DNA from: Bacteroidales bacterium
Lineage (GTDB): Bacteria; Bacteroidota; Bacteroidia; Bacteroidales; UBA932
NCBI GenBank assembly: GCA_031551625.1
Contig: JAVBNJ010000030.1
Coordinates: 1,592 to 65,591 of the forward strand
Direction of reading: 5' to 3'
Length of the DNA: 64,000 nt
In this document: positions 1 through 64,000 of the stretch, one piece after another
Layout: each line of letters begins with the position of its first letter
Numbering within the stretch: the stretch's first letter is position 1
Position numbers and translations under genes: made by a program
Notes under the pieces: generated by a model
Database searches by the model: none
What the model saw: the letters and a program-made list of their open reading frames with translations, nothing else
What the model was told of the DNA's origin: nothing

Positions 1-1
1 G

Positions 2-181
2 GCCAAAGAAGAAGAAATATACCTGAAAGAAGTTACCAAGCAGCAGAAAGAAGAAGAAAAACTAGAAAAAAAAGCGTTGAAAGAAGGTAAAAAACGGCAC
101 GAGCAGTGGCAAAGCGAAGAAACAAAAAAACGCATGAAAAAAAATAAAAAAGCGAGCGAAAAGAATTTTAATAAAAAATAG
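2..181 (+). CDS. 3-prime end of an unidentified gene (Lys/Glu-rich tail); the 5-prime part lies outside the window
   Basis: The frame is open from the window edge to TAG at 179-181 and translates ...KQQKEEEKLEKKALKEGKKRHEQWQSEETKKRMKKNKKASEKNFNKK. It is absent from the ORF track because it is truncated. Confidence 0.4.
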   Translation, partial: AKEEEIYLKEVTKQQKEEEKLEKKALKEGKKRHEQWQSEETKKRMKKNKKASEKNFNKK

Positions 182-217
182 TTAGAGTAGTCATATTAGT
201 TAACGTAGATAGTAATT
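179..217 (+). repeat. TAGTTAGAGTAG-family short-period repeat starting at the stop codon
   Basis: TAGTTAGAGTAGTCATATTAGTTAACGTAGATAGTAATT. The first 13 nt are identical to 27577-27589. Confidence 0.5.
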
Positions 218-700
218 ATGGAATCATTAATACCTATTCTTATTGGTGTAGCATTTTTTGTATTACAGGCCGTGGCTTCCAACAACAAGAAGAAACGGGC
301 TGCGCAACAACGCAACACTCCGGCGCCCGGCCACTACCCCACTCCATCGGCAGCCCCCGCAAACCCGCTCGAGGAATGGGTGCGACGCATGCAGCAAGAA
401 ATGGCAGGCGAAAATGAAGAAGAAAATTATGCCGAAGAAGAAATAATAGAAGCTGAAGAAACAGTTGTTGCCGAAGAAAAACTATATCCGAAATATGTCG
501 CTCCGGCAGTAGCAACAGTTGCTGCACCAAGCGTTCAAAGTACCTTAACAGCTACTGCCGAAACCCAATCGGATGAAGAAAAAGCGGCTTTTGCCGAGAA
601 CATAGCTACCAAGCCTCATCGGCTATTAGACCCCGAAACATTCGACATAGAACAAGCCGTTGTGTACAGCGAAATTCTGAAACCGAAGTTCAGCGAATAG
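218..700 (+). CDS. hypothetical protein with an N-terminal TM helix and an acidic low-complexity region
   Basis: 160-aa ORF. The N-terminus IPILIGVAFFVLQAVA is hydrophobic, followed by KKKR and then a Glu-rich stretch. No family recognised. Confidence 0.5.
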   Translation: MESLIPILIGVAFFVLQAVASNNKKKRAAQQRNTPAPGHYPTPSAAPANPLEEWVRRMQQEMAGENEEENYAEEEIIEAEETVVAEEKLYPKYVAPAVATVAAPSVQSTLTATAETQSDEEKAAFAENIATKPHRLLDPETFDIEQAVVYSEILKPKFSE

Positions 701-759
701 CAATAAAAAGCCGGTTAATTGCTTAACCGGCTTCTTTCTTATTATATCTTACTCGTGAA

Positions 760-1209
760 TTATTCAGCTACAATTTCAAATTTGAATTTGGCTTTGATAT
801 CGCGGTGCAGTTTAGCTTCGGCTTCGTAGGTACCGACTTCTTTCACGTGTTCCTCACCAAGGATTGTGATGTTGCGGCGGTCTACTTCAAAACCTTTAGC
901 AGCTAATGCTTCGGCGATTTGGATATTGTTCACCGAACCGAAAATCTTGCCGGTGCTGCTCACTTTCGTAGCAATGGTAACCACTGCACCTTCCAACTTA
1001 GCAGCTAATGCTTGGGCTGCTTCGCGGATTTTAGCTTCTTTGTGAGCGCGTTGTTTCATGTTTTCGGCATGCATTTTTTTTGCCGATTCGGTAGCGATAG
1101 TAGCATAGCCTTTCGGAATCAAAAAATTAGTTGCATAACCGTTACGTACGCTTACGATATCGTCTTTGTGTCCCAATTTGGTCACGTCTTGTTTCAAGAT
1201 AATTTCCAT
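760..1209 (-). CDS. rplI: 50S ribosomal protein L9
   Basis: MEIILKQDVTKLGHKDDIVSVRNGYATNFLIPKGYA is the canonical L9 N-terminus. It is the last gene of the rpsF-rpsR-rplI cluster. Confidence 0.95.
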   Translation of the reverse strand: MEIILKQDVTKLGHKDDIVSVRNGYATNFLIPKGYATIATESAKKMHAENMKQRAHKEAKIREAAQALAAKLEGAVVTIATKVSSTGKIFGSVNNIQIAEALAAKGFEVDRRNITILGEEHVKEVGTYEAEAKLHRDIKAKFKFEIVAE

Positions 1210-1227
1210 AACTTCAATCTCCTTCGT

Positions 1228-1509
1228 TTATTTCAACAAATCGGTTACGTAAGGCAACAAAGCCAAGTGGCGTGCGCGTTTCACAGCTTGCGATACTTTG
1301 TGCTGGAACTTCAACGACGTACCGGTAAGACGACGGGGCAGGATTTTACCTTGCTCATTCAGGAATTTTTTCAAGAATTCGGCGTCTTTGTAATCTACAT
1401 ATTTGATACCGGCTTTTTTGAAGCGGCAATATTTTTTCTTTTTCAAATCCACGGTAGGCGGATTCAAGAAACGAACTTCGGCGTTATTTTGTGTAGCTTG
1501 TGTACTCAT
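1228..1509 (-). CDS. rpsR: 30S ribosomal protein S18
   Basis: KKKYCRF...IKYVDYKD...[15 protein letters not shown] is the S18 signature. It lies between rpsF and rplI. Confidence 0.95.
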
Positions 1510-1512
1510 GTC

Positions 1513-1878
1513 TTAGTCCTCTTTCTTAGTTGTTTTTTCTTTTTTTTCGCTGCGCGTATTGCGGCGTTTCTCGGCATACTCCACGGAATGTTTATCCATA
1601 CTGAATGTCAGGTAGCGGATAATACGCTCGTCGCGGCGATATTGTATTTCCAATTTTTCGATCAATGCAGGTTCCGCCTTGAACTCAATCAAGTGGTAAA
1701 ACCCTGTTGATTTTTTTTGAATCGGGTAGGCCAGCTTTCTCATACCCCAGTCTTCTTCGTGTACAATTTCACCTTTGTTTTCGGTGATAAAGTCACGATA
1801 CTTTTTTACCGCTTCCTTTACCTGGCTGTCAGATAAAACGGGAGTTGCAATGAAAACGGTTTCGTAATGTTTCAACAT
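1513..1878 (-). CDS. rpsF: 30S ribosomal protein S6
   Basis: [17 protein letters not shown]...[10 protein letters not shown] is typical of S6. It is the first gene of the S6-S18-L9 operon. Confidence 0.95.
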
Positions 1879-1920
1879 GACTCGTTGTTTTTTGTTAATA
1901 ATTTTTTACTTAAAGGGGTG

Positions 1921-1928
1921 CAAAGGTA
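1921..1928 (-). promoter_or_regulatory. -7 promoter box for the rpsF operon
   Basis: TACCTTTG on the minus strand fits the Bacteroides TAnnTTTG consensus. It lies 43 nt upstream of the rpsF ATG. Confidence 0.45.
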
Positions 1929-1968
1929 CTATTTTTTACCGATATGTGCAAATTTTTCAAAATATGTG

Positions 1969-1976
1969 TACATTTG
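1969..1976 (+). promoter_or_regulatory. -7 promoter box for the DUF1761 gene
   Basis: TACATTTG, 29 nt upstream of ATG 2005. Confidence 0.45.
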
Positions 1977-2004
1977 TATCCAAAACAATTAAAAACAACC
2001 GATT

Positions 2005-2412
2005 ATGGAATTGAATTTTTGTGTTCTCTTCGGCCACATCAACTGGTTGTGGCTGGCTGTGGCTACGGTGCTGTCGATGGCCATAGGTGCATTGTGGTAT
2101 GGCAAGCTGTTTTCGAAGGCGTGGGTGCGCGCCAATGACGTACAAATGCCCGAGAAAATCGCCCAATGGCAAATGATTCTCCCGTTTGTGGTACAAATGC
2201 TGGCTACCGCATTATTAGCTGTATACATTTTTATCGCTGTACAAGTTAGTGCCTGCTTACTGGCGTTCGGCCTCCTTGCATTCCTGGGTTGGCAAAAATC
2301 TACGTTGAAGTACCGCATTATGGATATGAAAAAATTTATCACGGCGGCCTGCATTGATTTAGGATATTTTGCTATTGTATCGACCATTTGCATTTTGTTT
2401 GCGCAAATGTAA
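2005..2412 (+). CDS. DUF1761-family membrane protein
   Basis: 135 aa with about 4 TM segments. The N-terminal INWLWLAVATVLSMAIGALWYGKLFSKAW matches the DUF1761 pattern from memory. Confidence 0.65.
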   Translation: MELNFCVLFGHINWLWLAVATVLSMAIGALWYGKLFSKAWVRANDVQMPEKIAQWQMILPFVVQMLATALLAVYIFIAVQVSACLLAFGLLAFLGWQKSTLKYRIMDMKKFITAACIDLGYFAIVSTICILFAQM

Positions 2413-2434
2413 AAGTTTAACTAAAACTACGTTT

Positions 2435-2468
2435 AAAGGCTGTTCTAAAAGTTTAGGACAGCCTTTTT
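2435..2468 (+). terminator. intrinsic terminator after the DUF1761 gene
   Basis: 8-bp stem GGCTGTTC/GGACAGCC with a 10-nt loop, followed by TTTTT. Confidence 0.6.
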
Positions 2469-2531
2469 CTATTTAAAATTATCGTCGATAGAAATAAAGC
2501 CGGAGACCTCATTTATCCCAATAAAATGATG

Positions 2532-2539
2532 TATCTTTG
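2532..2539 (+). promoter_or_regulatory. -7 promoter box for nadA
   Basis: TATCTTTG, 21 nt upstream of ATG 2560. Confidence 0.45.
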
Positions 2540-2559
2540 TATAACTAAATGTTTTTGCG

Positions 2560-3525
2560 ATGTCCAATAATTTGATTGATTTTGCCGCCGAAATTAAACG
2601 GCTGAAACGCGAAAAAAACGCCATCCTCTTGGCGCATTATTACCAACGCGACGAGGTACAGGATGCAGCCGATTTTATAGGCGATAGCTTGCAACTCTCA
2701 CAGGAAGCCGCACGCACCAATGCCGATATCATTGTATTTGCCGGCGTAAACTTTATGGCCGAGACCGCTAAAATACTTTCGCCGCAAAAAAAAGTATTAC
2801 TTCCCGATCTCCATGCCGGCTGTTCGCTCGCCGAATCGTGCCAGCCCGATGATTTTAAGAAATTTATTGATGCGCACCCCGGCTACACAGTTATTTCGTA
2901 TGTAAATACCAGCGCCGAAATCAAAGCGCTAACCGATATTTGCTGCACATCGAGCAATGCATTACAGATTGTAAACAGCCTGCCGAAAGATGAAAAAATA
3001 ATTTTTGGACCCGACCGGAACCTTGGAAACTACATCAAAAGTGTTACCGGCCGCGAGAATATGTTGATTTGGGATGGCGCCTGCCATGTACACGAGGCCT
3101 TTTCGGTAGAAAAATTAGTTGTCCTGAAAAGGAAATATCCCGATGCAAAAGTCCTGGCGCATCCCGAATGCAAGCAAGCCATCTTGCTACTTGCCGACCA
3201 TATCGGTTCTACCGCAGCATTGCTGAAAGTGGCAAAAACCGATGCCGCACAGCAGTTTATTGTGGTTACCGAGCCGGGCATTATCCACCAGATGCAGAAA
3301 GACTGTCCCACGAAAGAATTTATTCCGCTACCGGGTGTTACAGCACCTGCTTCGGGCTTTTCCGACGACTGTGGTGCCTGTAACGATTGCAGTTTTATGA
3401 AACTGATTACGCTCGAAAAAATTTATCTTACACTGAAATACGAGCAACCCGAAATTTTTGTAGAAGAAGGGATACGGAAAAAAGCGGAGAAAAGTATTTT
3501 AAGAATGCTGGAAATGTCTAAATAA
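2560..3525 (+). CDS. nadA: quinolinate synthase
   Basis: 321 aa. LLAHYYQ, DFIGDSL, MAETAKIL and the HPEC motif are typical of NadA. Confidence 0.95.
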   Translation: MSNNLIDFAAEIKRLKREKNAILLAHYYQRDEVQDAADFIGDSLQLSQEAARTNADIIVFAGVNFMAETAKILSPQKKVLLPDLHAGCSLAESCQPDDFKKFIDAHPGYTVISYVNTSAEIKALTDICCTSSNALQIVNSLPKDEKIIFGPDRNLGNYIKSVTGRENMLIWDGACHVHEAFSVEKLVVLKRKYPDAKVLAHPECKQAILLLADHIGSTAALLKVAKTDAAQQFIVVTEPGIIHQMQKDCPTKEFIPLPGVTAPASGFSDDCGACNDCSFMKLITLEKIYLTLKYEQPEIFVEEGIRKKAEKSILRMLEMSK

Positions 3526-3583
3526 CCACGTTTTATTATTATTGTTGACGTGAACAAAATAATAATACCAATTTTAATACTAA

Positions 3584-4600
3584 ATGAAAGATTTCGATCC
3601 ACATATAGAACGCGAGCAAAACGACGGTGATTTTGAGTCACAGATACGGCCACAGGAATTCGGCGAATTTTCCGGTCAAGAGAAAATCATCGACAACTTG
3701 AAAGTGTTTGTAAAAGCGGCCCTGCTGCGCGGCGAATCGCTCGACCATGTGTTGCTGCACGGCCCTCCGGGATTGGGGAAAACCACATTGGCACATATTA
3801 TTGCCAATGAATTAAAAGTAGGTATGAAAATTACCTCCGGCCCTGTGCTCGACAAACCGGGCGATTTGGCGGGATTGCTTACCAACCTCGAAAGCGGCGA
3901 TGTATTGTTCATCGACGAAATCCACCGGTTATCGCCGGTAGTCGAAGAGTATTTGTACTCGGCAATGGAAGATTACAAAATCGATATTATGCTGGATAAG
4001 GGGCCAAGCGCACGTTCCATACAAATTGACCTGAACCCGTTTACACTCGTGGGAGCCACTACCCGCAGCGGACTGCTCACCTCTCCCCTACGCGCTCGCT
4101 TTGGGATCCAGTGTCATTTGGAATATTACGATTCCTCGGTGCTCTTCCGTATTATCCGGCGCAGCGCTGCCATTCTTGATGTAGAAATTGACGATGATGC
4201 GGCACATGAAATTGCCCTGCGTAGCCGGGGGACTCCGCGTATTGCCAACGCCCTCCTGCGTCGCGTGCGTGACTTTGCGCAAGTAAAAGGTTCGGGAATT
4301 ATTGATTTGGATATTACCCGCTATGCCCTGGAAGCCTTGAATATCGATAAACACGGGTTAGACCAAATGGATAATAAAATTCTATCGACCATTATTCATA
4401 AATTTAAAGGCGGCCCGGTGGGCATTACAACTATTGCGACCGCCGTAGGCGAAGATCCGGGAACCATCGAGGAAGTATATGAACCATTCCTGATAAAAGA
4501 AGGGTTCTTGCAACGCACACCCCGCGGTCGCGAAGCCACGGAACTAGCCTATAAACACATGGGCGCATTTGCAACAAGAGGGGATAGTATGCTGTTCTAA
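3584..4600 (+). CDS. ruvB: Holliday junction branch migration DNA helicase RuvB
   Basis: Walker [12 protein letters not shown], Walker [10 protein letters not shown] and the sensor [16 protein letters not shown]. 338 aa. Confidence 0.97.
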
Positions 4601-4606
4601 TTCTTT

Positions 4607-4690
4607 AGTTGGCAGTTGGCAGTAAACAGTTGGCAGTGCTGACGCTACTATATTTTATATAATTTTACTGCTTACTGTTAACTGCTTACT
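4607..4690 (+). repeat. TTGGCAGT short-period repeat block downstream of ruvB, followed by a second repeat block built on ACTGCTTACT
   Basis: AGTTGGCAGTTGGCAGTAAACAGTTGGCAGTG (4607-4638) and TTACTGCTTACTGTTAACTGCTTACT (4665-4690). Confidence 0.6.
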
Positions 4691-4699
4691 TAAACCTAC

Positions 4700-5848
4700 A
4701 TGAAACACATGGCCCTTTTTATTGCTATCGTTCTAATTGTTTTTACATTTTCCAATTTTTATGTTATTTCACGTGGCTATCAGATGCTGGAAGCGCTTGG
4801 CCGGTACCGTTGGATTTACGTGGCGGCATTTGTATTGCTGGCTCTGACATTCCTTGCAGGCATGATTTTTAAACGGGGCTACGATACAGCTTTTACAGAA
4901 ACCTTGTGGCGCATCGGTTCGTGGTGGATTGTGGTGATGCTGTATTCATTTCTCGCCATTCTCTGTTTCGACTTGATACGTTTAGTTTTATTGCTGTTCG
5001 GCAAAAAGTTATCGCTGATTTTTGCAAACTATGCGCAGGTAAAGCTACTTTTATCCGGCTTATTTACATTAGTATTACTTGTTTTAATAGCTATCGGCTA
5101 CCGCAATGGAAAATCGCCGGAAGTAAAAACACTTCCACTAACCGTACATAAAAACGTGCCGGATACAAAAGAATTAAACATTGTTGCAATAAGCGATTTG
5201 CATTTGGGTACTGTATATACCGAGCGCGATTTGCAAAAATGGGTAACCAAAATCAACGACCTGCAACCCGATATTGTTTTTCTGGTAGGCGACACGTTCG
5301 ATGATAATCCCACGCCGGTCATACGGAGAAACATGGGCGTTGTTTTCGAACAACTGAATGCACCGCTTGGAATCTATGCGGTAACCGGAAACCACGAGTT
5401 ATTTGCCGATTATAAAAAATCAATGAATTATTTAGCACAACACGGCGTGCAGCCATTAATGGATTCTGTGATGTTAGTGGCCGATAAATTTTATGTGGTC
5501 GGCCGGATTGACCGTTCGATAAACGCCCGCGGTACGCACCGGAAAACGATGGCGGAATTGACAACTCCGCTAGATAAAAGTTTACCGATTATTGTGCTCG
5601 ACCACCAACCGTACGAATGGGACGAGTCAGCTGCAGCCAGTGTCGATATACAGCTGGCTGGACACACGCACGCGGGGCAGTTATGGCCATTCAACTATAT
5701 TACACGCGCCATGTATCAACAACACTGGGGCTACTTGCAAAAAGGGGCTTCTCATTTTTACACTTCATGCGGTATTGGCGACTGGGGTCCTCCTATCCGT
5801 ATCGGAAGCCGCTCCGAAATTGTACAACTAAAAATTTCGTTCAATTAA
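4700..5848 (+). CDS. membrane-anchored metallophosphoesterase
   Basis: N-terminal TM helices followed by the calcineurin-like motifs ISDLHLG, GDTFDD, GNHE and GHTHAGQ. Confidence 0.85.
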   Translation: MKHMALFIAIVLIVFTFSNFYVISRGYQMLEALGRYRWIYVAAFVLLALTFLAGMIFKRGYDTAFTETLWRIGSWWIVVMLYSFLAILCFDLIRLVLLLFGKKLSLIFANYAQVKLLLSGLFTLVLLVLIAIGYRNGKSPEVKTLPLTVHKNVPDTKELNIVAISDLHLGTVYTERDLQKWVTKINDLQPDIVFLVGDTFDDNPTPVIRRNMGVVFEQLNAPLGIYAVTGNHELFADYKKSMNYLAQHGVQPLMDSVMLVADKFYVVGRIDRSINARGTHRKTMAELTTPLDKSLPIIVLDHQPYEWDESAAASVDIQLAGHTHAGQLWPFNYITRAMYQQHWGYLQKGASHFYTSCGIGDWGPPIRIGSRSEIVQLKISFN

Positions 5849-5851
5849 GCA

Positions 5852-6616
5852 ATGAATAAATACAACCTACTACTTATTTTCACATTGCTTGCCACCTCAT
5901 GTCTTGCACAAGGCAAAGCCTCGAAAGGGCGCGCTGCCGAAGCATTCCATGACCCATTCGAGCATTTCAGTTTTGTGAGTTTCCGTTTCGACCGGTTAAC
6001 GAACAAAAATAATACATTTGTAAACCATTATACGGTGCGGGCAGTAACCACCCGTTGGGCAAAACTGCACTTACGGATGAATGCTCCACTTGTAAACACG
6101 AATGTATCCGGCATCAACGAATTCGGATTGGGCGATATTGATATCCGGGCATTGTACAGCACCCCGGTAAATTTATTGCACAAGCGACTCTACTTTGCTA
6201 CATCGTGCCAGTTATACCTGCCAACGGCTACATCTGACAATACAGGTGCCCACAAATGGCAGGTACGCCCGGGCATCGGACTTGTTTTCTTCCGTGGATC
6301 CGAAGAGGCTGTTACCGGCACTTACTCGCTGGGAGTGGAATATTGGGCATCGTTTGCCGAATCGTCAGGACACGCCCGTACCAATACATTAGCCATCATG
6401 CCGAACTTCGACTGGTGGTTTCACAAATGGTATATCGGATACTACGCCACATGGACCTACAATTTCGAAACCCACATGTGGGATATTCCGTTTGACGTAG
6501 AAGCCGGTTATACGATTTTCCCGCACATTACATTGGGCGCCGAGATTGTGCTGCCGCTCACAAATACTGTAGATTACAGAAACGACTGGCTGGTCAAATT
6601 ACGTTATACATTTTGA
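5852..6616 (+). CDS. putative outer-membrane beta-barrel protein
   Basis: Signal peptide, alternating beta-strand pattern and a C-terminal aromatic end ...VKLRYTF. It starts 3 nt after the preceding gene. Family not confidently recognised. Confidence 0.5.
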   Translation: MNKYNLLLIFTLLATSCLAQGKASKGRAAEAFHDPFEHFSFVSFRFDRLTNKNNTFVNHYTVRAVTTRWAKLHLRMNAPLVNTNVSGINEFGLGDIDIRALYSTPVNLLHKRLYFATSCQLYLPTATSDNTGAHKWQVRPGIGLVFFRGSEEAVTGTYSLGVEYWASFAESSGHARTNTLAIMPNFDWWFHKWYIGYYATWTYNFETHMWDIPFDVEAGYTIFPHITLGAEIVLPLTNTVDYRNDWLVKLRYTF

Positions 6617-6672
6617 TATGCCATTTATTATGTATATTTGTCGAACAATAATTGTAAAACCTAACACCCATC

Positions 6673-7878
6673 ATGAAAACAAGTTTAACAGTTCTTGCAT
6701 TACTTATCCTGCTGGCAAGTGCAACAACCCTTGTTGCACAAACGACTGCTGATTCTACGAAAACAGAAAAACAGACAAAGAAAAAAATTTCGTTCCGCGA
6801 TTCGCAGGACGGCGCTTTCGATGTCAGCGATTGGGTCATTGAATACAACGGGTTTATTCCAATGCCGTTTATAGTCACAGAGCCCGCACTCGGCGGATTT
6901 GGCGCCGCATTGGCGCCGATATTCATCAAACAACATGCACCGGTAATAATCAATGGAAAGCCACATGGCGTACCTCCCGATGTAACAGTCGCATTCGGCG
7001 GCTATACCCTCAACCACTCGTGGGCAGTAGGAGGCGGACGCATGGCAACCATCCCAAAATGGGGACTACGCTACAAAGTAATGGCGGCCTATGCAAACGT
7101 CAACATGGATTATTATAAGACATTGAATCTACCCGTACAGGGCGAAACCGAATTTAAGTTCGGTATTAATGCTAAAGCCATTCCGGTAATGCTATATCTT
7201 GGTAAATTATTCAAGGATCCCCGCTGGGAGACCGGGGTGCAATACACCTTTGCCTATACCGACATTGCTCCACAGCCGGATTTTGACAACCATCCGTATA
7301 TCGACAGCCTTATCGGAGCCAAAGATTATCACAGCAAAATAGGCAGTTTAGGTTTCGCGGGCAGTTTCGATAAGCGCGACAATACATTTACGCCGAATAA
7401 CGGGTATAAAATCTCCTTGAATTTTATGTGGAACAATCCCGTATTCGGCAGCGATTACAAATACTCGCAAATCGAAGGCGCCGCCTATTGGTATATTCCG
7501 GTTACCAAGTGGTGGATCTGCGGCCTGCGTGGCGACATGCAGCAAGTGTGGGGTGATATTCCGTTTTATATAAAGCCGTACCTCGACATGCGCGGCATAC
7601 CTACCATGCGATACCAAGGCACGACAACCATGTTAGTAGAAACCGAACAACGGTTCGATGTGTACAAACGTTGGAGCATAATAGCGTTATTGGGAACAGG
7701 GAAAGCTTTCGACGGTTTTTCTAATTTCAAAAATGCGACATTGGCCTACAACTACGGGACAGGATTCCGCTACCTCATTGCGCGCAAACTGGGACTACGT
7801 ATGGGTATTGACGTAGCAAAAAGCAACGATGCCTGGGGCTACTACTTTGTGTTCGGCAGTGGCTGGATGCGGCAGTAA
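6673..7878 (+). CDS. Omp85/BamA-TamA family outer-membrane protein (bacterial surface antigen domain)
   Basis: Signal peptide and a 401-aa beta-barrel with the Omp85-type C-terminal region ...GTGFRY...GIDVA...YFVFGSGWMRQ. Confidence 0.7.
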   Translation: MKTSLTVLALLILLASATTLVAQTTADSTKTEKQTKKKISFRDSQDGAFDVSDWVIEYNGFIPMPFIVTEPALGGFGAALAPIFIKQHAPVIINGKPHGVPPDVTVAFGGYTLNHSWAVGGGRMATIPKWGLRYKVMAAYANVNMDYYKTLNLPVQGETEFKFGINAKAIPVMLYLGKLFKDPRWETGVQYTFAYTDIAPQPDFDNHPYIDSLIGAKDYHSKIGSLGFAGSFDKRDNTFTPNNGYKISLNFMWNNPVFGSDYKYSQIEGAAYWYIPVTKWWICGLRGDMQQVWGDIPFYIKPYLDMRGIPTMRYQGTTTMLVETEQRFDVYKRWSIIALLGTGKAFDGFSNFKNATLAYNYGTGFRYLIARKLGLRMGIDVAKSNDAWGYYFVFGSGWMRQ

Positions 7879-7947
7879 TGATTTTCAATGTTTAACATAT
7901 TTTTCCTACCTTTGTGAAATTAAAAATAATTTTTCTAAATTAAAACT

Positions 7948-8940
7948 ATGGAAGAAAAAGCTCCGCTACAAAATAACAATAACCAAGAAATAGACTTGTG
8001 GGATGTTTTTAAGAAACTAGGCGCTTGGATCAGACAAACAGTGGAATGGTTCTATGATGTCTTTCTTTTTGCATTTGTTTTTCTTATCCGTAAAAGCTTG
8101 TGGTTAGTGGGTTTTATTATTCTCGGCTGTGTATTGGCATTTTTTATGCACAAGACGATGAAACCTTATTACAATTCGAACATGCAGTTACGCGCCAATG
8201 TGATGGACAACGCATTTTTCGTGAACATGATTAACGACTTGAGCGGCGCCCGCGACTTGGATGCATTAACACAAAAATTGAACTTGCCCGATACGTCAAT
8301 GGCCAAAGACATTCTCTCAATAACTGCGTGTTTCGGCGTAGATTTAAATAAAGACGGTATCGTGGACATGGTAGACATTACTAACAAATACATCCGGGGC
8401 GATTCGGCAAAAGCATCACAGGTTGTTCCCGGCTATTTCTACATCAATGCTTCCGTCTATTCAGACAAAGTGCTGCCTTACATCAAAAAGGGGATAATGA
8501 ATATTATCGAGAACAATGTTTATGTTAAACGTTACAACGACGATCGATTCGTGCGTGTCAACGAAGCGGTAGCGACTTTAACTACGCAAATCAACCTTTT
8601 AGACAGCCTTCAAAAAGTGGATTACTTTGACCGCGAACGCCGTCAAAGTATTAAAGCAGGAGCCGGCCCATTGATGGTACTAAGCGAAAAAGATCAAAAG
8701 TTGTATCATGCCGATATTCTTACGCTCACAGAACAGCGCAGGGCATTGGAATCAAGCTTGATATTGGATCCTAATCCGGTAACACTTGTGAAAGATTTTT
8801 CGGAAATGCAGAGTCCAGTAAAATCGTTTGTATCGTATGCCAAGCCTATTGTTAGCACGGTTCTATTGGCAGGCCTTGCATTCCTAATTATATGGGATAA
8901 CCGGAAGAAGATATTTCAACTGATTAATGAGAAAAGATAG
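7948..8940 (+). CDS. hypothetical bitopic membrane protein (one N-proximal TM region and one C-terminal TM helix; the topology resembles a chain-length determinant)
   Basis: 330-aa ORF with TM segments near residues 35-70 and 295-315. Own TACCTTTG box at 7907-7914. The family assignment is uncertain. Confidence 0.45.
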   Translation: MEEKAPLQNNNNQEIDLWDVFKKLGAWIRQTVEWFYDVFLFAFVFLIRKSLWLVGFIILGCVLAFFMHKTMKPYYNSNMQLRANVMDNAFFVNMINDLSGARDLDALTQKLNLPDTSMAKDILSITACFGVDLNKDGIVDMVDITNKYIRGDSAKASQVVPGYFYINASVYSDKVLPYIKKGIMNIIENNVYVKRYNDDRFVRVNEAVATLTTQINLLDSLQKVDYFDRERRQSIKAGAGPLMVLSEKDQKLYHADILTLTEQRRALESSLILDPNPVTLVKDFSEMQSPVKSFVSYAKPIVSTVLLAGLAFLIIWDNRKKIFQLINEKR

Positions 8941-8975
8941 AAAATTGCGGGAAAAGAATCCCGCAATTTTCTTTT
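8941..8975. terminator. bidirectional terminator between convergent genes
   Basis: AAAATTGCGGGA-loop-TCCCGCAATTTT, flanked by an A-run and a T-run. Confidence 0.65.
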
Positions 8976-9798
8976 ATAATGCTTCGATGATTTTTGTAAA
9001 TAACGTTGTCATTTTATTGGCGGCAGCATTGGCGGCACGAATTACATCGTTACCATCATTCACATAGTCGACCGGAAATTCGTGTGCTTCATTGGTAATA
9101 ACCGACATGCCGAATACGCGAAGGCCACAATGCCGGGCAACGATTACTTCAGGTACGGTAGACATGCCTACCGCGTCGGCGCCAATGAGGCGAAAAAAGC
9201 CATATTCCGAAGGCGTTTCGTAGGTAGGTCCTGTACCTCCAAAGTAGACGCCTTTTTGCAATTTAATCGCTTTTTTCGCAGCAATTTCTTCTGCCATTTT
9301 TATTAATTCCAAGTCATAAGGACGTGTCATATCGGGAAAACGCGGGCCCATTTCTTCAATGTTTTTGCCAATAAGCGGATTCGGCAGCATGTTAATATGG
9401 TCACGAATAATCATCAAATCGCCGACCTTATAATTGAAGTTCACGCCACCTGCTGCATTTGATACGAACAGGTTTTTAATCCCCAATGTAGCAAATACCC
9501 GCACCGGATACGTAACCTCCTGCATCGTGTAGCCTTCGTAATAATGGAAACGGCCTTGCATCGCTATTACTTTTTTATCTCCCAATGTGCCGAAAATCAA
9601 ATTACCTTTATGCCCCATTGCCGTAGAATGCACAAAGTGCGGAATATCTTTATAGGGTATTACTATTGGGTTCTCAATCTTATCAGCCAGCAATCCCAAA
9701 CCACTACCAAGAATAATAGCCGTTCCGGGCTTTTCGTTATTTATCCGCTCAGAAATAAATGCGGCGGTTTCTTTGAATTTCACAACACGTTCGTCCAT
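8974..9798 (-). CDS. purine nucleoside phosphorylase (trimeric PNP/MTAP family)
   Basis: [16 protein letters not shown] and VGMSTVPEV motifs. 274 aa. Confidence 0.9.
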
Positions 9799-9824
9799 GG
9801 TAATAACTGAATTTAATTCGCAGG

Positions 9825-11093
9825 TTATCGCTTCATCAAGTCGTATGCCTTTTGGGCAGCGCGTTCAAGAATCTCGTCTTCGCCGGGCACGCAGCGGTTT
9901 TCCATCAGAATTTTTCCATCGCAAATGACAGTATCAATACTATCGCTATGAGCAGAATAAATTAAGTTCGAAACAAAATTGAAGTTAGGGGTGAATGCCG
10001 GTATCTTTACATCCACAATATTCAAGTCGGCCAAACATCCTTCTTTTATTTTTCCGGCATTTATTCCAACGATTTTTGCGCCGTTTTCCGTAATGCATTG
10101 CAATGCCTCGGTAGCAGGCATGGTTGTAGGGCTATTGCGCCATGCTTTTTGCACCAACGAAGCTGTTTTGGCTGCTTCGAGCATATCCAGATTATTCGAC
10201 GATCCGCAGCCATCGGTACCAATCCCCACGGTAATACCTGCAGCTTTCATTTCTTCGTATTTGAATTGGTACCCCGATGTTAATTTTAAATTGGAATTGG
10301 GGTTGTATACCACCTTAACATCATTGGCAGCCAACATGGCTATTTCTTCCTCGTCAATCCACACACAGTGGGCAATAATCAACCGGGGCGACAGCAATCC
10401 TATTTTGTTTAAATAACGTACAGGGCTCAACCCAAAATCCTTTACCGAATTATCGTACTCCGTTTTTGTTTCGGCCAGGTGAAAATGGATTAGCGTATTA
10501 GTTGCTTTTGCAAAACCGGCCACCCATTGCAATGTAGCAGCCGACACGGTGTAGATGGCATGTGGCGCCATACAAAATGAAACACGGTCGCTATGCGGTA
10601 TTGCAAAATACGTTTCAATTTCACGTTTAGCCCGTTTTGCTTTTTCTTCGTCGAAAAAATCAAACATTACAGGACCCAACACCGCACGTATACCCATTTC
10701 TTCCACCGCTTGCAATATGGCAGGGTAATGCATATACATATCATTGAAACAAGTAGTACCCGTCTTTATCATTTCAAGGCAAGCCAACTTCGTAGCCCAG
10801 TACACATCCTCGCCGGTAAGCTTCGCTTCATATGGCCAAATTTTTTCTTGCAGCCATTGCTCCAGCGGCATGTCGTCGCCGGCACCACGAAAAAGGGTCA
10901 TAGCAGCATGCGTATGTCCGTTAATGAAACCCGGTATCACAGCCTTGCCAGTACCGTCAATTACCTTATCGGCGTTATCAATCAAGCCCTCCCCTACCCG
11001 TTTGATATACTTTCCTTCGATAAAAATATCAACCGGTTTTTGGTTAAGCTGTATGTTTTTAATAAGGATACTCATGGTAGATTTTTTTACCAA
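9825..11093 (-). CDS. mtaD: amidohydrolase, probably 5-methylthioadenosine/S-adenosylhomocysteine deaminase
   Basis: [30 protein letters not shown] and GTDG metal-binding motifs. It lies adjacent to the PNP gene. The true start may be the Met at 11075 (MSILIKN...). Confidence 0.8.
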
Positions 11094-11126
11094 AGATATA
11101 AATTAAATTCAATAAAGAAGTCATCT

Positions 11127-11930
11127 CTACATCCCGTAGAATACCCGCAACAGCGCCTGGTGCCAGCGCGACGGCACAATTGCCTTGGATTTGGTAAACG
11201 TAACCTGCAACAGATTGCCTACTCGATAACGGAATTTCGGCCGCTTTGACCGGATAATTTTATAAATTACTCTTGCCAGTTTAACCGGCTGACAACCGTT
11301 GTTTTCTTCTTTTTCGATGAGTTGTAAACATTTTTTGAAGCGCGAACCATACCCGGAGCTACTGAGTGTGGCTTCGGACACCGTGCGGTTAGCTGTAAAT
11401 CCGGTACAAAAATCGCCCGGTTCAATCACTGAAACTTTGATATTGAATGGATGTACTTCCATGCTCAACGCTTCACTATACCCTTCAATAGCAAATTTCG
11501 ACGCCGAGTAAAACCCTTGGAATGGAATGCCCATGAAGCCTGCCAGCGAACTCATGTTAATTATTTTACCACAACGAGCAGCGCGCATGTGTGGTAACAC
11601 GGCAGTGCAAGTATTGACTGTACCTAAAAAATTCGTTTGCATCTGTTGCTGGATTTCGGCGGGAGTAGCCAATTCCACCGCCCCGCCGATTCCCATGCCT
11701 GCATTGTTAATCAACACATCTATTTTTTCCTGTTCATCAATAATTTTTTGAACACCTTGTTGTATGGACTCCGGCTTCGTCACGTCCATTTGCAACATAC
11801 GTACACCGTTGATATCATTGCAAGCCTTGCGGCTTGTGCCGTATACGACAAATCCTTTTGCCGCTAAATATTCGGCGCACGATTTCCCTATGCCCGACGA
11901 TGCTCCCGTAATCAATACAACAATATTCAT
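11127..11930 (-). CDS. short-chain dehydrogenase/reductase (SDR) family oxidoreductase
   Basis: ITGASSGIG cofactor motif, NNAG, and the YSASKFAIE catalytic Tyr/Lys. Confidence 0.9.
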   Translation of the reverse strand: MNIVVLITGASSGIGKSCAEYLAAKGFVVYGTSRKACNDINGVRMLQMDVTKPESIQQGVQKIIDEQEKIDVLINNAGMGIGGAVELATPAEIQQQMQTNFLGTVNTCTAVLPHMRAARCGKIINMSSLAGFMGIPFQGFYSASKFAIEGYSEALSMEVHPFNIKVSVIEPGDFCTGFTANRTVSEATLSSSGYGSRFKKCLQLIEKEENNGCQPVKLARVIYKIIRSKRPKFRYRVGNLLQVTFTKSKAIVPSRWHQALLRVFYGM

Positions 11931-11971
11931 AATCTGTGTAATCTATAAAAACCTGCGCAATCTGTGTTCAC
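11931..11971 (-). repeat. CACAGATT-family 3-prime repeat after the DUF3078 gene
   Basis: The plus strand reads AATCTGTGTAATCTATAAAAACCTGCGCAATCTGTGTTCAC. In the transcript sense this gives CACAGATT units starting directly after the stop codon. Confidence 0.6.
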
Positions 11972-12970
11972 TTAAAACGAATAGGCAATCCCTAGCCCCA
12001 ACATTTCTTTAAACTGTACCTTCGGTCCCCGCTCGTTGCCATCGCCGTCAGTGGTTTTCACCGCATCGTCGTATCTCAACGAAAGATTCAGCGTAGTGGT
12101 AAGAAATTTATTAATCTTCATACTCACCAACACATCCCAATTAATTACTACCATCCCGAATGTTTCATAGGCCGAAAACAGGTCCAGCGTACTCATGATT
12201 TGGATGTTGTCCGTAATTTTTTTATCCAAGCCCACTTTGGCGTACATACCGATTTGTGATCGAATCCGGTCGCCGGGTTTCACCCCAAACGAACCTGCTT
12301 GCGAAAGACTATCGTCCAACACAAATGTTAAGCGATCGGTGAGCGGTGACACAAATACCGAAAGGAAATCGGTTGGTTTGTAATCAATACCAATTGCAAG
12401 ATTCAAGTAACCGGGAGCCATCCAGTTTGAAATATAATTCTCATCGGTCGGATTCTTATACCCTTCGGCATATTGGGTCGAAAAATCCACCAAAAATGAA
12501 TAATACAAGTTTTTGTTTTGTGCAAATCCTACTTTCGAAGTAAATTGTAACTTATCGGCACTCTTTTGCCAGTTGTTGGTTTTGGTATACAACATGCCGA
12601 ATTCCGTGTTCAATTGGTTATCCCAAGCCCAACGGTTTTTCTTAAAGCTCAATTGTGCATTCAAATACACATTGGCCGCCACGGTATTTTCTCCCCCGGC
12701 AGACCAGTTCGATAATGCAGTTTGTGTAAAATTCAAGCCGCTGATACCGGTCAGCTTCCACGGCGATTTTGGAGCATCCGAATCTGCAACCATCGTTTCT
12801 GCAGCCATTGCCGTAGCTTCCTGCGATTTTTTCATGGCATCCTGCGCAGCCGTCAGGTCTGTTTGGGCAAATGCAGTAGTAGCAAATATAAGTGAGAGTG
12901 AAAAAATAAGTATACGTTTAGCTACGCTGAACTCAGCGTTGTGTTTTGATTTTAATAGTGTCCGGTTCAT
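11972..12970 (-). CDS. DUF3078-family outer-membrane protein
   Basis: Signal peptide. GLNFTQTALSNWSAGGENT is typical of DUF3078. C-terminal end ...GLGIAYSF. It carries the N-terminal extension MNRTLLKSKHNAEFSVAK that is shared with the gene at 54124. Confidence 0.7.
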   Translation of the reverse strand: MNRTLLKSKHNAEFSVAKRILIFSLSLIFATTAFAQTDLTAAQDAMKKSQEATAMAAETMVADSDAPKSPWKLTGISGLNFTQTALSNWSAGGENTVAANVYLNAQLSFKKNRWAWDNQLNTEFGMLYTKTNNWQKSADKLQFTSKVGFAQNKNLYYSFLVDFSTQYAEGYKNPTDENYISNWMAPGYLNLAIGIDYKPTDFLSVFVSPLTDRLTFVLDDSLSQAGSFGVKPGDRIRSQIGMYAKVGLDKKITDNIQIMSTLDLFSAYETFGMVVINWDVLVSMKINKFLTTTLNLSLRYDDAVKTTDGDGNERGPKVQFKEMLGLGIAYSF

Positions 12971-12971
12971 G

Positions 12972-13394
12972 CTATTTAGTATTTTGTTTTAACAAATCGC
13001 GAATTTCTGTGAGCAGTTGAACATCTTGCGGTGGTGCAGCAGGGGCTGCCGGTTCTTCTTTCTTTTTCAGTCTCGAGATACCTTTTACCAACATAAAAAT
13101 ACAAAAAGCTACAATAATAAAATCAAAAACCACTTGCAGGAAATTACCGTAGCCGATAACAACAGCCGGAGTACTCAAGCCTGTAGCCGCATCAACCGTA
13201 GCCGCTTTCAATGTAATGCTCAGATCTTTGAAATCAACACCTCCAATGAGTAAACCGAGTGGCGGCATCAGGATATCAGACACTACAGAACTTACTATTT
13301 TACCAAAAGCCGCACCGATAATGATACCAACGGCCATATCAATTACATTGCCACGCAAGGCAAATGCTTTAAACTCTTCTATTATTTTTTTCAT
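12972..13394 (-). CDS. mscL: large-conductance mechanosensitive channel
   Basis: [34 protein letters not shown] is the MscL signature. 140 aa. Confidence 0.95.
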
Positions 13395-13417
13395 CTCTTA
13401 TGTGTGATTTACGCGAA

Positions 13418-13464
13418 TTCAGGCGGATAGTCGCGGATTCAAGAACCAGCGAAATCCGCCTGAA
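13418..13464 (-). terminator. hairpin downstream of sdhB (terminator-like, without a clear U-run)
   Basis: 11-bp stem TTCAGGCGGAT/ATCCGCCTGAA enclosing a second short stem. It is built from GCGGAT-type repeat units. Confidence 0.4.
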
Positions 13465-13492
13465 ATCTGTGTTAATTCGTGTAATCTATGAA
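13463..13492 (-). repeat. CACAGATT-family 3-prime repeat after sdhB
   Basis: The plus strand reads AAATCTGTGTTAATTCGTGTAATCTATGAA, directly adjacent to the sdhB stop at 13493. Confidence 0.6.
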
Positions 13493-14272
13493 CTAGTCTT
13501 TTAGTTTAGCGCACAAAAATTCACGATTCATGCGGGCAATGTGGGCAATCGAAATATCTTTCGGGCACTCCATTTCACAAGCCTGCGTGTTGGTACAAGA
13601 ACCAAAACCAAGCTCATCCATTTTGGCCACCATCGCTTTGGCGCGACGCGATGCTTCAATTTTTCCTTGCGGCAACAAGGCCAGCGAGCTTACACGCGCC
13701 GATACGAACAACATCGCCGAACCGTTTTTGCAAGTAGCTACGCAAGCGCCACAACCCACGCAAGCAGCCGCATCCATGCTTTCGTCCGATTTTTCTTTCG
13801 AAATAGGAATGGCATTACCATCGGGCACACCGCCTGTATTTACCGACACAAAGCCGCCTGCTTGCAAGATTTTATCGAATGCACCACGGTCTACCACCAA
13901 GTCTTTTACCACCGGGAAACCGGCGCTACGCCACGGTTCGATAGTGATTGTTTCGCCGTCTTTAAACTTGCGCATGTGTAACTGGCAAGTTGTAATATCA
14001 TCGTCGGGGCCATGTGCACGGCCATTGATGTACAACGAACACATTCCGCAAATTCCTTCGCGGCAGTCGTGGTCGAACGCCACCGGACCGCCGCCCTTGC
14101 ACCCTTTGTTTACCGCTACCGGATCACAACCTTCGCGCACCAGCTGTTCGTTGAGGATATCCATCATTTCGAGGAATGATGTATCGGCCGAAATGTTTTC
14201 GATTTTGTATGTTTCAAATTTTCCTTTTGCTTTGGCGTTTGCTTGGCGCCATATTTTTAGAGTGAAATTCAT
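13493..14272 (-). CDS. sdhB: succinate dehydrogenase/fumarate reductase iron-sulfur subunit
   Basis: [17 protein letters not shown] and [13 protein letters not shown]e-S cluster motifs. It lies directly downstream of the flavoprotein subunit gene. Confidence 0.95.
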
Positions 14273-14313
14273 AATCTCAATTTTAATCTGTGAAAATCCG
14301 TGTAATCTGTGGA
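14273..14313 (-). repeat. CACAGATT-family 3-prime repeat after sdhA
   Basis: The plus strand reads AATCTCAATTTTAATCTGTGAAAATCCGTGTAATCTGTGGA, filling the sdhA-sdhB spacer. Confidence 0.6.
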
Positions 14314-16257
14314 CTAGTCTTGATAGTTACGAGTGGCCGGTTTAACAAACTCGTAGTTCAACGGCTCTTTGTGTAACTCATGTGCATTGTCGCCTTTGTA
14401 CTCCCAAGTCGATACATACATGTAGTTCTTATCGTCGCGCAATGTTTCGCCGTCTTCCGTTTGCATTTCTTCACGGAAGTGGCCACCGCACGACTCATTC
14501 CGGTTCAGCGCATCCATAGCCATCAGTTCACCCATTTCGAAAAAGTCTGCTACACGCAACGCCTTTTCCAATTCCTGGTTGAATTCGCCATTTTCGCCCG
14601 GTACGTACACATTACTCCAAAACTCTTTGCGCAAAGCACGAATTTCGTCAATGGCTTCTTTCAACCCTTTTTCGTTACGCGCCATACCCACTTTGTCCCA
14701 CATGATTTTTCCGAGGTGCTTGTGGTAATAATCTACCGGCTGTTTACCTTTCACTGCAAACAGTTTCGCCACTTTTTCCTTGATCGCTTTTTCGGCTTCT
14801 TCGAAAGCAGGGTGGCTTGTATCGGTTTTCTTCACCTGGATTTTGCCGGCCAGATAATCGCCGATTGTATACGGCAATACAAAATACCCGTCGGCCAAAC
14901 CTTGCATCAATGCCGAAGCGCCGAGGCGATTGCCGCCATGGTCGCTGAAGTTGGCTTCGCCAATAGCGTAGAGGCCGGGGATAGTCGTCATCAAATTATA
15001 GTCAACCCACAAACCTCCCATTGTATAGTGGATGGCCGGGTAAATCATCATCGGCTCGTTGTACGGATTCACATCGGTAATCTTTTCGTACATTTGGAAA
15101 AGGTTGCCATAGCGTTCTTCAATCACATGCTTGCCGAGACGCTGGATAGCGGTCGAGAAATCGAGGAACACGGCCAAGCCTGTTTCGTTCACACCGAAAC
15201 CGGCATCGCAACGTTCTTTGGCAGCACGCGAAGCCACATCGCGCGGCACCAGGTTACCAAATGCCGGGTAACGGCGTTAGAGATAATAATCGCGATCTTC
15301 TTCTGCAATTTGTGAACCTGTTATTTGTCTTTTGCGGAGCTTTTCCACATCTTCTTTTTTCTTGGGAACCCAAATTCGACCATCATTACGCAACGATTCC
15401 GACATCAATGTCAGTTTCGATTGCTGCTCGCCGTGTACCGGAATACATGTCGGGTGAATTTGCGTAAAGCTCGGGTTGCCGAAGAAAGCGCCTTTCTTGT
15501 AGCATTGCCAAGCCGCCGAACCATTACTGTTCATGGCATTGGTCGACAAGAAGAATACGTTGCCGTAACCGCCCGTAGCAATAACTACGGCATGTGCCCC
15601 GTGGCGCTCAATCTCGCCGGTAACCAGGTTACGCGCCAAAATACCTTTTGCTTCGCCGTCAATCATTACCAAATCCAACATTTCGTGGCGCGGATAGGAT
15701 TTCACTTGCCCTTTCGAAACAGCGCGGTTCAATGTTGCATAAGCGCCCAACAACAACTGTTGCCCGGTTTGACCGCGGGCATAAAACGTACGGCTCACCT
15801 GCGCGCCACCGAACGAGCGGTTGTCGAGCAGTCCGCCGTAATCACGCGCAAACGGAACGCCTTGCGCCACACACTGGTCGATAATCAGATTACTTACTTC
15901 GGCCAAGCGGTACACGTTTGCTTCGCGGGCGCGATAGTCGCCGCCTTTAATGGTGTCGTAGAACAAGCGGTACACCGAATCGTTATCATTCGGGTAATTC
16001 TTTGCGGCATTAATACCACCCTGTGCGGCAATTGAGTGTGCACGGCGCGGAGAGTCGCTAATACAGAAAATTTTTACATTGTAGCCAAGTTCGCCAAGCG
16101 AGGCTGCCGCCGAAGCGCCACCCAAGCCGGTTCCTACCACAATAATTTCGAGCTTGCGCTTGTTCGCGGGGCTCACTACGCGGATCGCTGCCTTGTGGCG
16201 CGCCCACTTTTCAGCCAAAGGGCCTTCGGGAATTTTAGCAATCAGTTTTTCTGACAT
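14314..16257 (-). pseudogene. sdhA: succinate dehydrogenase/fumarate reductase flavoprotein subunit, interrupted by one in-frame TAA
   Basis: ORFs 15277-16257 and 14314-15249 are in the same frame. They read ...[40 protein letters not shown]..., a continuous FrdA/SdhA sequence. FAD motif [12 protein letters not shown]. The stop codon is at 15277-15279. Confidence 0.85.
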
Positions 16258-16330
16258 ATCGGTTGATTTAATAAATTTTCAAAATAATCCGCGAATTTAA
16301 TCATTTTTATGCGGTAAAAAAAATTGGCCT

Positions 16331-16338
16331 TATATTTG
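16331..16338 (+). promoter_or_regulatory. -7 promoter box for the DUF4251 gene
   Basis: TATATTTG, 37 nt upstream of ATG 16375. Confidence 0.45.
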
Positions 16339-16374
16339 TAGCATCCTTTTATGTTACTATTAAAACAAAAAATC

Positions 16375-16878
16375 ATGAGAAAAATCTTTACAACTCTGTT
16401 ACTATGTGCATTAACACTCTCGTTAATAGCAGAGGAACCTGCCAAAAGCACCGGCAACGAAACACAAGCAGCCAAAGTAAAGCAGGCAACCGAAGCAAAA
16501 AACTATACGATTGAAGTCGACAGGGCCTTCCCCATGCGCGGACAGTCCATTAACCTCACTTCGTCATACGATCTGGCCGTGCGTGGCGACTCAGTTACTG
16601 CCTACCTTCCCTACTTTGGCGTGTCACAACGCGCAATATATGGCGACAGCGAAGGCGGCATCAAATTTGCCGAACCGGCTGCCAACTATAAAATTAGTTA
16701 CAATGAGAAAAAACAGCAATATCATATCACTTTTGATATTCGCTCTCCAAAGGACTCTTATAAAATCTCATTGTACATTTTCACGAACGGCAGCGCTTCG
16801 GTCGATATTTCGCCTTCCAGCTCCGACTTCATTAGCTATCGAGGAGAACTTGTATTTAAAGACAATGAAAAGAAATAA
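16375..16878 (+). CDS. DUF4251-family secreted protein or lipoprotein
   Basis: MRKIFTTLLLCALTLSL signal peptide. The body FPMRGQSINLTSSYDL..GDSV.AYLPYFG matches the DUF4251 pattern from memory. The start was chosen at the ATG 36 nt downstream of the TATATTTG box. Confidence 0.65.
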   Translation: MRKIFTTLLLCALTLSLIAEEPAKSTGNETQAAKVKQATEAKNYTIEVDRAFPMRGQSINLTSSYDLAVRGDSVTAYLPYFGVSQRAIYGDSEGGIKFAEPAANYKISYNEKKQQYHITFDIRSPKDSYKISLYIFTNGSASVDISPSSSDFISYRGELVFKDNEKK

Positions 16879-16916
16879 AAAACCGCCGTTGCAAACAGTT
16901 TGCAACGGCGGTTTTT
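16879..16916. terminator. bidirectional terminator between the DUF4251 gene and lipoprotein gene 16940
   Basis: 13-bp stem CCGCCGTTGCAAA/TTTGCAACGGCGG with a 3-nt loop, flanked by an A-run and a T-run. Confidence 0.75.
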
Positions 16917-16939
16917 GTAATAGTTATCAACTGCAAATA

Positions 16940-17467
16940 TTAGTCAAAAGTAATTGATGAAATTACAATAACCATTCCACTAGCTACATCTGCTTGCTTA
17001 AGATTTATCAAGATGTTTTTTACAGACTTCCCATTTACAGTACCATTAGCAACTGCAGCATCATATATGCTTTCATCATCATCCTCAACGCCGCCATTTC
17101 CTTGGAACTTCAATAGTCCTATAGGAGTAACAATGTCTTGTTTTGCAACAGTAGAGAAAGCAACCCAAGCGTCTTGCTCATTTTCTACGGCCTGTGTAGT
17201 TAGTACCAAACCATTTATTACAACATTACCCATACCCGGAATTGCAATAGTAGAAGACAATTGCAAATCGCTATCCCCACTTTTTGCCACAGCAATGGTA
17301 ATATTGGGAATGGTCGTCGGAGTCGGACCTGCATACACTATTGCGGTAGCAGTATAATTACCCGCTAAAGTATCGCGATAATCAGGGTCATCTTTTTTGC
17401 AACCACTGAAGGCTACCAACGATACGCCCAATGCAAGGGCGATCATACTTTTCAAAACTTTTTTCAT
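16940..17467 (-). CDS. lipoprotein, lipocalin/calycin-like family (paralog 1 of 3)
   Basis: Lipobox LVAFSGC, then DY..LAGNYTATA. It shares the DY-x5-G-x-Y-x-GT and V-I-V-KSG motifs with the ORFs at 17631 and 18232. Confidence 0.55.
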   Translation of the reverse strand: MKKVLKSMIALALGVSLVAFSGCKKDDPDYRDTLAGNYTATAIVYAGPTPTTIPNITIAVAKSGDSDLQLSSTIAIPGMGNVVINGLVLTTQAVENEQDAWVAFSTVAKQDIVTPIGLLKFQGNGGVEDDDESIYDAAVANGTVNGKSVKNILINLKQADVASGMVIVISSITFD

Positions 17468-17515
17468 AATAGATTATTAATTAAAATTTAGTTATTAGTT
17501 TATAATTTTGTATTG

Positions 17516-17523
17516 CAAAGGTA
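17516..17523 (-). promoter_or_regulatory. -7 promoter box for lipoprotein gene 16940-17467
   Basis: TACCTTTG on the minus strand, 49 nt upstream of the ATG. Confidence 0.4.
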
Positions 17524-17572
17524 CGATTTTTAACTAATTAACCAAAAAAGTATACATGTAAAAAAATAATTG

Positions 17573-17580
17573 TACTTTTG
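17573..17580 (+). promoter_or_regulatory. -7 promoter box for lipoprotein gene 17631-18116
   Basis: TACTTTTG, 51 nt upstream of the ATG. Confidence 0.4.
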
Positions 17581-17630
17581 TAAAACTTACTTTAAGTTAA
17601 GAATTCACAAATATTAAAGAAAAAATAGTA

Positions 17631-18116
17631 ATGAAAAAATTATGGATTTTAGCGGCATTGGCCGTAGCAGCAACAATTTTTACCGGTTGTAATAAGGACA
17701 AAACGTCTACTGACTATGCCCCTGACGCCGTAGGTAGCTATGAGGGAACTATAACTGTGCCCGAAACAACGGTTATGTCAATGACCATACCGGCACAAAC
17801 AATTCCGGATGTAACGATTACCGTTGAAAAAAGCGGAGAAAATAAAGTTACATTGAAAATGAACGAAACAATTGATGCCGCTGCAATAGGTGCATTAGCC
17901 TTAAACGTATCATGTCCTGCAACCACTTCGGATGGCGGTGACGGTAAAATAAAGATTGGTGGCAATACCATGGTTACACTGGAACAACCGCTCCCAGGCA
18001 TCGGGCTAAGCGAACTTCCGGTTTCTATCAACGGCACAATAGATGCAAGCGGCAACGCCAATTTCACTATTACGGTAATGAGTTTAATTAATGTTGCATT
18101 TGCCGGCACAAAATAA
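17631..18116 (+). CDS. lipoprotein, lipocalin/calycin-like family (paralog 2 of 3)
   Basis: Lipobox IFTGC, then TDYAPDAVGSYEGTITV and VTITVEKSGENKVTL. It has its own -7 box and terminator. Confidence 0.55.
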   Translation: MKKLWILAALAVAATIFTGCNKDKTSTDYAPDAVGSYEGTITVPETTVMSMTIPAQTIPDVTITVEKSGENKVTLKMNETIDAAAIGALALNVSCPATTSDGGDGKIKIGGNTMVTLEQPLPGIGLSELPVSINGTIDASGNANFTITVMSLINVAFAGTK

Positions 18117-18142
18117 CGGTCAATACTCTTGTTTAAAAAACT

Positions 18143-18181
18143 AAATACCCCGATTTTTAATGAAGCCGGGGTATTTTTTTT
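18143..18181 (+). terminator. intrinsic terminator after lipoprotein gene 17631-18116
   Basis: Stem AAATACCCCG/CGGGGTATTT followed by a run of T. Confidence 0.7.
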
Positions 18182-18202
18182 GCATTTCCTGCGAAACGAC
18201 CG

Positions 18203-18210
18203 TATCTTTG
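18203..18210 (+). promoter_or_regulatory. -7 promoter box for lipoprotein gene 18232-18729
   Basis: TATCTTTG, 22 nt upstream of the ATG. Confidence 0.45.
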
Positions 18211-18231
18211 TAGGCATAAATTTAAAAACTT

Positions 18232-18729
18232 ATGAAAAAAATAGTAATTCTAATAATGTTGGCCATAGTAAGCTTCAGCGCTTGCAAAAAAAATGACAAT
18301 ACGGATTATGCACAACAGGTTTCCGGTATTTATAAGGGAACAATGACTGTAAAAGTAGAAGAGGGAACCGTACAAGTTATCTCCAGCATGAAAGTGAGTG
18401 TAACTTATGTCGGGTTCAATGCTGTTTCCGTAAAAATAGACACCACTCTGAATTTTACCGCTGGCCCCCAAGCCTACGAAATACCCCTGAAGAAAACGTT
18501 TCCGGCTACCACCACTAATGGTAATGAGGGACGCGTGCTTGTTACGGGAACACTCGAAGAACTGCTGAGCCCGCCAATTATATTGCCCGGCCCTTTCCAC
18601 GGCGAACAAGGCACCTTGAAGCTGGCTTTTAACGGCACTGCCGGCATAAGTTCCCAACTAATCTTTTCGTTGAAATCGCCATCAGGAGTTACCACGCTAA
18701 ATACGGAGTTTACAGGACAAAAACAGTAA
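18232..18729 (+). CDS. lipoprotein, lipocalin/calycin-like family (paralog 3 of 3)
   Basis: Lipobox SFSAC, then TDYAQQVSGIYKGTMTV. It has its own -7 box TATCTTTG. Confidence 0.55.
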   Translation: MKKIVILIMLAIVSFSACKKNDNTDYAQQVSGIYKGTMTVKVEEGTVQVISSMKVSVTYVGFNAVSVKIDTTLNFTAGPQAYEIPLKKTFPATTTNGNEGRVLVTGTLEELLSPPIILPGPFHGEQGTLKLAFNGTAGISSQLIFSLKSPSGVTTLNTEFTGQKQ

Positions 18730-18839
18730 CTATACTTTCATCGTTCATACAAAGCAGGCTATACAGCTTGCTTTTTTTGTACGCAGTCAAAAATTAATTT
18801 GTGTATTTCCCACATTTATACATTAACCACATTATTTTG

Positions 18840-18847
18840 TATCTTTG
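18840..18847 (+). promoter_or_regulatory. -7 promoter box for the TonB-dependent receptor gene
   Basis: TATCTTTG, 23 nt upstream of ATG 18870. Confidence 0.45.
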
Positions 18848-18869
18848 TTCGTTTTTTTAGAAATTAAAA

Positions 18870-21683
18870 ATGGGATTAATGAAAACAAGATTAGTATCGC
18901 TTTTGGCATTGGTACTATGCATGGGAATTGCAATTCCCTCTTTTGCACAAACGTTGAAAGGCACGGTATACGATGCAAAAACAGATGAAACATTAGTAGG
19001 CGTAAACATATCGTACAAAGATAAAAACGGGAAAGTAAAAACAGCGCTCTCGGATGAAAACGGGTACTACGAAATGCCCATTGCCGATGGCAGCTGGATG
19101 ATTATTTTTACCTACATGGGATACGAAACCATTGCCAATCCGGTAGTCATTGCCAAAGGGCAAACGGAAACCCTCAATATTTACATGAACCAGCAAACAA
19201 ATCTGCTCGATGCAGTGGTGGTGAGTGTAGGCCGCTATGAACAGAAGGTAAGCGAAGTGACCGTATCGATGGAGGTGATGAAACCCGACGATATTGTAAA
19301 ACAAAATGCCACCGACCTCAGCGTAGCCATCAACACGCTGCCGGGAGTCGACGTCACAGACAAACAACCGTCTATCCGCGGAGGTAGCGGCTGGACGTAC
19401 GGTGTAGGCAGCCGCACACAGGTATTGGTCGACGGGATGTCGGTACTGGCGCCGGGCGTAGGCGAAGTAAACTGGAACATTGTGCCGATGGAAAACGTCG
19501 CACAGGTTGAAGTAATCAAAGGAGCTTCGTCGGTACTCTACGGTTCGTCGGCTCTCAACGGGCTTATCAACGTACGCACGGCACGCCCGAGCATTGAGCC
19601 GCAAACCAATATAAACGCTTATTTAGGTGTTTACGGAGATCCGCAAAATAAAGATTATGTGTGGTGGGGCGAAGAATTTTGGAAAGAAGGTAAATTCAAT
19701 GTTACGCCCTTATTGCGACGCAATGTACTTTACGGCATCCGCCAGCCGATATATAACGGGATTGACTTTTCGCACACTCGCCGCATTGGCGATGTCGATG
19801 TATCGGTAGGCATGGATTTGTTTACCAACGAAGGATATCGTGTCGATAACTACAACCAGCGTGTACGCATTGGCGGAAACATTACGTACCACGTGCCCAA
19901 CAAACCGGGTATGAGCTTTGGGCTAAACGCCAATTTCCTGTCGAACGATTATTCGGGATTCTTTATTTGGCGCTCGGCCGATGAACCGTATGTGCAATCG
20001 CCGATGACGAATATGAGCCGCCAAGGTAATGCTTTCTACATCGACCCGTTCTTCAACTACTACGACACCGACCGCGAGATGTCGCACAAAGTGAAAGCGC
20101 GCTTCTATCACAAGTCCGATGGTATTACGTCGCACTCGACCAGCAAAACAGCCACACAGATATTCGACCAGATGAATTTCGACATGGAGAAATTGCCCGA
20201 GTTGATGAATTTGGTACAAAACCCCGACCTGCTTATCAACGACCTGATGCAATTTGTACCCGACCTGTTGAATAACAATGCCGACGGGTTAGCTAATTAT
20301 TTCAAAGTAAATATCGGCGATAAATATTTCCCCGGCGCTACGTCGCCCGATTATGTCGATTTGCTGTCGTTCGTCATGGGACGCATGCCGTTTCCGCAAA
20401 ACCAGTCGGAAGCAGTGTCGTGGCTGTTGCACATCAACGAGCCGAAAGACCGTAGTACGCCGCCTGATAATACAACGTCTTATTTCCTCGACTACCAGTT
20501 CAACAAAAAGTATAACACCGCACAATTCACGGCCGGGCTTACATTCGATCATCTCTATAACCAATCGACCGTGAGCGGTCTGCACGAGAGTGACAATATT
20601 GCCGCCTATTTCCAATACGATCAGAAATTTTTTGAAAAACTAAATGTATCGGCAGGTATGCGGTTGGAATACTACCGCGTCGACTCCCTTTACCGCGAAG
20701 CCGAAATGAATGTACTTGGCCTCAACGTGCCGTTCACTCCGGTGTTCCGTTTCGGGCTCAACTACGAACTTACACCCTACACATTTCTTCGCGCATCGTT
20801 CGGACAAGGATACCGCTATCCCTCAATCACCGAAAAATTTGTATTTAAAGACATCGGGGGCATTGCTGCCTATCCAAATAAGGACTTGAAACCCGAAAGC
20901 GGTTATAACGCCGAAATCGGGCTGAAGCAAGGGTATAAAATCGGCAACTTCATGGGTTATCTCGATGTAGCCGGATTTTACACCCGCTATAATGACATGA
21001 TCGAATTTCAATTCGGACTTTTCAACAGCGAAACATTCGACTACATGAATAGCTTGTGGGACGTAATAGCCATGGTAACGGCTGGCGACATGCCCGGCCT
21101 CGGCACGCGCTTTGCCAACGTAAGCCGCGCACAAATCTACGGGGTCGACGCATCGGTAATGGGTATCTGGAAAATAAACCCTACTATGCAAATGTCTTAC
21201 AATGTGGGCTACACATTCATTGAGCCGATAGATATGGACTGGGAAGAAAAAGCCCAACACCAATCAACCGATCCGCTTGATTTCAAAGAAAAATCGAATG
21301 ATTCGAAATATCTGAAATACCGCCAGAAGCATTCGTTCAAAGCGGTAATGGATTTTGAGTGGAACCGCTTTACGATTGGCACCAACATGTGCTACAAATC
21401 AAAAACATTAGCGGTAGATTATTTCCTGGTAGACGAACGTCCGAAAGACCACATGGATATTATGGATGCTGTGCGCTCTATTATTTTCCCGGGCTTGCAC
21501 AACTATTGGGAAGACCACAACACCGGCTACTTTGCCATGGACGCACGTGTGGGTGTAGAAATTTCGAAGAAAATAAAAATGTGGTTTATCGTAAACAACC
21601 TGCTGAATACAGAGTATACGCTCCGACCGATGGACGTATCGCAGCCACGCACTTTTGTTTTCCAAGTGAACGCAAAAATATAA
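18870..21683 (+). CDS. TonB-dependent receptor with an N-terminal carboxypeptidase-regulatory-like domain
   Basis: 937 aa. TLKGTVYDAKTDETLVGVNI (CarboxypepD_reg), a plug domain (DAVVVS..., IRGGSG, VLVDGM) and a long beta-barrel. No SusD-like gene follows. Confidence 0.9.
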   Translation: MGLMKTRLVSLLALVLCMGIAIPSFAQTLKGTVYDAKTDETLVGVNISYKDKNGKVKTALSDENGYYEMPIADGSWMIIFTYMGYETIANPVVIAKGQTETLNIYMNQQTNLLDAVVVSVGRYEQKVSEVTVSMEVMKPDDIVKQNATDLSVAINTLPGVDVTDKQPSIRGGSGWTYGVGSRTQVLVDGMSVLAPGVGEVNWNIVPMENVAQVEVIKGASSVLYGSSALNGLINVRTARPSIEPQTNINAYLGVYGDPQNKDYVWWGEEFWKEGKFNVTPLLRRNVLYGIRQPIYNGIDFSHTRRIGDVDVSVGMDLFTNEGYRVDNYNQRVRIGGNITYHVPNKPGMSFGLNANFLSNDYSGFFIWRSADEPYVQSPMTNMSRQGNAFYIDPFFNYYDTDREMSHKVKARFYHKSDGITSHSTSKTATQIFDQMNFDMEKLPELMNLVQNPDLLINDLMQFVPDLLNNNADGLANYFKVNIGDKYFPGATSPDYVDLLSFVMGRMPFPQNQSEAVSWLLHINEPKDRSTPPDNTTSYFLDYQFNKKYNTAQFTAGLTFDHLYNQSTVSGLHESDNIAAYFQYDQKFFEKLNVSAGMRLEYYRVDSLYREAEMNVLGLNVPFTPVFRFGLNYELTPYTFLRASFGQGYRYPSITEKFVFKDIGGIAAYPNKDLKPESGYNAEIGLKQGYKIGNFMGYLDVAGFYTRYNDMIEFQFGLFNSETFDYMNSLWDVIAMVTAGDMPGLGTRFANVSRAQIYGVDASVMGIWKINPTMQMSYNVGYTFIEPIDMDWEEKAQHQSTDPLDFKEKSNDSKYLKYRQKHSFKAVMDFEWNRFTIGTNMCYKSKTLAVDYFLVDERPKDHMDIMDAVRSIIFPGLHNYWEDHNTGYFAMDARVGVEISKKIKMWFIVNNLLNTEYTLRPMDVSQPRTFVFQVNAKI

Positions 21684-21687
21684 TATC

Positions 21688-21750
21688 ACAGTAACAGTCC
21701 ACAGATTAACACAGATTTTCATTCTATTTAATTTGTGGACTCTGTGGACA
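21688..21750 (+). repeat. CACAGATT-family 3-prime repeat after the TonB-dependent receptor gene
   Basis: CACAGTAACAGTCCACAGATTAACACAGATTTT, then the inverted CTCTGTGGAC, which can pair GTCCACAG/CTGTGGAC. Confidence 0.6.
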
Positions 21751-21763
21751 AAAGGTAGTTGAT

Positions 21764-22573
21764 ATGGAATTTTTTACAATGTCTCACAATATTCCCGTGC
21801 ATGTAAATGATACGGGTGGCAAAAATCCGGTTATTGTATTGCTGCACGGCTATATGGAAACCATTGCCATTTGGGACGAGTTTGTAGCCAGCATTCCGAA
21901 AGATTACCGCATCGTCCGCCTCGACTTACCCGGTCACGGCCTCACCGGCACGCCCGATAGGGAGGTTATTTCCGTTGATTTTTCGGCTCAAGTGGTCCAC
22001 GATGTATTACAACAGGCCGGTATCGAGAAATGTATTATTTGCGGCCACTCCATGGGTGGCTATGTAGCGTTGGCATTTGCGGCACAATTTCCCGGAAGCA
22101 CAAATGCATTATGCCTTTTCAGCTCCACTCCCAACCCCGATGCTCCTGAAAAAAAGGAAGGCCGCCTGCGCGAAATAGAATTGATTAAATCGGGCAAGCT
22201 GCTGTTAGCCGCTGCCCACGGCATTCCGAACATGTACGCCCCCGGCAATGATAAAAAGTTTGCCGAAAAAATAGAAGAAACCAAAGAGATTGCTGAAATT
22301 CACGAACCCGATGGCATCATTGGCTGCCTGCGCGGCATGATGGAGCGCCCCGATCGCAACGAGTTTCTCACTTCGCTCAACAAACCGCTGCTGTTTATCT
22401 TCGGCAAGCAAGACCGTTTCATTACCCTGGAAACGGCCCAAGGATTGGCCGCCAAATACCCGCAAGCAAAAGTGGTGTGGCTCGACAACTCCGGACACAA
22501 TGGTTTTATCGAAGAAACAGCTGCCTGCTCCGAAGGTTTTCTGGAATTTGCGAAAACCGTTTACTCAATGTAG
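21764..22573 (+). CDS. alpha/beta hydrolase
   Basis: VLLHGY, nucleophile elbow GHSMGG, and a C-terminal GH. The start could instead be the Met at 21779. Confidence 0.85.
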   Translation: MEFFTMSHNIPVHVNDTGGKNPVIVLLHGYMETIAIWDEFVASIPKDYRIVRLDLPGHGLTGTPDREVISVDFSAQVVHDVLQQAGIEKCIICGHSMGGYVALAFAAQFPGSTNALCLFSSTPNPDAPEKKEGRLREIELIKSGKLLLAAAHGIPNMYAPGNDKKFAEKIEETKEIAEIHEPDGIIGCLRGMMERPDRNEFLTSLNKPLLFIFGKQDRFITLETAQGLAAKYPQAKVVWLDNSGHNGFIEETAACSEGFLEFAKTVYSM

Positions 22574-22601
22574 TGAGTAAATCACTTTAGACTAAATTCG
22601 C

Positions 22602-22609
22602 TATCTTTG
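22602..22609 (+). promoter_or_regulatory. -7 promoter box for the fic gene
   Basis: TATCTTTG, 12 nt upstream of ATG 22621. Confidence 0.4.
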
Positions 22610-22620
22610 TATTTCAACAA

Positions 22621-23610
22621 ATGACTACTTTTTTTACATATAATCCATTGTGGCACGAGCAAATCGGAAAGATTTATGCGCAGCTGGAACGTGTAAAAAT
22701 TACCGAAGAACTATCGAAAGATTTGCTGCACCTGCGAAGAAGCAATCGGATTCTTTCTATCAGTTCCACCACTGCTATTGAAGGCAACCAGCTTACCGTG
22801 CAGCAGGTTTTTGATGTGATTAACGGCAAAGTTGTCTTGGCTCCTTTGCACGATATTAAAGAAGTTAAAAACGCCTTCTCTGCTTACGAGCAAATTCCCG
22901 ATTTAGACCCATATTGTGTAGCCGATTTTCTGAAAGCCCATAATTTTATTACCGAAAATCTTGTTCAGGAGGCCGGGCAATTCCGCACCGTTGGCGTAGC
23001 GGTGGTTGATAGCAAAGGCGAAATTTTACATTCCGGAGCAGATTTTAAACAAGTGCCGACATTGACGGCCGAACTATTTGAATGGGCTAAAACGACCGAT
23101 GCGCATGCGCTTATCAAAAGTTCGGCCATGCATTTTATGATCGAATATATCCACCCTTTCCGCGACGGTAACGGGCGAATTGGGCGACTTTGGCAAACGC
23201 TTGTGCTAAACAAGTGGAATCCGGTGTTTGAGTGGTTACCTGTAGAAACGATGATTTACCACAATCAGGCAAAATACTACGAGGCGTTGCAGCAATCGCA
23301 TAATGGCCATGGAGCAATTGATTGTCGTCCATTTATTGACTTTATGATTGATGTGATTGAAAAATCTATGTATCAATATACAGACACAATAAATGGTGGT
23401 TTAAATGGTGGTTTAAATAGTGGTTTAAATGAAACTGAGAAAGCGATTATTTCTTTAATCAAAGAAAACTCACATGCCAGAACTTTCGAAATGGCGCAGA
23501 AATTATTGAAGCCGGTTCGCACCATCGAAAATAATCTACGACAATTAAAAGAAAAAGGAATAATAACCCGTATAGGCAGCAAAAAAACCGGTTATTGGGA
23601 AATAAATTAG
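22621..23610 (+). CDS. Fic family protein (AMPylase-type) with a C-terminal winged-helix domain
   Basis: Active-site HPFRDGNGRIGR. An N-terminal TTAIEG matches the (S/T)xxxE(G/N) auto-inhibitory motif. The C-terminus contains ...RQLKEKGIITRIGSKKTGYWEI. Confidence 0.9.
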   Translation: MTTFFTYNPLWHEQIGKIYAQLERVKITEELSKDLLHLRRSNRILSISSTTAIEGNQLTVQQVFDVINGKVVLAPLHDIKEVKNAFSAYEQIPDLDPYCVADFLKAHNFITENLVQEAGQFRTVGVAVVDSKGEILHSGADFKQVPTLTAELFEWAKTTDAHALIKSSAMHFMIEYIHPFRDGNGRIGRLWQTLVLNKWNPVFEWLPVETMIYHNQAKYYEALQQSHNGHGAIDCRPFIDFMIDVIEKSMYQYTDTINGGLNGGLNSGLNETEKAIISLIKENSHARTFEMAQKLLKPVRTIENNLRQLKEKGIITRIGSKKTGYWEIN

Positions 23611-23679
23611 CTGCCAATTTATCACAAAAAATTACTCGATATTGAGTAAATCAATTTTTCCGCAAATTTTGTAAATTTA

Positions 23680-23711
23680 TTTGCAAATGTAAAAACAATC
23701 TTTTACATTTG
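23680..23711 (+). promoter_or_regulatory. promoter (-33 TTTG / -7 TACATTTG) driving leader copy 1
   Basis: TTTG at 23680-23683, a 20-nt spacer, then TACATTTG at 23704-23711. The same box occurs in copy 2. Confidence 0.5.
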
Positions 23712-24122
23712 TGCAGGAATAGTTACGTTCTTTTCATCCGGTATATTCTATCTTTAGAAACCTAACAAATTTCAAGTCATAGTTTAGAATGTAAGCGACC
23801 GCACCATGTGCGTGGCTTTGGTTTATTTTACTATGACAGGTTTTGTTAGGACCTCTAAAGATGATAAATAAAAGCCGCGTTTTTATTTGATTATAAGTGA
23901 ATCTATGAAAACAGGCTACGGTTTAAAATCGTAGCAAGGAGTTGTTATTTCAATTAAAAATTGAAAATGAAAAATTATGAATGAATGTAGTAGAGGGAAT
24001 TGGTTTTATCGTTTGTGTTTGTTTCTACAAGCCAATTCCCGAAGCTGCAACATAAAGAGGAGTTGTTTTGCTCCTTGCAATAACGACTAAAAAATTAGTT
24101 AAACATTAAAATATATAAAGCC
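23712..24122 (+). promoter_or_regulatory. long structured 5-prime leader, copy 1 (candidate cis-regulatory RNA)
   Basis: No ORF of 60 aa or more. Nested helices at 23750-23769/23842-23862, 23776-23783/23830-23837 and 23930-23941/24071-24085. Homologous to 53740-54123, with compensatory changes in the helix arms. Confidence 0.55.
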
Positions 24123-25154
24123 ATGAAAAAACAGATTTTCTTTTTTGCGACCATGCTCCTAAGCATCATTTCAGTTGCACAACAACGCACATTCACAAAA
24201 TCGGTAAGCACGAACTATACTGCCAAGCAGGTTACGTTTACTATTTCGTGGGCGGCGGGAAGTCGTGGAACATATAGCGAAAAAGTGTACAATTCCAAAG
24301 TGTGGGTGCTGGTCGATTACCAGGAAGTCCGCAATGGAGTTCCTTCCGGTAATTGGCAGCGGGCCACTATTGATGTTACTAATTTGCCGGCTAATTGCAC
24401 GAAAGAAGGACTAATTACTACAGGCTTTTGGTATCAAGGGCAGACGAGTGGTGCGCAAAATGCAACTATTACAGTAAAACTTACCAATGTACCTGCACAA
24501 TTCAAGTGGTGTGCTTTTGCAACCGATTATCCGCCCAATGCTACCTATAGCAATGGAAGCTATACATTGCAAGGGACACCTCCATTTGAAATTATTTATA
24601 ATAGCGGCAATACCACAACTACAAACAACCGATTTTTTTCTGCGGGTACTATTACTGCCGTTACAGATGCAACGAAGTGCCCCGGAATCATTAATTGTGC
24701 AGGACGCGATCAACTGAACGTCTCCTCTTGTTGTCCCGGGTTGACCGTTGTTGGGGGCTACTGCCGGAACCTGAATGCCGATAATGCTTTCATTGCAGCC
24801 GATTGCGGAATCGAAATTAAAAAAGTGGATGGAACAAATAGCAATTGGACTTGTGAAAACGGATGGCGATTGCCCTCGGTGGCAGAGCTGAAATGTATAC
24901 AGAGAAACCTGCCTTCCACAGGCATGGCCATGCCTGCGAAAACATACAGAACAAACGAAGATGCTAATTGGGATTATTCTTGCGCCGCCTGCCATGGGGG
25001 TACGCAAGCTGTTTATGTAATTTTCAGCGCAACTATTGGTTCTTGGTGTCAACTTTGCGGAATTTGGAACCCTGCTGCCGGAAATGCAGTCCGGTTAGGC
25101 TCCTCTGCTTATCTATACGATGCTGTATCTAATAGTTACCGTTGTGTCCGTTAA
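24123..25154 (+). CDS. secreted surface protein with an N-terminal domain shared with 54124-56187 and a C-type-lectin-like (DUF1566/FISUMP-like) C-terminus
   Basis: Signal peptide. N-domain QVTFTISW..WVLVDYQ..WQRATI..TVKLTNVPAQFKWCAFATDYPPNAT. C-terminal GWRLPSVAELKCI ... YRCVR. Confidence 0.65.
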   Translation: MKKQIFFFATMLLSIISVAQQRTFTKSVSTNYTAKQVTFTISWAAGSRGTYSEKVYNSKVWVLVDYQEVRNGVPSGNWQRATIDVTNLPANCTKEGLITTGFWYQGQTSGAQNATITVKLTNVPAQFKWCAFATDYPPNATYSNGSYTLQGTPPFEIIYNSGNTTTTNNRFFSAGTITAVTDATKCPGIINCAGRDQLNVSSCCPGLTVVGGYCRNLNADNAFIAADCGIEIKKVDGTNSNWTCENGWRLPSVAELKCIQRNLPSTGMAMPAKTYRTNEDANWDYSCAACHGGTQAVYVIFSATIGSWCQLCGIWNPAAGNAVRLGSSAYLYDAVSNSYRCVR

Positions 25155-25159
25155 AAAAC

Positions 25160-25209
25160 CACAAACCCTAACAGATTCTGACATCTGTTAGGGTTTGTGT
25201 TCATTTTTA
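25160..25209 (+). terminator. intrinsic terminator after gene 24123-25154
   Basis: 17-bp perfect stem CACAAACCCTAACAGAT/ATCTGTTAGGGTTTGTG with a 6-nt loop, followed by TTCATTTTT. Confidence 0.7.
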
Positions 25210-25330
25210 TACTTCCACACTTTAACTATTCCGGTCGGTAGCCGTTGTTACAACTTTATTTTCACCGGTCAACGTAATGTCATAGTTGTAACATGTATCC
25301 ATATATACCGCTTTTTTTAATACCTTATAT

Positions 25331-26536
25331 TCACCATAAAAAATTATTGAACGGATAGCGCCCCGCGTGTATCTCCGCCACCATTTTGTAAATATCGTTG
25401 CGAAGTTTTTCGACATTCGTTTTTTGCTTGGCCGAAATAAAAATGCACGGTGCATGCAAGCTATGCATCCAGGTCTTTTTCAATTCGTCGAGCGAAATAT
25501 TTTCGCGCGTAGCCGGCGTGTGGTCGAACTCGTCTTTCTCGACAAAGCGGTAGGCATCAATTTTGTTAAATACTAAATAAGTCGGCTTATCTTTTGCCCC
25601 TATTTCCTGCAATGTTTGCTTCACTACGTTCAATTGTTCTTCGAAATTCGGATGCGAAATATCTACCACATGTACCAAAATATCGGCCTCGCGCACCTCG
25701 TCGAGCGTGCTCTTGAACGATTCCACCAACTGGTGCGGCAACTTGCGGATAAAGCCCACCGTGTCGCTCAGCAGGAACGGCACATTGTCGATAACCACTT
25801 TGCGTACCGTTGTATCGAGCGTGGCAAACAATTTATTTTCGGCAAATACCTCGCTTTTGGCCAGCAGGTTCATAATGGTGCTCTTGCCCACGTTGGTATA
25901 ACCCACCAGCGAAAGGCGCACCATGTTGCCACGGTTGCCGCGCTGCGACGCCATTTGCCGGTCAATTTTTTTCAACTGTTCTTTCAGGTACGCAATTTTC
26001 GTGAGCACAATACGGCGGTCGGTTTCAATCTGTGTTTCGCCCGGGCCGCGCATAGTAACCCCTCCCCCACGTTGCCGCTCCAAGTGTGTCCACATCCCGG
26101 TAAGGCGCGGCAACAGGTACTGGTACTGCGCCAGCTCCACCTGTGTTTTGGCATACGCTGTTTTGGCGCGCTGTGCAAAAATCATCAAGATAAGCTGTGT
26201 GCGATCGAGGATGCTGCATTCCAACGCTTTTTCGATATTGCGCAACTGCGAAGGTTTTAGTTCATCGTCGAAAATCACGGTTTTAATTTCGTGTTCCTTG
26301 ATATAAGCCGCAATCTCCTCGAGCTTGCCGGTACCCACATACGTTTTGGGCTGTGCATAATCGAGCCGCTGCGTGAAACGCTTCACGGCATCAACGCCGG
26401 CTGTCTCGGCAAGAAACGCCAATTCATCCAAATACTCGGCCGATTTTTCATCGTCCTGCTGCGGAGTAATCAACCCCACCAGCACGGCTGTTTGCGGCGT
26501 ATCGTCGACCGTAGAATATGTTTTTTTTTCTATCAT
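25331..26536 (-). CDS. hflX: GTPase HflX
   Basis: HflX N-domain followed by G1 GYTNVGKST, G3 DTVGF and G4 NKID. 401 aa. Confidence 0.95.
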   Translation of the reverse strand: MIEKKTYSTVDDTPQTAVLVGLITPQQDDEKSAEYLDELAFLAETAGVDAVKRFTQRLDYAQPKTYVGTGKLEEIAAYIKEHEIKTVIFDDELKPSQLRNIEKALECSILDRTQLILMIFAQRAKTAYAKTQVELAQYQYLLPRLTGMWTHLERQRGGGVTMRGPGETQIETDRRIVLTKIAYLKEQLKKIDRQMASQRGNRGNMVRLSLVGYTNVGKSTIMNLLAKSEVFAENKLFATLDTTVRKVVIDNVPFLLSDTVGFIRKLPHQLVESFKSTLDEVREADILVHVVDISHPNFEEQLNVVKQTLQEIGAKDKPTYLVFNKIDAYRFVEKDEFDHTPATRENISLDELKKTWMHSLHAPCIFISAKQKTNVEKLRNDIYKMVAEIHAGRYPFNNFLW

Positions 26537-26556
26537 AACAATTCATCATTAAATGC

Positions 26557-26590
26557 AAAAAGTTGCCATCGGTTAAGAAAGCAACTTTTT
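26557..26590 (-). terminator. terminator hairpin downstream of tRNA-Ala
   Basis: On the minus strand AAAAAGTTGC-loop-GCAACTTTTT lies directly 3-prime of the tRNA. Confidence 0.55.
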
Positions 26591-26595
26591 CCGGG

Positions 26596-26669
26596 TGGAG
26601 GATATCGGAGTCGAACCGATGACCTCGTGCATGCCATGCAAGCGCTCTAGCCAACTGAGCTAATCCCCC
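26596..26669 (-). tRNA. tRNA-Ala (anticodon GGC)
   Basis: Hand-folded cloverleaf GGGGGAT-TA-GCTC-AGTTGGCTA-GAGC-G-CTTGC-ATGGCAT-GCACG-AGGTC-ATCGG-TTCGACT-CCGAT-ATCCTCC-A. The G3:U70 Ala identity pair is present. There is one T:C mismatch at 28:42 in the anticodon stem. CCA is not encoded. Confidence 0.88.
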
Positions 26670-26691
26670 TTATTCTTTTTATTTGGGACAA

Positions 26692-26699
26692 CAAAAGTA
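26692..26699 (-). promoter_or_regulatory. -7 promoter box for tRNA-Ala
   Basis: TACTTTTG on the minus strand, 23 nt upstream of the tRNA 5-prime end. Confidence 0.4.
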
Positions 26700-26763
26700 C
26701 AACATTTTTTGGATATGCACAAAATATTTTGCACCTTTGTTCGTCTGAAATACACAATAGCGC

Positions 26764-27546
26764 ATGTTACACTACCAACAATATCGTCATTCCACGTCGA
26801 AAGAATGGGTTGTTTTCCTGCACGGGGCAGGCGGTAGTTCGGCAATTTGGTTTAAGCAAATACGGGCATTTAACGAACATTTCAATCTGTTGCTCATTGA
26901 CCTGAAGGGGCATGGAAAATCCATCGGGAAAATGCCTTTTACACCACATTACAACTTTCGCGACATTGCACTTGATGTACTCGAAGTGCTCGACCATCTG
27001 GACCTCAAACACACGCATTTCATAGGTGTATCGCTAGGCACCATACTCATTCGCGAAATTGCCGAAATTGATGCTTCGCGCATAAAAAGCATGCTGCTCG
27101 TAGGGGCCGTAGTACGCCTCAACTTCCGTTCACGTTTCCTCATCAATGTGGGTGCGGCCGTGCGCCACCTGGTACCCTATATGTGGATATACCGATTGTA
27201 TGCAAATGTGCTAATGCCCAAAAAACGGCACAAAGCCTCGCGTAACATGTTTATTCGCGACGCCATGAAATTAAAGCAAAAAGAATTCCTGCGCTGGTTT
27301 ACGCTCACGGCCGATGTATCGCCGTTGCTGCGTTTCTTCCGCCTTACGGAACTGCCTATTCCCACGCTTTACGTATTGGGCGACGAAGATTACATGTTCC
27401 TGCCGCAAGTGAAAGCGTTGCTAAAAACACACGACACACATTCGTCGCTCATCGTAATTCCCAACGCCGGCCACATCTGCAATGTCGACAATGCACAAGT
27501 GTTCAACCATGTGGCTGTGGAGTTTTTGCAACGGCACTCGGAGTAA
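26764..27546 (+). CDS. alpha/beta hydrolase
   Basis: VVFLHGAGGS, nucleophile elbow GVSLGT, and a C-terminal PNAGH. Confidence 0.85.
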   Translation: MLHYQQYRHSTSKEWVVFLHGAGGSSAIWFKQIRAFNEHFNLLLIDLKGHGKSIGKMPFTPHYNFRDIALDVLEVLDHLDLKHTHFIGVSLGTILIREIAEIDASRIKSMLLVGAVVRLNFRSRFLINVGAAVRHLVPYMWIYRLYANVLMPKKRHKASRNMFIRDAMKLKQKEFLRWFTLTADVSPLLRFFRLTELPIPTLYVLGDEDYMFLPQVKALLKTHDTHSSLIVIPNAGHICNVDNAQVFNHVAVEFLQRHSE

Positions 27547-27573
27547 GTTCTTTTGGAAGCTAATAGTCGTAAA

Positions 27574-27634
27574 AAATAGTTAGAGTAGTTAAAGTAGATT
27601 GGCCTGCGCCATACTTTAACTACTCTAACTATTT
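27574..27634. terminator. 23-bp perfect hairpin between the convergent hydrolase and mdh genes (also a member of the TAGTTAGAGTAG repeat family)
   Basis: AAATAGTTAGAGTAGTTAAAGTA, a 15-nt loop, then TACTTTAACTACTCTAACTATTT. Confidence 0.6.
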
Positions 27635-27658
27635 CTCTATTGTAACTATGTCCGCTGC

Positions 27659-28600
27659 TTACACCAATTTCATTTCCACCAGTACATTATTCATACTGCG
27701 AACGGCATCGGCACTTTTATTAAACGCAGTTTGTTCGTCGGCATTTAGATGCGCATCAACAATGCGTTCCCAACCGTTTTTACCAATCACCACAGGCACG
27801 CCCAGACAAATGTCTTTTTGACCATACTCCCCATCAAGGGAAACGCAGCAAGGGAAACGTTTCTTCTGGTCGCGGATAATTGATTCTACCAACAACGAAG
27901 CGGCTCCGCCAGGTGCATACCAGGCCGAAGTACCCAACAACTTGGTCAACGTAGCGCCACCGACCATTGTATCGGCCACAATCTTGTCGGTTACTTCTTT
28001 CGGAAGAAGGCTGGTTACAGGAATACCATTATACGTAGCATAGCGGATTAACGGAATCATTGTGGTGTCGCCATGACCACCGATTACAATACCTTGTACG
28101 TCCGATGTAGGAGCGTCGATTGCCTGGCTCAGGTAATACTTGAACCTGCTGCTATCAAGGATTCCACCCATCCCAATAATACGGTTTTTAGGCAGTCCGC
28201 TAGCTTTCAATGCCAGATAGGTCATTGTATCCATCGGGTTACTGATAATTACGAATACTGCATTTGGCGAATATTTCAATGTGTTTTGAACAACTCCTTT
28301 TACAATTTCGGCATTGGTGCCAATCAGTTCTTCGCGCGTCATACCCGGTTTGCGTGGAATACCCGAAGTAATAACCACTACATCGGAATTGGCCGTAGCC
28401 GTATAATCATTCGTAACGCCCTTGATGCGCGTATCAAACTGGTATAAACTGGCGGTCTGCATCATATCCATCGCTTTACCTTCGGCAAAACCCTCTTTGA
28501 TATCAAGCAACACAATATCCGAGGCTATTTCGTTTTGCGCCATTACCCGGGCGCAAGTGGCGCCCACGTTTCCGGCACCTACAACAGTAATTTTTGACAT
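27659..28600 (-). CDS. mdh: malate dehydrogenase
   Basis: MSKITVVGAGNVGA Rossmann motif, ITSGIPRKPGMTREEL, and GGHGDTM with the catalytic His. Confidence 0.95.
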   Translation of the reverse strand: MSKITVVGAGNVGATCARVMAQNEIASDIVLLDIKEGFAEGKAMDMMQTASLYQFDTRIKGVTNDYTATANSDVVVITSGIPRKPGMTREELIGTNAEIVKGVVQNTLKYSPNAVFVIISNPMDTMTYLALKASGLPKNRIIGMGGILDSSRFKYYLSQAIDAPTSDVQGIVIGGHGDTTMIPLIRYATYNGIPVTSLLPKEVTDKIVADTMVGGATLTKLLGTSAWYAPGGAASLLVESIIRDQKKRFPCCVSLDGEYGQKDICLGVPVVIGKNGWERIVDAHLNADEQTAFNKSADAVRSMNNVLVEMKLV

Positions 28601-28640
28601 TATCTTATCTATTTTTAGTTATTAATTACAAATAATAATA

Positions 28641-28648
28641 CAAATGTA
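28641..28648 (-). promoter_or_regulatory. -7 promoter box for mdh
   Basis: TACATTTG on the minus strand, 41 nt upstream of ATG 28600. Confidence 0.4.
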
Positions 28649-28660
28649 AGAAATAACTTT

Positions 28661-28668
28661 TAACTTTG
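28661..28668 (+). promoter_or_regulatory. -7 promoter box for ybeY
   Basis: TAACTTTG, 23 nt upstream of ATG 28691. Confidence 0.4.
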
Positions 28669-28690
28669 CATTAATTATCATTTTTTTGTA

Positions 28691-29107
28691 ATGATTTCAT
28701 TTTTTACGCCAACCATAAAGTTCGATTTACAACATCGCCGAACACTGAAAAATTGGTTGAAAAGTGTCGCCGAGTCCGAGGGGAAGCGGGTAGGAGAGGT
28801 ATCGGTTATTTTCAACAGCGATGAAGAATTGCTTCAACTCAACCGCGAATTTCTACAACACGACTATTATACTGATGTTATTACATTCGACTATACGACC
28901 GAAGACCTCATTGGTGGCGATATTTTTATCAGCGTTGATACCGTGCGCGCTAATGCTACAGAATATAAGCAGGCATTTGATGACGAGTTGCACCGTGTAA
29001 TGGTACACGGTTTACTGCACTTGTGTGGTTACCCCGACAAAACACCCGCACAGCAAAAAGCCATGCGGGCAAGGGAGGATTTGTATTTGAGGAAACTGGC
29101 AATTTAA
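28691..29107 (+). CDS. ybeY: rRNA maturation RNase YbeY
   Basis: HGLLHLCGY zinc motif. 138 aa. The last ~70 nt are repeated at 30032-30102. Confidence 0.93.
   Translation: MISFFTPTIKFDLQHRRTLKNWLKSVAESEGKRVGEVSVIFNSDEELLQLNREFLQHDYYTDVITFDYTTEDLIGGDIFISVDTVRANATEYKQAFDDELHRVMVHGLLHLCGYPDKTPAQQKAMRAREDLYLRKLAI
29037..29107 (+). repeat. direct repeat copy A (functional ybeY 3-prime end) flanking the AbiEii module
   Basis: ACAAAACACCCGCACAGCAAAAAG...ATTTGTATTTGAGGA is shared with 30032-30102. Confidence 0.7.
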
Positions 29108-29123
29108 ACTGGTTTTATTTTTG

Positions 29124-29131
29124 TATATTTG
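29124..29131 (+). promoter_or_regulatory. -7 promoter box inside the inserted module, for the AbiEii pair
   Basis: TATATTTG, 20 nt upstream of ATG 29151. Confidence 0.4.
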
Positions 29132-29150
29132 CGGTGAATTTGATTGAACA

Positions 29151-29456
29151 ATGGAAACAACCGCCGATAAATTGCCCTTTTCTAAAAATCTGTTTTGGGA
29201 CGTAAACCCGAAAGAGGTGGGTATGGAGTTTTATTCGAGCTATATAGTAGAGCGCGTTTTAGACTATGGTCGTTGGAGTGATTGGCTGTTAATACGTAGT
29301 TATTACGGGTTGGATAAGCTAAAAAACATAGCGCTACAAATACGCTGTTTACGACCAAAATCGCTATCTTTTATAGCTACTGTTACACACACACCTGAAA
29401 ACAAATTCCGATGTTACAACGAAATACAGTCGAAGAGTCCACATTGGGTCTCTTAA
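29151..29456 (+). CDS. small protein partner of the AbiEii-like nucleotidyltransferase (antitoxin-like, DUF6922-like)
   Basis: 101 aa. It overlaps the downstream nucleotidyltransferase gene by 46 nt. LFWDVNPKEV...ERVLDYGRWSDW resembles the family usually found upstream of AbiEii genes (from memory). Confidence 0.5.
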   Translation: METTADKLPFSKNLFWDVNPKEVGMEFYSSYIVERVLDYGRWSDWLLIRSYYGLDKLKNIALQIRCLRPKSLSFIATVTHTPENKFRCYNEIQSKSPHWVS

Positions 29457-30022
29457 AAGAAATTCAAAAAATATCCTTATTTAAAGACACTCGTTTAGTA
29501 GGTGGCACCGCTCTTGCCCTACAGTTAGGACATCGATTCTCTATTGATTTAGATTTTTTTGGAACATTCAACGCATCCGGAAAAGAAATTTTTGAAGCAT
29601 TACAAAACGAAGACCTTACAATTTCTCATGATTACGAGAGTCGAAATATAAATCAGTTTACAGTAAATGATGTAAAAGTAGACACTGTAAATTATCGATA
29701 TAATTGGCTGGAACCGGCCATTGTTGACGAAGGAATAATAATGGCAAGCAAAAAAGATATCGCAGCTATGAAACTGGCGGCTATAACAGGACGGGGAACG
29801 AGAAAAGATTTTGTGGATTTGTATTTTTTACTGCAGCATTTTTCCTTGCAGCAAATGCTGGATTTATATATGCAAAAATATCCGGATGGAACAGAATTCA
29901 ATGTGCTACGAAGCTTGACCTACTTTGTAGATGCCGAAAAAATACCCATGCCTACTATGTTTATTAAAACAGAGTGGAATACCGTGAAATCGACCATTCG
30001 GGAAGCTGTAGCTAATCTTTAA
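29411..30022 (+). CDS. nucleotidyltransferase, AbiEii/AbiGii toxin family (type IV TA / abortive-infection type)
   Basis: LVGGTALALQLGHRFSIDLDFF is the characteristic AbiEii N-terminal motif, followed by KLAAITGRGTRKDFVDLYFL. Confidence 0.8.
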   Translation: MLQRNTVEESTLGLLKEIQKISLFKDTRLVGGTALALQLGHRFSIDLDFFGTFNASGKEIFEALQNEDLTISHDYESRNINQFTVNDVKVDTVNYRYNWLEPAIVDEGIIMASKKDIAAMKLAAITGRGTRKDFVDLYFLLQHFSLQQMLDLYMQKYPDGTEFNVLRSLTYFVDAEKIPMPTMFIKTEWNTVKSTIREAVANL

Positions 30023-30031
30023 TTCCGTATA

Positions 30032-30102
30032 ACAAAACACCCGCACAGCAAAAAGTTGTGAGAGCAAGAGAGGATTTGTATTTGAGGAGGCTGGGGTTAT
30101 AA
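30032..30102 (+). pseudogene. displaced relic copy of the ybeY 3-prime end
   Basis: It translates KTPAQQKVVRAREDLYLRRLGL-stop, against KTPAQQKAMRAREDLYLRKLAI-stop at the end of ybeY (29037-29107). A strong terminator follows. Confidence 0.65.
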
Positions 30103-30117
30103 ATACATTCAACAAAC

Positions 30118-30148
30118 AAAAACCGGCGGCATGCATGCCGCCGGTTTT
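30118..30148. terminator. bidirectional terminator after the relic ybeY end, at the end of the giant operon
   Basis: AAAAACCGGCGGC-ATGCAT-GCCGCCGGTTTT. GC-rich 8-bp stem flanked by an A-run and a T-run. Confidence 0.75.
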
Positions 30149-30176
30149 ACCCTGAATTCGCTTATATAACCAATGA

Positions 30177-31553
30177 TTATTGTTGTGTTGATGATGCTAT
30201 TTTTTTCATCACCGTTTTGTTGCGTATGGTAAATGTGGCTTGGAATTTATTATCTTCATCCAGTGCTACTACGCGGTAGGTGCCACCGGGCGACGGCGTG
30301 TCGTCGGAAGCAAAGGTGATGGTAATGTCGCCATTCTCGTTACGCTCAATAGCAGCCGGAGGCGCGCTGGTCAATTGATTGCTGCCAATTAGCGCAGCGA
30401 AGAGGGTTTTGGCATATTGTGTATTCCACGAATTGATAAATTGCGCGGGGATGTGCAATTTGCCTGTGTTGATAGCAACTATTTCAACAGTTGCGCCCAA
30501 CTTGGCAATTTTAACGCCCGATGTCATCAATGCTAATCCGTTAATAAATATTACACTTTCATCTTCACCTTGCTCTGTTCCCAGCGTAATGGTTACCTCG
30601 TAATTTTTTACACCTGTTGTAGAGTTGACAGGGTTGAGTTCTTCGGTAACCTCCCATGTACCTACCAAGTCGGAAACCTTCATAAACATTTCGCATGATA
30701 CAATGGATACAATCTTTGTCGAGCTAGGCACACCAGCGCCCGATGCATTAACACCCGCAACGGTGTAGGAGCCGGTTTCGGTTACTACATAGCTTGCACT
30801 TGTTGCACCTCCGATAGCTTCCCCATTTTTATACCATTGATACGACACCGCATTGGCAACAGGCTGTATAGAGAGTTCCACATTCTTGAGAGGACACATA
30901 TTCTCCGATGTACCTGCTATTTCGCCTGCTGCAACGGGTAACGGACATTGTGTAATGGTAATTCGTTTCTCTATACCGGGAGTTCCCACGCCCATTAAGT
31001 TAACGCCTGCTATGGTATATGCTCCGCTCTCGGTAGCTTCATATACAGGTTCGTTAGTTACAGCAACGGTCGTACCATTTCTGTACCATTGGTACGATGT
31101 AGCCCCTGTAATGGTTGCAGCAGTCAACTCAACCGATATCGATACAGGGCAAACATTAGTGCTTGCTCCACTGATAGCGCCTGCTTCGGCGGGCAATGTC
31201 ATGGCTCTGCCTGATTGTGTAACCGTTATTTCGTGCTTCAGCCCGCCGGTAGCCGTGACGCTTATCGTCCCCGTGCGTTGCGAGGTCGATGTGTTTTCAA
31301 GCGCTGATACGGTAATTATGGTAGCGCCCGCACCACGGGCAGGATTGATCGACAGCCATTCGGTATTGGTTGATTTTACTACAGCCCACTCCACCGGAGT
31401 GTTTACCGTAAAATTTACCGCCGATCCGTTGGCAGGCAGCGTTAGTTGTGCAGGGTCAACCGACAGGCTTACCGCACTCTCGTTATCGCCACTACAGGCA
31501 ACCAGCAACGCCACCAAGCATATCGACATGATATATATTAGATGTTTTTTCAT
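30177..31553 (-). CDS. BACON-domain lipoprotein with two Ig-like repeats
   Basis: Lipobox LLVACSG. BACON-like LSVDPAQLTLPANGSAVNFTVNTPVEWAV...WLSINP...TITV. Two repeats contain YQWY(R/K)NG. Last gene of the giant operon. Confidence 0.7.
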   Translation of the reverse strand: MKKHLIYIMSICLVALLVACSGDNESAVSLSVDPAQLTLPANGSAVNFTVNTPVEWAVVKSTNTEWLSINPARGAGATIITVSALENTSTSQRTGTISVTATGGLKHEITVTQSGRAMTLPAEAGAISGASTNVCPVSISVELTAATITGATSYQWYRNGTTVAVTNEPVYEATESGAYTIAGVNLMGVGTPGIEKRITITQCPLPVAAGEIAGTSENMCPLKNVELSIQPVANAVSYQWYKNGEAIGGATSASYVVTETGSYTVAGVNASGAGVPSSTKIVSIVSCEMFMKVSDLVGTWEVTEELNPVNSTTGVKNYEVTITLGTEQGEDESVIFINGLALMTSGVKIAKLGATVEIVAINTGKLHIPAQFINSWNTQYAKTLFAALIGSNQLTSAPPAAIERNENGDITITFASDDTPSPGGTYRVVALDEDNKFQATFTIRNKTVMKKIASSTQQ

Positions 31554-31598
31554 ATTGTGATTATTATATTTTTTATACTTCTTTTACTTCTAAATCCC

Positions 31599-32459
31599 TT
31601 AATTGGCACCCAACATACTTCCTTTGCCAAAGCTCAGGCGGAGCTTAACACCCACTGCCAGCAAATTCAACTTATCGCTTGATGCAGCAAGGCTTCCGTA
31701 ACCAAAACCATCGGGGTATGATGTAGCCTGATTATTGTACATAACCAGCGCAGAACTCTCGCCTTTATTAATGTTGTTCAAGCCATAGTCGAAATACACT
31801 CCGGCGTACAAGTTCAATGTTTCATTCAATTTAAACTTGAAACCTGCTTCAGCCGACAGCATAAACGCCACATTCAAATCAAGGTCAGACTTCTGGTCTA
31901 CGTCATAAATGCCAAAGCCCTTACCCGGCAAATCATTTGCTCCTATGGGAACAGCCCACGACGGTATATAACCCGTAGTGTTGAGGTTACCCGTTGTTTT
32001 TACCGTTCCGCTTAACGGGATGCCGGCTTTAACGCCCAACGCGCCAAAAAATGCTGTTTTGCCTTGTGTTTGGAACTGTGCCATCAGGGGAATGGTAAGC
32101 ATCATTGCCGATACCTTTTCTTTATAATCGGTGTATGAATACATAAAATCGAATGCACTACCTGACCCCAACACTGCATTGCTTGTGCCGCTGATGTTGT
32201 TGGTAGTAGCCTTGCTGTTGTACATGGCAATGTTGACACCTGTACCCACCGCCCATTGCGGCGCAAAGAAGTAGTGATAACCTACGCCAAATTCGCCACC
32301 GTAGCCGGGGGTATGGCTTACCGAGTTGTAGGAGTATTGCAGCGAAGAAAGCCCGCCTCCACCGTTTACCGAAAACTCGTGACGGTGCTGTTGCGCCATT
32401 GCCGTACCGCACACACATAGTACAAATACCAGTGATATTATTTTATTTTTCATAATCAT
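31599..32459 (-). CDS. outer-membrane beta-barrel protein (porin-like OMP_b-brl family), paralog A
   Basis: Signal peptide ending AMAQQ. It shares HEF..N..GGLS.LQYS, IPLMAQ and Y.G.YFDYGLNNI with 38596-39483. It starts 24 nt downstream of the giant gene. Confidence 0.7.
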   Translation of the reverse strand: MIMKNKIISLVFVLCVCGTAMAQQHRHEFSVNGGGGLSSLQYSYNSVSHTPGYGGEFGVGYHYFFAPQWAVGTGVNIAMYNSKATTNNISGTSNAVLGSGSAFDFMYSYTDYKEKVSAMMLTIPLMAQFQTQGKTAFFGALGVKAGIPLSGTVKTTGNLNTTGYIPSWAVPIGANDLPGKGFGIYDVDQKSDLDLNVAFMLSAEAGFKFKLNETLNLYAGVYFDYGLNNINKGESSALVMYNNQATSYPDGFGYGSLAASSDKLNLLAVGVKLRLSFGKGSMLGAN

Positions 32460-32483
32460 TAATTTTTCTTTTTCAGATAAACA

Positions 32484-35400
32484 TTATTTAACCACCAGTT
32501 TTGTGGAATAGTTTACACCGTTAGGGCCTACCAGTTGCAACACATACACGCCTTGCTGCAGGCCGCTTGCATCAACCGAATTTTCTGCACCATATACCGG
32601 TATATTGCCTTTTACTAATATGCCATTCACATTGTATATGTTGATAACAGAGCCTTCGGAAGCACCATTCATCTTAACGATAAATTTAGTACTTGATTCA
32701 ACAGGGTTAGGATACACTGTTAAAGCAGTGCTACCGGCCGTGTGGCTGAATGGGCAAACGCTAACCGGTTTGTTATCGCTCGTCAACATCTCGCAGTGGT
32801 ATGTGGCGTTAGCTTCGGCTTGAATAAAGGGTTTGGTTGCGCCCAGTATAGCCACTCCGTTTTTATACCATTGGAACGATACAAACGTAAATCCACCATT
32901 GGTTGCGGGGTTGCAGTTAATCATGGGAATATCATCCCATTCGAAAACCATTATTTTATTAGTGCTACTATTCATCGGAATACCTACGCGCAATGTAGCC
33001 ACATCGCTATAGGTACGTTCCGACCGTCCACTAATTACCACGCGGTAGTTGCCGGCATCGGCAAGCGTTGCATTGTTTATTGTTAAATTCTGTGTGTTTG
33101 CACCACTGATATTTTGCCAGCTTGTACCGTTTTGTTTTTGCCATTGGTATGTAACTTCAAGCCCACTTGCTGCGATGTTGAAAGAATGATTTTCGCCACT
33201 ACATACGCTAGCACTCACGGGTTGTTGCGATATAGTGTTGGGCTCCGCTTTTACGGTTAATGTACCATCAACTATTGTAAACGCATAACGGTCGGGCGAT
33301 GTATTGTTCACTACCGGACGGATTGCGTACATGCCAGCTACCGATGTTTCATCAACATCTGTTGTGTAGCTTACCATTGCTGCAATATCGCTTTCCGTAT
33401 CGCCATCCAAATACATGCCGCTAATACCTCCGGTAAACGTCGGGTTCGGTGTATTTTCAGTCCTTTCAGCATTATGGGCAGTTACTGTCATCACCGCTTT
33501 GGCAAACAAACATGTTGCCGGCGACAGTTCCGATTCCATTTCTGCATCGCCGTTGTAGGTGGCGGATATGGTATAGCAATGGTCTCCCGTAAAGGCTGTT
33601 TTATCTTTGAAAGAATGCTCTGTCATAGATTCTATCAAAACACGCCCGCCGCGGTAAAGTTTGTAGGTAGTGGGTTTTACTGCTTCGGTTTCCAATACCA
33701 CCGCCAAGTTCCAGTTAACGCTTATTTGAGATATTGACGATAACGGTGTAAAATCATCGCCTCTAAGCGCAATCAAATCGCCCTTGCCTTCCATAGCAGG
33801 GCCTGCATCGCAACCTGCCACAAACACATTGTCCGATGCGCCACCCGCAGCTTGTATGTAGGAGTAGCTTACCATAAGTTCTTTAGTCACATCCAACGTA
33901 AGCGGATTAGTAAAGATAATACGGTTAAACTGTCCGGCCGTTAGACCTTCCATCGGTTGTGTATAAACAATTTGGCCATTCTGGCGAATGTTCACTTTCA
34001 TAGATTGACCCAACACTTTCGGGAAAAACTCAATCCCCTTAATTTTCGCACCTTGGTAGGACAGCAAGTCACTCATATCAAATAATACGGCTATCTCCAT
34101 TTCGGCAGGCGTACTGGCAGTAACACCAATAGCCGTATAATTTGTACCGTTATCCCAACGCAATAAAGTTGTAGCAGCATCGTCTTGTTTTGATATCTCT
34201 GCTGCACTTGCTCTAGCCGGTGTCGCACTTGTTGTGCTTGTCGAGATCAGTTTATACTTATCGGCCGATAACTTTTGATACGGTGTCAACACTACGTTTT
34301 GTATTGATTTCTCATCCATTTGTTTTTGTTCGGCATCAGGCATGTTGGTATTGCTTGATTCTGCGGCAGATTTCGTAGGATTGATTCCTTTGCTCCAGCT
34401 TACGTTGATGTCTTTCTCATTATCATCGTATACGGCTTGGAAATTGCTGGGGTAGGAGCCGCCCTGTTTTACCAAAACGGTCAACGGATTGCCGCTTGCA
34501 TAAACCGTAATTGCACCGTTGCGCACGGCATCTGTAGTGTTATTGGTGCAAGTAAACGTAAATGTACCCTTGCCTTCGGCGTCAACCGTGCCGTTTTGAG
34601 CACTTGGTATAATCCACGGATCAGTTTCCACTCTCCACGATTTACCGCTGGCGGTAAATGTGACCTCGCCCGTTGTTGCATCAACATCTTTTCTTTTGAA
34701 AGATGTAGCCGATGTAAGTTCGGCGGTAGTGTACGTAAATTCCGGTACAATATTCATTGACAAATAGAATCCTGAAAGCAGTGCAGGTATTGCCATCCAT
34801 GTGTTTTGGTAGTATACATATACTGTACCGTACCCATTACTGCGCGCCTCGGTTGTAGAAACGGCATACGCTCCGCTGGTCGACGATTTGGCAAGTACCA
34901 CATGGAATGCGCCCGAAACGCCCGCCGGTTGCGGGAAGGTAACGGTTGTATAGCCCGAATTATTCAGGTTGGTAACTGTACTCGAAGCAAGCAGCGTACC
35001 CGGCATGCCATTTTTGTCGCTGTAAATACCCACCAACATAACTGGCGTGCCCGACGTTACCAGGGTGTGTACTTTTACACTAGAAATTTCGCCGGTGGCC
35101 GGAGCTACGAAACGCTCAGAAATAAACGCAAAGTAACCTGTACCGGGTGCTATTATATATTCGCTTCCGTCGCTGTAATATTGCGTGGGGTCTTCACCTT
35201 GTTGCACGTTCCACACCTCGGCAGTACCGCCCACTTTAATATAGTCGGGAATGGTAAGCTCACTTGTTCCGGCAGTATTTGTGGCTTTAAATGTTACCGG
35301 ATAGGTGTTTTTTCCTTCGGGATATCTCACTTCAAACAACCGGCTGGTTGAGGTAGCAGGATCTGCCCCCGGCAACTCCCATTCAAACGATTTGGGATAG

Positions 35401-38400
35401 TTTCTTGTTGTATCCTGATAAATGACCCGGCCTCCTGTAAGCGGCAGAAATTGCCCATAGTTTGATTTCATCGTAAACCCATTTGAGTACGACAGGAATG
35501 TGGGGATGGGTTTTTGAGCTTTTACGGTTACAACGCCATCAAAGGTTTTGGTGTTTTCTCCAAAGTTATTGGCTACTTTTAGCGTAGCGCTGTAAACCCC
35601 GTTGTTCATATATTTTGCCGTAGGATTTACTTCGGTAGTTGTTTCGTTGTTGCTGCCGGGCAATGTCCAACTCCATGACACGGGAGGCCCCGACGATAAA
35701 TCGGTAAAGCTTACGGTTTCTCCTTCGTTGATTTCAATTTTGCCGCTGGGGTTGGGCGTAAACACGCGCACACCGTCAATCCCAATGTGGAAACCGCCAT
35801 TACCCTTTACCTGCCAGGCAAATTTCAATGTTTTTCCGTTGTAACTACTCAAGTCAATAGTTTGCTTGCGCCATTGGTAGCCCATAGTCGTGTTCGCGTT
35901 TCCGGCAGTCCAAACTTGATCCCACGTAACGCCGTCATCCGAAGAGATGTAAAGCATGATGGTCATATTTGCCAATAATGTGCCTGAGTACTCCGTGTAA
36001 AACTCCATTTTTGTCGTAGCATCGGTAATGCTTACAGCAGGCGACTTCAGCCAAGTGTCAACCATATTTGAACCGGATTCGGCAACTACCAAAGCCGAGA
36101 AAACGCTTGTAGGGTCTATTGTGCTAAAGAAATAGTTCTGCACATTGTTCTGCACCCATTGCGAGTTGCTTGTTCCGGGCTTTTCAATCACCCAACCTGC
36201 AGGTGGAAAAGCTTTTCTTACATCAAATCCTTCTTTTAATAAGTTACGCTCTGTAAGAGCTGTAAATTCAGCCACCGGAGCATCGGCGGCACCACACGAT
36301 TTCTCAAATTTGATTTTTACATTCGGGCGATTGTCGTTTACCGTACCACTCACCATAGGCAGCGCTTGTCCATTGCCCACCCATTGCATGTGGGCATTAG
36401 TAGTTGTTGTGTAGTAACACTTAGAAGAAGTACTGATAACTGTGCCCGTGGCACGCACCATAATCTTCAAATTCTTTGTACCACTATAGTTAAAAGGCAT
36501 AGTAAGCTTAATTGTTGTCCATCCGGCATCGTTAATCCAGTATGCCGAACTTTGATACACCAGTGTGGCGCCCGCTATTTCATTGAGCCATGTGTTACCT
36601 TCGGCAGCAAACGTAGCATTGTCAACCTCTTTTATATACACATACAGCGTGCGGGCATAAGCCGTTGCCAAGCCAGCGTTCCACGCAATTTCGGTAATTG
36701 ATCCGGGCGTTGAACCCAATTCCCCAGGCGTATAAATTGAAGAGCTGAGCGTGTGCAAATCCGTTGCACCGAAGGGGAAGGGGCTTTCGCCCGTACCTGT
36801 TCCAATATTCAGTATATCGGTACATGTTTTTTGTTTTTGTAGCACTGTTATGGTTTCCGATACTGACGATTCTTTTTCTGTTCCTTTATTAATAACAAGT
36901 TTAGCTTCGTAAGTACCCGGCGTATTGTAGGCAATAACAGGTGGGATTTTTCCACTGAATGATGATGGCGAACCGCCCGCAAATAGCCAATCCCAAGTGG
37001 TTGCAGCAGTCGATACATCCTTAAAGGTTACCGACTCCGAAGCATATATTTCCGATTTACTAACCATGAAAACTGCCACAGGGTCTATACCGGCGCTATA
37101 TGTACCATCAATATATTCTAATCCTGTCCCTCTCGGGTCAAGATAATCTTTCATCTTTTGGGCACTTTGGTCCCAATGATACCAAAGCTTTCCGTATAAA
37201 TTTTGGTAGGTAGGGTTATTACATGACGACGAGCCACCCGTAAGCGTACCCACCACCCGCTTGTTTTGGTCGAACAACGGAGAACCCGACGAACCTTGCT
37301 CGGTAATACCATGTCCGTTTTGCGTGGCTGCAAAAAATATTTGCCAGTGCGCATTAGTTGCACCAATCTCGCCGGATGACATGACTGCAGTAGTAGTGTT
37401 GGCCGGTACTACGTATGTTGATATTTTTTTGATGTCGCCCGTCGGGTGGTGAATACCCACGCCACTTTCGGCCGCAATATTGCGCCTGTCCCATCCATTA
37501 AAATACACATTATAACTCTCAGGGATAGGTTCGTTCAAGCGGAGCAACGCACCATCGGCCCCACCGTTTAACGGAACGTCAACCAACATCGTTGCACCTA
37601 CAATGGTGGGTGCGTCGGGGTCGTAGCCCGACGCGCTTTTACAACCCGGCGCCTCATAATGGAAGTAATAAATAGTTTGATTGTGATACCTTTCAGGCAA
37701 ATCCATGTAACAGTGGTGAGCACTGAGGAATAACGGGTCGAGGTTTTGTGCCGTATTATTTATAAGCGTACCGCTGCAAAGGGCAAAACCTTGTTCAGTC
37801 CTTGTAAGAATACGGGCTACCCCTTTCTTTTGGTCTTGCCAATTATCACCTTCGGGACAATTCACATTCACCTCGCAGGCACCCGAAGGCCAGTTGATTT
37901 TAAAATCACTCCCTCTCAACTCCATGTGGTTGTATCCATAGCCAATGCCCGAAATCACAATGCGAGGCTTATCGGCAGTGCTGCCATCAACCGTTATTTG
38001 TTGCTTCCTGATTTGCGTAGAACCCGCAATAGGCGTGTCTTTCAGTCCATCGGAAAGCGGTTCGGCATATTCCAAAATTACCTCATCGCCCCCTATTAAC
38101 TCGGTAGCATACTCGGCGCGCTTGGGGTTGTTCTTCGACGTGTAGGCCCCCAGAACCTTCGAGTGGCTGGGGTTATAGATAAACAATTTTCCACCCGCAG
38201 GGATAACAAATTCATCATACGTAAGCAATATACCCAGTGCATTAGGTGCTTTGACTGATAAGCGCCAGATGCGTTGTCCGGAGGGTAAAGTAGTCCACTC
38301 TCCGGAATTTTCCATGGTCATGTGCACAGGAATAATTTGGGCAATGCGCAACGGGTATCCCATTGCTTCCAGCTTTGCATCTTCTGCTTTCAATGCAGCT

Positions 38401-38588
38401 ATATCAAAGTCTACCGGGATTTGTTTGGTTGTCAGACTTTGTTTGCTTATACTTTTGTCAGAAAAACTTGGTGGCGTACCCCCTTCACTAATTTGTGCAT
38501 TAGCGGGCGTAAGCCATATTACTGCCATCAACAGCAATACTATTTTTAGAAAAGAATTGTATCGTTTCATAGTTAAATTTATTTTCAT
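32484..38588 (-). CDS. giant (2034 aa) T9SS-secreted multidomain protein with an N-terminal trypsin-fold serine endopeptidase (lysyl-endopeptidase-like)
   Basis: Signal peptide. Catalytic motifs CSGTLI...LSAHHC, DGALLRL and GSSGSPLFD. PKD/Ig-like and beta-sandwich repeats follow. The C-terminal Por sorting domain is TVYPNPVESSTKF...GVYVLQLV...STKLVVK. Confidence 0.85.
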   Translation of the reverse strand: MKINLTMKRYNSFLKIVLLLMAVIWLTPANAQISEGGTPPSFSDKSISKQSLTTKQIPVDFDIAALKAEDAKLEAMGYPLRIAQIIPVHMTMENSGEWTTLPSGQRIWRLSVKAPNALGILLTYDEFVIPAGGKLFIYNPSHSKVLGAYTSKNNPKRAEYATELIGGDEVILEYAEPLSDGLKDTPIAGSTQIRKQQITVDGSTADKPRIVISGIGYGYNHMELRGSDFKINWPSGACEVNVNCPEGDNWQDQKKGVARILTRTEQGFALCSGTLINNTAQNLDPLFLSAHHCYMDLPERYHNQTIYYFHYEAPGCKSASGYDPDAPTIVGATMLVDVPLNGGADGALLRLNEPIPESYNVYFNGWDRRNIAAESGVGIHHPTGDIKKISTYVVPANTTTAVMSSGEIGATNAHWQIFFAATQNGHGITEQGSSGSPLFDQNKRVVGTLTGGSSSCNNPTYQNLYGKLWYHWDQSAQKMKDYLDPRGTGLEYIDGTYSAGIDPVAVFMVSKSEIYASESVTFKDVSTAATTWDWLFAGGSPSSFSGKIPPVIAYNTPGTYEAKLVINKGTEKESSVSETITVLQKQKTCTDILNIGTGTGESPFPFGATDLHTLSSSIYTPGELGSTPGSITEIAWNAGLATAYARTLYVYIKEVDNATFAAEGNTWLNEIAGATLVYQSSAYWINDAGWTTIKLTMPFNYSGTKNLKIMVRATGTVISTSSKCYYTTTTNAHMQWVGNGQALPMVSGTVNDNRPNVKIKFEKSCGAADAPVAEFTALTERNLLKEGFDVRKAFPPAGWVIEKPGTSNSQWVQNNVQNYFFSTIDPTSVFSALVVAESGSNMVDTWLKSPAVSITDATTKMEFYTEYSGTLLANMTIMLYISSDDGVTWDQVWTAGNANTTMGYQWRKQTIDLSSYNGKTLKFAWQVKGNGGFHIGIDGVRVFTPNPSGKIEINEGETVSFTDLSSGPPVSWSWTLPGSNNETTTEVNPTAKYMNNGVYSATLKVANNFGENTKTFDGVVTVKAQKPIPTFLSYSNGFTMKSNYGQFLPLTGGRVIYQDTTRNYPKSFEWELPGADPATSTSRLFEVRYPEGKNTYPVTFKATNTAGTSELTIPDYIKVGGTAEVWNVQQGEDPTQYYSDGSEYIIAPGTGYFAFISERFVAPATGEISSVKVHTLVTSGTPVMLVGIYSDKNGMPGTLLASSTVTNLNNSGYTTVTFPQPAGVSGAFHVVLAKSSTSGAYAVSTTEARSNGYGTVYVYYQNTWMAIPALLSGFYLSMNIVPEFTYTTAELTSATSFKRKDVDATTGEVTFTASGKSWRVETDPWIIPSAQNGTVDAEGKGTFTFTCTNNTTDAVRNGAITVYASGNPLTVLVKQGGSYPSNFQAVYDDNEKDINVSWSKGINPTKSAAESSNTNMPDAEQKQMDEKSIQNVVLTPYQKLSADKYKLISTSTTSATPARASAAEISKQDDAATTLLRWDNGTNYTAIGVTASTPAEMEIAVLFDMSDLLSYQGAKIKGIEFFPKVLGQSMKVNIRQNGQIVYTQPMEGLTAGQFNRIIFTNPLTLDVTKELMVSYSYIQAAGGASDNVFVAGCDAGPAMEGKGDLIALRGDDFTPLSSISQISVNWNLAVVLETEAVKPTTYKLYRGGRVLIESMTEHSFKDKTAFTGDHCYTISATYNGDAEMESELSPATCLFAKAVMTVTAHNAERTENTPNPTFTGGISGMYLDGDTESDIAAMVSYTTDVDETSVAGMYAIRPVVNNTSPDRYAFTIVDGTLTVKAEPNTISQQPVSASVCSGENHSFNIAASGLEVTYQWQKQNGTSWQNISGANTQNLTINNATLADAGNYRVVISGRSERTYSDVATLRVGIPMNSSTNKIMVFEWDDIPMINCNPATNGGFTFVSFQWYKNGVAILGATKPFIQAEANATYHCEMLTSDNKPVSVCPFSHTAGSTALTVYPNPVESSTKFIVKMNGASEGSVINIYNVNGILVKGNIPVYGAENSVDASGLQQGVYVLQLVGPNGVNYSTKLVVK

Positions 38589-38595
38589 AGGATTT

Positions 38596-39483
38596 TTATC
38601 TGAAAGCTATGCGTGCCTTGATACCAATGGTCATGAGATTAATTTTATCAACTCCCACGCCATTCGTTGCCGATTGCAGTGCACTGTTGTAGCTGTAAGG
38701 AGCAGTTGCACCTTTGTATACCACCATTGTGTTACCGCTTGGGGTGTAAATGTTATTCAACCCATAGTCGAAATAGGCGCCGGTGTAGAGTTGCAAGCGG
38801 TCGGTCAATCGCCATTTCATACCGGCTTCGAGTGCCAACATGCATGTGAACTTCAAATCCAAATCGCCATCGTACGAAGGATTGGCAAGGATTCGGAAGC
38901 CAAGCGATTCGTCGGTATACGTTTCGCCCGTGTATTTCGACTCGCCTGTAACTGCCAGTGAAGTTGCGTCAGCCTTGTATGTCGACGTTAACGGAATACC
39001 AAATTTGAAACCCGCTGCGGCATAAAACTGATTTTTCGCTACAGGCAATGAATACTGCGCCATTAACGGAATGTTGAGGTACATGGCCGATTGTTTTTCT
39101 TCATAAGATGCATAATCACCATGGATAAAGAATCGAGTGTCGCTCCCCGGAGGAGGCGTTGGTGTAATGGGCGGCGAGGGTATTTCGTAACTCTCGCTCA
39201 CCGCATCGGCTTTAAACGTGCTGTTGTAAAACGCAAGGTCAAGACCCGTTGTAAAGCCCCATGTTTCGGTAAAGTTGTAGGTATAGCCAAGCCCGAAACC
39301 GCCGCCAAAGCTGCTACTGCGCGAACCTGTGGAAACGCTGTATTGCAGGGTTGACAAGCCGCCCGAAGCATTAAACATAAACTCATGCGGAGTAGTTTGC
39401 TTCTCCTGTATCACGTCTTGTTCCTGTGCCGTAGCAACGGAGGCAAGAAACAGACTGAGTATTGTAATGTATATTTTTTTCAT
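38596..39483 (-). CDS. outer-membrane beta-barrel protein (porin-like OMP_b-brl family), paralog B
   Basis: Signal peptide ending ATAQEQ. It is a paralog of 31599-32459. It starts 22 nt downstream of giant gene 39506-45967 and ends 7 nt upstream of giant gene 32484-38588. Confidence 0.7.
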   Translation of the reverse strand: MKKIYITILSLFLASVATAQEQDVIQEKQTTPHEFMFNASGGLSTLQYSVSTGSRSSSFGGGFGLGYTYNFTETWGFTTGLDLAFYNSTFKADAVSESYEIPSPPITPTPPPGSDTRFFIHGDYASYEEKQSAMYLNIPLMAQYSLPVAKNQFYAAAGFKFGIPLTSTYKADATSLAVTGESKYTGETYTDESLGFRILANPSYDGDLDLKFTCMLALEAGMKWRLTDRLQLYTGAYFDYGLNNIYTPSGNTMVVYKGATAPYSYNSALQSATNGVGVDKINLMTIGIKARIAFR

Positions 39484-39505
39484 ATTTTCTTTCTTGATGG
39501 TTAGG

Positions 39506-42500
39506 TTACTGTACTACGATGTTGAATGTTTTCTTTTGTCCGCTTCCCGATATAATTTGCAACACATATGCACCTGACGCTTCTGGCGCTTTAATAGTTG
39601 ACGTATAGTCAGCAGGCATATCAACCTGCAATACACCTTGCATGTTATATAGGCGGATACGTGCACCTTTCTGCTCGTTTTCATCCAAATACGAGTAAAC
39701 ATTGAGCGGATTGCCTGCTTTTACCGGATTGGGAAATACTTGCATATCCTGTGTTGTTGCAACTGTCGGATTAAGCGCACAAGTGGACACTGTAGTGCCA
39801 TCGCTGGTAGTTAAGAGCACGGTATAATTTGATGTGGCTGCATTGGGGCGTTTGCTGAGGTACAGCGTACTCCTGGTTTCACCGTCAATTGCTACACCGT
39901 TTTCGTACCATTGGAAACCGGTAAACGTATAGCCGCCATTGTGTGCAGGCACGTTAATAATCGATAGTACATCGTCCCACAATTGCGCTATTACTTGCGA
40001 TGCTGCAAACGGGCGTATTACGTTTACCATGTAATCTTTGGTGGTAGTTCCATCCGAAGCCAGGGAGCGAACTATAATTGCCGTATGCATATCTGTAGCT
40101 GTATACGGCATACTCACCGGTGTATTATTTACAAGATACGACACCGTGCCACCTGCCTGCGCTGTGGCCGCAATGTTTACATTGCTGGCGTCACAAGGCA
40201 AGTTAAGCGTGTATTGTGTAACGTTGGCATCAAATGCCGGCGACAACGCTCCGTTGCCTGTATCATTTATCAAGCCGGTTAATGCAGCGTCGGCCGTAGG
40301 TAGCGCCGTAAAGGTTGCCTCGATCAGATGGTTTGCATTGATGTTGGCAAACACGTAACTGCCGCTGTTTATAGCATCGGCATTGCTTACGCCATCAATT
40401 TGTACATCTTGTATTTTAAAACCTGATGCAGGCGTAACGGTATATGCTTTACTGCTGCTGTAGGTTACTGTGGTAGCACCTGCAGGCGATATGCTACCGT
40501 TAGCTCCGGCATTAGCCGTTATGCTGAAAACCTTCCGCTCGAACGTTACATTGATAGTATGATCTGCTGTGACGTTGGTAAATGTATAGCGACCTGCTTT
40601 AGCAGAATCGGGAACATTTACACCGTCAATTAACACTTGCGAGGTTTTGTACCCCTCAGCAGGTGTAAAGGTGAAAGCATAGTTGTTGCCATAACTTACA
40701 GTTTGCACTGCACCGGGCGATATGCTGCCGTTAGCACCTCCTGTTGGTGTAAGGCTAAACGTGGGAATCACACAATCGGTGGTCATGCAAACTCTGTCGG
40801 ACTCGAAACCATAATTACCACAAATAGCTGCGACACAATAGGTATGCGTACCCGCGGTAATTCCGCTATCATCAGTATAGGTTGTTACGGTAGCGTTTGA
40901 CGCAATTTTTACACCATCGCGATACACATTATAACTTCCACTGCCTACTAATGGTGCCGTCCAGCCTAATCCTATTTTAAATTGACCATCATACGGATAG
41001 TTGATAAGGTTTATACCCGACGGCTGCGCGCATTGCGGCGCAATGGCAACATCGTCAATCAGTATATTATTTCCGCCCATACCAACACCCTCGATAATTA
41101 CATACGCTGATGTGGGAATTGCCGAACAGTCGAGATTGACACGGTATTGATACCAGCCCTCTTTCTCAACTACGGGCGACAAAACGGAACTACGGTGAAC
41201 AGTGGCCAATGGAGTAAGACCCGTGATATCGGGCGTTGCACTCAAGTAGATGTTTACCGAGTCGGGTTTTTGACCACTACCTGGAGAGGCATCGTAATTA
41301 TCACGATACATCCAGAAGGCAAGCACATAGTCGGTTTTAGCGGTAGAGAAGGCCGGCGTAATTACCAAACCTTTTGTACCTGCGAGATATGACGGACAAT
41401 TGAATAGCAACATATATGGACCTGTATGCGGACCTGTATGCGGCACTCCCGACAAAGCAATCTGACGAATAAAGCTATTGCTTATTGGAGTTGTCCAGCA
41501 AAGCGGTGGAAATTTTGCTTTATCAAAACTTTCATATATTTCTTCAAACGGTGTAGCACAGGGTATTTCGAGCATATCTACTACTACAGGTTCGGTTTTT
41601 GCCGACTCGCAATAACCGTTGTTCCATACGGTTGATAAGTGGTAGGTATAGGTGCCTTGCCCCGGTACTGAATCTAAATGCATGAAGCCCTTGATAGGAT
41701 TGGCTGTCAGAAGAGAGTCGTCGCGATACAGATTATACCCTACAGGGAAAGTTTCGCTACCATGAATGATAAATGGCATACCTTGGCTTGCCCCACTGTG
41801 CGCGTCTTTCAAATCTTGCCACCAAAATACAGGATGCAAATCGTCTTTTGGCATTTGCTGTTTGGCATTTCCGGTTGCCTCCTGCCCTTTAATGGCAATG
41901 GGCACACCCCATGTTTGCGCACCGGTTTGGGGGGTTGCACCCGGTGCACTTAAGCTGTAGCGCACCCAGTACGTTCCGGCGAGAAGCTCGGTATTAATGG
42001 TTGCCGTAATTTTCATAATGGGGCGCTCGGTATTTTGCATATCCGACGGACGAACCCTGTATATCCCTGTAAACTCCGTCGACTTCAAATAACTTTTATC
42101 TTCATTTCCCCAAATAATTTTACCATCTGCCGATGGGTCACCATCATATATCAACACGTTGATAGCGCGGAAGGTTGAAGTCGTCCCTGAGTTAGTTACA
42201 AACCCGAAGAAATCGATATCCGTAATAAACGTTGGCGCGGTGAGTGTAAAATCGTCGGCAATGGCATAGTGTGACGAGTGCGTGTTGGCATAGCCCGGCG
42301 TGGTATTGGTTTCGGTGGTAGCACTCACATCTGCCCCCCCTTTGCCCGCTCCGGCATCGGTAACTAGTTTCGCTTCGTCAAGAATAACTGTTTCGCCCAT
42401 CGGGTCGGGCAACCCCCATGTCATTTGCACGTTGTACCACTCCGGCTCGTGCAGTTCCAAAGCTGTAAGGTCTTTCGGCAAGTTGCATGCGCCCGGCGTA

Positions 42501-45500
42501 GCAATGGTAACCGATGTGCAGGTTTGCTTCGATACGCCGCAGGAGTTATTATAGAGCGCCTCGACACAATAATTGTGTACGCCCGGATCCACTCCGGCAT
42601 CGGTATAAGTAGTTTGGGTTACGGTGGCGAGGAGACCATTATCGCGATAAACATTATAACCTGTTGTATTATCGGAGCCGTCCCATGTCAGCACCACTGT
42701 ATTTTGTTCTTTGATGTAGCCGCCTAAATTCTCAGCCGGCGGGCAAATTTCTCCCACCTCAATGACATCCAACATCACACCGCTACCACATCCGATAGCT
42801 CCTTCAAAAGCAATCCAATAAGTAGCAGAGGGATCTGGTAAGGCCAGGGATTTATGCACCCATGTCGTAATATTAGCAGAATATTCCGCTAACATAATCC
42901 ATTCGGCAGCTGCCGAATTTTTATAATATATCCGCAAGGTGTCTTGACTTGTTCCACTAGCCTTTTGGGCATGCCAGAAGCTAACCATCGGATTAGCTAA
43001 ATTACTAATATCAAAGAGCGGTAAAATAAGCTTTGTCTTAGCACCCTTATTACTTGCCAATCCACTCACAAAACGAAGTTTGTAATTGCTATTATCGGGA
43101 GTCGTTGCCGGCACACCAATTGCTTTTTCAGCCACGCTCCAAGCAAGACCTTTCGCATCTTTTTCCTGTATCCAGCACGAAGGGATAGCATTTCCCTCAA
43201 AGCCTTCGGAGAAAGGAGCAACCGTCGCGATTTCGCAAGGGTTAATAGGCATAACAACTTCATGAGTAGTTTTGTCGGATTCGATGGAAGTACCGTAAAT
43301 CGCCGAAATACCATAAGTATAAGTACCTTGCCCGGGAGCTATATCCACATAACTACGATTAGTAATTACATCGGCATTTAATTTCACATCGTCCCTGTAT
43401 ACATTATAGCCGGTAACATCAGTTGCCAAAGACCAGCCATTAAGGATAAACGGCAAAGTCGTCGGAGACCCACCAGAGGTCCAGTCTTTCCATGTATTGT
43501 TCCTAAACTCATACGTTTTAGCATTACCAATTTTTGCAATACCATTAGCATTCATAACCGGTATAGTAAAGGGTCCATTAGCCGACATTGTCCCATCGGC
43601 CGATAATTCAACCCAATAGGTTCCCGGAGCCAGCTTAAGGTTATCAATAAACACTTTGACCCGCATAATAGGGCGCTGGTTATTCAACATACCCCCTCCC
43701 AACGTTGTAGTGGTTCTATAAATATTTGTAAATGAAGCCGACTCAAACCGGTTGGTACTCCTGTCGCCCCAAACCACACGGCCACCTGCCGAAGGATCGC
43801 CATCATATATAGTCACACAGGCTTTGTTAATTGTAGGGGTTATTCCCGAGCCTGTTTGGTGGGCATAAAATTCAAGGGACGATAATACGGTTTCTTGGGT
43901 TACAGTAAAATCATCGGCAATAGTATAAGTTCCCACCTGAAAATTTTCCCAAGCCCTTGGAGATGGAGAACTAACATCGTAGAAACTAACATCAGCGCCA
44001 CCAAAGCCCGCTCCCGGATGAGTCATAACAGGCCCGTTATTAAAAATTTCCGTAGCAGCGGTACCTTCATTGTCTTCAATAGTTATATCCCAATTCAAAT
44101 GGACATTATACCAGTTCGGGTTGTGAAGCTCCGAAACGATATTTTCAGGAGCAAGATAGGTAAGTACATTTACGTCTGTACATACGTCAGCCGATTCGCC
44201 TGCACGGTAAACAGCTTTTACGCAATAACTATGACTTCCACCTGATAGATTCATGTCGGTGTAGGTTAAAGCCGTTGTGGTGGTTAAAGCCGACCCGCCC
44301 CGATAGATGGCATAAGATACCGGATCGACATCTGCCGGTTTCGTCCAGCTTAAAGTCACATTTCTACCCTCTACTGATCCTGCCAAGTTACCCACCACAG
44401 AAAGAGGTTCTCCAGCCTCAATTGTAATATTATCCAATTGCACACCATTTCCTAGTCCACAAGTATGCTCAAAAGCAATCTGGTAATTTGCCGATGGGTT
44501 AGGCAACGCAATAGCTTCGGCCGACCATTTTTCGGCAGCCGTTGGAGAATTATAAGAAACATAAGGTGTCGGCGTATTGTATTCTCTCAAAAATGTCCAA
44601 CTACTAGCGCTACCGGATGCTTTGTAGTAAACCCGTAATGTATCCATGTAGGGAACGGTAACGGGGGTTGTGTTGCGGATGGCTTGTCCACGATAAAAAG
44701 AAATAGTCGGACATTCCAATGTGCTGATATCCACCATCGGCATTATCAATTTTGTTTTGACCCCTGTAGCAGTAGCAGCTGTTTTACTTGGAATATAAAC
44801 TTTCCGGGCACCGGTAGTAGTACCATCCGGAACACAGTTCGGAACTCCCGAACTATAGCTTGTTGTTGTCCATTCAATATTATTAGCATCTTTTTCCTGT
44901 GTCCAGCACTCCGACGGAAGGACCGTACCGCTGGTTGATTGAAATCCTTCGAAGTAAGGGAAAGTTCTTATAGGGTCGTCGCATGCCCATATTGGCATTT
45001 CAACGGTATGGGTAGTCGGAGTCGACTCGCAAGAACTGTAAACAGCTGTTACGCCGTATGTATAAGTACCGTTACCGGACGGTGTCAAATCCGTATAACG
45101 GCGGCCTGTAACCGGCTCCGTATTCAACTGTACATTATCCCGGAACACATTATATCCCATTACGTCGGAAGCGACTGTTTTTCCATAAAGCGTAAATGCC
45201 AGTGCCACTCCTTTATTATTATTAGATGTCCAAGCAGCCCATGTTCTTGAAGAAACAGTATAGACTTTAGCATTACCTTCCTTTGTGGTATTGTCGGCAT
45301 TCATGGCCGATTTTATATTAGGGTCTAAGGTCGCGTTATTTTTTACAGCTATTTCAATCCAATAAGTACCGGCTGCTAGGGGTAAATCGCTAAAATTGGC
45401 TCTAACCTTCATAACCGGATAACTTGTGTTTGTAGGAGTGCTCGTAGGTACGTGATATACATTGGCACGCTCAGCCGACTCCAGGCAATCGTCCGCTCTA

Positions 45501-45967
45501 TCGCCCCAAACAATAGCTCCGCCGGCCGACGGATCGTCATCGTAAATAACAACATACACTTCTTGGACATTTGCCGTGTTAAAAGTGTTATTCAAATAAA
45601 TATAAAATTCTACTGCCGACAGAACGGTCTCCTGCGCTAACACAAATTTATCGGCAATAGCATACTTTTCTGCCTTACATGACTTATAGGGCGTTTGGGT
45701 AGGAGTAGTGGTATACGCAGACACCGTATTCCCCTGACTATTAGTACCAGTAACAATCCCCCCATTGTCAAAAATGGTCGTAGTGGAGGCGCTTACTGTG
45801 GAAGCCCCCGTAGGCAACGACCACTGCAACTGAAGGTTGTACCAACTCGGTTGGTGCGTTAGGTTTGCTGTCACGCTTGCCGGGGCATTGCACGACTGAG
45901 AATAAGCCACATTGAATGCCGCAGCAAGTGCCAGCCAGCAAACAAGTGTTGTAATGATTTTTCTCAT
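39506..45967 (-). CDS. giant (2153 aa) T9SS-secreted repeat protein or adhesin
   Basis: Signal peptide. Three tandem modules of about 560 aa (WYN beta-sandwich, FN3-like GYNV(F/Y)RD..TYTYG, MAM/choice-of-anchor-like FEGF..CW..KTKL..DTLR(V/I)YYK). Two Listeria-Bacteroides-type repeats (GANGSISP). A cadherin-like domain. C-terminal Por sorting domain VFPNPVKAGNPL...GAYVLQII...FNIVVQ. Confidence 0.85.
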   Translation of the reverse strand: MRKIITTLVCWLALAAAFNVAYSQSCNAPASVTANLTHQPSWYNLQLQWSLPTGASTVSASTTTIFDNGGIVTGTNSQGNTVSAYTTTPTQTPYKSCKAEKYAIADKFVLAQETVLSAVEFYIYLNNTFNTANVQEVYVVIYDDDPSAGGAIVWGDRADDCLESAERANVYHVPTSTPTNTSYPVMKVRANFSDLPLAAGTYWIEIAVKNNATLDPNIKSAMNADNTTKEGNAKVYTVSSRTWAAWTSNNNKGVALAFTLYGKTVASDVMGYNVFRDNVQLNTEPVTGRRYTDLTPSGNGTYTYGVTAVYSSCESTPTTHTVEMPIWACDDPIRTFPYFEGFQSTSGTVLPSECWTQEKDANNIEWTTTSYSSGVPNCVPDGTTTGARKVYIPSKTAATATGVKTKLIMPMVDISTLECPTISFYRGQAIRNTTPVTVPYMDTLRVYYKASGSASSWTFLREYNTPTPYVSYNSPTAAEKWSAEAIALPNPSANYQIAFEHTCGLGNGVQLDNITIEAGEPLSVVGNLAGSVEGRNVTLSWTKPADVDPVSYAIYRGGSALTTTTALTYTDMNLSGGSHSYCVKAVYRAGESADVCTDVNVLTYLAPENIVSELHNPNWYNVHLNWDITIEDNEGTAATEIFNNGPVMTHPGAGFGGADVSFYDVSSPSPRAWENFQVGTYTIADDFTVTQETVLSSLEFYAHQTGSGITPTINKACVTIYDGDPSAGGRVVWGDRSTNRFESASFTNIYRTTTTLGGGMLNNQRPIMRVKVFIDNLKLAPGTYWVELSADGTMSANGPFTIPVMNANGIAKIGNAKTYEFRNNTWKDWTSGGSPTTLPFILNGWSLATDVTGYNVYRDDVKLNADVITNRSYVDIAPGQGTYTYGISAIYGTSIESDKTTHEVVMPINPCEIATVAPFSEGFEGNAIPSCWIQEKDAKGLAWSVAEKAIGVPATTPDNSNYKLRFVSGLASNKGAKTKLILPLFDISNLANPMVSFWHAQKASGTSQDTLRIYYKNSAAAEWIMLAEYSANITTWVHKSLALPDPSATYWIAFEGAIGCGSGVMLDVIEVGEICPPAENLGGYIKEQNTVVLTWDGSDNTTGYNVYRDNGLLATVTQTTYTDAGVDPGVHNYCVEALYNNSCGVSKQTCTSVTIATPGACNLPKDLTALELHEPEWYNVQMTWGLPDPMGETVILDEAKLVTDAGAGKGGADVSATTETNTTPGYANTHSSHYAIADDFTLTAPTFITDIDFFGFVTNSGTTSTFRAINVLIYDGDPSADGKIIWGNEDKSYLKSTEFTGIYRVRPSDMQNTERPIMKITATINTELLAGTYWVRYSLSAPGATPQTGAQTWGVPIAIKGQEATGNAKQQMPKDDLHPVFWWQDLKDAHSGASQGMPFIIHGSETFPVGYNLYRDDSLLTANPIKGFMHLDSVPGQGTYTYHLSTVWNNGYCESAKTEPVVVDMLEIPCATPFEEIYESFDKAKFPPLCWTTPISNSFIRQIALSGVPHTGPHTGPYMLLFNCPSYLAGTKGLVITPAFSTAKTDYVLAFWMYRDNYDASPGSGQKPDSVNIYLSATPDITGLTPLATVHRSSVLSPVVEKEGWYQYRVNLDCSAIPTSAYVIIEGVGMGGNNILIDDVAIAPQCAQPSGINLINYPYDGQFKIGLGWTAPLVGSGSYNVYRDGVKIASNATVTTYTDDSGITAGTHTYCVAAICGNYGFESDRVCMTTDCVIPTFSLTPTGGANGSISPGAVQTVSYGNNYAFTFTPAEGYKTSQVLIDGVNVPDSAKAGRYTFTNVTADHTINVTFERKVFSITANAGANGSISPAGATTVTYSSSKAYTVTPASGFKIQDVQIDGVSNADAINSGSYVFANINANHLIEATFTALPTADAALTGLINDTGNGALSPAFDANVTQYTLNLPCDASNVNIAATAQAGGTVSYLVNNTPVSMPYTATDMHTAIIVRSLASDGTTTKDYMVNVIRPFAASQVIAQLWDDVLSIINVPAHNGGYTFTGFQWYENGVAIDGETRSTLYLSKRPNAATSNYTVLLTTSDGTTVSTCALNPTVATTQDMQVFPNPVKAGNPLNVYSYLDENEQKGARIRLYNMQGVLQVDMPADYTSTIKAPEASGAYVLQIISGSGQKKTFNIVVQ

Positions 45968-46035
45968 AGATCTGATTTTTTTATGGTTAAAAATTATAGG
46001 TTTTTATTAAAATATTGTATGATTTTTATTAAACA

Positions 46036-46043
46036 CAAAGGTA
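46036..46043 (-). promoter_or_regulatory. -7 promoter box for the giant T9SS operon
   Basis: TACCTTTG on the minus strand, 69 nt upstream of ATG 45967. Confidence 0.4.
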
Positions 46044-46171
46044 ATTGCTAATTATAGAAAGGCCAAATTTTCAAGGTATACAAATGGTAACGCCCAAAAA
46101 AAGCTATTGCTGAAAATCAATTACTTAAAATTTATATCTGGTTTCTATCTGGTAAGTTGTAAGATAAATTG

Positions 46172-46179
46172 TAGATTTG
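46172..46179 (+). promoter_or_regulatory. -7 promoter box for the TPR-LuxR regulator gene
   Basis: TAGATTTG, 23 nt upstream of ATG 46202. Confidence 0.4.
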
Positions 46180-46201
46180 TAAACAAAAAATCAACCAAAT
46201 T

Positions 46202-47974
46202 ATGCATTACTTGCCTTCCTTAAAAATTGCTCTACTAAAAAAAGTCTATTGTTTTTTATTGGTGAATATAATTTTGGGAGCTATGCCATTTAAATTAATA
46301 GCCGACAATCAATTAGAAAAATTTACCATAATCGCCAAGGAAGTCGACAGTCTCAGTAAACTACATGGAACAAAAGCGCGTTTATTACTCAAAGACCTAT
46401 ACCAAATAGCCGGTAATCACCCCGATAGCATAGTTTTAAAACAAGAATGCTTATACCGCGAAGCCGAGTTAGGCTATGCACAAGGTGTTTACGACTCGAC
46501 TATTAACAGATTGATAAAAAAAGAATTACAATATATCAATCCGCTAAAAGATACTTTTCACAATGCAATGTTACAGTATTCTTTTGCATTAAACCAATAC
46601 CTGAAGGGGAGTTATGGCGAAGCATTTACGTTGGCCCTATACGCCATGGAGCAATTCGAACAACTGAAAAACAACCAGTTTACTATTAAAACGCTCATGA
46701 TTTTAGGACGTATTTGTATTTCTATCGAAAGTTACAAGATGGCGGAGGAATATTACAATAAAGCCTTGGAATACATGGATAGATTGCATCCGGATTATTA
46801 TCAAATACGTTCCAATATCGTTTATATTACATTAGTCCGTTCCGGCCATCTCGAGGCAGCCACAGATTCTTTGATTAAGTACATTTCTATATTTGAAGCG
46901 AAACAAGATACGGCACAGCTAATCGGTAGCTATTTAAATATCAGCAGTATTTACCATCTAAAAAACGAACACGAGAAAACACGGTACTATTATACTGCCA
47001 CTCACAAATTGATTCAAGCAATAGATAACGTTCGCTATTCCGTTGTATTTTACCAAGGTTTTGGTGTTTATCAAATCATGGAAAATAACCTGCGTGCAGC
47101 CTATCAAAATTTTCACCTGGCAAAAACATTTGCCGAAAACTCTGGAAGTCCGGATCTACTAATTTTTCCATTTGAATCATTAGCTCATATTCACGAAAAA
47201 TTAAATCATATCGACAGCGCTTACTTTTATGTAAAACAATACAATGCTGTAAAAGAAAAAATTCTGAAAGAGGCAAATCCTATAGAAGCTTACCGGTCAT
47301 ACATTTCTGTTTTTTTAGAAGCGTCAAAACAAGAATTAATTATTAAAGAACAGGAAATATTGTTAAAGAACAGGCTTGTCATTGTTATGACTATTTCTGC
47401 CGTTGGAATCATTTTGCTAATTGTATCATGGTTAATCATACTACAACAACAAAAACGCCACAGTCACCAACAAGCATTACTCAAAGAAACCGAAAATAAA
47501 GAATTGGAAGAACGACTGCAAAGTAAATTATTGAGTGAGCAACTACAAACCGAACGAATCAATGCGCAAACCCGTGAACTTACCAGCTATTCCCTGGCGC
47601 TTTCCAACAAAAACAGTATCTTGCAACAAATTTCCAGTGCCATTCAACGGCTTCCTAATGACCCTAGAGCGTCGGACGATATTCAAAAAATGATTAAAAA
47701 TAATCTGAATATAGACGGCGCGTGGGAGGATTTTGTATTGCATTTCGAAAAAGTGCATCCAAGTTTCTTCAACCGGATTAAAACCATTTGCAATACACTT
47801 TCAGAAAATGATCTTCGGCTATGCGCCTATTTTAGAATTGGCATGTTAGCAAAACAAATTGCTCAAATACTTAATGTATCGCCCGAATCTATAAAAATGC
47901 ACCGCTATCGCATTAAGAAAAAACTTAATCTTTCGGAAGACGAAAATCTCGATGATTTTATCCGGAATATATAG
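46202..47974 (+). CDS. TPR-repeat sensor/regulator with a TM helix and a C-terminal LuxR-type HTH
   Basis: N-terminal hydrophobic segment, TPR-like region, TM VIVMTISAVGIILLIVSWLIIL, a coiled coil, and the LuxR HTH LSENDLRLCAYFRIGMLAKQIAQILNVSPESIKMHRYRIKKKL. Confidence 0.8.
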   Translation: MHYLPSLKIALLKKVYCFLLVNIILGAMPFKLIADNQLEKFTIIAKEVDSLSKLHGTKARLLLKDLYQIAGNHPDSIVLKQECLYREAELGYAQGVYDSTINRLIKKELQYINPLKDTFHNAMLQYSFALNQYLKGSYGEAFTLALYAMEQFEQLKNNQFTIKTLMILGRICISIESYKMAEEYYNKALEYMDRLHPDYYQIRSNIVYITLVRSGHLEAATDSLIKYISIFEAKQDTAQLIGSYLNISSIYHLKNEHEKTRYYYTATHKLIQAIDNVRYSVVFYQGFGVYQIMENNLRAAYQNFHLAKTFAENSGSPDLLIFPFESLAHIHEKLNHIDSAYFYVKQYNAVKEKILKEANPIEAYRSYISVFLEASKQELIIKEQEILLKNRLVIVMTISAVGIILLIVSWLIILQQQKRHSHQQALLKETENKELEERLQSKLLSEQLQTERINAQTRELTSYSLALSNKNSILQQISSAIQRLPNDPRASDDIQKMIKNNLNIDGAWEDFVLHFEKVHPSFFNRIKTICNTLSENDLRLCAYFRIGMLAKQIAQILNVSPESIKMHRYRIKKKLNLSEDENLDDFIRNI

Positions 47975-48567
47975 GACATCTTAACACCGTTCATAACATG
48001 TTTGCCCCATTGTTTATTTCTTTTACCAAAAAATTAAAACTTTTTTTGGCTGAAAAAAATGCACTTGCTAATAAAAATAGTTATTAAAACCACAAAAAAA
48101 TCTATACCTAAAAAATAACATTTTTTTCACTGAATACACGCTTTTAACAACTGTTTAAAAAGCCTTACTTATCAACATTACCAGATGGTGGATAATGTGA
48201 AAAAATAAATTAAAAAACTAAAAATCAAGCTCTATAAAAATTCATTTTTGTTAATCTAATTTACGTAAAATTCATTTTTGAATAATAGAATAGGAAAACT
48301 ATTTTTTTATACACAAATTTAACGTGCTATAAACAACATTAAATTTTTTTAATTTTAATCTTTTATAATTATAATATATACTGTTTGTTCAAAACTAAAA
48401 TTTTTGTCGCGTGAAAAATATAAAAATAAAAACCGTAATTTTGTAATTAGAGATTGTTTCGCTATACTCGCAATGACGTGCTAAAATAACTTTTTGCAAA
48501 TAAGTATGACTATCGTCATTACAAGGTACGAAGCAATCCAATTAGAAAGAAGAATGTATTCTTATAA
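47975..48567. other. AT-rich intergenic region, candidate chromosomal replication origin (oriC)
   Basis: Three 9-mers one mismatch from the DnaA box TTATCCACA: TTATCAACA 48169-48177, GGTGGATAA 48187-48195 (reverse orientation) and TTATACACA 48307-48315. Direct repeat AAAATTCATTTTTG at 48237-48250 and 48267-48280. The region lies next to mnmG (gidA), and gene orientation switches nearby. Confidence 0.35.
48452..48538. repeat. cgcaatgacg-type inverted-repeat (MITE-like) element, copy 1
   Basis: Arms GATTGTTTCGCTATACTCGCAATGACG and CGTCATTACAAGGTACGAAGCAATC around a 35-nt loop. It lies 30 nt upstream of mnmG. Confidence 0.6.
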
Positions 48568-50505
48568 ATGGAAAAAGAATTTGATATAATTGTAGTAGGA
48601 GGGGGGCATGCCGGTTGCGAAGCTGCTGCTGCCGCTGCTAACATGGGTTCGCGAGTGTTGCTTGTTACAATGGATATGACGAAGTTTGCCTGCATGTCGT
48701 GTAACCCGGCAATGGGAGGTATTGCTAAGGGACAAATAGTACGCGAGATTGATGCGCTTGGTGGCTATAGTGGAATAGTAACCGACCGCAGTACTATTCA
48801 GTTTAGGATGCTCAATCGTTCAAAAGGTCCGGCGATGTGGAGTCCGCGAGCGCAATGTGATCGTACGCTTTTTTCCGTTGAATGGCGTAAAATGCTCGAA
48901 GAAACGCCTAATCTGTTTTTCTGGCAAGATACGGTTAAATCGTTATTATTTGATAATGAGCAAATTATAGGTATTTCAACACTTTTAGGAGCTGTATTTA
49001 AAGCGAAGTCTGTGATCCTTACCAACGGAACGTTTCTAAACGGGATAATTCATGTTGGACGGACACAAGTTACCGGGGGCCGGATGGGAGAATTATCGTC
49101 CTATGGAATTTCGGAGCAACTTTGCAAATTAGGTTTTGAAGTTGGAAGGATGAAAACCGGAACACCTGCTCGCCTCGACGGACGAACAATTGATTTTTCG
49201 AAATTGATTATTCAGGAAGGAGATAATCCGGCTTCTAAATTTTCATACTTAAATAAATTAGAAATTAAAAATCGGAAATTAGAGATTGTTCCACGTGAAA
49301 CAAATCATTCTCAATTCTCAACCATAAGCCCGACAAAGTCAATCCTCAATTATCAATTACCCTGTTACATTGCCCATACTTCAAAAGCAGTTCACGATAT
49401 TTTAAAAGGAGGATTTGCTGATTCTCCACTTTTTTCCGGCACTATAAAAGGAGTGGGACCGCGTTACTGTCCGAGTATAGAAGATAAACTTCGTACGTTT
49501 GCTGACAAAGATAGTCATCAACTTTTTTTAGAACCTGAAGGGTGGAATACAAATGAATATTATATTCAAGGTTTCTCGTCGTCGTTGCCAATGGATGTGC
49601 AAATACGTGCTTTACGAACAATTGAAGGTCTGGAAAATGTAGAAATATTCCGGCCTGGATATGCTATTGAATACGATTATTTTCCACCCATTCAGCTAAA
49701 GCACACAATGGAAACAAAGTATATAAATAATTTATACTTTGCCGGTCAAATAAATGGAACTACAGGATACGAAGAAGCGGCAGCCCAGGGTTTAATAGCC
49801 GGTATTAATGCGCATTTAAAAATTAATGGTAAACAAGAGTTAGTACTTGGTCGGGACCAGGCATATATAGGTGTGCTTATTGATGACCTGGTTACAAAGG
49901 GGGTCGATGAGCCGTATCGCATGTTTACTTCGCGGGCCGAATACCGTATTTTACTCCGACAGGATAATGCCGATATGCGGCTTACGGAATTATCCTATAA
50001 TTTAGGTTTAGCTTCACGTGAACGGTATGAACAGCTTTTATCTAAGAAAGAGGTTATCGAAAATATTTTGACAATCTTGCGCGAAACTTCTATAAAACCC
50101 GAAGAAATTAATCCGTATTTAGAAAGTATAAATTCGTCGCTTATTACGCAAAGTAAAAAATTAGCCGAAATAATCCAACGCCCTGAATTTTCTCTAACAG
50201 ATTTTCTCCAACTTTCAACTGATAATGTTCCACGTGGAACATCTCCCGAAATAATAGAATCAGTTGAAATATTATTAAAATATAGTGGTTATATTGAACG
50301 CGAACGATTATTGGCGGATAAAATGAATCGGTTAGAAAATGTACGAGTTCCTGCTAATTTTGATTTTGATAAAATATCGTCGCTTTCTATAGAGTCGCGA
50401 ATGAAGCTTAAAAAGCATCAACCGGAAACTATAGGACAAGCTTCGCGTATATCCGGTGTTTCGCCTGCCGATATTTCAGTGTTGTTGGTTTATTTTGGTC
50501 GTTAA
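48568..50505 (+). CDS. mnmG: tRNA uridine-5-carboxymethylaminomethyl(34) synthesis enzyme MnmG (GidA)
   Basis: DIIVVGGGHAGCEAA FAD motif, GVGPRYCPSIEDK, FAGQINGTTGYEEAAAQG and QASRISGVSPADISVLLVY. 645 aa. Confidence 0.97.
   Translation: MEKEFDIIVVGGGHAGCEAAAAAANMGSRVLLVTMDMTKFACMSCNPAMGGIAKGQIVREIDALGGYSGIVTDRSTIQFRMLNRSKGPAMWSPRAQCDRTLFSVEWRKMLEETPNLFFWQDTVKSLLFDNEQIIGISTLLGAVFKAKSVILTNGTFLNGIIHVGRTQVTGGRMGELSSYGISEQLCKLGFEVGRMKTGTPARLDGRTIDFSKLIIQEGDNPASKFSYLNKLEIKNRKLEIVPRETNHSQFSTISPTKSILNYQLPCYIAHTSKAVHDILKGGFADSPLFSGTIKGVGPRYCPSIEDKLRTFADKDSHQLFLEPEGWNTNEYYIQGFSSSLPMDVQIRALRTIEGLENVEIFRPGYAIEYDYFPPIQLKHTMETKYINNLYFAGQINGTTGYEEAAAQGLIAGINAHLKINGKQELVLGRDQAYIGVLIDDLVTKGVDEPYRMFTSRAEYRILLRQDNADMRLTELSYNLGLASRERYEQLLSKKEVIENILTILRETSIKPEEINPYLESINSSLITQSKKLAEIIQRPEFSLTDFLQLSTDNVPRGTSPEIIESVEILLKYSGYIERERLLADKMNRLENVRVPANFDFDKISSLSIESRMKLKKHQPETIGQASRISGVSPADISVLLVYFGR
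49284..49306. repeat. GTTCCACGTG-type palindrome inside mnmG (imperfect)
   Basis: GATTGTTCCACGTGAAACAAATC, encoding EIVPRETN within an apparent in-frame insertion. Confidence 0.55.
50225..50242. repeat. GTTCCACGTGGAAC palindrome inside mnmG
   Basis: ATGTTCCACGTGGAACAT is an 18-nt perfect palindrome encoding VPRGT. Confidence 0.6.
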
Positions 50506-50523
50506 TGTTCCACGTGGAACATT
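50504..50523. repeat. GTTCCACGTGGAAC palindrome overlapping the mnmG stop codon
   Basis: AATGTTCCACGTGGAACATT is a 20-nt perfect palindrome. Confidence 0.6.
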
Positions 50524-50538
50524 ATATAATAGAGTATG

Positions 50539-50625
50539 GATTACTTCGTATCTCGCAATGACGATTATTTTAACTTATTGCAATAGGTAACTCAGCACGT
50601 CATTGCGAGCAATAGCGAAGCGATC
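50539..50625. repeat. cgcaatgacg-type inverted-repeat (MITE-like) element, copy 2, inverted relative to copy 1
   Basis: Arms GATTACTTCGTATCTCGCAATGACG and CGTCATTGCGAGCAATAGCGAAGCGATC. The loop orientation (CGCAATGACGTGCT on the opposite strand) shows that it is inverted relative to copy 1. Confidence 0.6.
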
Positions 50626-50657
50626 TAATCGATAATAAAGAAACTAAAAAGTGCGTT

Positions 50658-50735
50658 TATGAGTAAAGGTAGCTACGTTTACATAATGACTAATTATACC
50701 AATAGTGTTCTCGAATGCAGTGTGGGCAATCCATA
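50658..50735 (+). pseudogene. remnant of a small GIY-YIG nuclease gene (N-terminal about 18 codons only)
   Basis: It translates MSKGSYVYIMTNYTNSVL-ECSVGNP-stop. YVYIMTN....VL is the GIY-YIG N-terminal motif, and the rest of the domain is missing. It lies beside a cgcaatgacg-type IR element. Confidence 0.45.
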
Positions 50736-50750
50736 AAATATAAAAGTAAC

Positions 50751-50770
50751 GATTGTTCCACGTGGAACAA
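50751..50770. repeat. GTTCCACGTGGAAC palindrome upstream of ade
   Basis: ATTGTTCCACGTGGAACAAT is a 20-nt perfect palindrome. The coordinate may be off by 1. Confidence 0.6.
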
Positions 50771-50789
50771 TTACTAAAAATATAAAATT

Positions 50790-52514
50790 ATGGGGATACA
50801 ATTTCAACGAAGAGATCCGATAACACCGCCGCAAACCTACCAACTGAAACTCGAAGATTATTTTGGGTTAGTAGAACCGCAGGTTTTACGAGGCAATATT
50901 GTCGATATCGAAAAGCAAGAAATATATCAAGGTTGTATTCATATAGTCGATGGACGGATTTCTAAGATAGAACGATGTGCTGTTTTGGAAACGCACTATA
51001 TTCTTCCCGGATTGATAGATGCACATGTGCATGTGGAAAGTAGCATGTTAACCCCGGCCTCATTTGCGAACGAAGCAGTGAAGCATGGGGTAGTGGCAGC
51101 CGTATGCGATCCTCACGAAATTGCTAACGTGATGGGGGAGGAGGGAATTGAGTTTATGATTGATTCGGCCAAACAGTCCGATTTTAAATTTTTCTTTGGG
51201 GCTCCTTCTTGTGTTCCGGCCACTCCGGTCGAAACGTCGGGTGCAAAGTTGGATGCAGCACAAGTAGAACAACTATTGCAACGCGACGATATTTATTTTT
51301 TGGCCGAAATGATGAACTATCCGGGTGTAGTTGGTGGCGACCCGGAAGTAATGAAAAAATTGGCTGCCGCTAAAAAATTGGGAAAGCCGGTTGATGGGCA
51401 TGTGCCCGGACTGAGTGGCGATGAATTGAAAAAATATGTTGCAGCCGGAATTTCGACCGACCATGAGTGTATTGATACTTGCGAAGCAGAAGAGAAAATT
51501 CATTTAGGAATGAAAATTAGTATCCGGGAAGGGAGCGCTGCCAAGAATTTCGATATGCTTTATCCGTTGATAAATCGTTACCCCTCGTCGGTTATGTTGT
51601 GTACAGACGATTGTCATCCACATGAATTATTGCAGGGTTACATGCTTTCGCTATTGAAAAAAGGACTGGATAAAGGATTAGGTTTCTTTAATTTACTTCG
51701 TACGTTGACAAGTAATGTTGTAAATCACTATCGTTTACCGGTTGGTTTACTGCAAGTAAACCAACTGGCTGATTGTATTGTAGTAGATAATATTGATGAT
51801 TTAACTGTTTTACAGACTTATATAAATGGAAAGAAGGTGTTCGATAATACTGAAAATTCTATTAAAATTAATAATAACTTATTAGTAATAAATAATTTTA
51901 AGTTATTACCTATAGCAAAACATGAAATAATTGTGCCGGCCAAGTCGACTAAAATTCGAATTATTGAACTAATAAACAATGAATTATATACAAAGCAGGT
52001 GATAGAGGCGGCAACGATAGTAGGCGGCCAAATAGTTGCTGATCCCAAGCGGGACTTGCTAAAGATAGTGGTGTTGAATCGGTATGTGGAAAAAGCAGTA
52101 CCGGCTGTCGGGTTTATTCGCGGTTTCGGGTTGCACAGCGGCACCTTGTGCAGCAGCGTGGCGCACGATAGTCATAACTTACTGGCTGTGGGGGCTGACG
52201 ACGATTCGCTGGCGGCAGCCATCAATGCGGTAATTGCTCACAAAGGGGGCATTGCCTGTTGCGATGAAAAGGGAAGAACATCGGTACTTCCGTTGCCAGT
52301 AGCGGGTTTGATGAGTACTGCCCCTGCTGCTGAAGTGGCTCAGCAGTACGAGTTGTTGCAACAGCACGCGCGGGAGTGAGGCTGTATGCTCGCCGCACCG
52401 TTCATGACCATGGCTTTCATGTCGCTGATTGTAATTCCCGAACTAAAAATTTGCGACCGCGGCTTATTTGATGTTACAAAATTTGAACCGGTGGATTTAT
52501 TTGCGGATGAATAA
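50790..52514 (+). pseudogene. ade: adenine deaminase interrupted by an in-frame TGA near the 3-prime end
   Basis: LPGLIDAHVHVESS metal site, DGH, DHE and a C-terminal domain. The ORF stops at TGA 52377-52379. The same frame continues [47 protein letters not shown] (52512-52514), which is the conserved Ade C-terminus. Confidence 0.8.
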
Positions 52515-52519
52515 ATCGG

Positions 52520-52527
52520 TATCTTTG
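52520..52527 (+). promoter_or_regulatory. -7 promoter box for lipoprotein gene 52553
   Basis: TATCTTTG, 26 nt upstream of the ATG. Confidence 0.4.
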
Positions 52528-52552
52528 CATTCTAAATATAACCTGCATTCGT

Positions 52553-53683
52553 ATGAAAATAGCAATGGCTTTAGGTAAAACTATTATTTTAGTTGGTGCG
52601 GCAGTCGTCCTTGCGTCGTGTGGGAGCGCGCTCCAATCCTACAAAAAAGGCGATTATTTAACAGCGAGCGAAAAAGCCGTAAATAAATTACAAAGCAAAC
52701 CCAATGATGCCGATGCGCGCTATGTGCTTGAGCATGCATACCCCTTGTTGCAGGACAAAGCGCTGCGCGAAATCGACTCGCTTGATGCTAATTTGAGTAT
52801 CAGGAATAACGAAAAGGTAATTGACCTTTATGAGCGCCTGAATAAACTCTCCATACAGATTACCTATTGCCCCGCCGCACACGAAATTGTGCCGCAGCCC
52901 GGGGCCTACAACGATGTGTTGCAAGACCGCAAGAATGCAACGGCCGATTATTTCTATGGAGAAGGCATGCATGCCCTTGATGCCGGTACGTTGGAGCAAG
53001 CCCGTAAGGCGCTCGATGATTTCAAAGAGGCGGCTAAATATGTGCCCGACTACAAAGATGTGGAAGATAAAATTGCCGAAGCACGCGAAGCTGCTACGAT
53101 GCATGTAGTGGTCGAAGAACCCCTGTTTACTTTCCGTCTACGTCCCGGCGACGACATGCGCTACCGCTGGCTGATGGACGAAATTAACCGCAGTTATTAC
53201 CGCTATCCGGTGCATTTTTATTCGATGTACGATGTCGCGATAACTCCGCAACAGCGTGTAGTGCTTGACTTCCAGGATTTCGTAATAGGCAATGCCGTTA
53301 CTACGACACGCACCGAAACGTTGACGCGCGAGGTGGTTGTTGGTTCCACAGTGATAGATGGTAAGACGGAGTATATCTACGAAACGGTGAGTGCGCGCAT
53401 TACTATTTATCGTATGCAGGTAATTGCCGAAGGCTTGCTCGACGTGCGTATCACTGATTACCGCACGGGGCGCTACCTGAACCAGCGCACCTTGCGGCGC
53501 AACGCTGTCTGGTTTACCGAATGGGCAACCTTCACCGGCGACCGGCGCGCGCTTTCCGGTAATGCAGCCGTATTGGCAGGGAGGGGACCCGAGATAGCGC
53601 CGCATAGCGATATACTTTATAGCCAAGTGGTGAACCAGCTCTATGACGATGCGGCACGGTATATTGAATCAGTATACCGGTGA
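52553..53683 (+). CDS. hypothetical lipoprotein
   Basis: Lipobox VVLASCGS. 376 aa. TATCTTTG box at 52520-52527. No family recognised. Confidence 0.5.
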   Translation: MKIAMALGKTIILVGAAVVLASCGSALQSYKKGDYLTASEKAVNKLQSKPNDADARYVLEHAYPLLQDKALREIDSLDANLSIRNNEKVIDLYERLNKLSIQITYCPAAHEIVPQPGAYNDVLQDRKNATADYFYGEGMHALDAGTLEQARKALDDFKEAAKYVPDYKDVEDKIAEAREAATMHVVVEEPLFTFRLRPGDDMRYRWLMDEINRSYYRYPVHFYSMYDVAITPQQRVVLDFQDFVIGNAVTTTRTETLTREVVVGSTVIDGKTEYIYETVSARITIYRMQVIAEGLLDVRITDYRTGRYLNQRTLRRNAVWFTEWATFTGDRRALSGNAAVLAGRGPEIAPHSDILYSQVVNQLYDDAARYIESVYR

Positions 53684-53708
53684 TTTGATAAAATTTGACA
53701 CGTTGCTA

Positions 53709-53739
53709 TTTGGCGGTTAAAAATATTGTGCTACATTTG
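53709..53739 (+). promoter_or_regulatory. promoter (-33 TTTG / -7 TACATTTG) driving leader copy 2
   Basis: TTTG at 53709-53712, a 19-nt spacer, then TACATTTG at 53732-53739. Confidence 0.5.
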
Positions 53740-54123
53740 CGGTAACAATAGACGTTCTTTTGGTTCGGGTAAATTTATTCTCGTTGAAAAATCTTGACAA
53801 TTTTTGCATTAAGAGAATAGTGGAAACCACTGGTAAAACGTGGGTTTTGCTTATTTTTAATGCAGGTAGTCAAGAACCTTTCAACAAATGAGTTTAACCT
53901 GCGTTTTTGTTTTTTGCTCACAGATTCCACAGAAGGGAGAACAAATTACGGAAATTGAAACGAAAGAGGCAGCGAATGAAAAATCGTAGCAAGGGGTTGT
54001 TGTGTTTGTTTGTTGATGGAACGCGGATGACGCGGATTAGACGGATTTACGCGGATTTTAAAACAACCCCTATGCTACGTAAATAAAACTAAAAAATTAG
54101 TTAAAATTTAAAATAAAATATGT
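53740..54123 (+). promoter_or_regulatory. long structured 5-prime leader, copy 2 (candidate cis-regulatory RNA)
   Basis: Helices at 53783-53798/53869-53885, 53805-53812/53857-53864 and 53985-54001/54062-54079. The architecture matches 23712-24122. The 18-mer ACTAAAAAATTAGTTAAA at 54088-54105 is identical in both copies. Confidence 0.55.
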
Positions 54124-56187
54124 ATGAACCGAACACTATTAAAATCTAAACACAGTTGTGAGTTCAGCGCAGCTAAAAAAATCTACTTCTTATTCATGGC
54201 GTTGCTCTGCTGTTTTAGCGGCTATTCCGCAAACTGCGTCTCGGCAACACAAGTCAGCGCCAACTACACGACCCAACAGGTCACCTTTAAGCTGACGTGG
54301 ACGGGCTGCAATGGTACTACGCACTTGAACAAAGCCTGGTGCTTCGTCGACTTTCAACCGGTGGATGCGGCCGGTAACGGCGGTGCCTGGCAACGCGCTA
54401 CCATAAGCGGTACACCAGTGGTTGTTAATGGTACGTATGCCGCCGGCAACAGCAATGGCTTCTGGGTAACGGGCACCAACGGCCAGTCGGCTACCGTAAC
54501 CGTCAAATTGGGTAATGCTCCGGGTATTTTCAACTGGTGCGCCATTGCCACCGATTATCCGCCGCAAGCAACTTTTACCAGCCCTACGGTTGTGAAATTC
54601 AGCGGCACTTTACCATTTGTGTTAAGTTCGGGTGTTTCGGTTACCACTTCAGCCAAGACCTACACACCTGCGGCAGCGTTCACGTCGTTTACCGATAAAA
54701 CGAATGCTCCCGGTACAATTAATTGCGGAAGTGCGGTAACTACCCCTGCATTAACCGGCGGCGGCAGTGTTTGTGCCACAGCTACGCTCAGTGTCACCAA
54801 TAGTCAGGTAGGTGTGAGTTACCAATTATATAATGGAACCACAGCCGGCGAAAGTAAAGATGGTACCGGCGGCGCCATTAGTTTTACGCCGGTGGGAGCG
54901 GGAAGTTATAAAGTTGTTGGTAGAAATAACTATTACACGGCCTGTGCTGCAACGAGTACCGTGCAAACTGTAACACTTTATCCGATCGTTACGCAAAGTA
55001 ATCCAGCGGTAGCTACTATTTGTTACAACGCAACGAACACCTTCAGCCTGGCTGCGGCTACCGGCGGCGATGGAAACTATACGTACCTATGGCAGCAGTC
55101 GGGCAATAACTCGACGTGGACGAATGCCACGGGCACCCGCACAAATGCAGCGTACACTACTCCTGCCTTGACCGCGAATATGTATTACCGGCGCGTAGTT
55201 ACATCGTGTGGTAACTCGGCAACAAGCACGGCAGCATTGGTGACAGTACGGGCTAACTTTACCACTGGAACTATTGACAGTACCGGCCAGACTGTAACAG
55301 CTGGAGAAACACCCGGCGCTATTGGAAGCACTGTAGCAGCCAGCGGTGGCGGCGGAACCATCAGTTACCAGTGGTATAAAGATGGCGTAGCCATCAGCGG
55401 GGCTACGGCTGCTAACTATACGCCCCCGGCCAGCATGACTGCTGCGCTGGGGACTTACACGTATACACGGCGAGCAAAAGATAATACGTGTAATACTACA
55501 TTGACACAGTCTACCGGAAGCTGGGTGTTGAAAGTAACCTGTCCCTACACAGGAAGTGATTTACTCATGGACGCTACACATGTCTGCCAACAGCGGGCCA
55601 GCGGAGCGAAGAACTGGGAAGCATGGATTAAAGATGCGCGCGACAATGAATTATACAGAATTGTACGGATGCCCGACAATAAATGGTGGTTAGCACAGAA
55701 TGTAAAATATGCGGCGACTGGTTCGGCAGTCAGTGGATGCACAAAAGACGAATGCGGAAGGGCATACACTCCCACGCAAATGAATGGCGCTTGGGGTGGC
55801 TCTAGTGGCTGGGGTAGTAATATTCAGGGTATTTGCCCAAGCGGATGGGTGGTCCCTATACTTAGCGACTGGGATAATTTCATTACTGCAATTGGTAGTA
55901 CAAAAGCCGAAAGAATACGCCCTTATAATTCGACCTGTTCTCCAAAGTCGGATTACTACGGTTGGGCATCCAAAGTGGGCGTTTGGCAAGGCTCATCCAC
56001 CTACGATACTGCTGCAAGCCATTTTAATTATAACCCACCTGAAACCTATAACAGCGGATATGGTTTGGCTATAGATCGTTATTGGTGCCAGGGGAGTAGT
56101 TGCAATGGGGTGCTATATAATCATGTTATAGGTGAGGGTGGTTGTGAAGATATTTCTAACAGCTCTGTTCGTTGTTGGCGTTATTAA
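54124..56187 (+). CDS. secreted surface protein: shared N-domain, Ig-like repeats, and a C-terminal Fibrobacter-succinogenes-major-paralogous (FISUMP, C-type-lectin-like) domain
   Basis: N-domain QVTFKLTW..WCFVDFQ..WQRATI..TVKLGNAPGIFNWCAIATDYPPQAT. YQWYKDGVAISGATAANY repeats. C-terminal YRIVRMPDNKWWLAQNV...CPSGWVVP...SSVRCWRY. Confidence 0.75.
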   Translation: MNRTLLKSKHSCEFSAAKKIYFLFMALLCCFSGYSANCVSATQVSANYTTQQVTFKLTWTGCNGTTHLNKAWCFVDFQPVDAAGNGGAWQRATISGTPVVVNGTYAAGNSNGFWVTGTNGQSATVTVKLGNAPGIFNWCAIATDYPPQATFTSPTVVKFSGTLPFVLSSGVSVTTSAKTYTPAAAFTSFTDKTNAPGTINCGSAVTTPALTGGGSVCATATLSVTNSQVGVSYQLYNGTTAGESKDGTGGAISFTPVGAGSYKVVGRNNYYTACAATSTVQTVTLYPIVTQSNPAVATICYNATNTFSLAAATGGDGNYTYLWQQSGNNSTWTNATGTRTNAAYTTPALTANMYYRRVVTSCGNSATSTAALVTVRANFTTGTIDSTGQTVTAGETPGAIGSTVAASGGGGTISYQWYKDGVAISGATAANYTPPASMTAALGTYTYTRRAKDNTCNTTLTQSTGSWVLKVTCPYTGSDLLMDATHVCQQRASGAKNWEAWIKDARDNELYRIVRMPDNKWWLAQNVKYAATGSAVSGCTKDECGRAYTPTQMNGAWGGSSGWGSNIQGICPSGWVVPILSDWDNFITAIGSTKAERIRPYNSTCSPKSDYYGWASKVGVWQGSSTYDTAASHFNYNPPETYNSGYGLAIDRYWCQGSSCNGVLYNHVIGEGGCEDISNSSVRCWRY

Positions 56188-56256
56188 AGTATTTATATTT
56201 TTTAGATCATTATTTTAACTAATATAGAGCTCTTATATAAATTAATAGTATAGATT

Positions 56257-56300
56257 ATAAACTATTATATATTTATAAATAATAATATATAATAGTTTAT
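56257..56300. terminator. AT-rich 16-bp hairpin between convergent genes
   Basis: ATAAACTATTATATAT, a 12-nt loop, then ATATATAATAGTTTAT. Confidence 0.4.
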
Positions 56301-56388
56301 TTATTCTATTACTATAAATATCAACAAATAAACAGCACGAAAATTCGTTTGGTAATTTTACTGTTAAAGAACCGAATTCTTTCAATCC

Positions 56389-56988
56389 TTAGTTATAAAT
56401 CCATAGCAGAATCTTCCGGTCGTTATTTTTTAGTTGATTATCCAAATAGGTCATTGTCGTATTGGATACAACGGCGCACCCCAGGCTCCATCCCAACGGC
56501 AGGTGTTGTGGGTAGGTTTCGTAATCGGGAACAGGCGTATGGGAATGCAGCACAACGATCCGTTTAAAAGCATTGCTGTTGCTGGCTTCCAGGCCATGTA
56601 GCTTATAATGTACATGGATCCCGTATTGGCTATAGGCCCTTGTGCCGATACGGTATTTGCCCAGCGAGGTACAATAGCTTCCGGGCTTATTACTGAACAC
56701 CGGAGAAGCATTTGTGCTTCCGCCTCCGATGCCATGGCAACAAAGGCTTGTTCGAACAACTTCTTTTTTCGCAAAATCCCATACAAACAGACGGTATTTT
56801 CCCGAATGAATTTTCATATCGACCAACAGGCAAAAGGTGGTGTCCATCTTATTCTGCTTGCAGTAAGCAAAGGCCGAGTCGGCTTTCAACGATAGTTCGG
56901 AAATCGTATTTACAGGTTGCTTGGCAGCCTCTTGTGCATGGCATGCACTAAAGAAGTTTAAAATTAGGAAAAATAAACTGTACTTCAT
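56389..56988 (-). CDS. L,D-transpeptidase catalytic-domain family protein (YkuD_2 type)
   Basis: Signal peptide. CCHGIGGGST...FSNKPGSYCTSLGKYRIG...GLEASNSNAFKRIVVLHSH matches the YkuD_2 pattern. Confidence 0.7.
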   Translation of the reverse strand: MKYSLFFLILNFFSACHAQEAAKQPVNTISELSLKADSAFAYCKQNKMDTTFCLLVDMKIHSGKYRLFVWDFAKKEVVRTSLCCHGIGGGSTNASPVFSNKPGSYCTSLGKYRIGTRAYSQYGIHVHYKLHGLEASNSNAFKRIVVLHSHTPVPDYETYPQHLPLGWSLGCAVVSNTTMTYLDNQLKNNDRKILLWIYN

Positions 56989-57006
56989 AAGGATTGGAGA
57001 AATAAA

Positions 57007-58077
57007 TTACCGCCTTGTAATTGTTATGTTTCTACGGATACCATCATATTGAAATTGCGAAGAGGAGTTGCTGTCATTTGTTGCAAGCCCATCGGTAGAA
57101 TAAATACTGGTATGCAATGCGGCTTTACCGGCATCGGTGTTGATGCTGTTGATCAAAATGCTTTGCAACGTTTTTTTCGTATATTCCATCATGTTTTCAG
57201 CAGTTTGCCTGCTTGTTTCTGTTCCTTTCTCGGCAGCAGTTATAAAAATTTTCAATTGCTCATAAGTGGGAGTATCGAATTTTAATGTGCCATCGAACTG
57301 TTCGAAAGCCTCGTTAGCAGCGGATTCCAGCAGCTTCTTCTGTAGTTTTCGGAAAAGCGCTGCGTTGCCGAATGTTTCGACGGTCGAAATTTTACCATTT
57401 ACAAAAAACGCAAAACCAATCACATCAGATTTCCCGTCGAAAGCGGCTTGCAGTGCATTTACGTATTCAGTGACGCTGTTTTTCAACTTATCGTTTTCCA
57501 ATGTGAGCTGTAAGCTGGTAGGCGACGCCGTACTTTTTACTTCGGCCTGTACTTTCTCGGTGGCTTTTGTCTGGTAATCGGCCACCTCTTTCCATACTTT
57601 CGATTGATTTTTTTCTGTACGGGCGGCCACTTTCAAGGCTTTATTGTTCAGTGTTTTTTCGGACGATGAAAACTGAGCAGCGCTCTCGGACCCACGCTGG
57701 TTCCAACGGCTTTGTTCCACGCAGAACGATTGCAGCGGCACTTTACGTGCGCCGGGGTTCAGCACAATATCTTCGCCTATAGTACGGTCTTGCCTCCCGC
57801 CTTTTACGATGTCACCTGCCATGATGAATACGTACTCCTGCGACGTATTGTCGACGGTCAATTCGCCTACGTTGCCCGTTTCGTGCAGCGTAATTTTCTT
57901 TTGTTTCATGGCTTCTTCCAGCGTCAGGTAATTCCGCGCAATCTGGTCTTTACCCTGAATCAGAAAAATGCTCAGGTTTTTGTAGGTATGGCTTGTTGAT
58001 TGACTGGTTCCCCGTTGGCCACAGCCTAAAATAACGATCGCTGTAAGCAGCAGGCTAGTAATAAGTAAATTTTTCAT
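57007..58077 (-). CDS. ARPP-1/DUF6569-family protein with a lipoprotein signal
   Basis: Lipobox VILGCGQ. YLTLEEAMKQKKITLHETGNVGELTVDNTSQEYVFIMAGDIVKGGRQDR...SFCVEQSRW matches the ARPP-1 N-terminal pattern from memory. Confidence 0.55.
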   Translation of the reverse strand: MKNLLITSLLLTAIVILGCGQRGTSQSTSHTYKNLSIFLIQGKDQIARNYLTLEEAMKQKKITLHETGNVGELTVDNTSQEYVFIMAGDIVKGGRQDRTIGEDIVLNPGARKVPLQSFCVEQSRWNQRGSESAAQFSSSEKTLNNKALKVAARTEKNQSKVWKEVADYQTKATEKVQAEVKSTASPTSLQLTLENDKLKNSVTEYVNALQAAFDGKSDVIGFAFFVNGKISTVETFGNAALFRKLQKKLLESAANEAFEQFDGTLKFDTPTYEQLKIFITAAEKGTETSRQTAENMMEYTKKTLQSILINSINTDAGKAALHTSIYSTDGLATNDSNSSSQFQYDGIRRNITITRR

Positions 58078-58090
58078 AAAAAAGTAGTTT

Positions 58091-59029
58091 TTAATTGGTA
58101 ATTGCTTGGTAAGTCGCCTCTATAACTTGAGCCATTTTAGGAATATCAAGCGTTTCCATCGTGTCTCCGGATTGGTGGTAATTTTTATTCCGGTAGAAAG
58201 CCGTATTGGTCACCATTAAAGCGTCGTATCCCATATTCCAATAGTTCAAATGATCTGAAAAATCAATAGGTAGAATACTTCCGGGTGTAGCTATCGATTT
58301 TGTTTTGATAGTAGCCGCCTGTTCAAATTTTTTAGAGAACTGTTTTACAAACTTTCCGTAACCGCTGCGCTTGGCCAATAAGATATAATCACCAGTGCAT
58401 CCATACACTACTTTCATTGCTTTTACCGGATAGGTTTGTGATTTTTTTGCGTCACTGAAAAATCCGATCATTTCTAATGCGACCATTCCCAGTACTGCTG
58501 TATTTGCCTTCTTTAGTGTATTAACGTGGATATAGCTGCCCATGTATTCTGTGCGAAAAAAAGGGGGTTCTTCCAATGAGTAAGCCACCAGTTCTACCGG
58601 ATTTTCGAGCGCTTGCCCATGTAACATACGGGCCAGTTCCAACAATCCGACCACTCCGCTGGCATTATCGTCTGCGCCTTCTTGGTTGCCGCATACATCA
58701 TAGTGGGCACCCATTATAATGCGGGGCCGGTGCGCATCGCCAAACCGGCAAACTACATTTTTATAGATGCGTCCTTCTACAGAGTAAGGTTGAAAATAAG
58801 CTGTATCTGCATATTGCTTGAAAACGCCCAATATATAGTCGGCTGTTTGGTTCAATGCGGTAATGTTTTGGTAATTCCGGAAGATGTTTGTTTTAGTAAT
58901 CGCCGTAAGATGTTCAGTAATTAACATTGTATCGGAAGCTGGACAATCTTGCGGCTTGGCAGCCACATGCGAGCACGCAGTATTACCGGAGGCGATAGCG
59001 AGAAGTACTAATTTTAAGCAGCTTTTCAT
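58091..59029 (-). CDS. M28 family metallopeptidase
   Basis: Signal peptide. GAHYDV and DDNASGV zinc-ligand motifs. LEE. Confidence 0.85.
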   Translation of the reverse strand: MKSCLKLVLLAIASGNTACSHVAAKPQDCPASDTMLITEHLTAITKTNIFRNYQNITALNQTADYILGVFKQYADTAYFQPYSVEGRIYKNVVCRFGDAHRPRIIMGAHYDVCGNQEGADDNASGVVGLLELARMLHGQALENPVELVAYSLEEPPFFRTEYMGSYIHVNTLKKANTAVLGMVALEMIGFFSDAKKSQTYPVKAMKVVYGCTGDYILLAKRSGYGKFVKQFSKKFEQAATIKTKSIATPGSILPIDFSDHLNYWNMGYDALMVTNTAFYRNKNYHQSGDTMETLDIPKMAQVIEATYQAITN

Positions 59030-59178
59030 ATAATCTATATTCTTTCTTGTTGTGAATTTCTACTGCAAAAGTAAGAAGTAAAATCGTGCGCTTTTCCATA
59101 AAAATGGTGAAAAAAGGTTTCGACTTGGTGAAAAGCATCTCCCGAGTGGATAAAAATTACTTACTTTGCACTCGGAAA

Positions 59179-60891
59179 ATGAAACAGATGAAAAAAGCAC
59201 TCCTATTAACTATCTTTTTTGGGTTGATTTTTACTGCGGTGGCACAGGAGTCCAAAAATTCGAAACGGGTGCCGAAACAAGCTTACCCGGCTGCGACGAA
59301 ACTTTCGAAATCGTTGGAAGAAGCCAAGCCCGATAGCGTGATTGCCCGCGAGTATACCGAATTGGCGAAAAGCCTGGCCGGAAAAGCTTCGTATGCCAAA
59401 GCCGAAGAATATTTCGGGAAAGCGCTCCAGCTTTATACCAAATTAAAGCAAAAGGATAAAATTGCGGAAGTGAGCCGCGAGCTGGCTAAAGTACAAGAGG
59501 CCCAGGGCAAGAACAAACAAGCCGAACAAAGTTTTGAAAAAGCGGCTACCATTGCGAAGGACGAAGTGTTTAAACAATTAAACACGAATGATGCCAGCCG
59601 GTTGCAAAATGCCGACAAGCCGAAAACACAGGCGCAGTACATGGAAAGTAATATCGCTATCCTTGAAAGTACCGGCCAGCGCAAGGAAGCAACGGTGGTT
59701 GCCCAAAAAATGGCCGATGCGTATGTGGCCGATGAACAGTATGAAAAAGCTATTGAGGTGAATACCCAACTGGTGCAGGAATCGAAAGCGGAAGGAGATG
59801 TTACAGCTGCTATCGGTCAATTGCAGTCGCTGTCCGAGGCCTATTTCAAAGAAGCCGAAAGTAAAGCGAATGTATCGCCGGAATTGGGAGTAGAAGCGTT
59901 GCAGCAAGCCTATAGCCTGGCGGTGGAAAATGCACAAACACAGGAAGCCAAGCATACCACAGAATTGCTGGCGGCACATTACCAGAAGCAGCGCGACAGC
60001 AAGTCGGCGGTAAAAGCCTATCAGCGGTTTTTCGAAGACCTCGATCAACTGATTCGGGCCGATAGTTCGCTGGTCGACGCTAAACTTTTTGCAGCTACCG
60101 AAGAGCGGATTACCCAGTTGGAAAAAGAACGCGAATTGCAAGATGAACTGATTGACCGGCAAAATACGTTCAACTATACGCTACTGGGGCTTATTGTTGT
60201 AATGCTTTTATTGCTAATTGTTATCATAAGAGCCTTTTACTCCATTAAAAAAGGGAACCGCCAAATAGCCCTGCAATCGTTGCGTCGCGAAATGAATCCA
60301 CATTTTATATTCAATAGCCTCAATAGTATAAATCATTTTATTGCACAAAATAATGAATTAGCAGCTAATAAGTATTTGACATCCTATTCAAAATTGATGC
60401 GTACTTCAATGGAAAATTCAAATAATGATTTTATAAAATTGAGCAATGAATTGGATTTGTTGCGCGAATACCTTGATTTGGAACACTTGCGCTTCAACGA
60501 AAAATTTAGTTATGAAATAATCGTGGACGAGCAGCTTGATGCGGAACTGGTTTATATCCCGAATATGTTGCTGCAGCCGCATCTCGAAAATGCCGTGTGG
60601 CATGGGTTGCGGTACAAGGAAGGCCGGGGGATGCTGCGTTTGTCGGTTATGCAGGAGGGAGAAACAGTAGTGATCGCAATAGATGACAATGGCATAGGGT
60701 TACAACAGAGTAAGGCTATGAAAACTGCGAACCAGAAAGTATATCATTCACGCGGGTTATCGAATATCAACGAACGGATTAAACTGTTGAATAAATTGTA
60801 TCACATGGTTATTGAGATGACAATTGCCGAAAAGCAATTTCCGGAAACCGGGGTGGTAGTTACCTTGCGAGTACCGAAGAAAAATAATTAG
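59179..60891 (+). CDS. sensor histidine kinase, LytS/YehU type (His_kinase domain), with an extracytoplasmic TPR/coiled-coil region
   Basis: Signal peptide MKQMKKALLLTIFFGLIF, a TPR-like region, one TM helix, then NPHFIFNSLNSINHFI and an HATPase region. The ORF-track start at 59086 is probably too far upstream. Confidence 0.85.
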   Translation: MKQMKKALLLTIFFGLIFTAVAQESKNSKRVPKQAYPAATKLSKSLEEAKPDSVIAREYTELAKSLAGKASYAKAEEYFGKALQLYTKLKQKDKIAEVSRELAKVQEAQGKNKQAEQSFEKAATIAKDEVFKQLNTNDASRLQNADKPKTQAQYMESNIAILESTGQRKEATVVAQKMADAYVADEQYEKAIEVNTQLVQESKAEGDVTAAIGQLQSLSEAYFKEAESKANVSPELGVEALQQAYSLAVENAQTQEAKHTTELLAAHYQKQRDSKSAVKAYQRFFEDLDQLIRADSSLVDAKLFAATEERITQLEKERELQDELIDRQNTFNYTLLGLIVVMLLLLIVIIRAFYSIKKGNRQIALQSLRREMNPHFIFNSLNSINHFIAQNNELAANKYLTSYSKLMRTSMENSNNDFIKLSNELDLLREYLDLEHLRFNEKFSYEIIVDEQLDAELVYIPNMLLQPHLENAVWHGLRYKEGRGMLRLSVMQEGETVVIAIDDNGIGLQQSKAMKTANQKVYHSRGLSNINERIKLLNKLYHMVIEMTIAEKQFPETGVVVTLRVPKKNN

Positions 60892-60929
60892 CCTTGCGGA
60901 ACTTGCGGTTCATGATAAAAGATGAGTAT

Positions 60930-61676
60930 ATGGAAAAAATTCGAAGTGTAATAGTAGAAGACGAATCGGCAGCACGAGAAGTCTTGAAAAGCTACTTAAC
61001 CAAGTATTGTCCGCAGGTGCAGGTAATAGGCGAGGCGCAGGATTGCAAAGAGGCGGTGGCCTTGCTTCACGAAGTGCACCCGCAATTGGTATTCCTTGAT
61101 GTAGAAATGCCCTTCGGCAATGCATTCGATGTATTGGAGCAATGTATGGATCTGGAATTTGAAACAATCTTTACTACCGCATTTTCAGAATATTCAATTA
61201 AAGCATTGAACCAAAGTGCAGCCTATTATTTATTGAAACCTATAAATATAGAAGAACTTATTTTAGCCGTTACTAAAGTTCAGCAACATCTTTTGAAGCA
61301 AGCATTATTTAATCGCAATAGTATTGTTCTTGAGAATTTTCGGGAGAAGCAGCCTGAACGCCGCCAGGTGGTGTTACCCACGCTCGACGGCTTTGAGTTG
61401 GTGCGCATGGACGAGATCGTGCGCTTACAGGGCAACGGCAACTTTACCGATATTTATCTTGCCGACGGCAGCAAAAAAATGGTGTGCCGTTTTCTGAAAC
61501 ATTTTTCAGAGTTGCTTCCCCTGCCTTTTTTGCGGGTGCATAAATCGCATATCATTAATACCACCTATGTGGCTTCTTTCCATAAGGGGTTGGGTGGTTA
61601 TGTAACAATGAGCACCGGCGCTGAAATAGAAATTTCGCCCAGCTACAAGGATGAATTTCTGAAGGCGTTTAAATAA
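60930..61676 (+). CDS. LytTR-family response regulator
   Basis: The receiver domain starts MEKIRSVIVEDE, with FLDVEMP. The C-terminal LytTR DNA-binding domain contains FLRVHKSHIIN. It lies directly downstream of the kinase gene. Confidence 0.9.
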   Translation: MEKIRSVIVEDESAAREVLKSYLTKYCPQVQVIGEAQDCKEAVALLHEVHPQLVFLDVEMPFGNAFDVLEQCMDLEFETIFTTAFSEYSIKALNQSAAYYLLKPINIEELILAVTKVQQHLLKQALFNRNSIVLENFREKQPERRQVVLPTLDGFELVRMDEIVRLQGNGNFTDIYLADGSKKMVCRFLKHFSELLPLPFLRVHKSHIINTTYVASFHKGLGGYVTMSTGAEIEISPSYKDEFLKAFK

Positions 61677-61750
61677 CCGGTTTCTGAAATAGCCCTTCTT
61701 AAGCTTATTGCTTCATTGAAAATTTGCCTAAATGCGTTGCTATTCCGCAC

Positions 61751-61948
61751 CTAATTTTTCCGGAATATACCTATTTCCCGCCCACGGAAATATTCGATGC
61801 AGCTATAAAGTAAATAGCAGGCAGCCCCTTCATCTATATTGCCGAGTACCGGTATATTATCCGGAAGAAACTCGAAAACCCCGGCAGTAGGATTAGCCAG
61901 GTAGACGAGGCTTAAGCACCCCAAGAAGCCGACTAGAAATTTTTTCAT
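61751..61948 (-). CDS. DUF1232 (YkvA-like) small membrane protein
   Basis: MKKFLVGFLGCLSLVYLANP...FLPDNIPVLGNIDEG motif. The start was taken at the internal Met of ORF 61751-62083. Confidence 0.6.
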   Translation of the reverse strand: MKKFLVGFLGCLSLVYLANPTAGVFEFLPDNIPVLGNIDEGAACYLLYSCIEYFRGREIGIFRKN

Positions 61949-62065
61949 AATGTATAAAAACTGTTTTTTCGACAAATATACATTAATTATTTTAGGTGAC
62001 AGCGGCAAAAAAATTTGCGTATTTCGAAAAATAGTCGTTACTTTGCATTTCAAAGTACTTTTATT

Positions 62066-62701
62066 ATGACAACAAATCAACATTCGGAAGATTTAAAACA
62101 TATCAGGCATTTGATGGAAAACTCGTCGCGGTTCATGGCATTGAGCGGCTGGTCGGTGTTTGCCGCTGGTATTATAGCCTTGGTGGGTACTGTAGTGGCG
62201 CGGTTTTTTATATTGGCTAACGGCGCCGTGCGCTACGATGAATATATGCGTGGTGTGGGTGCCTCAATAGGTATGCCTATCCGGATTAAAATGATTTTGT
62301 TGGCGGGGATTGTACTGGCTTGTGCCATCGCCATCGCCTATTTTTTCATTGCCCGGAAAGCCAAGCAGGCCGGCGAAAGAGTTTGGACGCTTTCGGCCCG
62401 CCGTGCACTTACTCAGTTTGGTATTCCGTTTATAACCGGCGGTGTCTTTTGTTTGGCGCTGTTGCTGCATGGCCATATCCAATTCCTGGCGTCGGCCATG
62501 CTGTTATTCTATGGTTTGGGGCTGGTGGGTGCGGCTAAATTTACGATTCGCGAAATTTACTACCTGGGCCTTTGCGAAATTGCATTCGGCCTGCTCGATG
62601 CGTTTTTCTTCGGCCATAGCCTGCTGTTTTGGGTACTGGGCTTCGGTATTGCGAATGTGGCGGCCGGCCTGGTTATTTATTTTAAATACGACCGTGCATG
62701 A
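62066..62701 (+). CDS. hypothetical polytopic membrane protein
   Basis: About 5 TM helices. Its stop overlaps (ATGA) the start of the downstream wHTH regulator gene. Confidence 0.5.
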   Translation: MTTNQHSEDLKHIRHLMENSSRFMALSGWSVFAAGIIALVGTVVARFFILANGAVRYDEYMRGVGASIGMPIRIKMILLAGIVLACAIAIAYFFIARKAKQAGERVWTLSARRALTQFGIPFITGGVFCLALLLHGHIQFLASAMLLFYGLGLVGAAKFTIREIYYLGLCEIAFGLLDAFFFGHSLLFWVLGFGIANVAAGLVIYFKYDRA

Positions 62702-62994
62702 AAACAATTATATCGGGGTTGAATAAGGTATTCGACAGCCGCATCCGGTTGGGGATTATGGCGGTGTTGGCGGTCAACGACCAGCTCGATTTCAATGCCC
62801 TGAAAGAGCTGCTCGAAATTACCGACGGCAACCTTGCTACGCACCTCAAGGCTCTTGAAACAAACGGGCTGATTGGCGTGCATAAACAATTTATCGGAAA
62901 GCGGCCGAACACGTCGTATTCCATCACCAAACTTGGCGAAAAACAATTCCGGCAACACCTCAAGGCATTGGAAGATTTAATGACAATAAAATAA
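62698..62994 (+). CDS. winged-helix transcriptional regulator (HTH_34/ArsR-like)
   Basis: RIRLGIMAVLAVNDQLDFNALKELLEITDGNLATHLKALETNGLI...YSITKLG. 98 aa. Confidence 0.8.
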   Translation: MKTIISGLNKVFDSRIRLGIMAVLAVNDQLDFNALKELLEITDGNLATHLKALETNGLIGVHKQFIGKRPNTSYSITKLGEKQFRQHLKALEDLMTIK

Positions 62995-63025
62995 TTTTTT
63001 TAGCTATTAACTTTGAAATAAAAAG

Positions 63026-63033
63026 TACTTTTG
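63026..63033 (+). promoter_or_regulatory. -7 promoter box for creD
   Basis: TACTTTTG, 23 nt upstream of ATG 63056. Confidence 0.4.
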
Positions 63034-63055
63034 ATAATAATAAAACACAAAAATT

Positions 63056-64000
63056 ATGGACACACAAAACAACACTTCTCAACCTTCTGCCTGGTCGAAA
63101 ATTACGGGCAGCATTACATTTAAAGCCGTTTCTATCGGTGTACTTATTCTACTCCTGTTGATTCCTATTGGTTTGGTGCAAAGCCTGATTTGGGAACGCG
63201 AAGAAGCCAGCAATTCGGTAGTGCGTGAAGTAAGTTCGAAATGGGGCGATGCGCAAACGCTTACGGGACCTATTATTTGCGTACCTTACACGTATACTTA
63301 CCTGAGCGAGGTCGATAAAAAAGGCAAAACCGAAGAACTGGTTGCGCAGGAGTATGCTTATTTCTTGTCCGAGGAATTGGGTATTAAGGCTGTTATGACG
63401 CCCGAAATCCTGCACCGGAGTATTTACGACGTAGTTGTTTATCAGGCTAAAATTCATGTCGAAGGGCGTTTCAAGCAGCCCGATTTCGGACAATTGGACG
63501 CTAAACCATTGACGATCGACTGGGCGAACACCCGCATGTTTATTGGTGTTTCGGACATGCGCGGTATCCGCAATAAAATGCAATTTAACTGGAACGGCGA
63601 TATGTGCGAAACGATTCCGGGAATCGAAGGATCCTCCCTTCTTCGCTCGGGTGTTACGGTAAAACTGCCGCTGCAAGCCGCTGTTAAGGATACGGAATAT
63701 GCGTTTAATTGCGAGTTGTTACTCAATGGCAGTGGGAATTTATCGTTCTCGCCGGTGGGAAAGACTACAAAAGTGGAACTGTCGTCGCCTTGGAGTTCGC
63801 CTAACTTCGATGGCGCTTTTTTGCCCGACAATCGACAAATTTCAACTGCCGGTTTTACGGCTGATTGGAGCGTATTCAACTACAACCGCAATTTCCCGCA
63901 AGCGTGGGCAGGCGATAACAACGAGTTGCATTCGGCCGATTTTAGTACAAAGTTGATTTCGCCTGTTGATCACTATCAAAAATCAATGCGTGCCGTAAAA
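63056..64000 (+). CDS. creD: cell envelope integrity protein CreD (3-prime part outside the window)
   Basis: Open frame from ATG 63056 to the window end. WEREEASNSVV.EV..KWG..QTLTGPII.VPY and SSPWSSPNFDGAFLPDNRQISTAGFTADW are typical of CreD. It is not in the ORF track because it has no stop in the window. Confidence 0.8.
   Translation, partial: MDTQNNTSQPSAWSKITGSITFKAVSIGVLILLLLIPIGLVQSLIWEREEASNSVVREVSSKWGDAQTLTGPIICVPYTYTYLSEVDKKGKTEELVAQEYAYFLSEELGIKAVMTPEILHRSIYDVVVYQAKIHVEGRFKQPDFGQLDAKPLTIDWANTRMFIGVSDMRGIRNKMQFNWNGDMCETIPGIEGSSLLRSGVTVKLPLQAAVKDTEYAFNCELLLNGSGNLSFSPVGKTTKVELSSPWSSPNFDGAFLPDNRQISTAGFTADWSVFNYNRNFPQAWAGDNNELHSADFSTKLISPVDHYQKSMRAVK

Follow-up and report, generated by a model that had tools for sequence, protein, structure and literature searches.

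A covarying 5' leader RNA outside Rfam accompanies an expanded family of paralogous genes in termite-gut Bacteroidales

Results

A leader RNA family linked to one gene family

Two regions of the window, i.e., the whole 64-kb stretch of Bacteroidales DNA analyzed here, carry a leader RNA that belongs to a family outside Rfam, whose members lie upstream of the paralogs of a single expanded gene family from termite-gut Bacteroidales. Both leaders, copy 1 (W1, 23680–24122) and copy 2 (W2, 53709–54123), are 350–410 nt long, lie behind a Bacteroidetes-type promoter and contain no conserved ORF (Table 1). The region 23680–24122 may be read as a promoter followed by the ~410-nt 5' leader of an mRNA for a surface protein, in which a helical rod would correspond to read-through, a long-range helix (A:B) to termination and an effector would act on the switch between them; we give this reading an even chance of being correct.

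The covariance model matched the window exactly twice, at copy 1 and copy 2, which agrees with the preliminary description of this layout as limited to the two regions. The expectation that such a model would reveal homologs was also borne out, as 63 additional copies were detected before paralogous genes distributed over eight further Bacteroidales bins, of which seven come from a termite-gut MAG series, and two more on unbinned contigs from the same sample as the window, resulting in a family of 67 copies with up to 27 in one MAG. Paralog leaders left out of the model building scored 90–100 bits. In 61 of 63 leaders, a family gene was identified directly downstream with an HMM, the remaining two cases being ORF-picking artefacts, and no instance of the element was found apart from a family gene.

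Both window leaders folded more stably than their dinucleotide shuffles (z = -6.9 for copy 1 and z = -6.3 for copy 2). None of the 4227 Rfam 15 models reached E = 1 on the element. The sole gathering-level match in the window was a tRNA (26596–26669), with both leaders giving only noise well below the threshold at E up to 10, and only tRNA was detected in five termite-MAG loci, consistent with the earlier notion of a structured leader without a named family. A metagenome pattern scan built on the P3 hairpin (AAAATYGYRGYN{12,42}GTTTGTGTTTG) was too loose and matched at least 120 unrelated stretches, among which a regex/duplex screen revealed unrelated sequence only and not the element. The covariance model gave no match in 509 kb of unrelated metagenome DNA (80 loci among the matches listed).

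The proteins encoded downstream of copy 1 and copy 2 have only the N-terminal domain of ~190 aa in common (40% identity), for which no match was found in Pfam, NCBIfam, PDB sequences or PDB folds. The copy 2 protein scored 55.1 bits relative to the NCBIfam cut-off of 41.65 for FISUMP/TIGR02145, whereas the copy 1 protein matched no Pfam or NCBIfam model, FISUMP/TIGR02145 included, so that the earlier label "lectin-type" suits the former and not the latter.

Table 1. Positions of the leader features and downstream genes in the window
Feature	Sequence	Position	Strand	Remarks
Copy 1 promoter	TTTG / TACATTTG	23680–23711	+	-33 box 23680–83, 20-nt spacer, -7 box 23704–11
Box 1	AATAGTTACGTTCTTTT	23718–23734	+	Predicted transcript 5' end
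Copy 1 rod		23750–23862	+	Inverted repeats, MFE folds, covariation, duplex energies
Copy 1 P1 outer	ATCTTTAGA / TCTAAAGAT	23750–58 / 23854–62	+	
Copy 1 rod internal loop	AA / ACC	23759–60 / 23851–53	+	
Copy 1 P1 inner	CCTAACAAA / TTTGTTAGG	23761–69 / 23842–50	+	
Copy 1 P1–P2 junction	TTTCAA / AGG	23770–75 / 23838–40	+	
Copy 1 P2	GTCATAGT / ACTATGAC	23776–83 / 23830–37	+	
Copy 1 apical hairpin A':A	ACCGCAC / GTGCGTGG	23798–23815	+	Local; sequesters 5' part of segment A in MFE folds
Copy 1 segment A	CGTGGCTTTGGTTTAT	23811–23826	+	5' arm of A:B, within rod apical loop
Copy 1 segment B	ATAAATAAAAGCCGCG	23864–23879	+	3' arm of A:B, begins 1–2 nt past rod
Copy 1 U-rich tract	TTTTTATTTG	23880–23889	+	Adjoins B; candidate termination point
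Extra P3 5'-arm copy	AAATCGTAGCAAGGAGTTGTT	23926–23946	+	Pairs with 23915–24 locally and with 24071–88; off the family P3 position
Copy 1 P3 hairpin	GTAGTAGAGGGAATTGG / CCAATTCCCGAAGCTGC	23987–24003 / 24032–48	+	Loop motif GTTTGTGTTTG 24011–21
Copy 1 18-mer	ACTAAAAAATTAGTTAAA	24086–24103	+	Small ACTAA/TTAGT hairpin; 19 nt before ATG
Copy 1 gene		24123–25154	+	343 aa; signal peptide; family all-beta N-terminal domain
Copy 2 promoter	TTTG / TACATTTG	53709–53739	+	TTTG 53709–12, 19-nt spacer, -7 box 53732–39
Copy 2 rod		53783–53885	+	Covariance-model score 98 bits; also inverted repeats, MFE
Copy 2 P1 outer		53783–89 / 53879–85	+	
Copy 2 internal loop	AA / ACC	53790–91 / 53876–78	+	
Copy 2 P1 inner		53792–98 / 53869–75	+	
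Copy 2 P2		53805–12 / 53857–64	+	
Copy 2 A:B	CGTGGGTT / AACCTGCG (core)	53835–53916	+	Arms 53835–56 / 53886–907; U-tract TTTTTGTTTTTT ends 53916
Copy 2 P3 hairpin	CGTAGCAAGGGGTTGTT / AACAACCCCTATGCTACG	53985–54001 / 54062–79	+	Loop with GTGTTTGTTTGTTG and four ACGCGGATT repeats (54021–57)
Copy 2 18-mer	ACTAAAAAATTAGTTAAA	54088–54105	+	18 nt before ATG at 54124
Copy 2 gene		54124–56187	+	687 aa; FISUMP C-terminal domain

Promoter and 5' end of the leader

The inspection of the sequence and its inverted repeats placed the promoter, P1, P2, their complementarities and the layout of copy 2 exactly where the preliminary description had put them. Across the family, the TAnnTTTG motif was present 22–73 nt upstream of the rod in all 51 leaders with enough upstream sequence, and in 39 of them it was preceded by TTTG located 19–20 nt further upstream. 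A box resembling (A/G)(C/T)GTTCTTT was found in 50 of these 51 leaders, and transcription of copy 1 is predicted to start at box 1. An 11-nt inverted repeat without mismatches was also noted inside the copy 1 promoter.

The longest ORF between the copy 1 promoter and the ATG codes for 37 aa, in line with the earlier observation that none of 60 aa or more exists there. A leader-peptide (ribosome-mediated) attenuator was rejected, since the short ORFs of copies 1 and 2 (21–59 aa) are not conserved between the copies and there is no conserved start codon. Box 1 does not serve as one either, as ATG alternates with ACG, GCG and TCG at this position and any ORF starting there stops before the rod. 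Pairing of the transcript 5' end with the start-codon region, suggested by the MFE folds of W1 and W2, was also discarded, with duplex energies of -7.8 kcal/mol for cognate and -7.5 kcal/mol for non-cognate pairs (p = 0.18, 51 leaders).

Covariation of the rod

The same rod appeared in the MFE folds of all 45 sequences tested. In a MAFFT alignment, which was not fitted to structure, 79.4% of the rod cells were paired in comparison with 65.6% in shuffles (none of 500 shuffles reached 79.4%), and the covariation score equaled 0.45 versus 0.21 for shuffled data and 0.08–0.18 for slid partners. P1 outer and P1 inner were 78–86% paired in this alignment and displayed many double changes, whereas P2 was misaligned. 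In the alignment based on the covariance model, pairing of the rod reached 91.4% (66.0% shuffled) with a covariation score of 0.70 (0.23 shuffled), and P1 outer, P1 inner and P2 were each paired in 88–92%. The alignment-free comparison of cognate and non-cognate duplex energies for the three rod helices gave -7.8/-1.7, -9.9/-2.8 and -8.4/-1.7 kcal/mol (p ~1e-32). Pairing statistics and duplex energies strongly support the covarying P1 and P2 helices initially noticed between two copies, and the covariance model extends the leader from 2 copies to 67.

The arms have a different sequence at each locus (mean column identity of 0.55) but stay complementary, and the unpaired AA, CC, GG and UUU of the rod are invariant; these nucleotides are candidate effector contacts. 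G-U pairs are common on the + strand across the family helices, which indicates that the + strand is the RNA strand. Together with the locus-specific arms, these wobble pairs uphold the original view of the arms as RNA helices and not DNA inversion sites.

The A:B helix and the U-rich tract

The long-range A:B helix with the adjoining U-tract, overlooked in the preliminary description, is the best switch candidate in the leader. A:B was the consensus structure chosen by RNAalifold from an alignment not fitted to structure. It spans 14–18 bp (20 bp at most) and is 92–96% paired; nine of its 13 pairs show double changes, and the energies are -17.2 kcal/mol for cognate versus -12.0 kcal/mol for non-cognate arms (p = 3e-19). 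A compensatory change from C-G to G-C distinguishes copy 1 from copy 2, and the inner pairs also covary (e.g., UA 25, CG 13 and UG 7). The covariation of both the rod and A:B points to two alternative structures, each under selection.

In the alignment, the linkers separating the inner end of A:B from the P2 top and the P1 base are 2–4 nt and 2 nt long, respectively. Because this end abuts both, we infer on geometric grounds that the complete rod and the complete A:B cannot form at the same time; a possible alternative would be a true pseudoknot, for which the rod would have to bend strongly. The GG and CC, invariant in all 52 sequences compared, are able to pair together in the A:B state.

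As in intrinsic terminators, the stable A:B stem leads straight into a U-rich stretch of the transcribed strand. Of the 10 nt downstream of this stem, 6.5 on average are T (51 leaders), the tail is U-rich in all leaders and two T positions of the tract are conserved in more than 90%. Acting as a terminator, A:B would enclose a loop of ~45 nt, versus 3–8 nt in the compact G+C-rich type, and have ~4 G-C pairs beside the U-tract; the consensus terminator scan indicated no + strand terminator in either window leader. In nested folding, the rod surpassed the A:B state in stability by a mean of 11 kcal/mol. As the rod also folds first in transcription, termination would need an active trigger, and since P3 is an RNA hairpin located downstream of the U-tract, read-through must be common.

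The A':A hairpin, formed within the rod apical loop, has moderate support (-7.7 kcal/mol for cognate and -5.7 kcal/mol for non-cognate pairs, p = 9e-6). Weak support was obtained for a B:C "lock" helix between B and a GAAACGTG segment located 30–50 nt downstream, which would hold the leader in the read-through state. Its energies were -9.4 kcal/mol for cognate and -7.7 kcal/mol for non-cognate pairs (p = 3e-4), with a median rank of 10 of 43, and it is missing in several loci.

P3 and the distal part of the leader

P3 is a hairpin of 17–20 bp with a near-invariant loop motif GUUUGUGUUUG. The RNAalifold analysis of 60 leaders revealed 17 pairs, 10 of them with double changes and many represented by G-U on the + strand, and the energies amounted to -28.2 kcal/mol for cognate and -23.7 kcal/mol for non-cognate arms. 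The P3 arms of copy 1 also occur in L202, a leader from the same sample as the window. A second promoter in the P3 loop was considered and rejected, as the -7 box is imperfect, no proper -33 box is present and P3 pairs as RNA with G-U wobbles.

A distal helix had been proposed previously between 23930–23941 and 24071–24085. The complementarity is present in copy 1 (GCAAGGAG at 23934–41 with CTCCTTGC at 24071–78), but the helix conserved in the family is P3, at 23987–24048. The "switch" suggested for copy 1 on the basis of CTCCTTGC, GCAAGGAG and AGGAG was not conserved in any other leader and was abandoned.

The sequence islands and the identical 18-mer reported for the two window leaders proved real. 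A 21-mer island gave two matches versus 0.00 expected. Exact matches of the 18-mer were confined to the two window leaders, and five matches were found when up to three mismatches were allowed (0.28 expected). The 18-mer was also identified in L001, L202 and L203 and was absent from the termite-MAG leaders; it is therefore specific to the lineage of the window (W1, W2, L001, L202 and L203).

Discussion

The leader could work as follows. Module 1 is the rod of 27–30 bp, built of P1 outer, the AA/ACC internal loop, P1 inner, the UUU/GG junction and P2, with segment A in the apical loop free to pair either with the nearby A' or with B. The rod together with A':A would allow RNA polymerase to read through into the gene, and A:B with the U-tract would form an intrinsic terminator, aborting the transcript after ~170 nt. 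The balance between these states would be set by an effector, i.e., an RNA-binding protein or a small molecule recognizing the invariant unpaired AA, CC, GG and UUU. P3 constitutes module 2, possibly a recognition or stabilizing element. A bolder proposal, which we regard as rather unlikely, is a new class of RNA switches based on two long helices that share no nucleotides and exclude each other by topology, in which a dedicated protein or small-molecule effector would gate a surface-protein repertoire of at least 30 members in one gut Bacteroidales clade, and the paralog-specific arms of the rod might permit the genes to be expressed individually or to the exclusion of one another. The leaders would then parallel, at the RNA level, the UpxY/UpxZ and invertible-promoter systems.

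The leader might instead be a structured RNA that is static and does not switch termination, in which the rod, A:B (a tertiary or pseudoknot contact of a bent rod) and P3 would act as recognition or processing sites, e.g., for RNase III or another dsRNA-binding protein, or as a 5' stabilizer left by cleavage, and set the mRNA half-life or translation family-wide. This explanation is possible, though less likely than the switch. Long duplexes of 17–30 bp, almost free of mismatches, make up the rod and P3, the rod is far more stable than the alternative fold, the near-invariant P3 loop motif resembles a recognition site, and the conservation of P3 as RNA downstream of the U-tract implies that full-length leaders must be made. 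However, the inner A:B pairs covary at distances from the P2 top and P1 base that cannot be bridged with the rod intact, and the U-tract after B is conserved beyond the needs of pairing, both of which speak against a static RNA. The strong conserved promoter, the compact structured RNA and its terminator-like end could also represent a separate sRNA gene of ~170 nt (promoter, rod and A:B terminator), acting in trans, e.g., on other paralogs, with specificity conferred by the rod arms unique to each paralog and with the mRNA arising through read-through or through a second transcription start close to P3, whose loop GTTTGTGTTTG weakly resembles a -7 box. We find this quite unlikely, as no canonical TTTG-N19-TAnnTTTG promoter is present between B and the ATG, the pairing of P3 as RNA with G-U wobbles requires transcripts to begin upstream of its 5' arm, and the element is never separated from a family gene.

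Interpretations that do not involve RNA fare much worse. The inverted repeats could be the sites at which a recombinase inverts a DNA segment, or palindromic operators bound by a regulatory protein, and invertible promoters are indeed common in the control of Bacteroidales surface structures, with the 11-nt repeat in the copy 1 promoter as a further argument. Nevertheless, the promoter lies outside the repeat arms, upstream of both, and conserved inverted repeats flanking it, or the occurrence of both orientations, were not found; the internal orientation was the same in all 67 copies, with the reservation that minor orientations could be hidden by consensus assemblies. Moreover, the P1 arms are separated by only about 70–80 bp, their sequences differ between loci with complementarity retained, and the many + strand G-U pairs would be A-C mismatches on the other strand, making an element acting at the DNA level very improbable. 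It is hardly credible that the similarity is a mere relic of duplications in which the upstream region travelled with the gene, and that it has no RNA function. The leaders always accompany paralogs of one gene family, as such a relic would, yet the arms have diverged almost randomly and remained complementary, the junction nucleotides are invariant, and pairing in the shuffled and slid controls was far below that observed, the alignment-free test arguing against an alignment artefact.

The comparative support for the leader is very strong, comprising 67 copies and dozens of compensatory changes, and even on the most cautious view the leader is a solid candidate for inclusion in Rfam as a new family. 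The interleaved two-state design is unusual, and the leader is strictly linked to a single expanded family of proteins secreted by lower-termite symbionts. To our knowledge, structured leader RNAs dedicated to families of surface proteins have not been described in Bacteroidales. If the switch is real, it would add a new post-initiation layer to the control of surface variation and offer a well-defined RNA with which to identify a new effector, either a protein or a metabolite.

The leader resembles the terminator/antiterminator leaders (B. subtilis trp-TRAP, PyrR, BglG/SacY-RAT and riboswitch expression platforms) in that a long 5' leader offers alternative pairings, one of which is a stem with a U-tract upstream of the regulated gene, in the conserved unpaired nucleotides as a possible effector site and in the local hairpin (here A':A) hiding the 5' arm of the terminator. 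In contrast to these leaders, the competing helices share no nucleotides and would be exclusive only via the geometry of an interleaved pseudoknot topology, the candidate terminator encloses ~45 nt, and the genes code for secreted surface proteins, not metabolic operons. The evidence is of the same kind as for the candidate cis-regulatory motifs of Bacteroidota curated in Rfam (intergenic location upstream of one gene class, and covariation), but the sequence and fold differ, and the element is unusually long (two modules, ~300 nt) and bound to a single paralog family to an unusual degree.

Many surface structures of Bacteroidales are controlled by invertible promoters flanked by inverted repeats, and surface variation is also achieved via antitermination by NusG paralogs. 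In Bacteroides, the capsular-polysaccharide (CPS) operons are subject to promoter inversions and their leaders involve UpxY/UpxZ, ops sites and pause hairpins (PMC11685472). These operons start with a locus-specific NusG paralog and an inhibitor (PMC11685472), whereas here the first and only gene encodes the surface protein, and no NusG-like domain was detected among the neighbor genes scanned in the window. Recognition in the CPS leaders relies on non-template DNA and short pause hairpins (PMC11685472), in contrast to the covarying 30-bp rod and the long-range helix of the leaders described here. Both groups belong to Bacteroidales and place long transcribed leaders before multi-copy surface-structure loci, and the likeness proposed here is that elongation would be controlled after initiation, as in the CPS operons, with a possible choice among paralogous loci (PMC11685472).

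Two paralogous leaders in the window

The preliminary description placed a structured leader (copy 1) in front of a lectin-type surface-protein gene; the protein encoded there has 343 aa. Direct checking of the sequence reproduced its promoter, the arm pairs and the lack of long ORFs, the longest from the promoter to the ATG having 37 aa. The second leader, copy 2, was confirmed to share this layout, its arms being unrelated in sequence. Both leaders greatly exceeded dinucleotide shuffles in folding stability (z = -6.9 and -6.3). The islands reported as shared were genuine, the 21-mer island giving 2 matches versus 0.00 expected, and the N-terminal 190 aa of the two downstream proteins were common to both (40% identity). 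The inverted repeat in the promoter of copy 1 was absent from copy 2.

Features of the two leaders and of neighboring genes in the window (CM, covariance model of the element; rod, P1 outer, P1 inner and P2 together; P3, distal hairpin of the family)
Feature	Position	Details
Fic/HTH protein	22621-23610	directly upstream of copy 1
Promoter, copy 1	23680-23683; 23704-23711	TTTG, 20-nt spacer, TACATTTG; read from sequence
Inverted repeat, copy 1 promoter	23684-23694 / 23701-23711	perfect, 11 nt, across -33 to -7; CAAATGTAAAA / TTTTACATTTG
CM match, copy 1	23747-23889	
Arm pair, copy 1	23750-23758 / 23854-23862	perfect
Arm pair, copy 1	23761-23769 / 23842-23850	perfect
Arm pair, copy 1	23776-23783 / 23830-23837	perfect
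Segment A, copy 1	23811-23826	apical loop of the rod; consensus AACGTGGAyTTT..yTTAT
Segment B, copy 1	23864-23879	begins 1-2 nt 3' of the rod; consensus ATAArTT..rTTCACGTT
P3, copy 1	23987-24003 / 24032-24048	by homology; GTTTGTGTTTG at 24011-24021
Start codon, copy 1	24123	ATG
N-terminal domain	24123-24722	
tRNA gene	26596-26669	noted on - strand
AbiEii-family toxin gene	29411-30022	noted on - strand
BACON/Ig-domain protein	30177-31553	
Giant ORFs	32484-38588; 39506-45967	- strand; 2034 and 2153 aa
Outer-membrane beta-barrel genes	31599-32459; 38596-39483	one after each giant ORF
Leader, copy 2	53709-54123	
CM match, copy 2	53778-53913	
P3 loop, copy 2	54021-54057	ACGCGGATT, four in tandem

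A family of leaders in Bacteroidales MAGs

The 343-aa protein had 66 relatives, the named ones all being proteins of 'Prevotellaceae bacterium' MAGs. Scanning one genome per species with the protein as guide found 128 loci, of which 80 (L001-L080), from 11 Bacteroidales MAGs, were kept. Ten of these MAGs belong to one series, in which the sample labels Kf353 and Roe453 denote lower-termite guts (PMC11707648). The upstream regions of the MAG loci and the two leaders of the window had one common architecture. In order, the promoter is followed by box 1, (A/G)YGTTCTTT, by a variable hairpin that may be missing, and by the rod and a conserved segment B, whose tail is U-rich; then come the motif GGCAGCGAATAAAAAATCGTAGC, P3 (a long hairpin whose loop bears GTTTGTGTTTG), an A-rich part and the ATG. 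TAnnTTTG was found in all 51 leaders with sufficient upstream sequence, and TTTG stood 19-20 nt 5' of it in 39.

The CM, built from 45 sequences, recognized 63 true copies across the 80 kept loci. It matched the window at two places and no more, and unrelated metagenome sequence (509 kb) gave no match. Two paralog loci from the window's own sample (L202 and L203), outside the training set, scored 90-100 bits. A family gene lay directly 3' of the leader in 61 of the 63 cases by HMM, the remaining two being ORF-picking artefacts. At least 27 copies were present in Roe453_bin86 alone, and the family genes of Nc350_bin165 and Cc175_bin23 had leaders of another type. MAG contigs often broke within or just 5' of family genes, and 13 of the 80 loci had less than 500 nt upstream; such ends fit an assembly interrupted where the leader and N-terminal region are repeated, and copies per genome are therefore underestimated.

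The 18-mer, exact in both window leaders and confined to them there, recurred elsewhere only in L001, L202 and L203 and is not family-wide. From the 18-mer to the ATG, 90-220 nt were inserted in L001 (2290-2500), with a long hairpin GGAGATGTCTCCACTTCG...CGAGTGAAGTGGAGACATCTC, and in L203 (475-593), with a 12-codon ORF beginning immediately 3' of the 18-mer; both look like small inserted elements. About one third of leaders carried a variable number of ~11-nt units (AGAACATAGAC-like) from P3 to the start codon (L032 680-740, L050 2260-2330), the others having a short A-rich linker there. Repeats like those in the copy 2 P3 loop (ACGGATTT/ACGCGGAT), variable in copy number, occurred in or near other leaders (L009; upstream of the promoter in L068). 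The leaders of Nc350_bin165 (L055, L073, L078, L079) were entirely different, with long perfect tandem repeats (GCACAGC x17.4 at 2215-2336 of L055; units of ~50-60 nt in L078 and L079), which might be phase-variable tracts.

Covariation of the rod

The rod fold was identical in 45 of 45 sequences. In a MAFFT alignment made with no structure fitting, 79.4% of cells were paired versus 65.6% after shuffling (0 of 500 shuffles as high), and the covariation score was 0.45 versus 0.21 (0.08-0.18 with partners slid). The model-fitted alignment gave 91.4% versus 66.0% and 0.70 versus 0.23, with seven consecutive pairs of P1 inner ~100% paired, each by 2-5 pair types. Because fitted alignments favor their model, an alignment-free test was added, in which 5' arms were duplexed, locus by locus, with the 3' arms of all loci. 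Cognate and non-cognate energies were -7.8 and -1.7 kcal/mol for P1 outer, -9.9 and -2.8 for P1 inner and -8.4 and -1.7 for P2 (p ~1e-32 for each). The compensatory change in P1 and P2 claimed from the two copies was supported family-wide by shuffled, slid-partner and alignment-free tests. Mean identity of rod columns was only 55%, the unpaired AA, CC, GG and UUU being 92-100% conserved, with GG and CC invariant in 52 of 52 sequences.

The A:B helix and P3

A long-range helix between segments A and B, overlooked in the preliminary description, was picked unprompted by RNAalifold from the unfitted alignment. It was 92-96% paired, with compensatory changes in 9 of 13 pairs (e.g., GGTCGTTAT/ATAACGACC in L066 and CGTGGCTTT/AAAGCCGCG in copy 1), and its arms gave -17.2 kcal/mol as cognates versus -12.0 as non-cognates. 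The U-rich tail 3' of B was conserved (mean 6.5 T per 10 nt). With moderate confidence, segment A also pairs with a local partner, A'. The CM matched the reverse strand of 27 leaders (28-63 bits, offset ~50 nt, e.g., L038 2269-2408), because A is close to B in reverse complement, as GGGT is to ACCY; the stretch from A to B forms a quasi-palindrome centered on the P1-inner 3' strand.

P3 was supported in 60-62 leaders, RNAalifold finding 17 pairs, 10 with double changes. Its copy 1 arms recurred in L202. The earlier reading held at its core and failed in distal details: the island at 23926-23946 repeats the P3 5' arm as an additional copy, the true P3 lying elsewhere by homology, and the proposed CTCCTTGC switch had no counterpart among other leaders.

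Downstream domain and neighborhood

The family N-terminal domain (~190 aa) was confidently predicted as an all-beta fold (pLDDT 83), with no significant match among Pfam, NCBIfam, PDB sequences or PDB folds, the best Foldseek match being an adhesin domain (E-value 0.02). Both copies neighbor ordinary chromosomal genes (HflX, MnmG, malate/lactate dehydrogenase, YbeY, adenine deaminase, TonB-dependent receptor).

Proposed mechanism

In the aligned leaders, A:B has its inner end 2-4 nt away from the P2 top and 2 nt away from the base of P1 outer. Linkers this short could not span a rod of 27-30 bp, so a complete rod and a complete A:B helix are expected to be mutually exclusive states, both of them under selection. 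With a U-tract at its end, the A:B state resembles an intrinsic terminator; it is a putative and atypical one, not called in a consensus terminator scan. The invariant GG and CC could pair together in this state. A switch is predicted from these sequence features, with about an even chance of being correct: the rod would act as antiterminator in the read-through state, and A:B with the U-tract as terminator in the alternative one. In nested folding the rod was more stable by 11 kcal/mol on average and it forms first during transcription, so such a switch would need an effector able to block the rod or to open it.

A static element for recognition, processing or stability is rather unlikely, and a separate sRNA with read-through, ending at the putative terminator, appears improbable. 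G-U pairs were frequent on the + strand in every helix, so + strand RNA is the functional molecule. DNA-level and no-function explanations retain very little weight beside the predicted rod/A:B switch.

Relation to known systems

No Rfam 15 family matched, in agreement with the preliminary description, which recognized no named RNA family in it. The element is real, has no entry in the library of RNA families and is best classed as a new family, an unusual variant of cis-regulatory leader RNA/attenuator. Functionally, it resembles terminator/antiterminator leaders controlled by proteins or ligands. The biological likeness is to Bacteroides capsule operon leaders: that system is defined by a NusG paralog, which the element lacks among the neighboring genes scanned, and its elongation control selects among paralogous surface loci (PMC11685472).

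Follow-up and report, generated by a model that had tools for sequence, protein, structure and literature searches.

In type IX secretion systems (T9SS), cargo proteins that carry a type-B C-terminal sorting domain (CTD) are known to pair with PorP/SprF-like outer-membrane proteins, as in SprB/SprF of F. johnsoniae and in PG1035 and its PorP-like partner of P. gingivalis. Type-A cargo is already anchored by PorU-mediated attachment to A-LPS, and therefore an extra anchor for this class is not obviously needed. The PorT/SprT protein is a PF13568-type small barrel that is required for T9SS function.

As the T9SS is described at present, the general carrier PorV takes up all type-A cargo, which is then released or linked to LPS (PMC10202324, 2023; PMC12618676 and PMC12635249, November 2025), and dedicated partners are assigned to type-B cargo only (PMC10202324, PMC12618676, PMC12635249). 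There are type-A-like CTD proteins that remain bound to an outer-membrane barrel and are not released, namely in the PorZ-PorQ and PorU-PorV pairs (PMC10202324). In the literature found that treats PF13568 together with the T9SS, or "PorT family protein" together with type IX secretion, the pairing presented below is not described.

The locus under study lies in a stretch of 64,000 nucleotides, here called the window, and its host is a termite-gut bacterium. As in the type-B/PorP-SprF systems, T9SS cargo genes and outer-membrane barrel genes are linked one to one, the partner would retain the cargo on the surface, and a genome may have several cassettes. In contrast to those systems, the CTD is of type A (TIGR04183), the barrel belongs to PF13568, is small and OmpA-like and does not match PorP/SprF, the partner is tracked by an Ig-like domain ahead of the CTD, and the gene order is cargo followed by barrel. 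The PorZ-PorQ and PorU-PorV pairs likewise keep a type-A-like CTD protein on an outer-membrane barrel, but their barrels are PorV-like and are machine components found once per genome, not cassettes with variable passengers. PorT/SprT shares the broad Pfam family (PF13568), and some homologues of the barrels are named after it; it is a single-copy core factor unlinked to cargo genes.

Results

Organization and transcription of the five-gene locus

Five minus-strand open reading frames of 2153, 295, 2034, 286 and 458 amino acids are separated by spacers of 22, 7, 24 and 45 nt, and the coordinates agree exactly with the tight packing reported in the first-pass annotation. Cargo 1 (39506..45967, minus strand) is a 2153-aa repeat protein (P0004). 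Its parts are a signal peptide, three MAM and five RGI_lyase-like stretches, one cadherin-like domain, a pre-CTD domain and a type-A CTD. It is followed by barrel 1 (38596..39483, minus strand), a 295-aa OmpA-like small beta-barrel (PF13568) that consists of the barrel only. Cargo 2 (32484..38588, minus strand) is a 2034-aa trypsin-fold protease fusion (P0005) in which a trypsin fold (PF00089, residues 266-466) and choice-of-anchor J, PKD, BACON, MBG and Ig domains precede the pre-CTD domain and the type-A CTD. The 286-aa barrel 2 (31599..32459, minus strand) is a paralogue of barrel 1, and it is in frame with cargo 2 across a single TAA, which is the basis of the read-through model described below.

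The last gene (30177..31553, minus strand; 458 aa) had been called a BACON lipoprotein, and both the lipoprotein signal (LLVAC|S) and the BACON domain were found. Its membership in a conserved cassette was ruled out because the downstream genes differ among loci. We lean towards reading the locus as a conserved cassette of two genes that is present twice, with gene A encoding the cargo and gene B the barrel.

The sequence TACCTTTG, a candidate Bacteroidota -7 promoter box of the TAnnTTTG type, was read directly on the minus strand at 46036..46043, where such a box had been proposed. At the other end there is an intrinsic-terminator-like hairpin (30119..30148, minus strand) of 13 pairs, 8 of them G-C, followed by a T tract. 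In an invertebrate-gut metatranscriptome, RNA contigs at 30117-35103 and 36173-41534 jointly cross all four gene junctions, and an additional contig lies at 44169-45981. Position 30117 is at the terminator hairpin, and position 45981 is 14 nt upstream of the first ATG. No RNA was found over 46429-47000 in the metatranscriptome, though one DNA run covers this interval. These findings show that the five-gene locus is expressed as one unit in the gut metatranscriptome, with the BACON lipoprotein gene co-transcribed, and they add support to the single transcription unit suggested earlier.

Family and predicted fold of the barrels

The two barrels match PF13568 (OMP_b-brl_2) with 52.9 and 52.7 bits (cut-off, 27) and are 36% identical to each other over their full length (E=8e-49), as expected of the paralogs they had been taken for. 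They had also been described as generic OMP_b-brl porin-fold proteins; the family assignment holds, but "generic" was too loose for what is a distinct OmpA-like small-barrel subfamily. The reported lack of a PorP/SprF signature was upheld by HMM searches, in which neither barrel matched the PorP/SprF family (PF11751/TIGR03519), no PorP/SprF, PorV or PorQ model of Pfam or NCBIfam matched either barrel at E<=0.1, and no NCBIfam T9SS component model matched them.

When the AF2 model of barrel 1 (pLDDT 88, pTM 0.80) was compared with known structures by Foldseek, the top matches were the OmpA transmembrane domain, Ail, NspA, OmpW and OmpX (E 1e-7 to 1e-4). Matches of the FadL type were poor (TM 0.17-0.21, probability 0.5-0.8). 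Judged from the DSSP pattern of the model, the barrel is predicted to be an 8-stranded OmpA-like small barrel with very long strands and hairpins of up to approximately 30 residues. The likeness to the OmpA family lies in these structural matches, in the periplasmic termini and in the PF00691 OmpA domain, which is C-terminal in 39 of 40 long homologues (30 of the 40 being cargo-paired) and is carried by approximately half of the barrel family. In contrast to the OmpA family, both window barrels lack PF00691 and have very long hairpins and conserved rim motifs, and almost every member of their family is coupled to a gene for T9SS cargo.

The rim motifs YN.K, YEEKQ and DYGLNN are conserved across phyla, and the AF2 model would place them on the extracellular side. 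Such cross-phylum conservation is unusual for surface loops. Among 1.84 billion representatives, the barrel profile has 3527 matches at E<=1e-3 and 1019 at E<=1e-30, and the family amounts to about 1000 clusters at 50% identity.

The C-terminal module of the cargo proteins

Both giant proteins end in a type-A T9SS sorting domain, as the first-pass annotation had stated. The CTD of cargo 1 (39509..39739, minus strand; residues 2077-2153) matches TIGR04183 with 29.2 bits (cut-off, 23), and a scan restricted to the tail gave 37.1 bits. The CTD of cargo 2 (32487..32717, minus strand; residues 1958-2034) matches TIGR04183 with 35.8 bits against the same cut-off and PF18962 with 33 bits.

Directly before the CTD of cargo 1 there is an Ig-like domain of approximately 88 aa (39752..40015, minus strand) with the pattern W-DDVL..N.P..NGGYTF..FQWYENG...Y.V.LTT.DG...TC. 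The corresponding domain of cargo 2 (32721..32963, minus strand) is 41% identical to it. This pre-CTD domain, approximately 90 aa long, occurs in 71 of 73 barrel-paired cargoes and is covered by no Pfam or NCBIfam family. The similarity between cargo 1 and cargo 2 is confined to the last 170 aa or so; across the paired cargoes, which range from 258 to 2731 aa, the N-terminal passengers are unrelated. A disulfide joining the conserved pre-CTD cysteine to the barrel was rejected because mature barrel 2 contains no cysteine.

Recurrence of the cargo-barrel pair

Eighty loci were collected through the barrel alone and, with the window, contain 86 barrels in total. With a CTD model built in this analysis, a CTD gene was found immediately upstream on the same strand for 73 of the 86 barrels, compared to 3 of approximately 760 other flanking genes (approximately 0.4%) matched by the same model. 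The enrichment of this barrel family beside T9SS cargo in other genomes, on which the earlier reading depended, is thus present. The gap between cargo and barrel has a median of 21 nt, and in 19 pairs the two genes overlap by 4 nt. Among the 79 close same-strand upstream neighbours of barrels, TIGR04183 was found in 70 and PF18962 in 67; a type-B signal appeared in a single C-terminus, as one weak CHU_C match. No pairing with type-B CTD cargo (TIGR04131/PF13585) was found, the upstream cargo being of type A.

In metagenome loci scanned for the pre-CTD domain with a 15-sequence alignment, a barrel lies downstream of 25 of 56 CTD proteins that have the domain and of 0 of 17 that do not have it. 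The cassette is present in Bacteroidales, Flavobacterium and Fibrobacterota, and the pairing recurs in two phyla, in approximately 70 genomes besides this one. When arrays were sampled by way of the pre-CTD domain, only about half adjoined a barrel, rumen tandem pairs without a barrel occur, and there are orphan barrels such as P0045, which is downstream of enolase. The 796-aa P0202 was considered as a natural cargo-barrel fusion and rejected as a gene call that was probably merged or broken; in it, a cargo-like reading frame without a CTD enters a barrel that retains its signal peptide. These findings establish that the synteny is conserved and specific, that the paired cargoes share the pre-CTD domain and that the barrel has variants with an OmpA domain.

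Coupling of cargo tail and barrel

Modelled together by read-through, the tail of cargo 2 and barrel 2 (470 aa) reached a pLDDT of 92 and a whole-chain pTM of 0.81; by our own estimate, a chain of uncoupled domains would score approximately 0.6. This pTM, a figure for the whole chain and not a measure of the interface, is the sole structural support for an anchor or export role and may be taken to suggest one. In Mantel (mirror-tree) comparisons, the correlation between barrel and cargo tail was significant but weak (r=0.14 for the pre-CTD domain and 0.19 for the CTD). Loci L040, L050, L044 and L053 are nearest to both barrel 2 and the cargo 2 pre-CTD domain, and L040, L050 and L044 are also nearest to the cargo 2 CTD.

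Discussion

The pairing points to a dedicated and so far undescribed partner, probably an anchor, of one class of T9SS cargo, and we think it somewhat likely that each barrel is the cognate surface anchor for its type-A cargo. Gene A would supply a variable N-terminal passenger and a fixed C-terminal module made of the Ig-like pre-CTD domain of approximately 90 aa and the type-A CTD, and gene B, whose coupling to A is tight or translational, would supply an 8-stranded OmpA-like barrel of a distinct PF13568 subfamily. From what is established about the CTD, the T9SS would export the cargo by way of this domain. The pre-CTD domain, or the pre-CTD domain together with the CTD, would then dock on the conserved extracellular rim or the long hairpins of the cognate barrel, and the docking would retain the giant protein at the cell surface. 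In the half or so of the family that has a periplasmic OmpA peptidoglycan-binding domain, the barrel would also tie the adhesin to the cell wall. That the two proteins bind physically, where the cargo docks and that the barrel anchors it are inferences.

The synteny would also fit if the barrel were a dedicated carrier or export partner that the cargo needs for its secretion, and not a lasting anchor, either by taking the cargo from the SprA translocon instead of or alongside PorV or as a PorT-like biogenesis factor. Type-B cargo offers a precedent, since it needs genetically linked cognate PorP/SprF shuttles (PMC12618676, PMC10202324); two homologues carry the NCBI name "PorT family protein", and binding of the CTD could equally underlie the high whole-chain pTM. 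However, PorV, PorQ and PorP/SprF are larger FadL-like barrels, whereas the present barrels score a TM of only approximately 0.2 against FadL and are best matched by 8-stranded OmpA, Ail and OmpW. No T9SS component model matches them, their presence tracks the pre-CTD domain and not the CTD, and they are often fused to a peptidoglycan-binding OmpA domain in this family, which fits a static tether more readily than a shuttle that moves. We consider a carrier role unlikely on this evidence.

A co-expressed OmpA-type reinforcement of the envelope, which would steady the outer membrane or its connection to the cell wall without contacting the cargo, seems less likely still. The OmpA-like fold, the OmpA domain that about half of the members carry, the orphan barrels in housekeeping contexts and the weak co-variation of barrel and cargo would all agree with it, but the barrel stands almost only behind cargo that bears the pre-CTD domain, in two phyla and often with overlapping stop and start codons. 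Moreover, the rim motifs YN.K, YEEKQ and DYGLNN are kept across phyla, and the joint model has a pTM of 0.81. As PF13568 is broad and CTD proteins are common in Bacteroidota, the pairs might also have arisen by chance or through annotation of a generic family beside abundant CTD genes. This is very improbable and was refuted by three counts: pairing holds for 73 of 86 barrels where the background is approximately 0.4%, the profile is specific (3527 matches at E<=1e-3 among 1.84 billion representatives), and RNA contigs cross the gene junctions.

With the barrel taken as a cognate anchor, a broader and more tentative proposal, which we put forward as possible and rather less secure than the anchor itself, is that T9SS cargo is handled in a third way. 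In a subclass of type-A cargo the pre-CTD domain might act as a second targeting signal, read by a private OmpA-like barrel that attaches giant adhesins and enzymes to the outer membrane and, in many species, on to the peptidoglycan; tail and barrel might then form a portable anchoring cassette, placed on passengers of unrelated kinds and passed within termite guts between Bacteroidota and Fibrobacterota.

These findings identify a barrel that is conserved and cargo-specific and that accompanies a definable part of the type-A cargo. The pre-CTD domain offers a sequence signature for predicting surface-retained cargo, and the compact tail and barrel suggest a tag for surface display. Culturable carriers exist among Dysgonomonas and Flavobacterium species, for example Dysgonomonas gadei ATCC BAA-286 and Flavobacterium pectinovorum DSM 6368, so the idea is directly testable. 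If true, it would add a missing anchoring route to the T9SS and would account for the retention of proteins as long as 2700 aa under load.

Gene organization and transcription of the locus

ORF calling placed five genes on the minus strand: cargo 1, a giant repeat adhesin of 2153 aa (39506-45967); barrel 1, a small outer membrane protein of 295 aa (38596-39483); cargo 2, a giant protease-adhesin of 2034 aa (32484-38588); barrel 2, of 286 aa (31599-32459); and a BACON lipoprotein of 458 aa (30177-31553). The spacers of 22, 7, 24 and 45 nt were identical to those of the first-pass annotation, and the candidate promoter TACCTTTG was read in the sequence at 46036-46043 on the minus strand. Both giants had been described as ending in a type-A sorting domain of the T9SS (type IX secretion system), and TIGR04183 indeed matched their C-terminal sorting domains (CTDs) with 29.2 and 35.8 bits (cut-off 23). 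Pfam and NCBIfam searches found three MAM stretches, five RGI_lyase-like stretches and one cadherin-like domain in giant 1, and a trypsin fold (residues 266-466) with choice-of-anchor J, PKD, BACON, MBG and Ig domains in giant 2; they also agreed with the naming of the final gene as a BACON lipoprotein. Similarity between the two giants was confined to the last ~170 residues (32% identity). Cargo 2 and barrel 2 share one reading frame, the interval between them (32460-32486) consisting of one TAA and eight codons.

A strong terminator-like hairpin with 13 pairs in its stem and a T tract after it was found on the minus strand at 30119-30148. Expression was assessed with RNA contigs containing the locus from a public invertebrate-gut metatranscriptome. 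One contig (30117-35103) bridged the lipoprotein, barrel 2 and giant 2, another (36173-41534) bridged giant 2, barrel 1 and giant 1, and further contigs lay at 35234-36193, 41516-43707, 43727-44192 and 44169-45981, so that all four gene junctions were crossed. RNA coverage ended downstream at the base of the hairpin, and its upstream limit was 14 nt before the first ATG. Zero RNA depth was found over 46429-47000 of the divergent regulator gene (46202-47974) in the same metatranscriptome in which the operon was well covered, and this interval was covered by a DNA run from the metatranscriptome's own study. Expression of all five genes in situ follows from the RNA contigs that cover the locus; the genes probably form one transcription unit of 15.9 kb, with the proviso that contigs cannot prove one single molecule.

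Fold and family of the barrel

Both small proteins belong to PF13568 (OMP_b-brl_2; ~53 bits, cut-off 27), and their full-length identity of 36% bears out the view that they are paralogs of each other. The claim that they lack the PorP/SprF signature also held, with no PorP/SprF match in Pfam or NCBIfam at E<=0.1; likewise, the PorV, PorQ and other T9SS component models of these databases matched neither barrel at E<=0.1. The barrel family is specific: among 1.84 billion representatives, a profile search recovered 3527 proteins at E<=1e-3, or 1019 when the threshold was E<=1e-30.

An AlphaFold2 model built from 113 aligned homologues of barrel 1 (alignment A1) reached a pLDDT of 88 and a pTM of 0.80. 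Its top PDB matches were the OmpA transmembrane domain, Ail, NspA, OmpW, OprG and OpcA, and FadL-type barrels were poor structural matches. DSSP gave short turns at 71-74, 149-150 and 226-229 and longest strands of ~30 residues; with both termini required to lie in the periplasm, this pattern suggests eight membrane strands and four surface loops, three of them long and one short. Three motifs of A1, namely YN.K around residue 86, YEEKQ around 127 and DYGLNN at 239-244, are shared between phyla and would sit at the extracellular ends of strands in this predicted topology. Sequence conservation is unusual in surface-exposed parts of outer membrane proteins, and conserved rim motifs fit a conserved ligand. 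Forty homologues in the genome loci reach 400 aa or more; 39 of them have a C-terminal OmpA peptidoglycan-binding domain (PF00691), and 30 of the 40 are paired with cargo. Some members of the wider protein set carry SPOR in its place.

Pairing of barrel and cargo genes

A1 was used to fetch 80 loci from one-genome-per-species contigs (129 of 134 pattern matches confirmed); locus genes were simple ORF picks searched with HMMs built in this analysis. A same-strand CTD gene lay directly upstream of 73 of the 86 barrels whose upstream gene is in view, whereas the CTD model matched only 3 of ~760 other genes in the sampled loci, a background count made with CTD and pre-CTD HMMs that were trained on this cargo class and may under-detect other CTDs. 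The NCBIfam and Pfam scans, which are independent of the in-house HMMs, agreed on the paired set: among the C termini of 79 close same-strand upstream genes, TIGR04183 was found in 70 and PF18962 in 67. The enrichment of this barrel family beside T9SS cargo elsewhere, proposed as a check in the first-pass annotation, was thus found, and given these neighbourhood counts its absence can clearly be dismissed as an objection. The median cargo-barrel gap was 21 nt (60 nt or less in 61 of 73 pairs), with a 4-nt overlap of the ATGA type in 19 pairs. About a quarter of the genome-locus pairs (21/73) have cargo and barrel in frame. Full-length cargoes measured 258-2731 aa (median 1332).

An alignment of the C-terminal 260 residues from the upstream proteins revealed a conserved domain of ~90 aa directly before the CTD (the pre-CTD domain), with the consensus F.F..IV..KWNN.L.V.NNP.TNGGY.F..YQW[FY]KNG..IG....YSAG.....L.....Y.V.LTT.DG....TC, in 71 of the 73 barrel-paired cargoes. 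It is covered by no Pfam or NCBIfam family, and weak Ig_2 and Ig_3 matches occurred in 9 and 5 of the 73, respectively. Many cargoes have a cadherin-like domain ahead of it. The passengers, or N-terminal parts, are unrelated to one another except in close relatives: most of cargo 2 aligns collinearly with the cargo of locus L050, and its similarity to the 863-aa cargo of L040 is limited to the two ends. In the alignment of the pre-CTD domain (A4), one Cys close to the domain's end is invariant; many cargoes have a second conserved Cys in the cadherin-like domain ahead of it, and the two may form an intramolecular disulfide. No Cys is conserved among the barrels. In the BACON lipoprotein, two Ig-like YQWY[KR]NG repeats (residues ~150-176 and 234-282) match the pre-CTD HMM in part; the lipoprotein is co-transcribed with the two cassettes of cargo and barrel genes, yet is not conserved in other loci.

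For the reverse test, 80 metagenome loci were sampled through the pre-CTD domain alone (A4). A family barrel directly followed ~35 of 73 evaluable pre-CTD arrays. In these loci a barrel lay downstream of 25 of 56 CTD proteins with the pre-CTD domain and of 0 of 17 without it. According to these locus counts, a barrel almost always implies the pre-CTD cargo class, and this class is not always accompanied by a barrel in cis. Arrays without a barrel include rumen-type tandem pairs of ~1075 and ~1095 aa, both with the pre-CTD domain, followed by argS or trpS (in L123 and L139 the N terminus of the next gene is argS-like). Tandem pairs without a barrel were seen on rumen and gut contigs at L082-L089, L094, L099, L100, L123 and L140. 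An orphan barrel with an OmpA domain and without cargo (P0045; L162, 8001-9497) lies between enolase and an SNF2 helicase and is possibly the ancestral housekeeping form. Upstream of the SPOR-domain member P0105 is a truncated gene bearing the pre-CTD domain and CTD. In P0202 (796 aa), one ORF runs from a glycine-rich-repeat protein without a CTD into a family barrel with its signal peptide intact, probably a merged or decayed cassette.

The cassette occurs in Bacteroidales of termite and cockroach guts, including Candidatus Azobacteroides and Symbiothrix, in Dysgonomonas, Prevotellaceae, Paludibacteraceae and Tannerellaceae, in 12 Flavobacterium species, Sinomicrobium and one Cytophagaceae MAG, and in nine Fibrobacterota genomes (Candidatus Fibrimonadaceae and relatives; L011, L027, L028, L030, L036-L038, L066 and L079). 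The laboratory strains Dysgonomonas gadei ATCC BAA-286, D. hofstadii DSM 104969, Flavobacterium pectinovorum DSM 6368 and F. araucananum DSM 24704 are among the carriers. The Fibrobacterota cargoes retain the pre-CTD domain with a divergent C-terminal domain, and their barrels are 33-40% identical to barrel 1 (most 35-40%), many Bacteroidales copies being about as close. This suggests that the cassette spread horizontally, across phyla in termite guts.

Joint model and possible role of the barrel

Only one TAA interrupts the common frame of cargo 2 and barrel 2, and the chain that read-through would give was therefore modelled: the C-terminal 175 aa of cargo 2, a linker of nine residues, and barrel 2 including its signal peptide. 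The input alignment (A5) combined unpaired rows with 22 pairs from other loci that are likewise in frame. The model of 470 residues had a pLDDT of 92 and a whole-chain pTM of 0.81, compared to ~0.6 in our own estimate for a chain in which the barrel is confident and the cargo domains are placed freely; the cargo tail is therefore confidently placed relative to the barrel in the model, and its placement against the barrel, taken from the whole-chain score, is suggestive only. The tail was modelled as beta-sandwiches, with Foldseek matches to tandem Ig ectodomains. The nearest relatives of barrel 2 (L040, L050, L044 and L053) are also the nearest for the pre-CTD domain of cargo 2, those for its CTD are L040, L050 and L044, and L001 is nearest for both barrel 1 and tail 1. 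Over all 69 pairs the barrel-tail distance correlation was weak, at r=0.14 (p=0.02) for the pre-CTD domain and r=0.19 (p=0.004) for the CTD, and co-evolution of barrel and tail is therefore not well supported. The view that the barrel is co-expressed envelope reinforcement making no contact with the cargo seems to us improbable, and it is very likely that cargo and barrel are functional partners.

PorV is described as the general carrier for type-A substrates, whose subsequent fate is release or attachment to LPS, and type-B substrates are anchored by dedicated, genetically linked PorP/SprF carriers (2023 review PMC10202324; November 2025 papers PMC12618676 and PMC12635249). Full-text literature searches found no PF13568 or PorT-family barrels linked to type-A cargo genes. 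A role of the barrel as carrier or export partner of the cargo is a minor possibility in our judgement. We prefer, with modest confidence, the reading that the barrel anchors the cargo via the pre-CTD domain. The logic of a cargo with a private barrel is already known from type-B cargo and PorP/SprF; compared to that precedent, the new elements here are the class of cargo and the family of barrel involved, the signature ahead of the CTD, and a link to peptidoglycan-binding domains.
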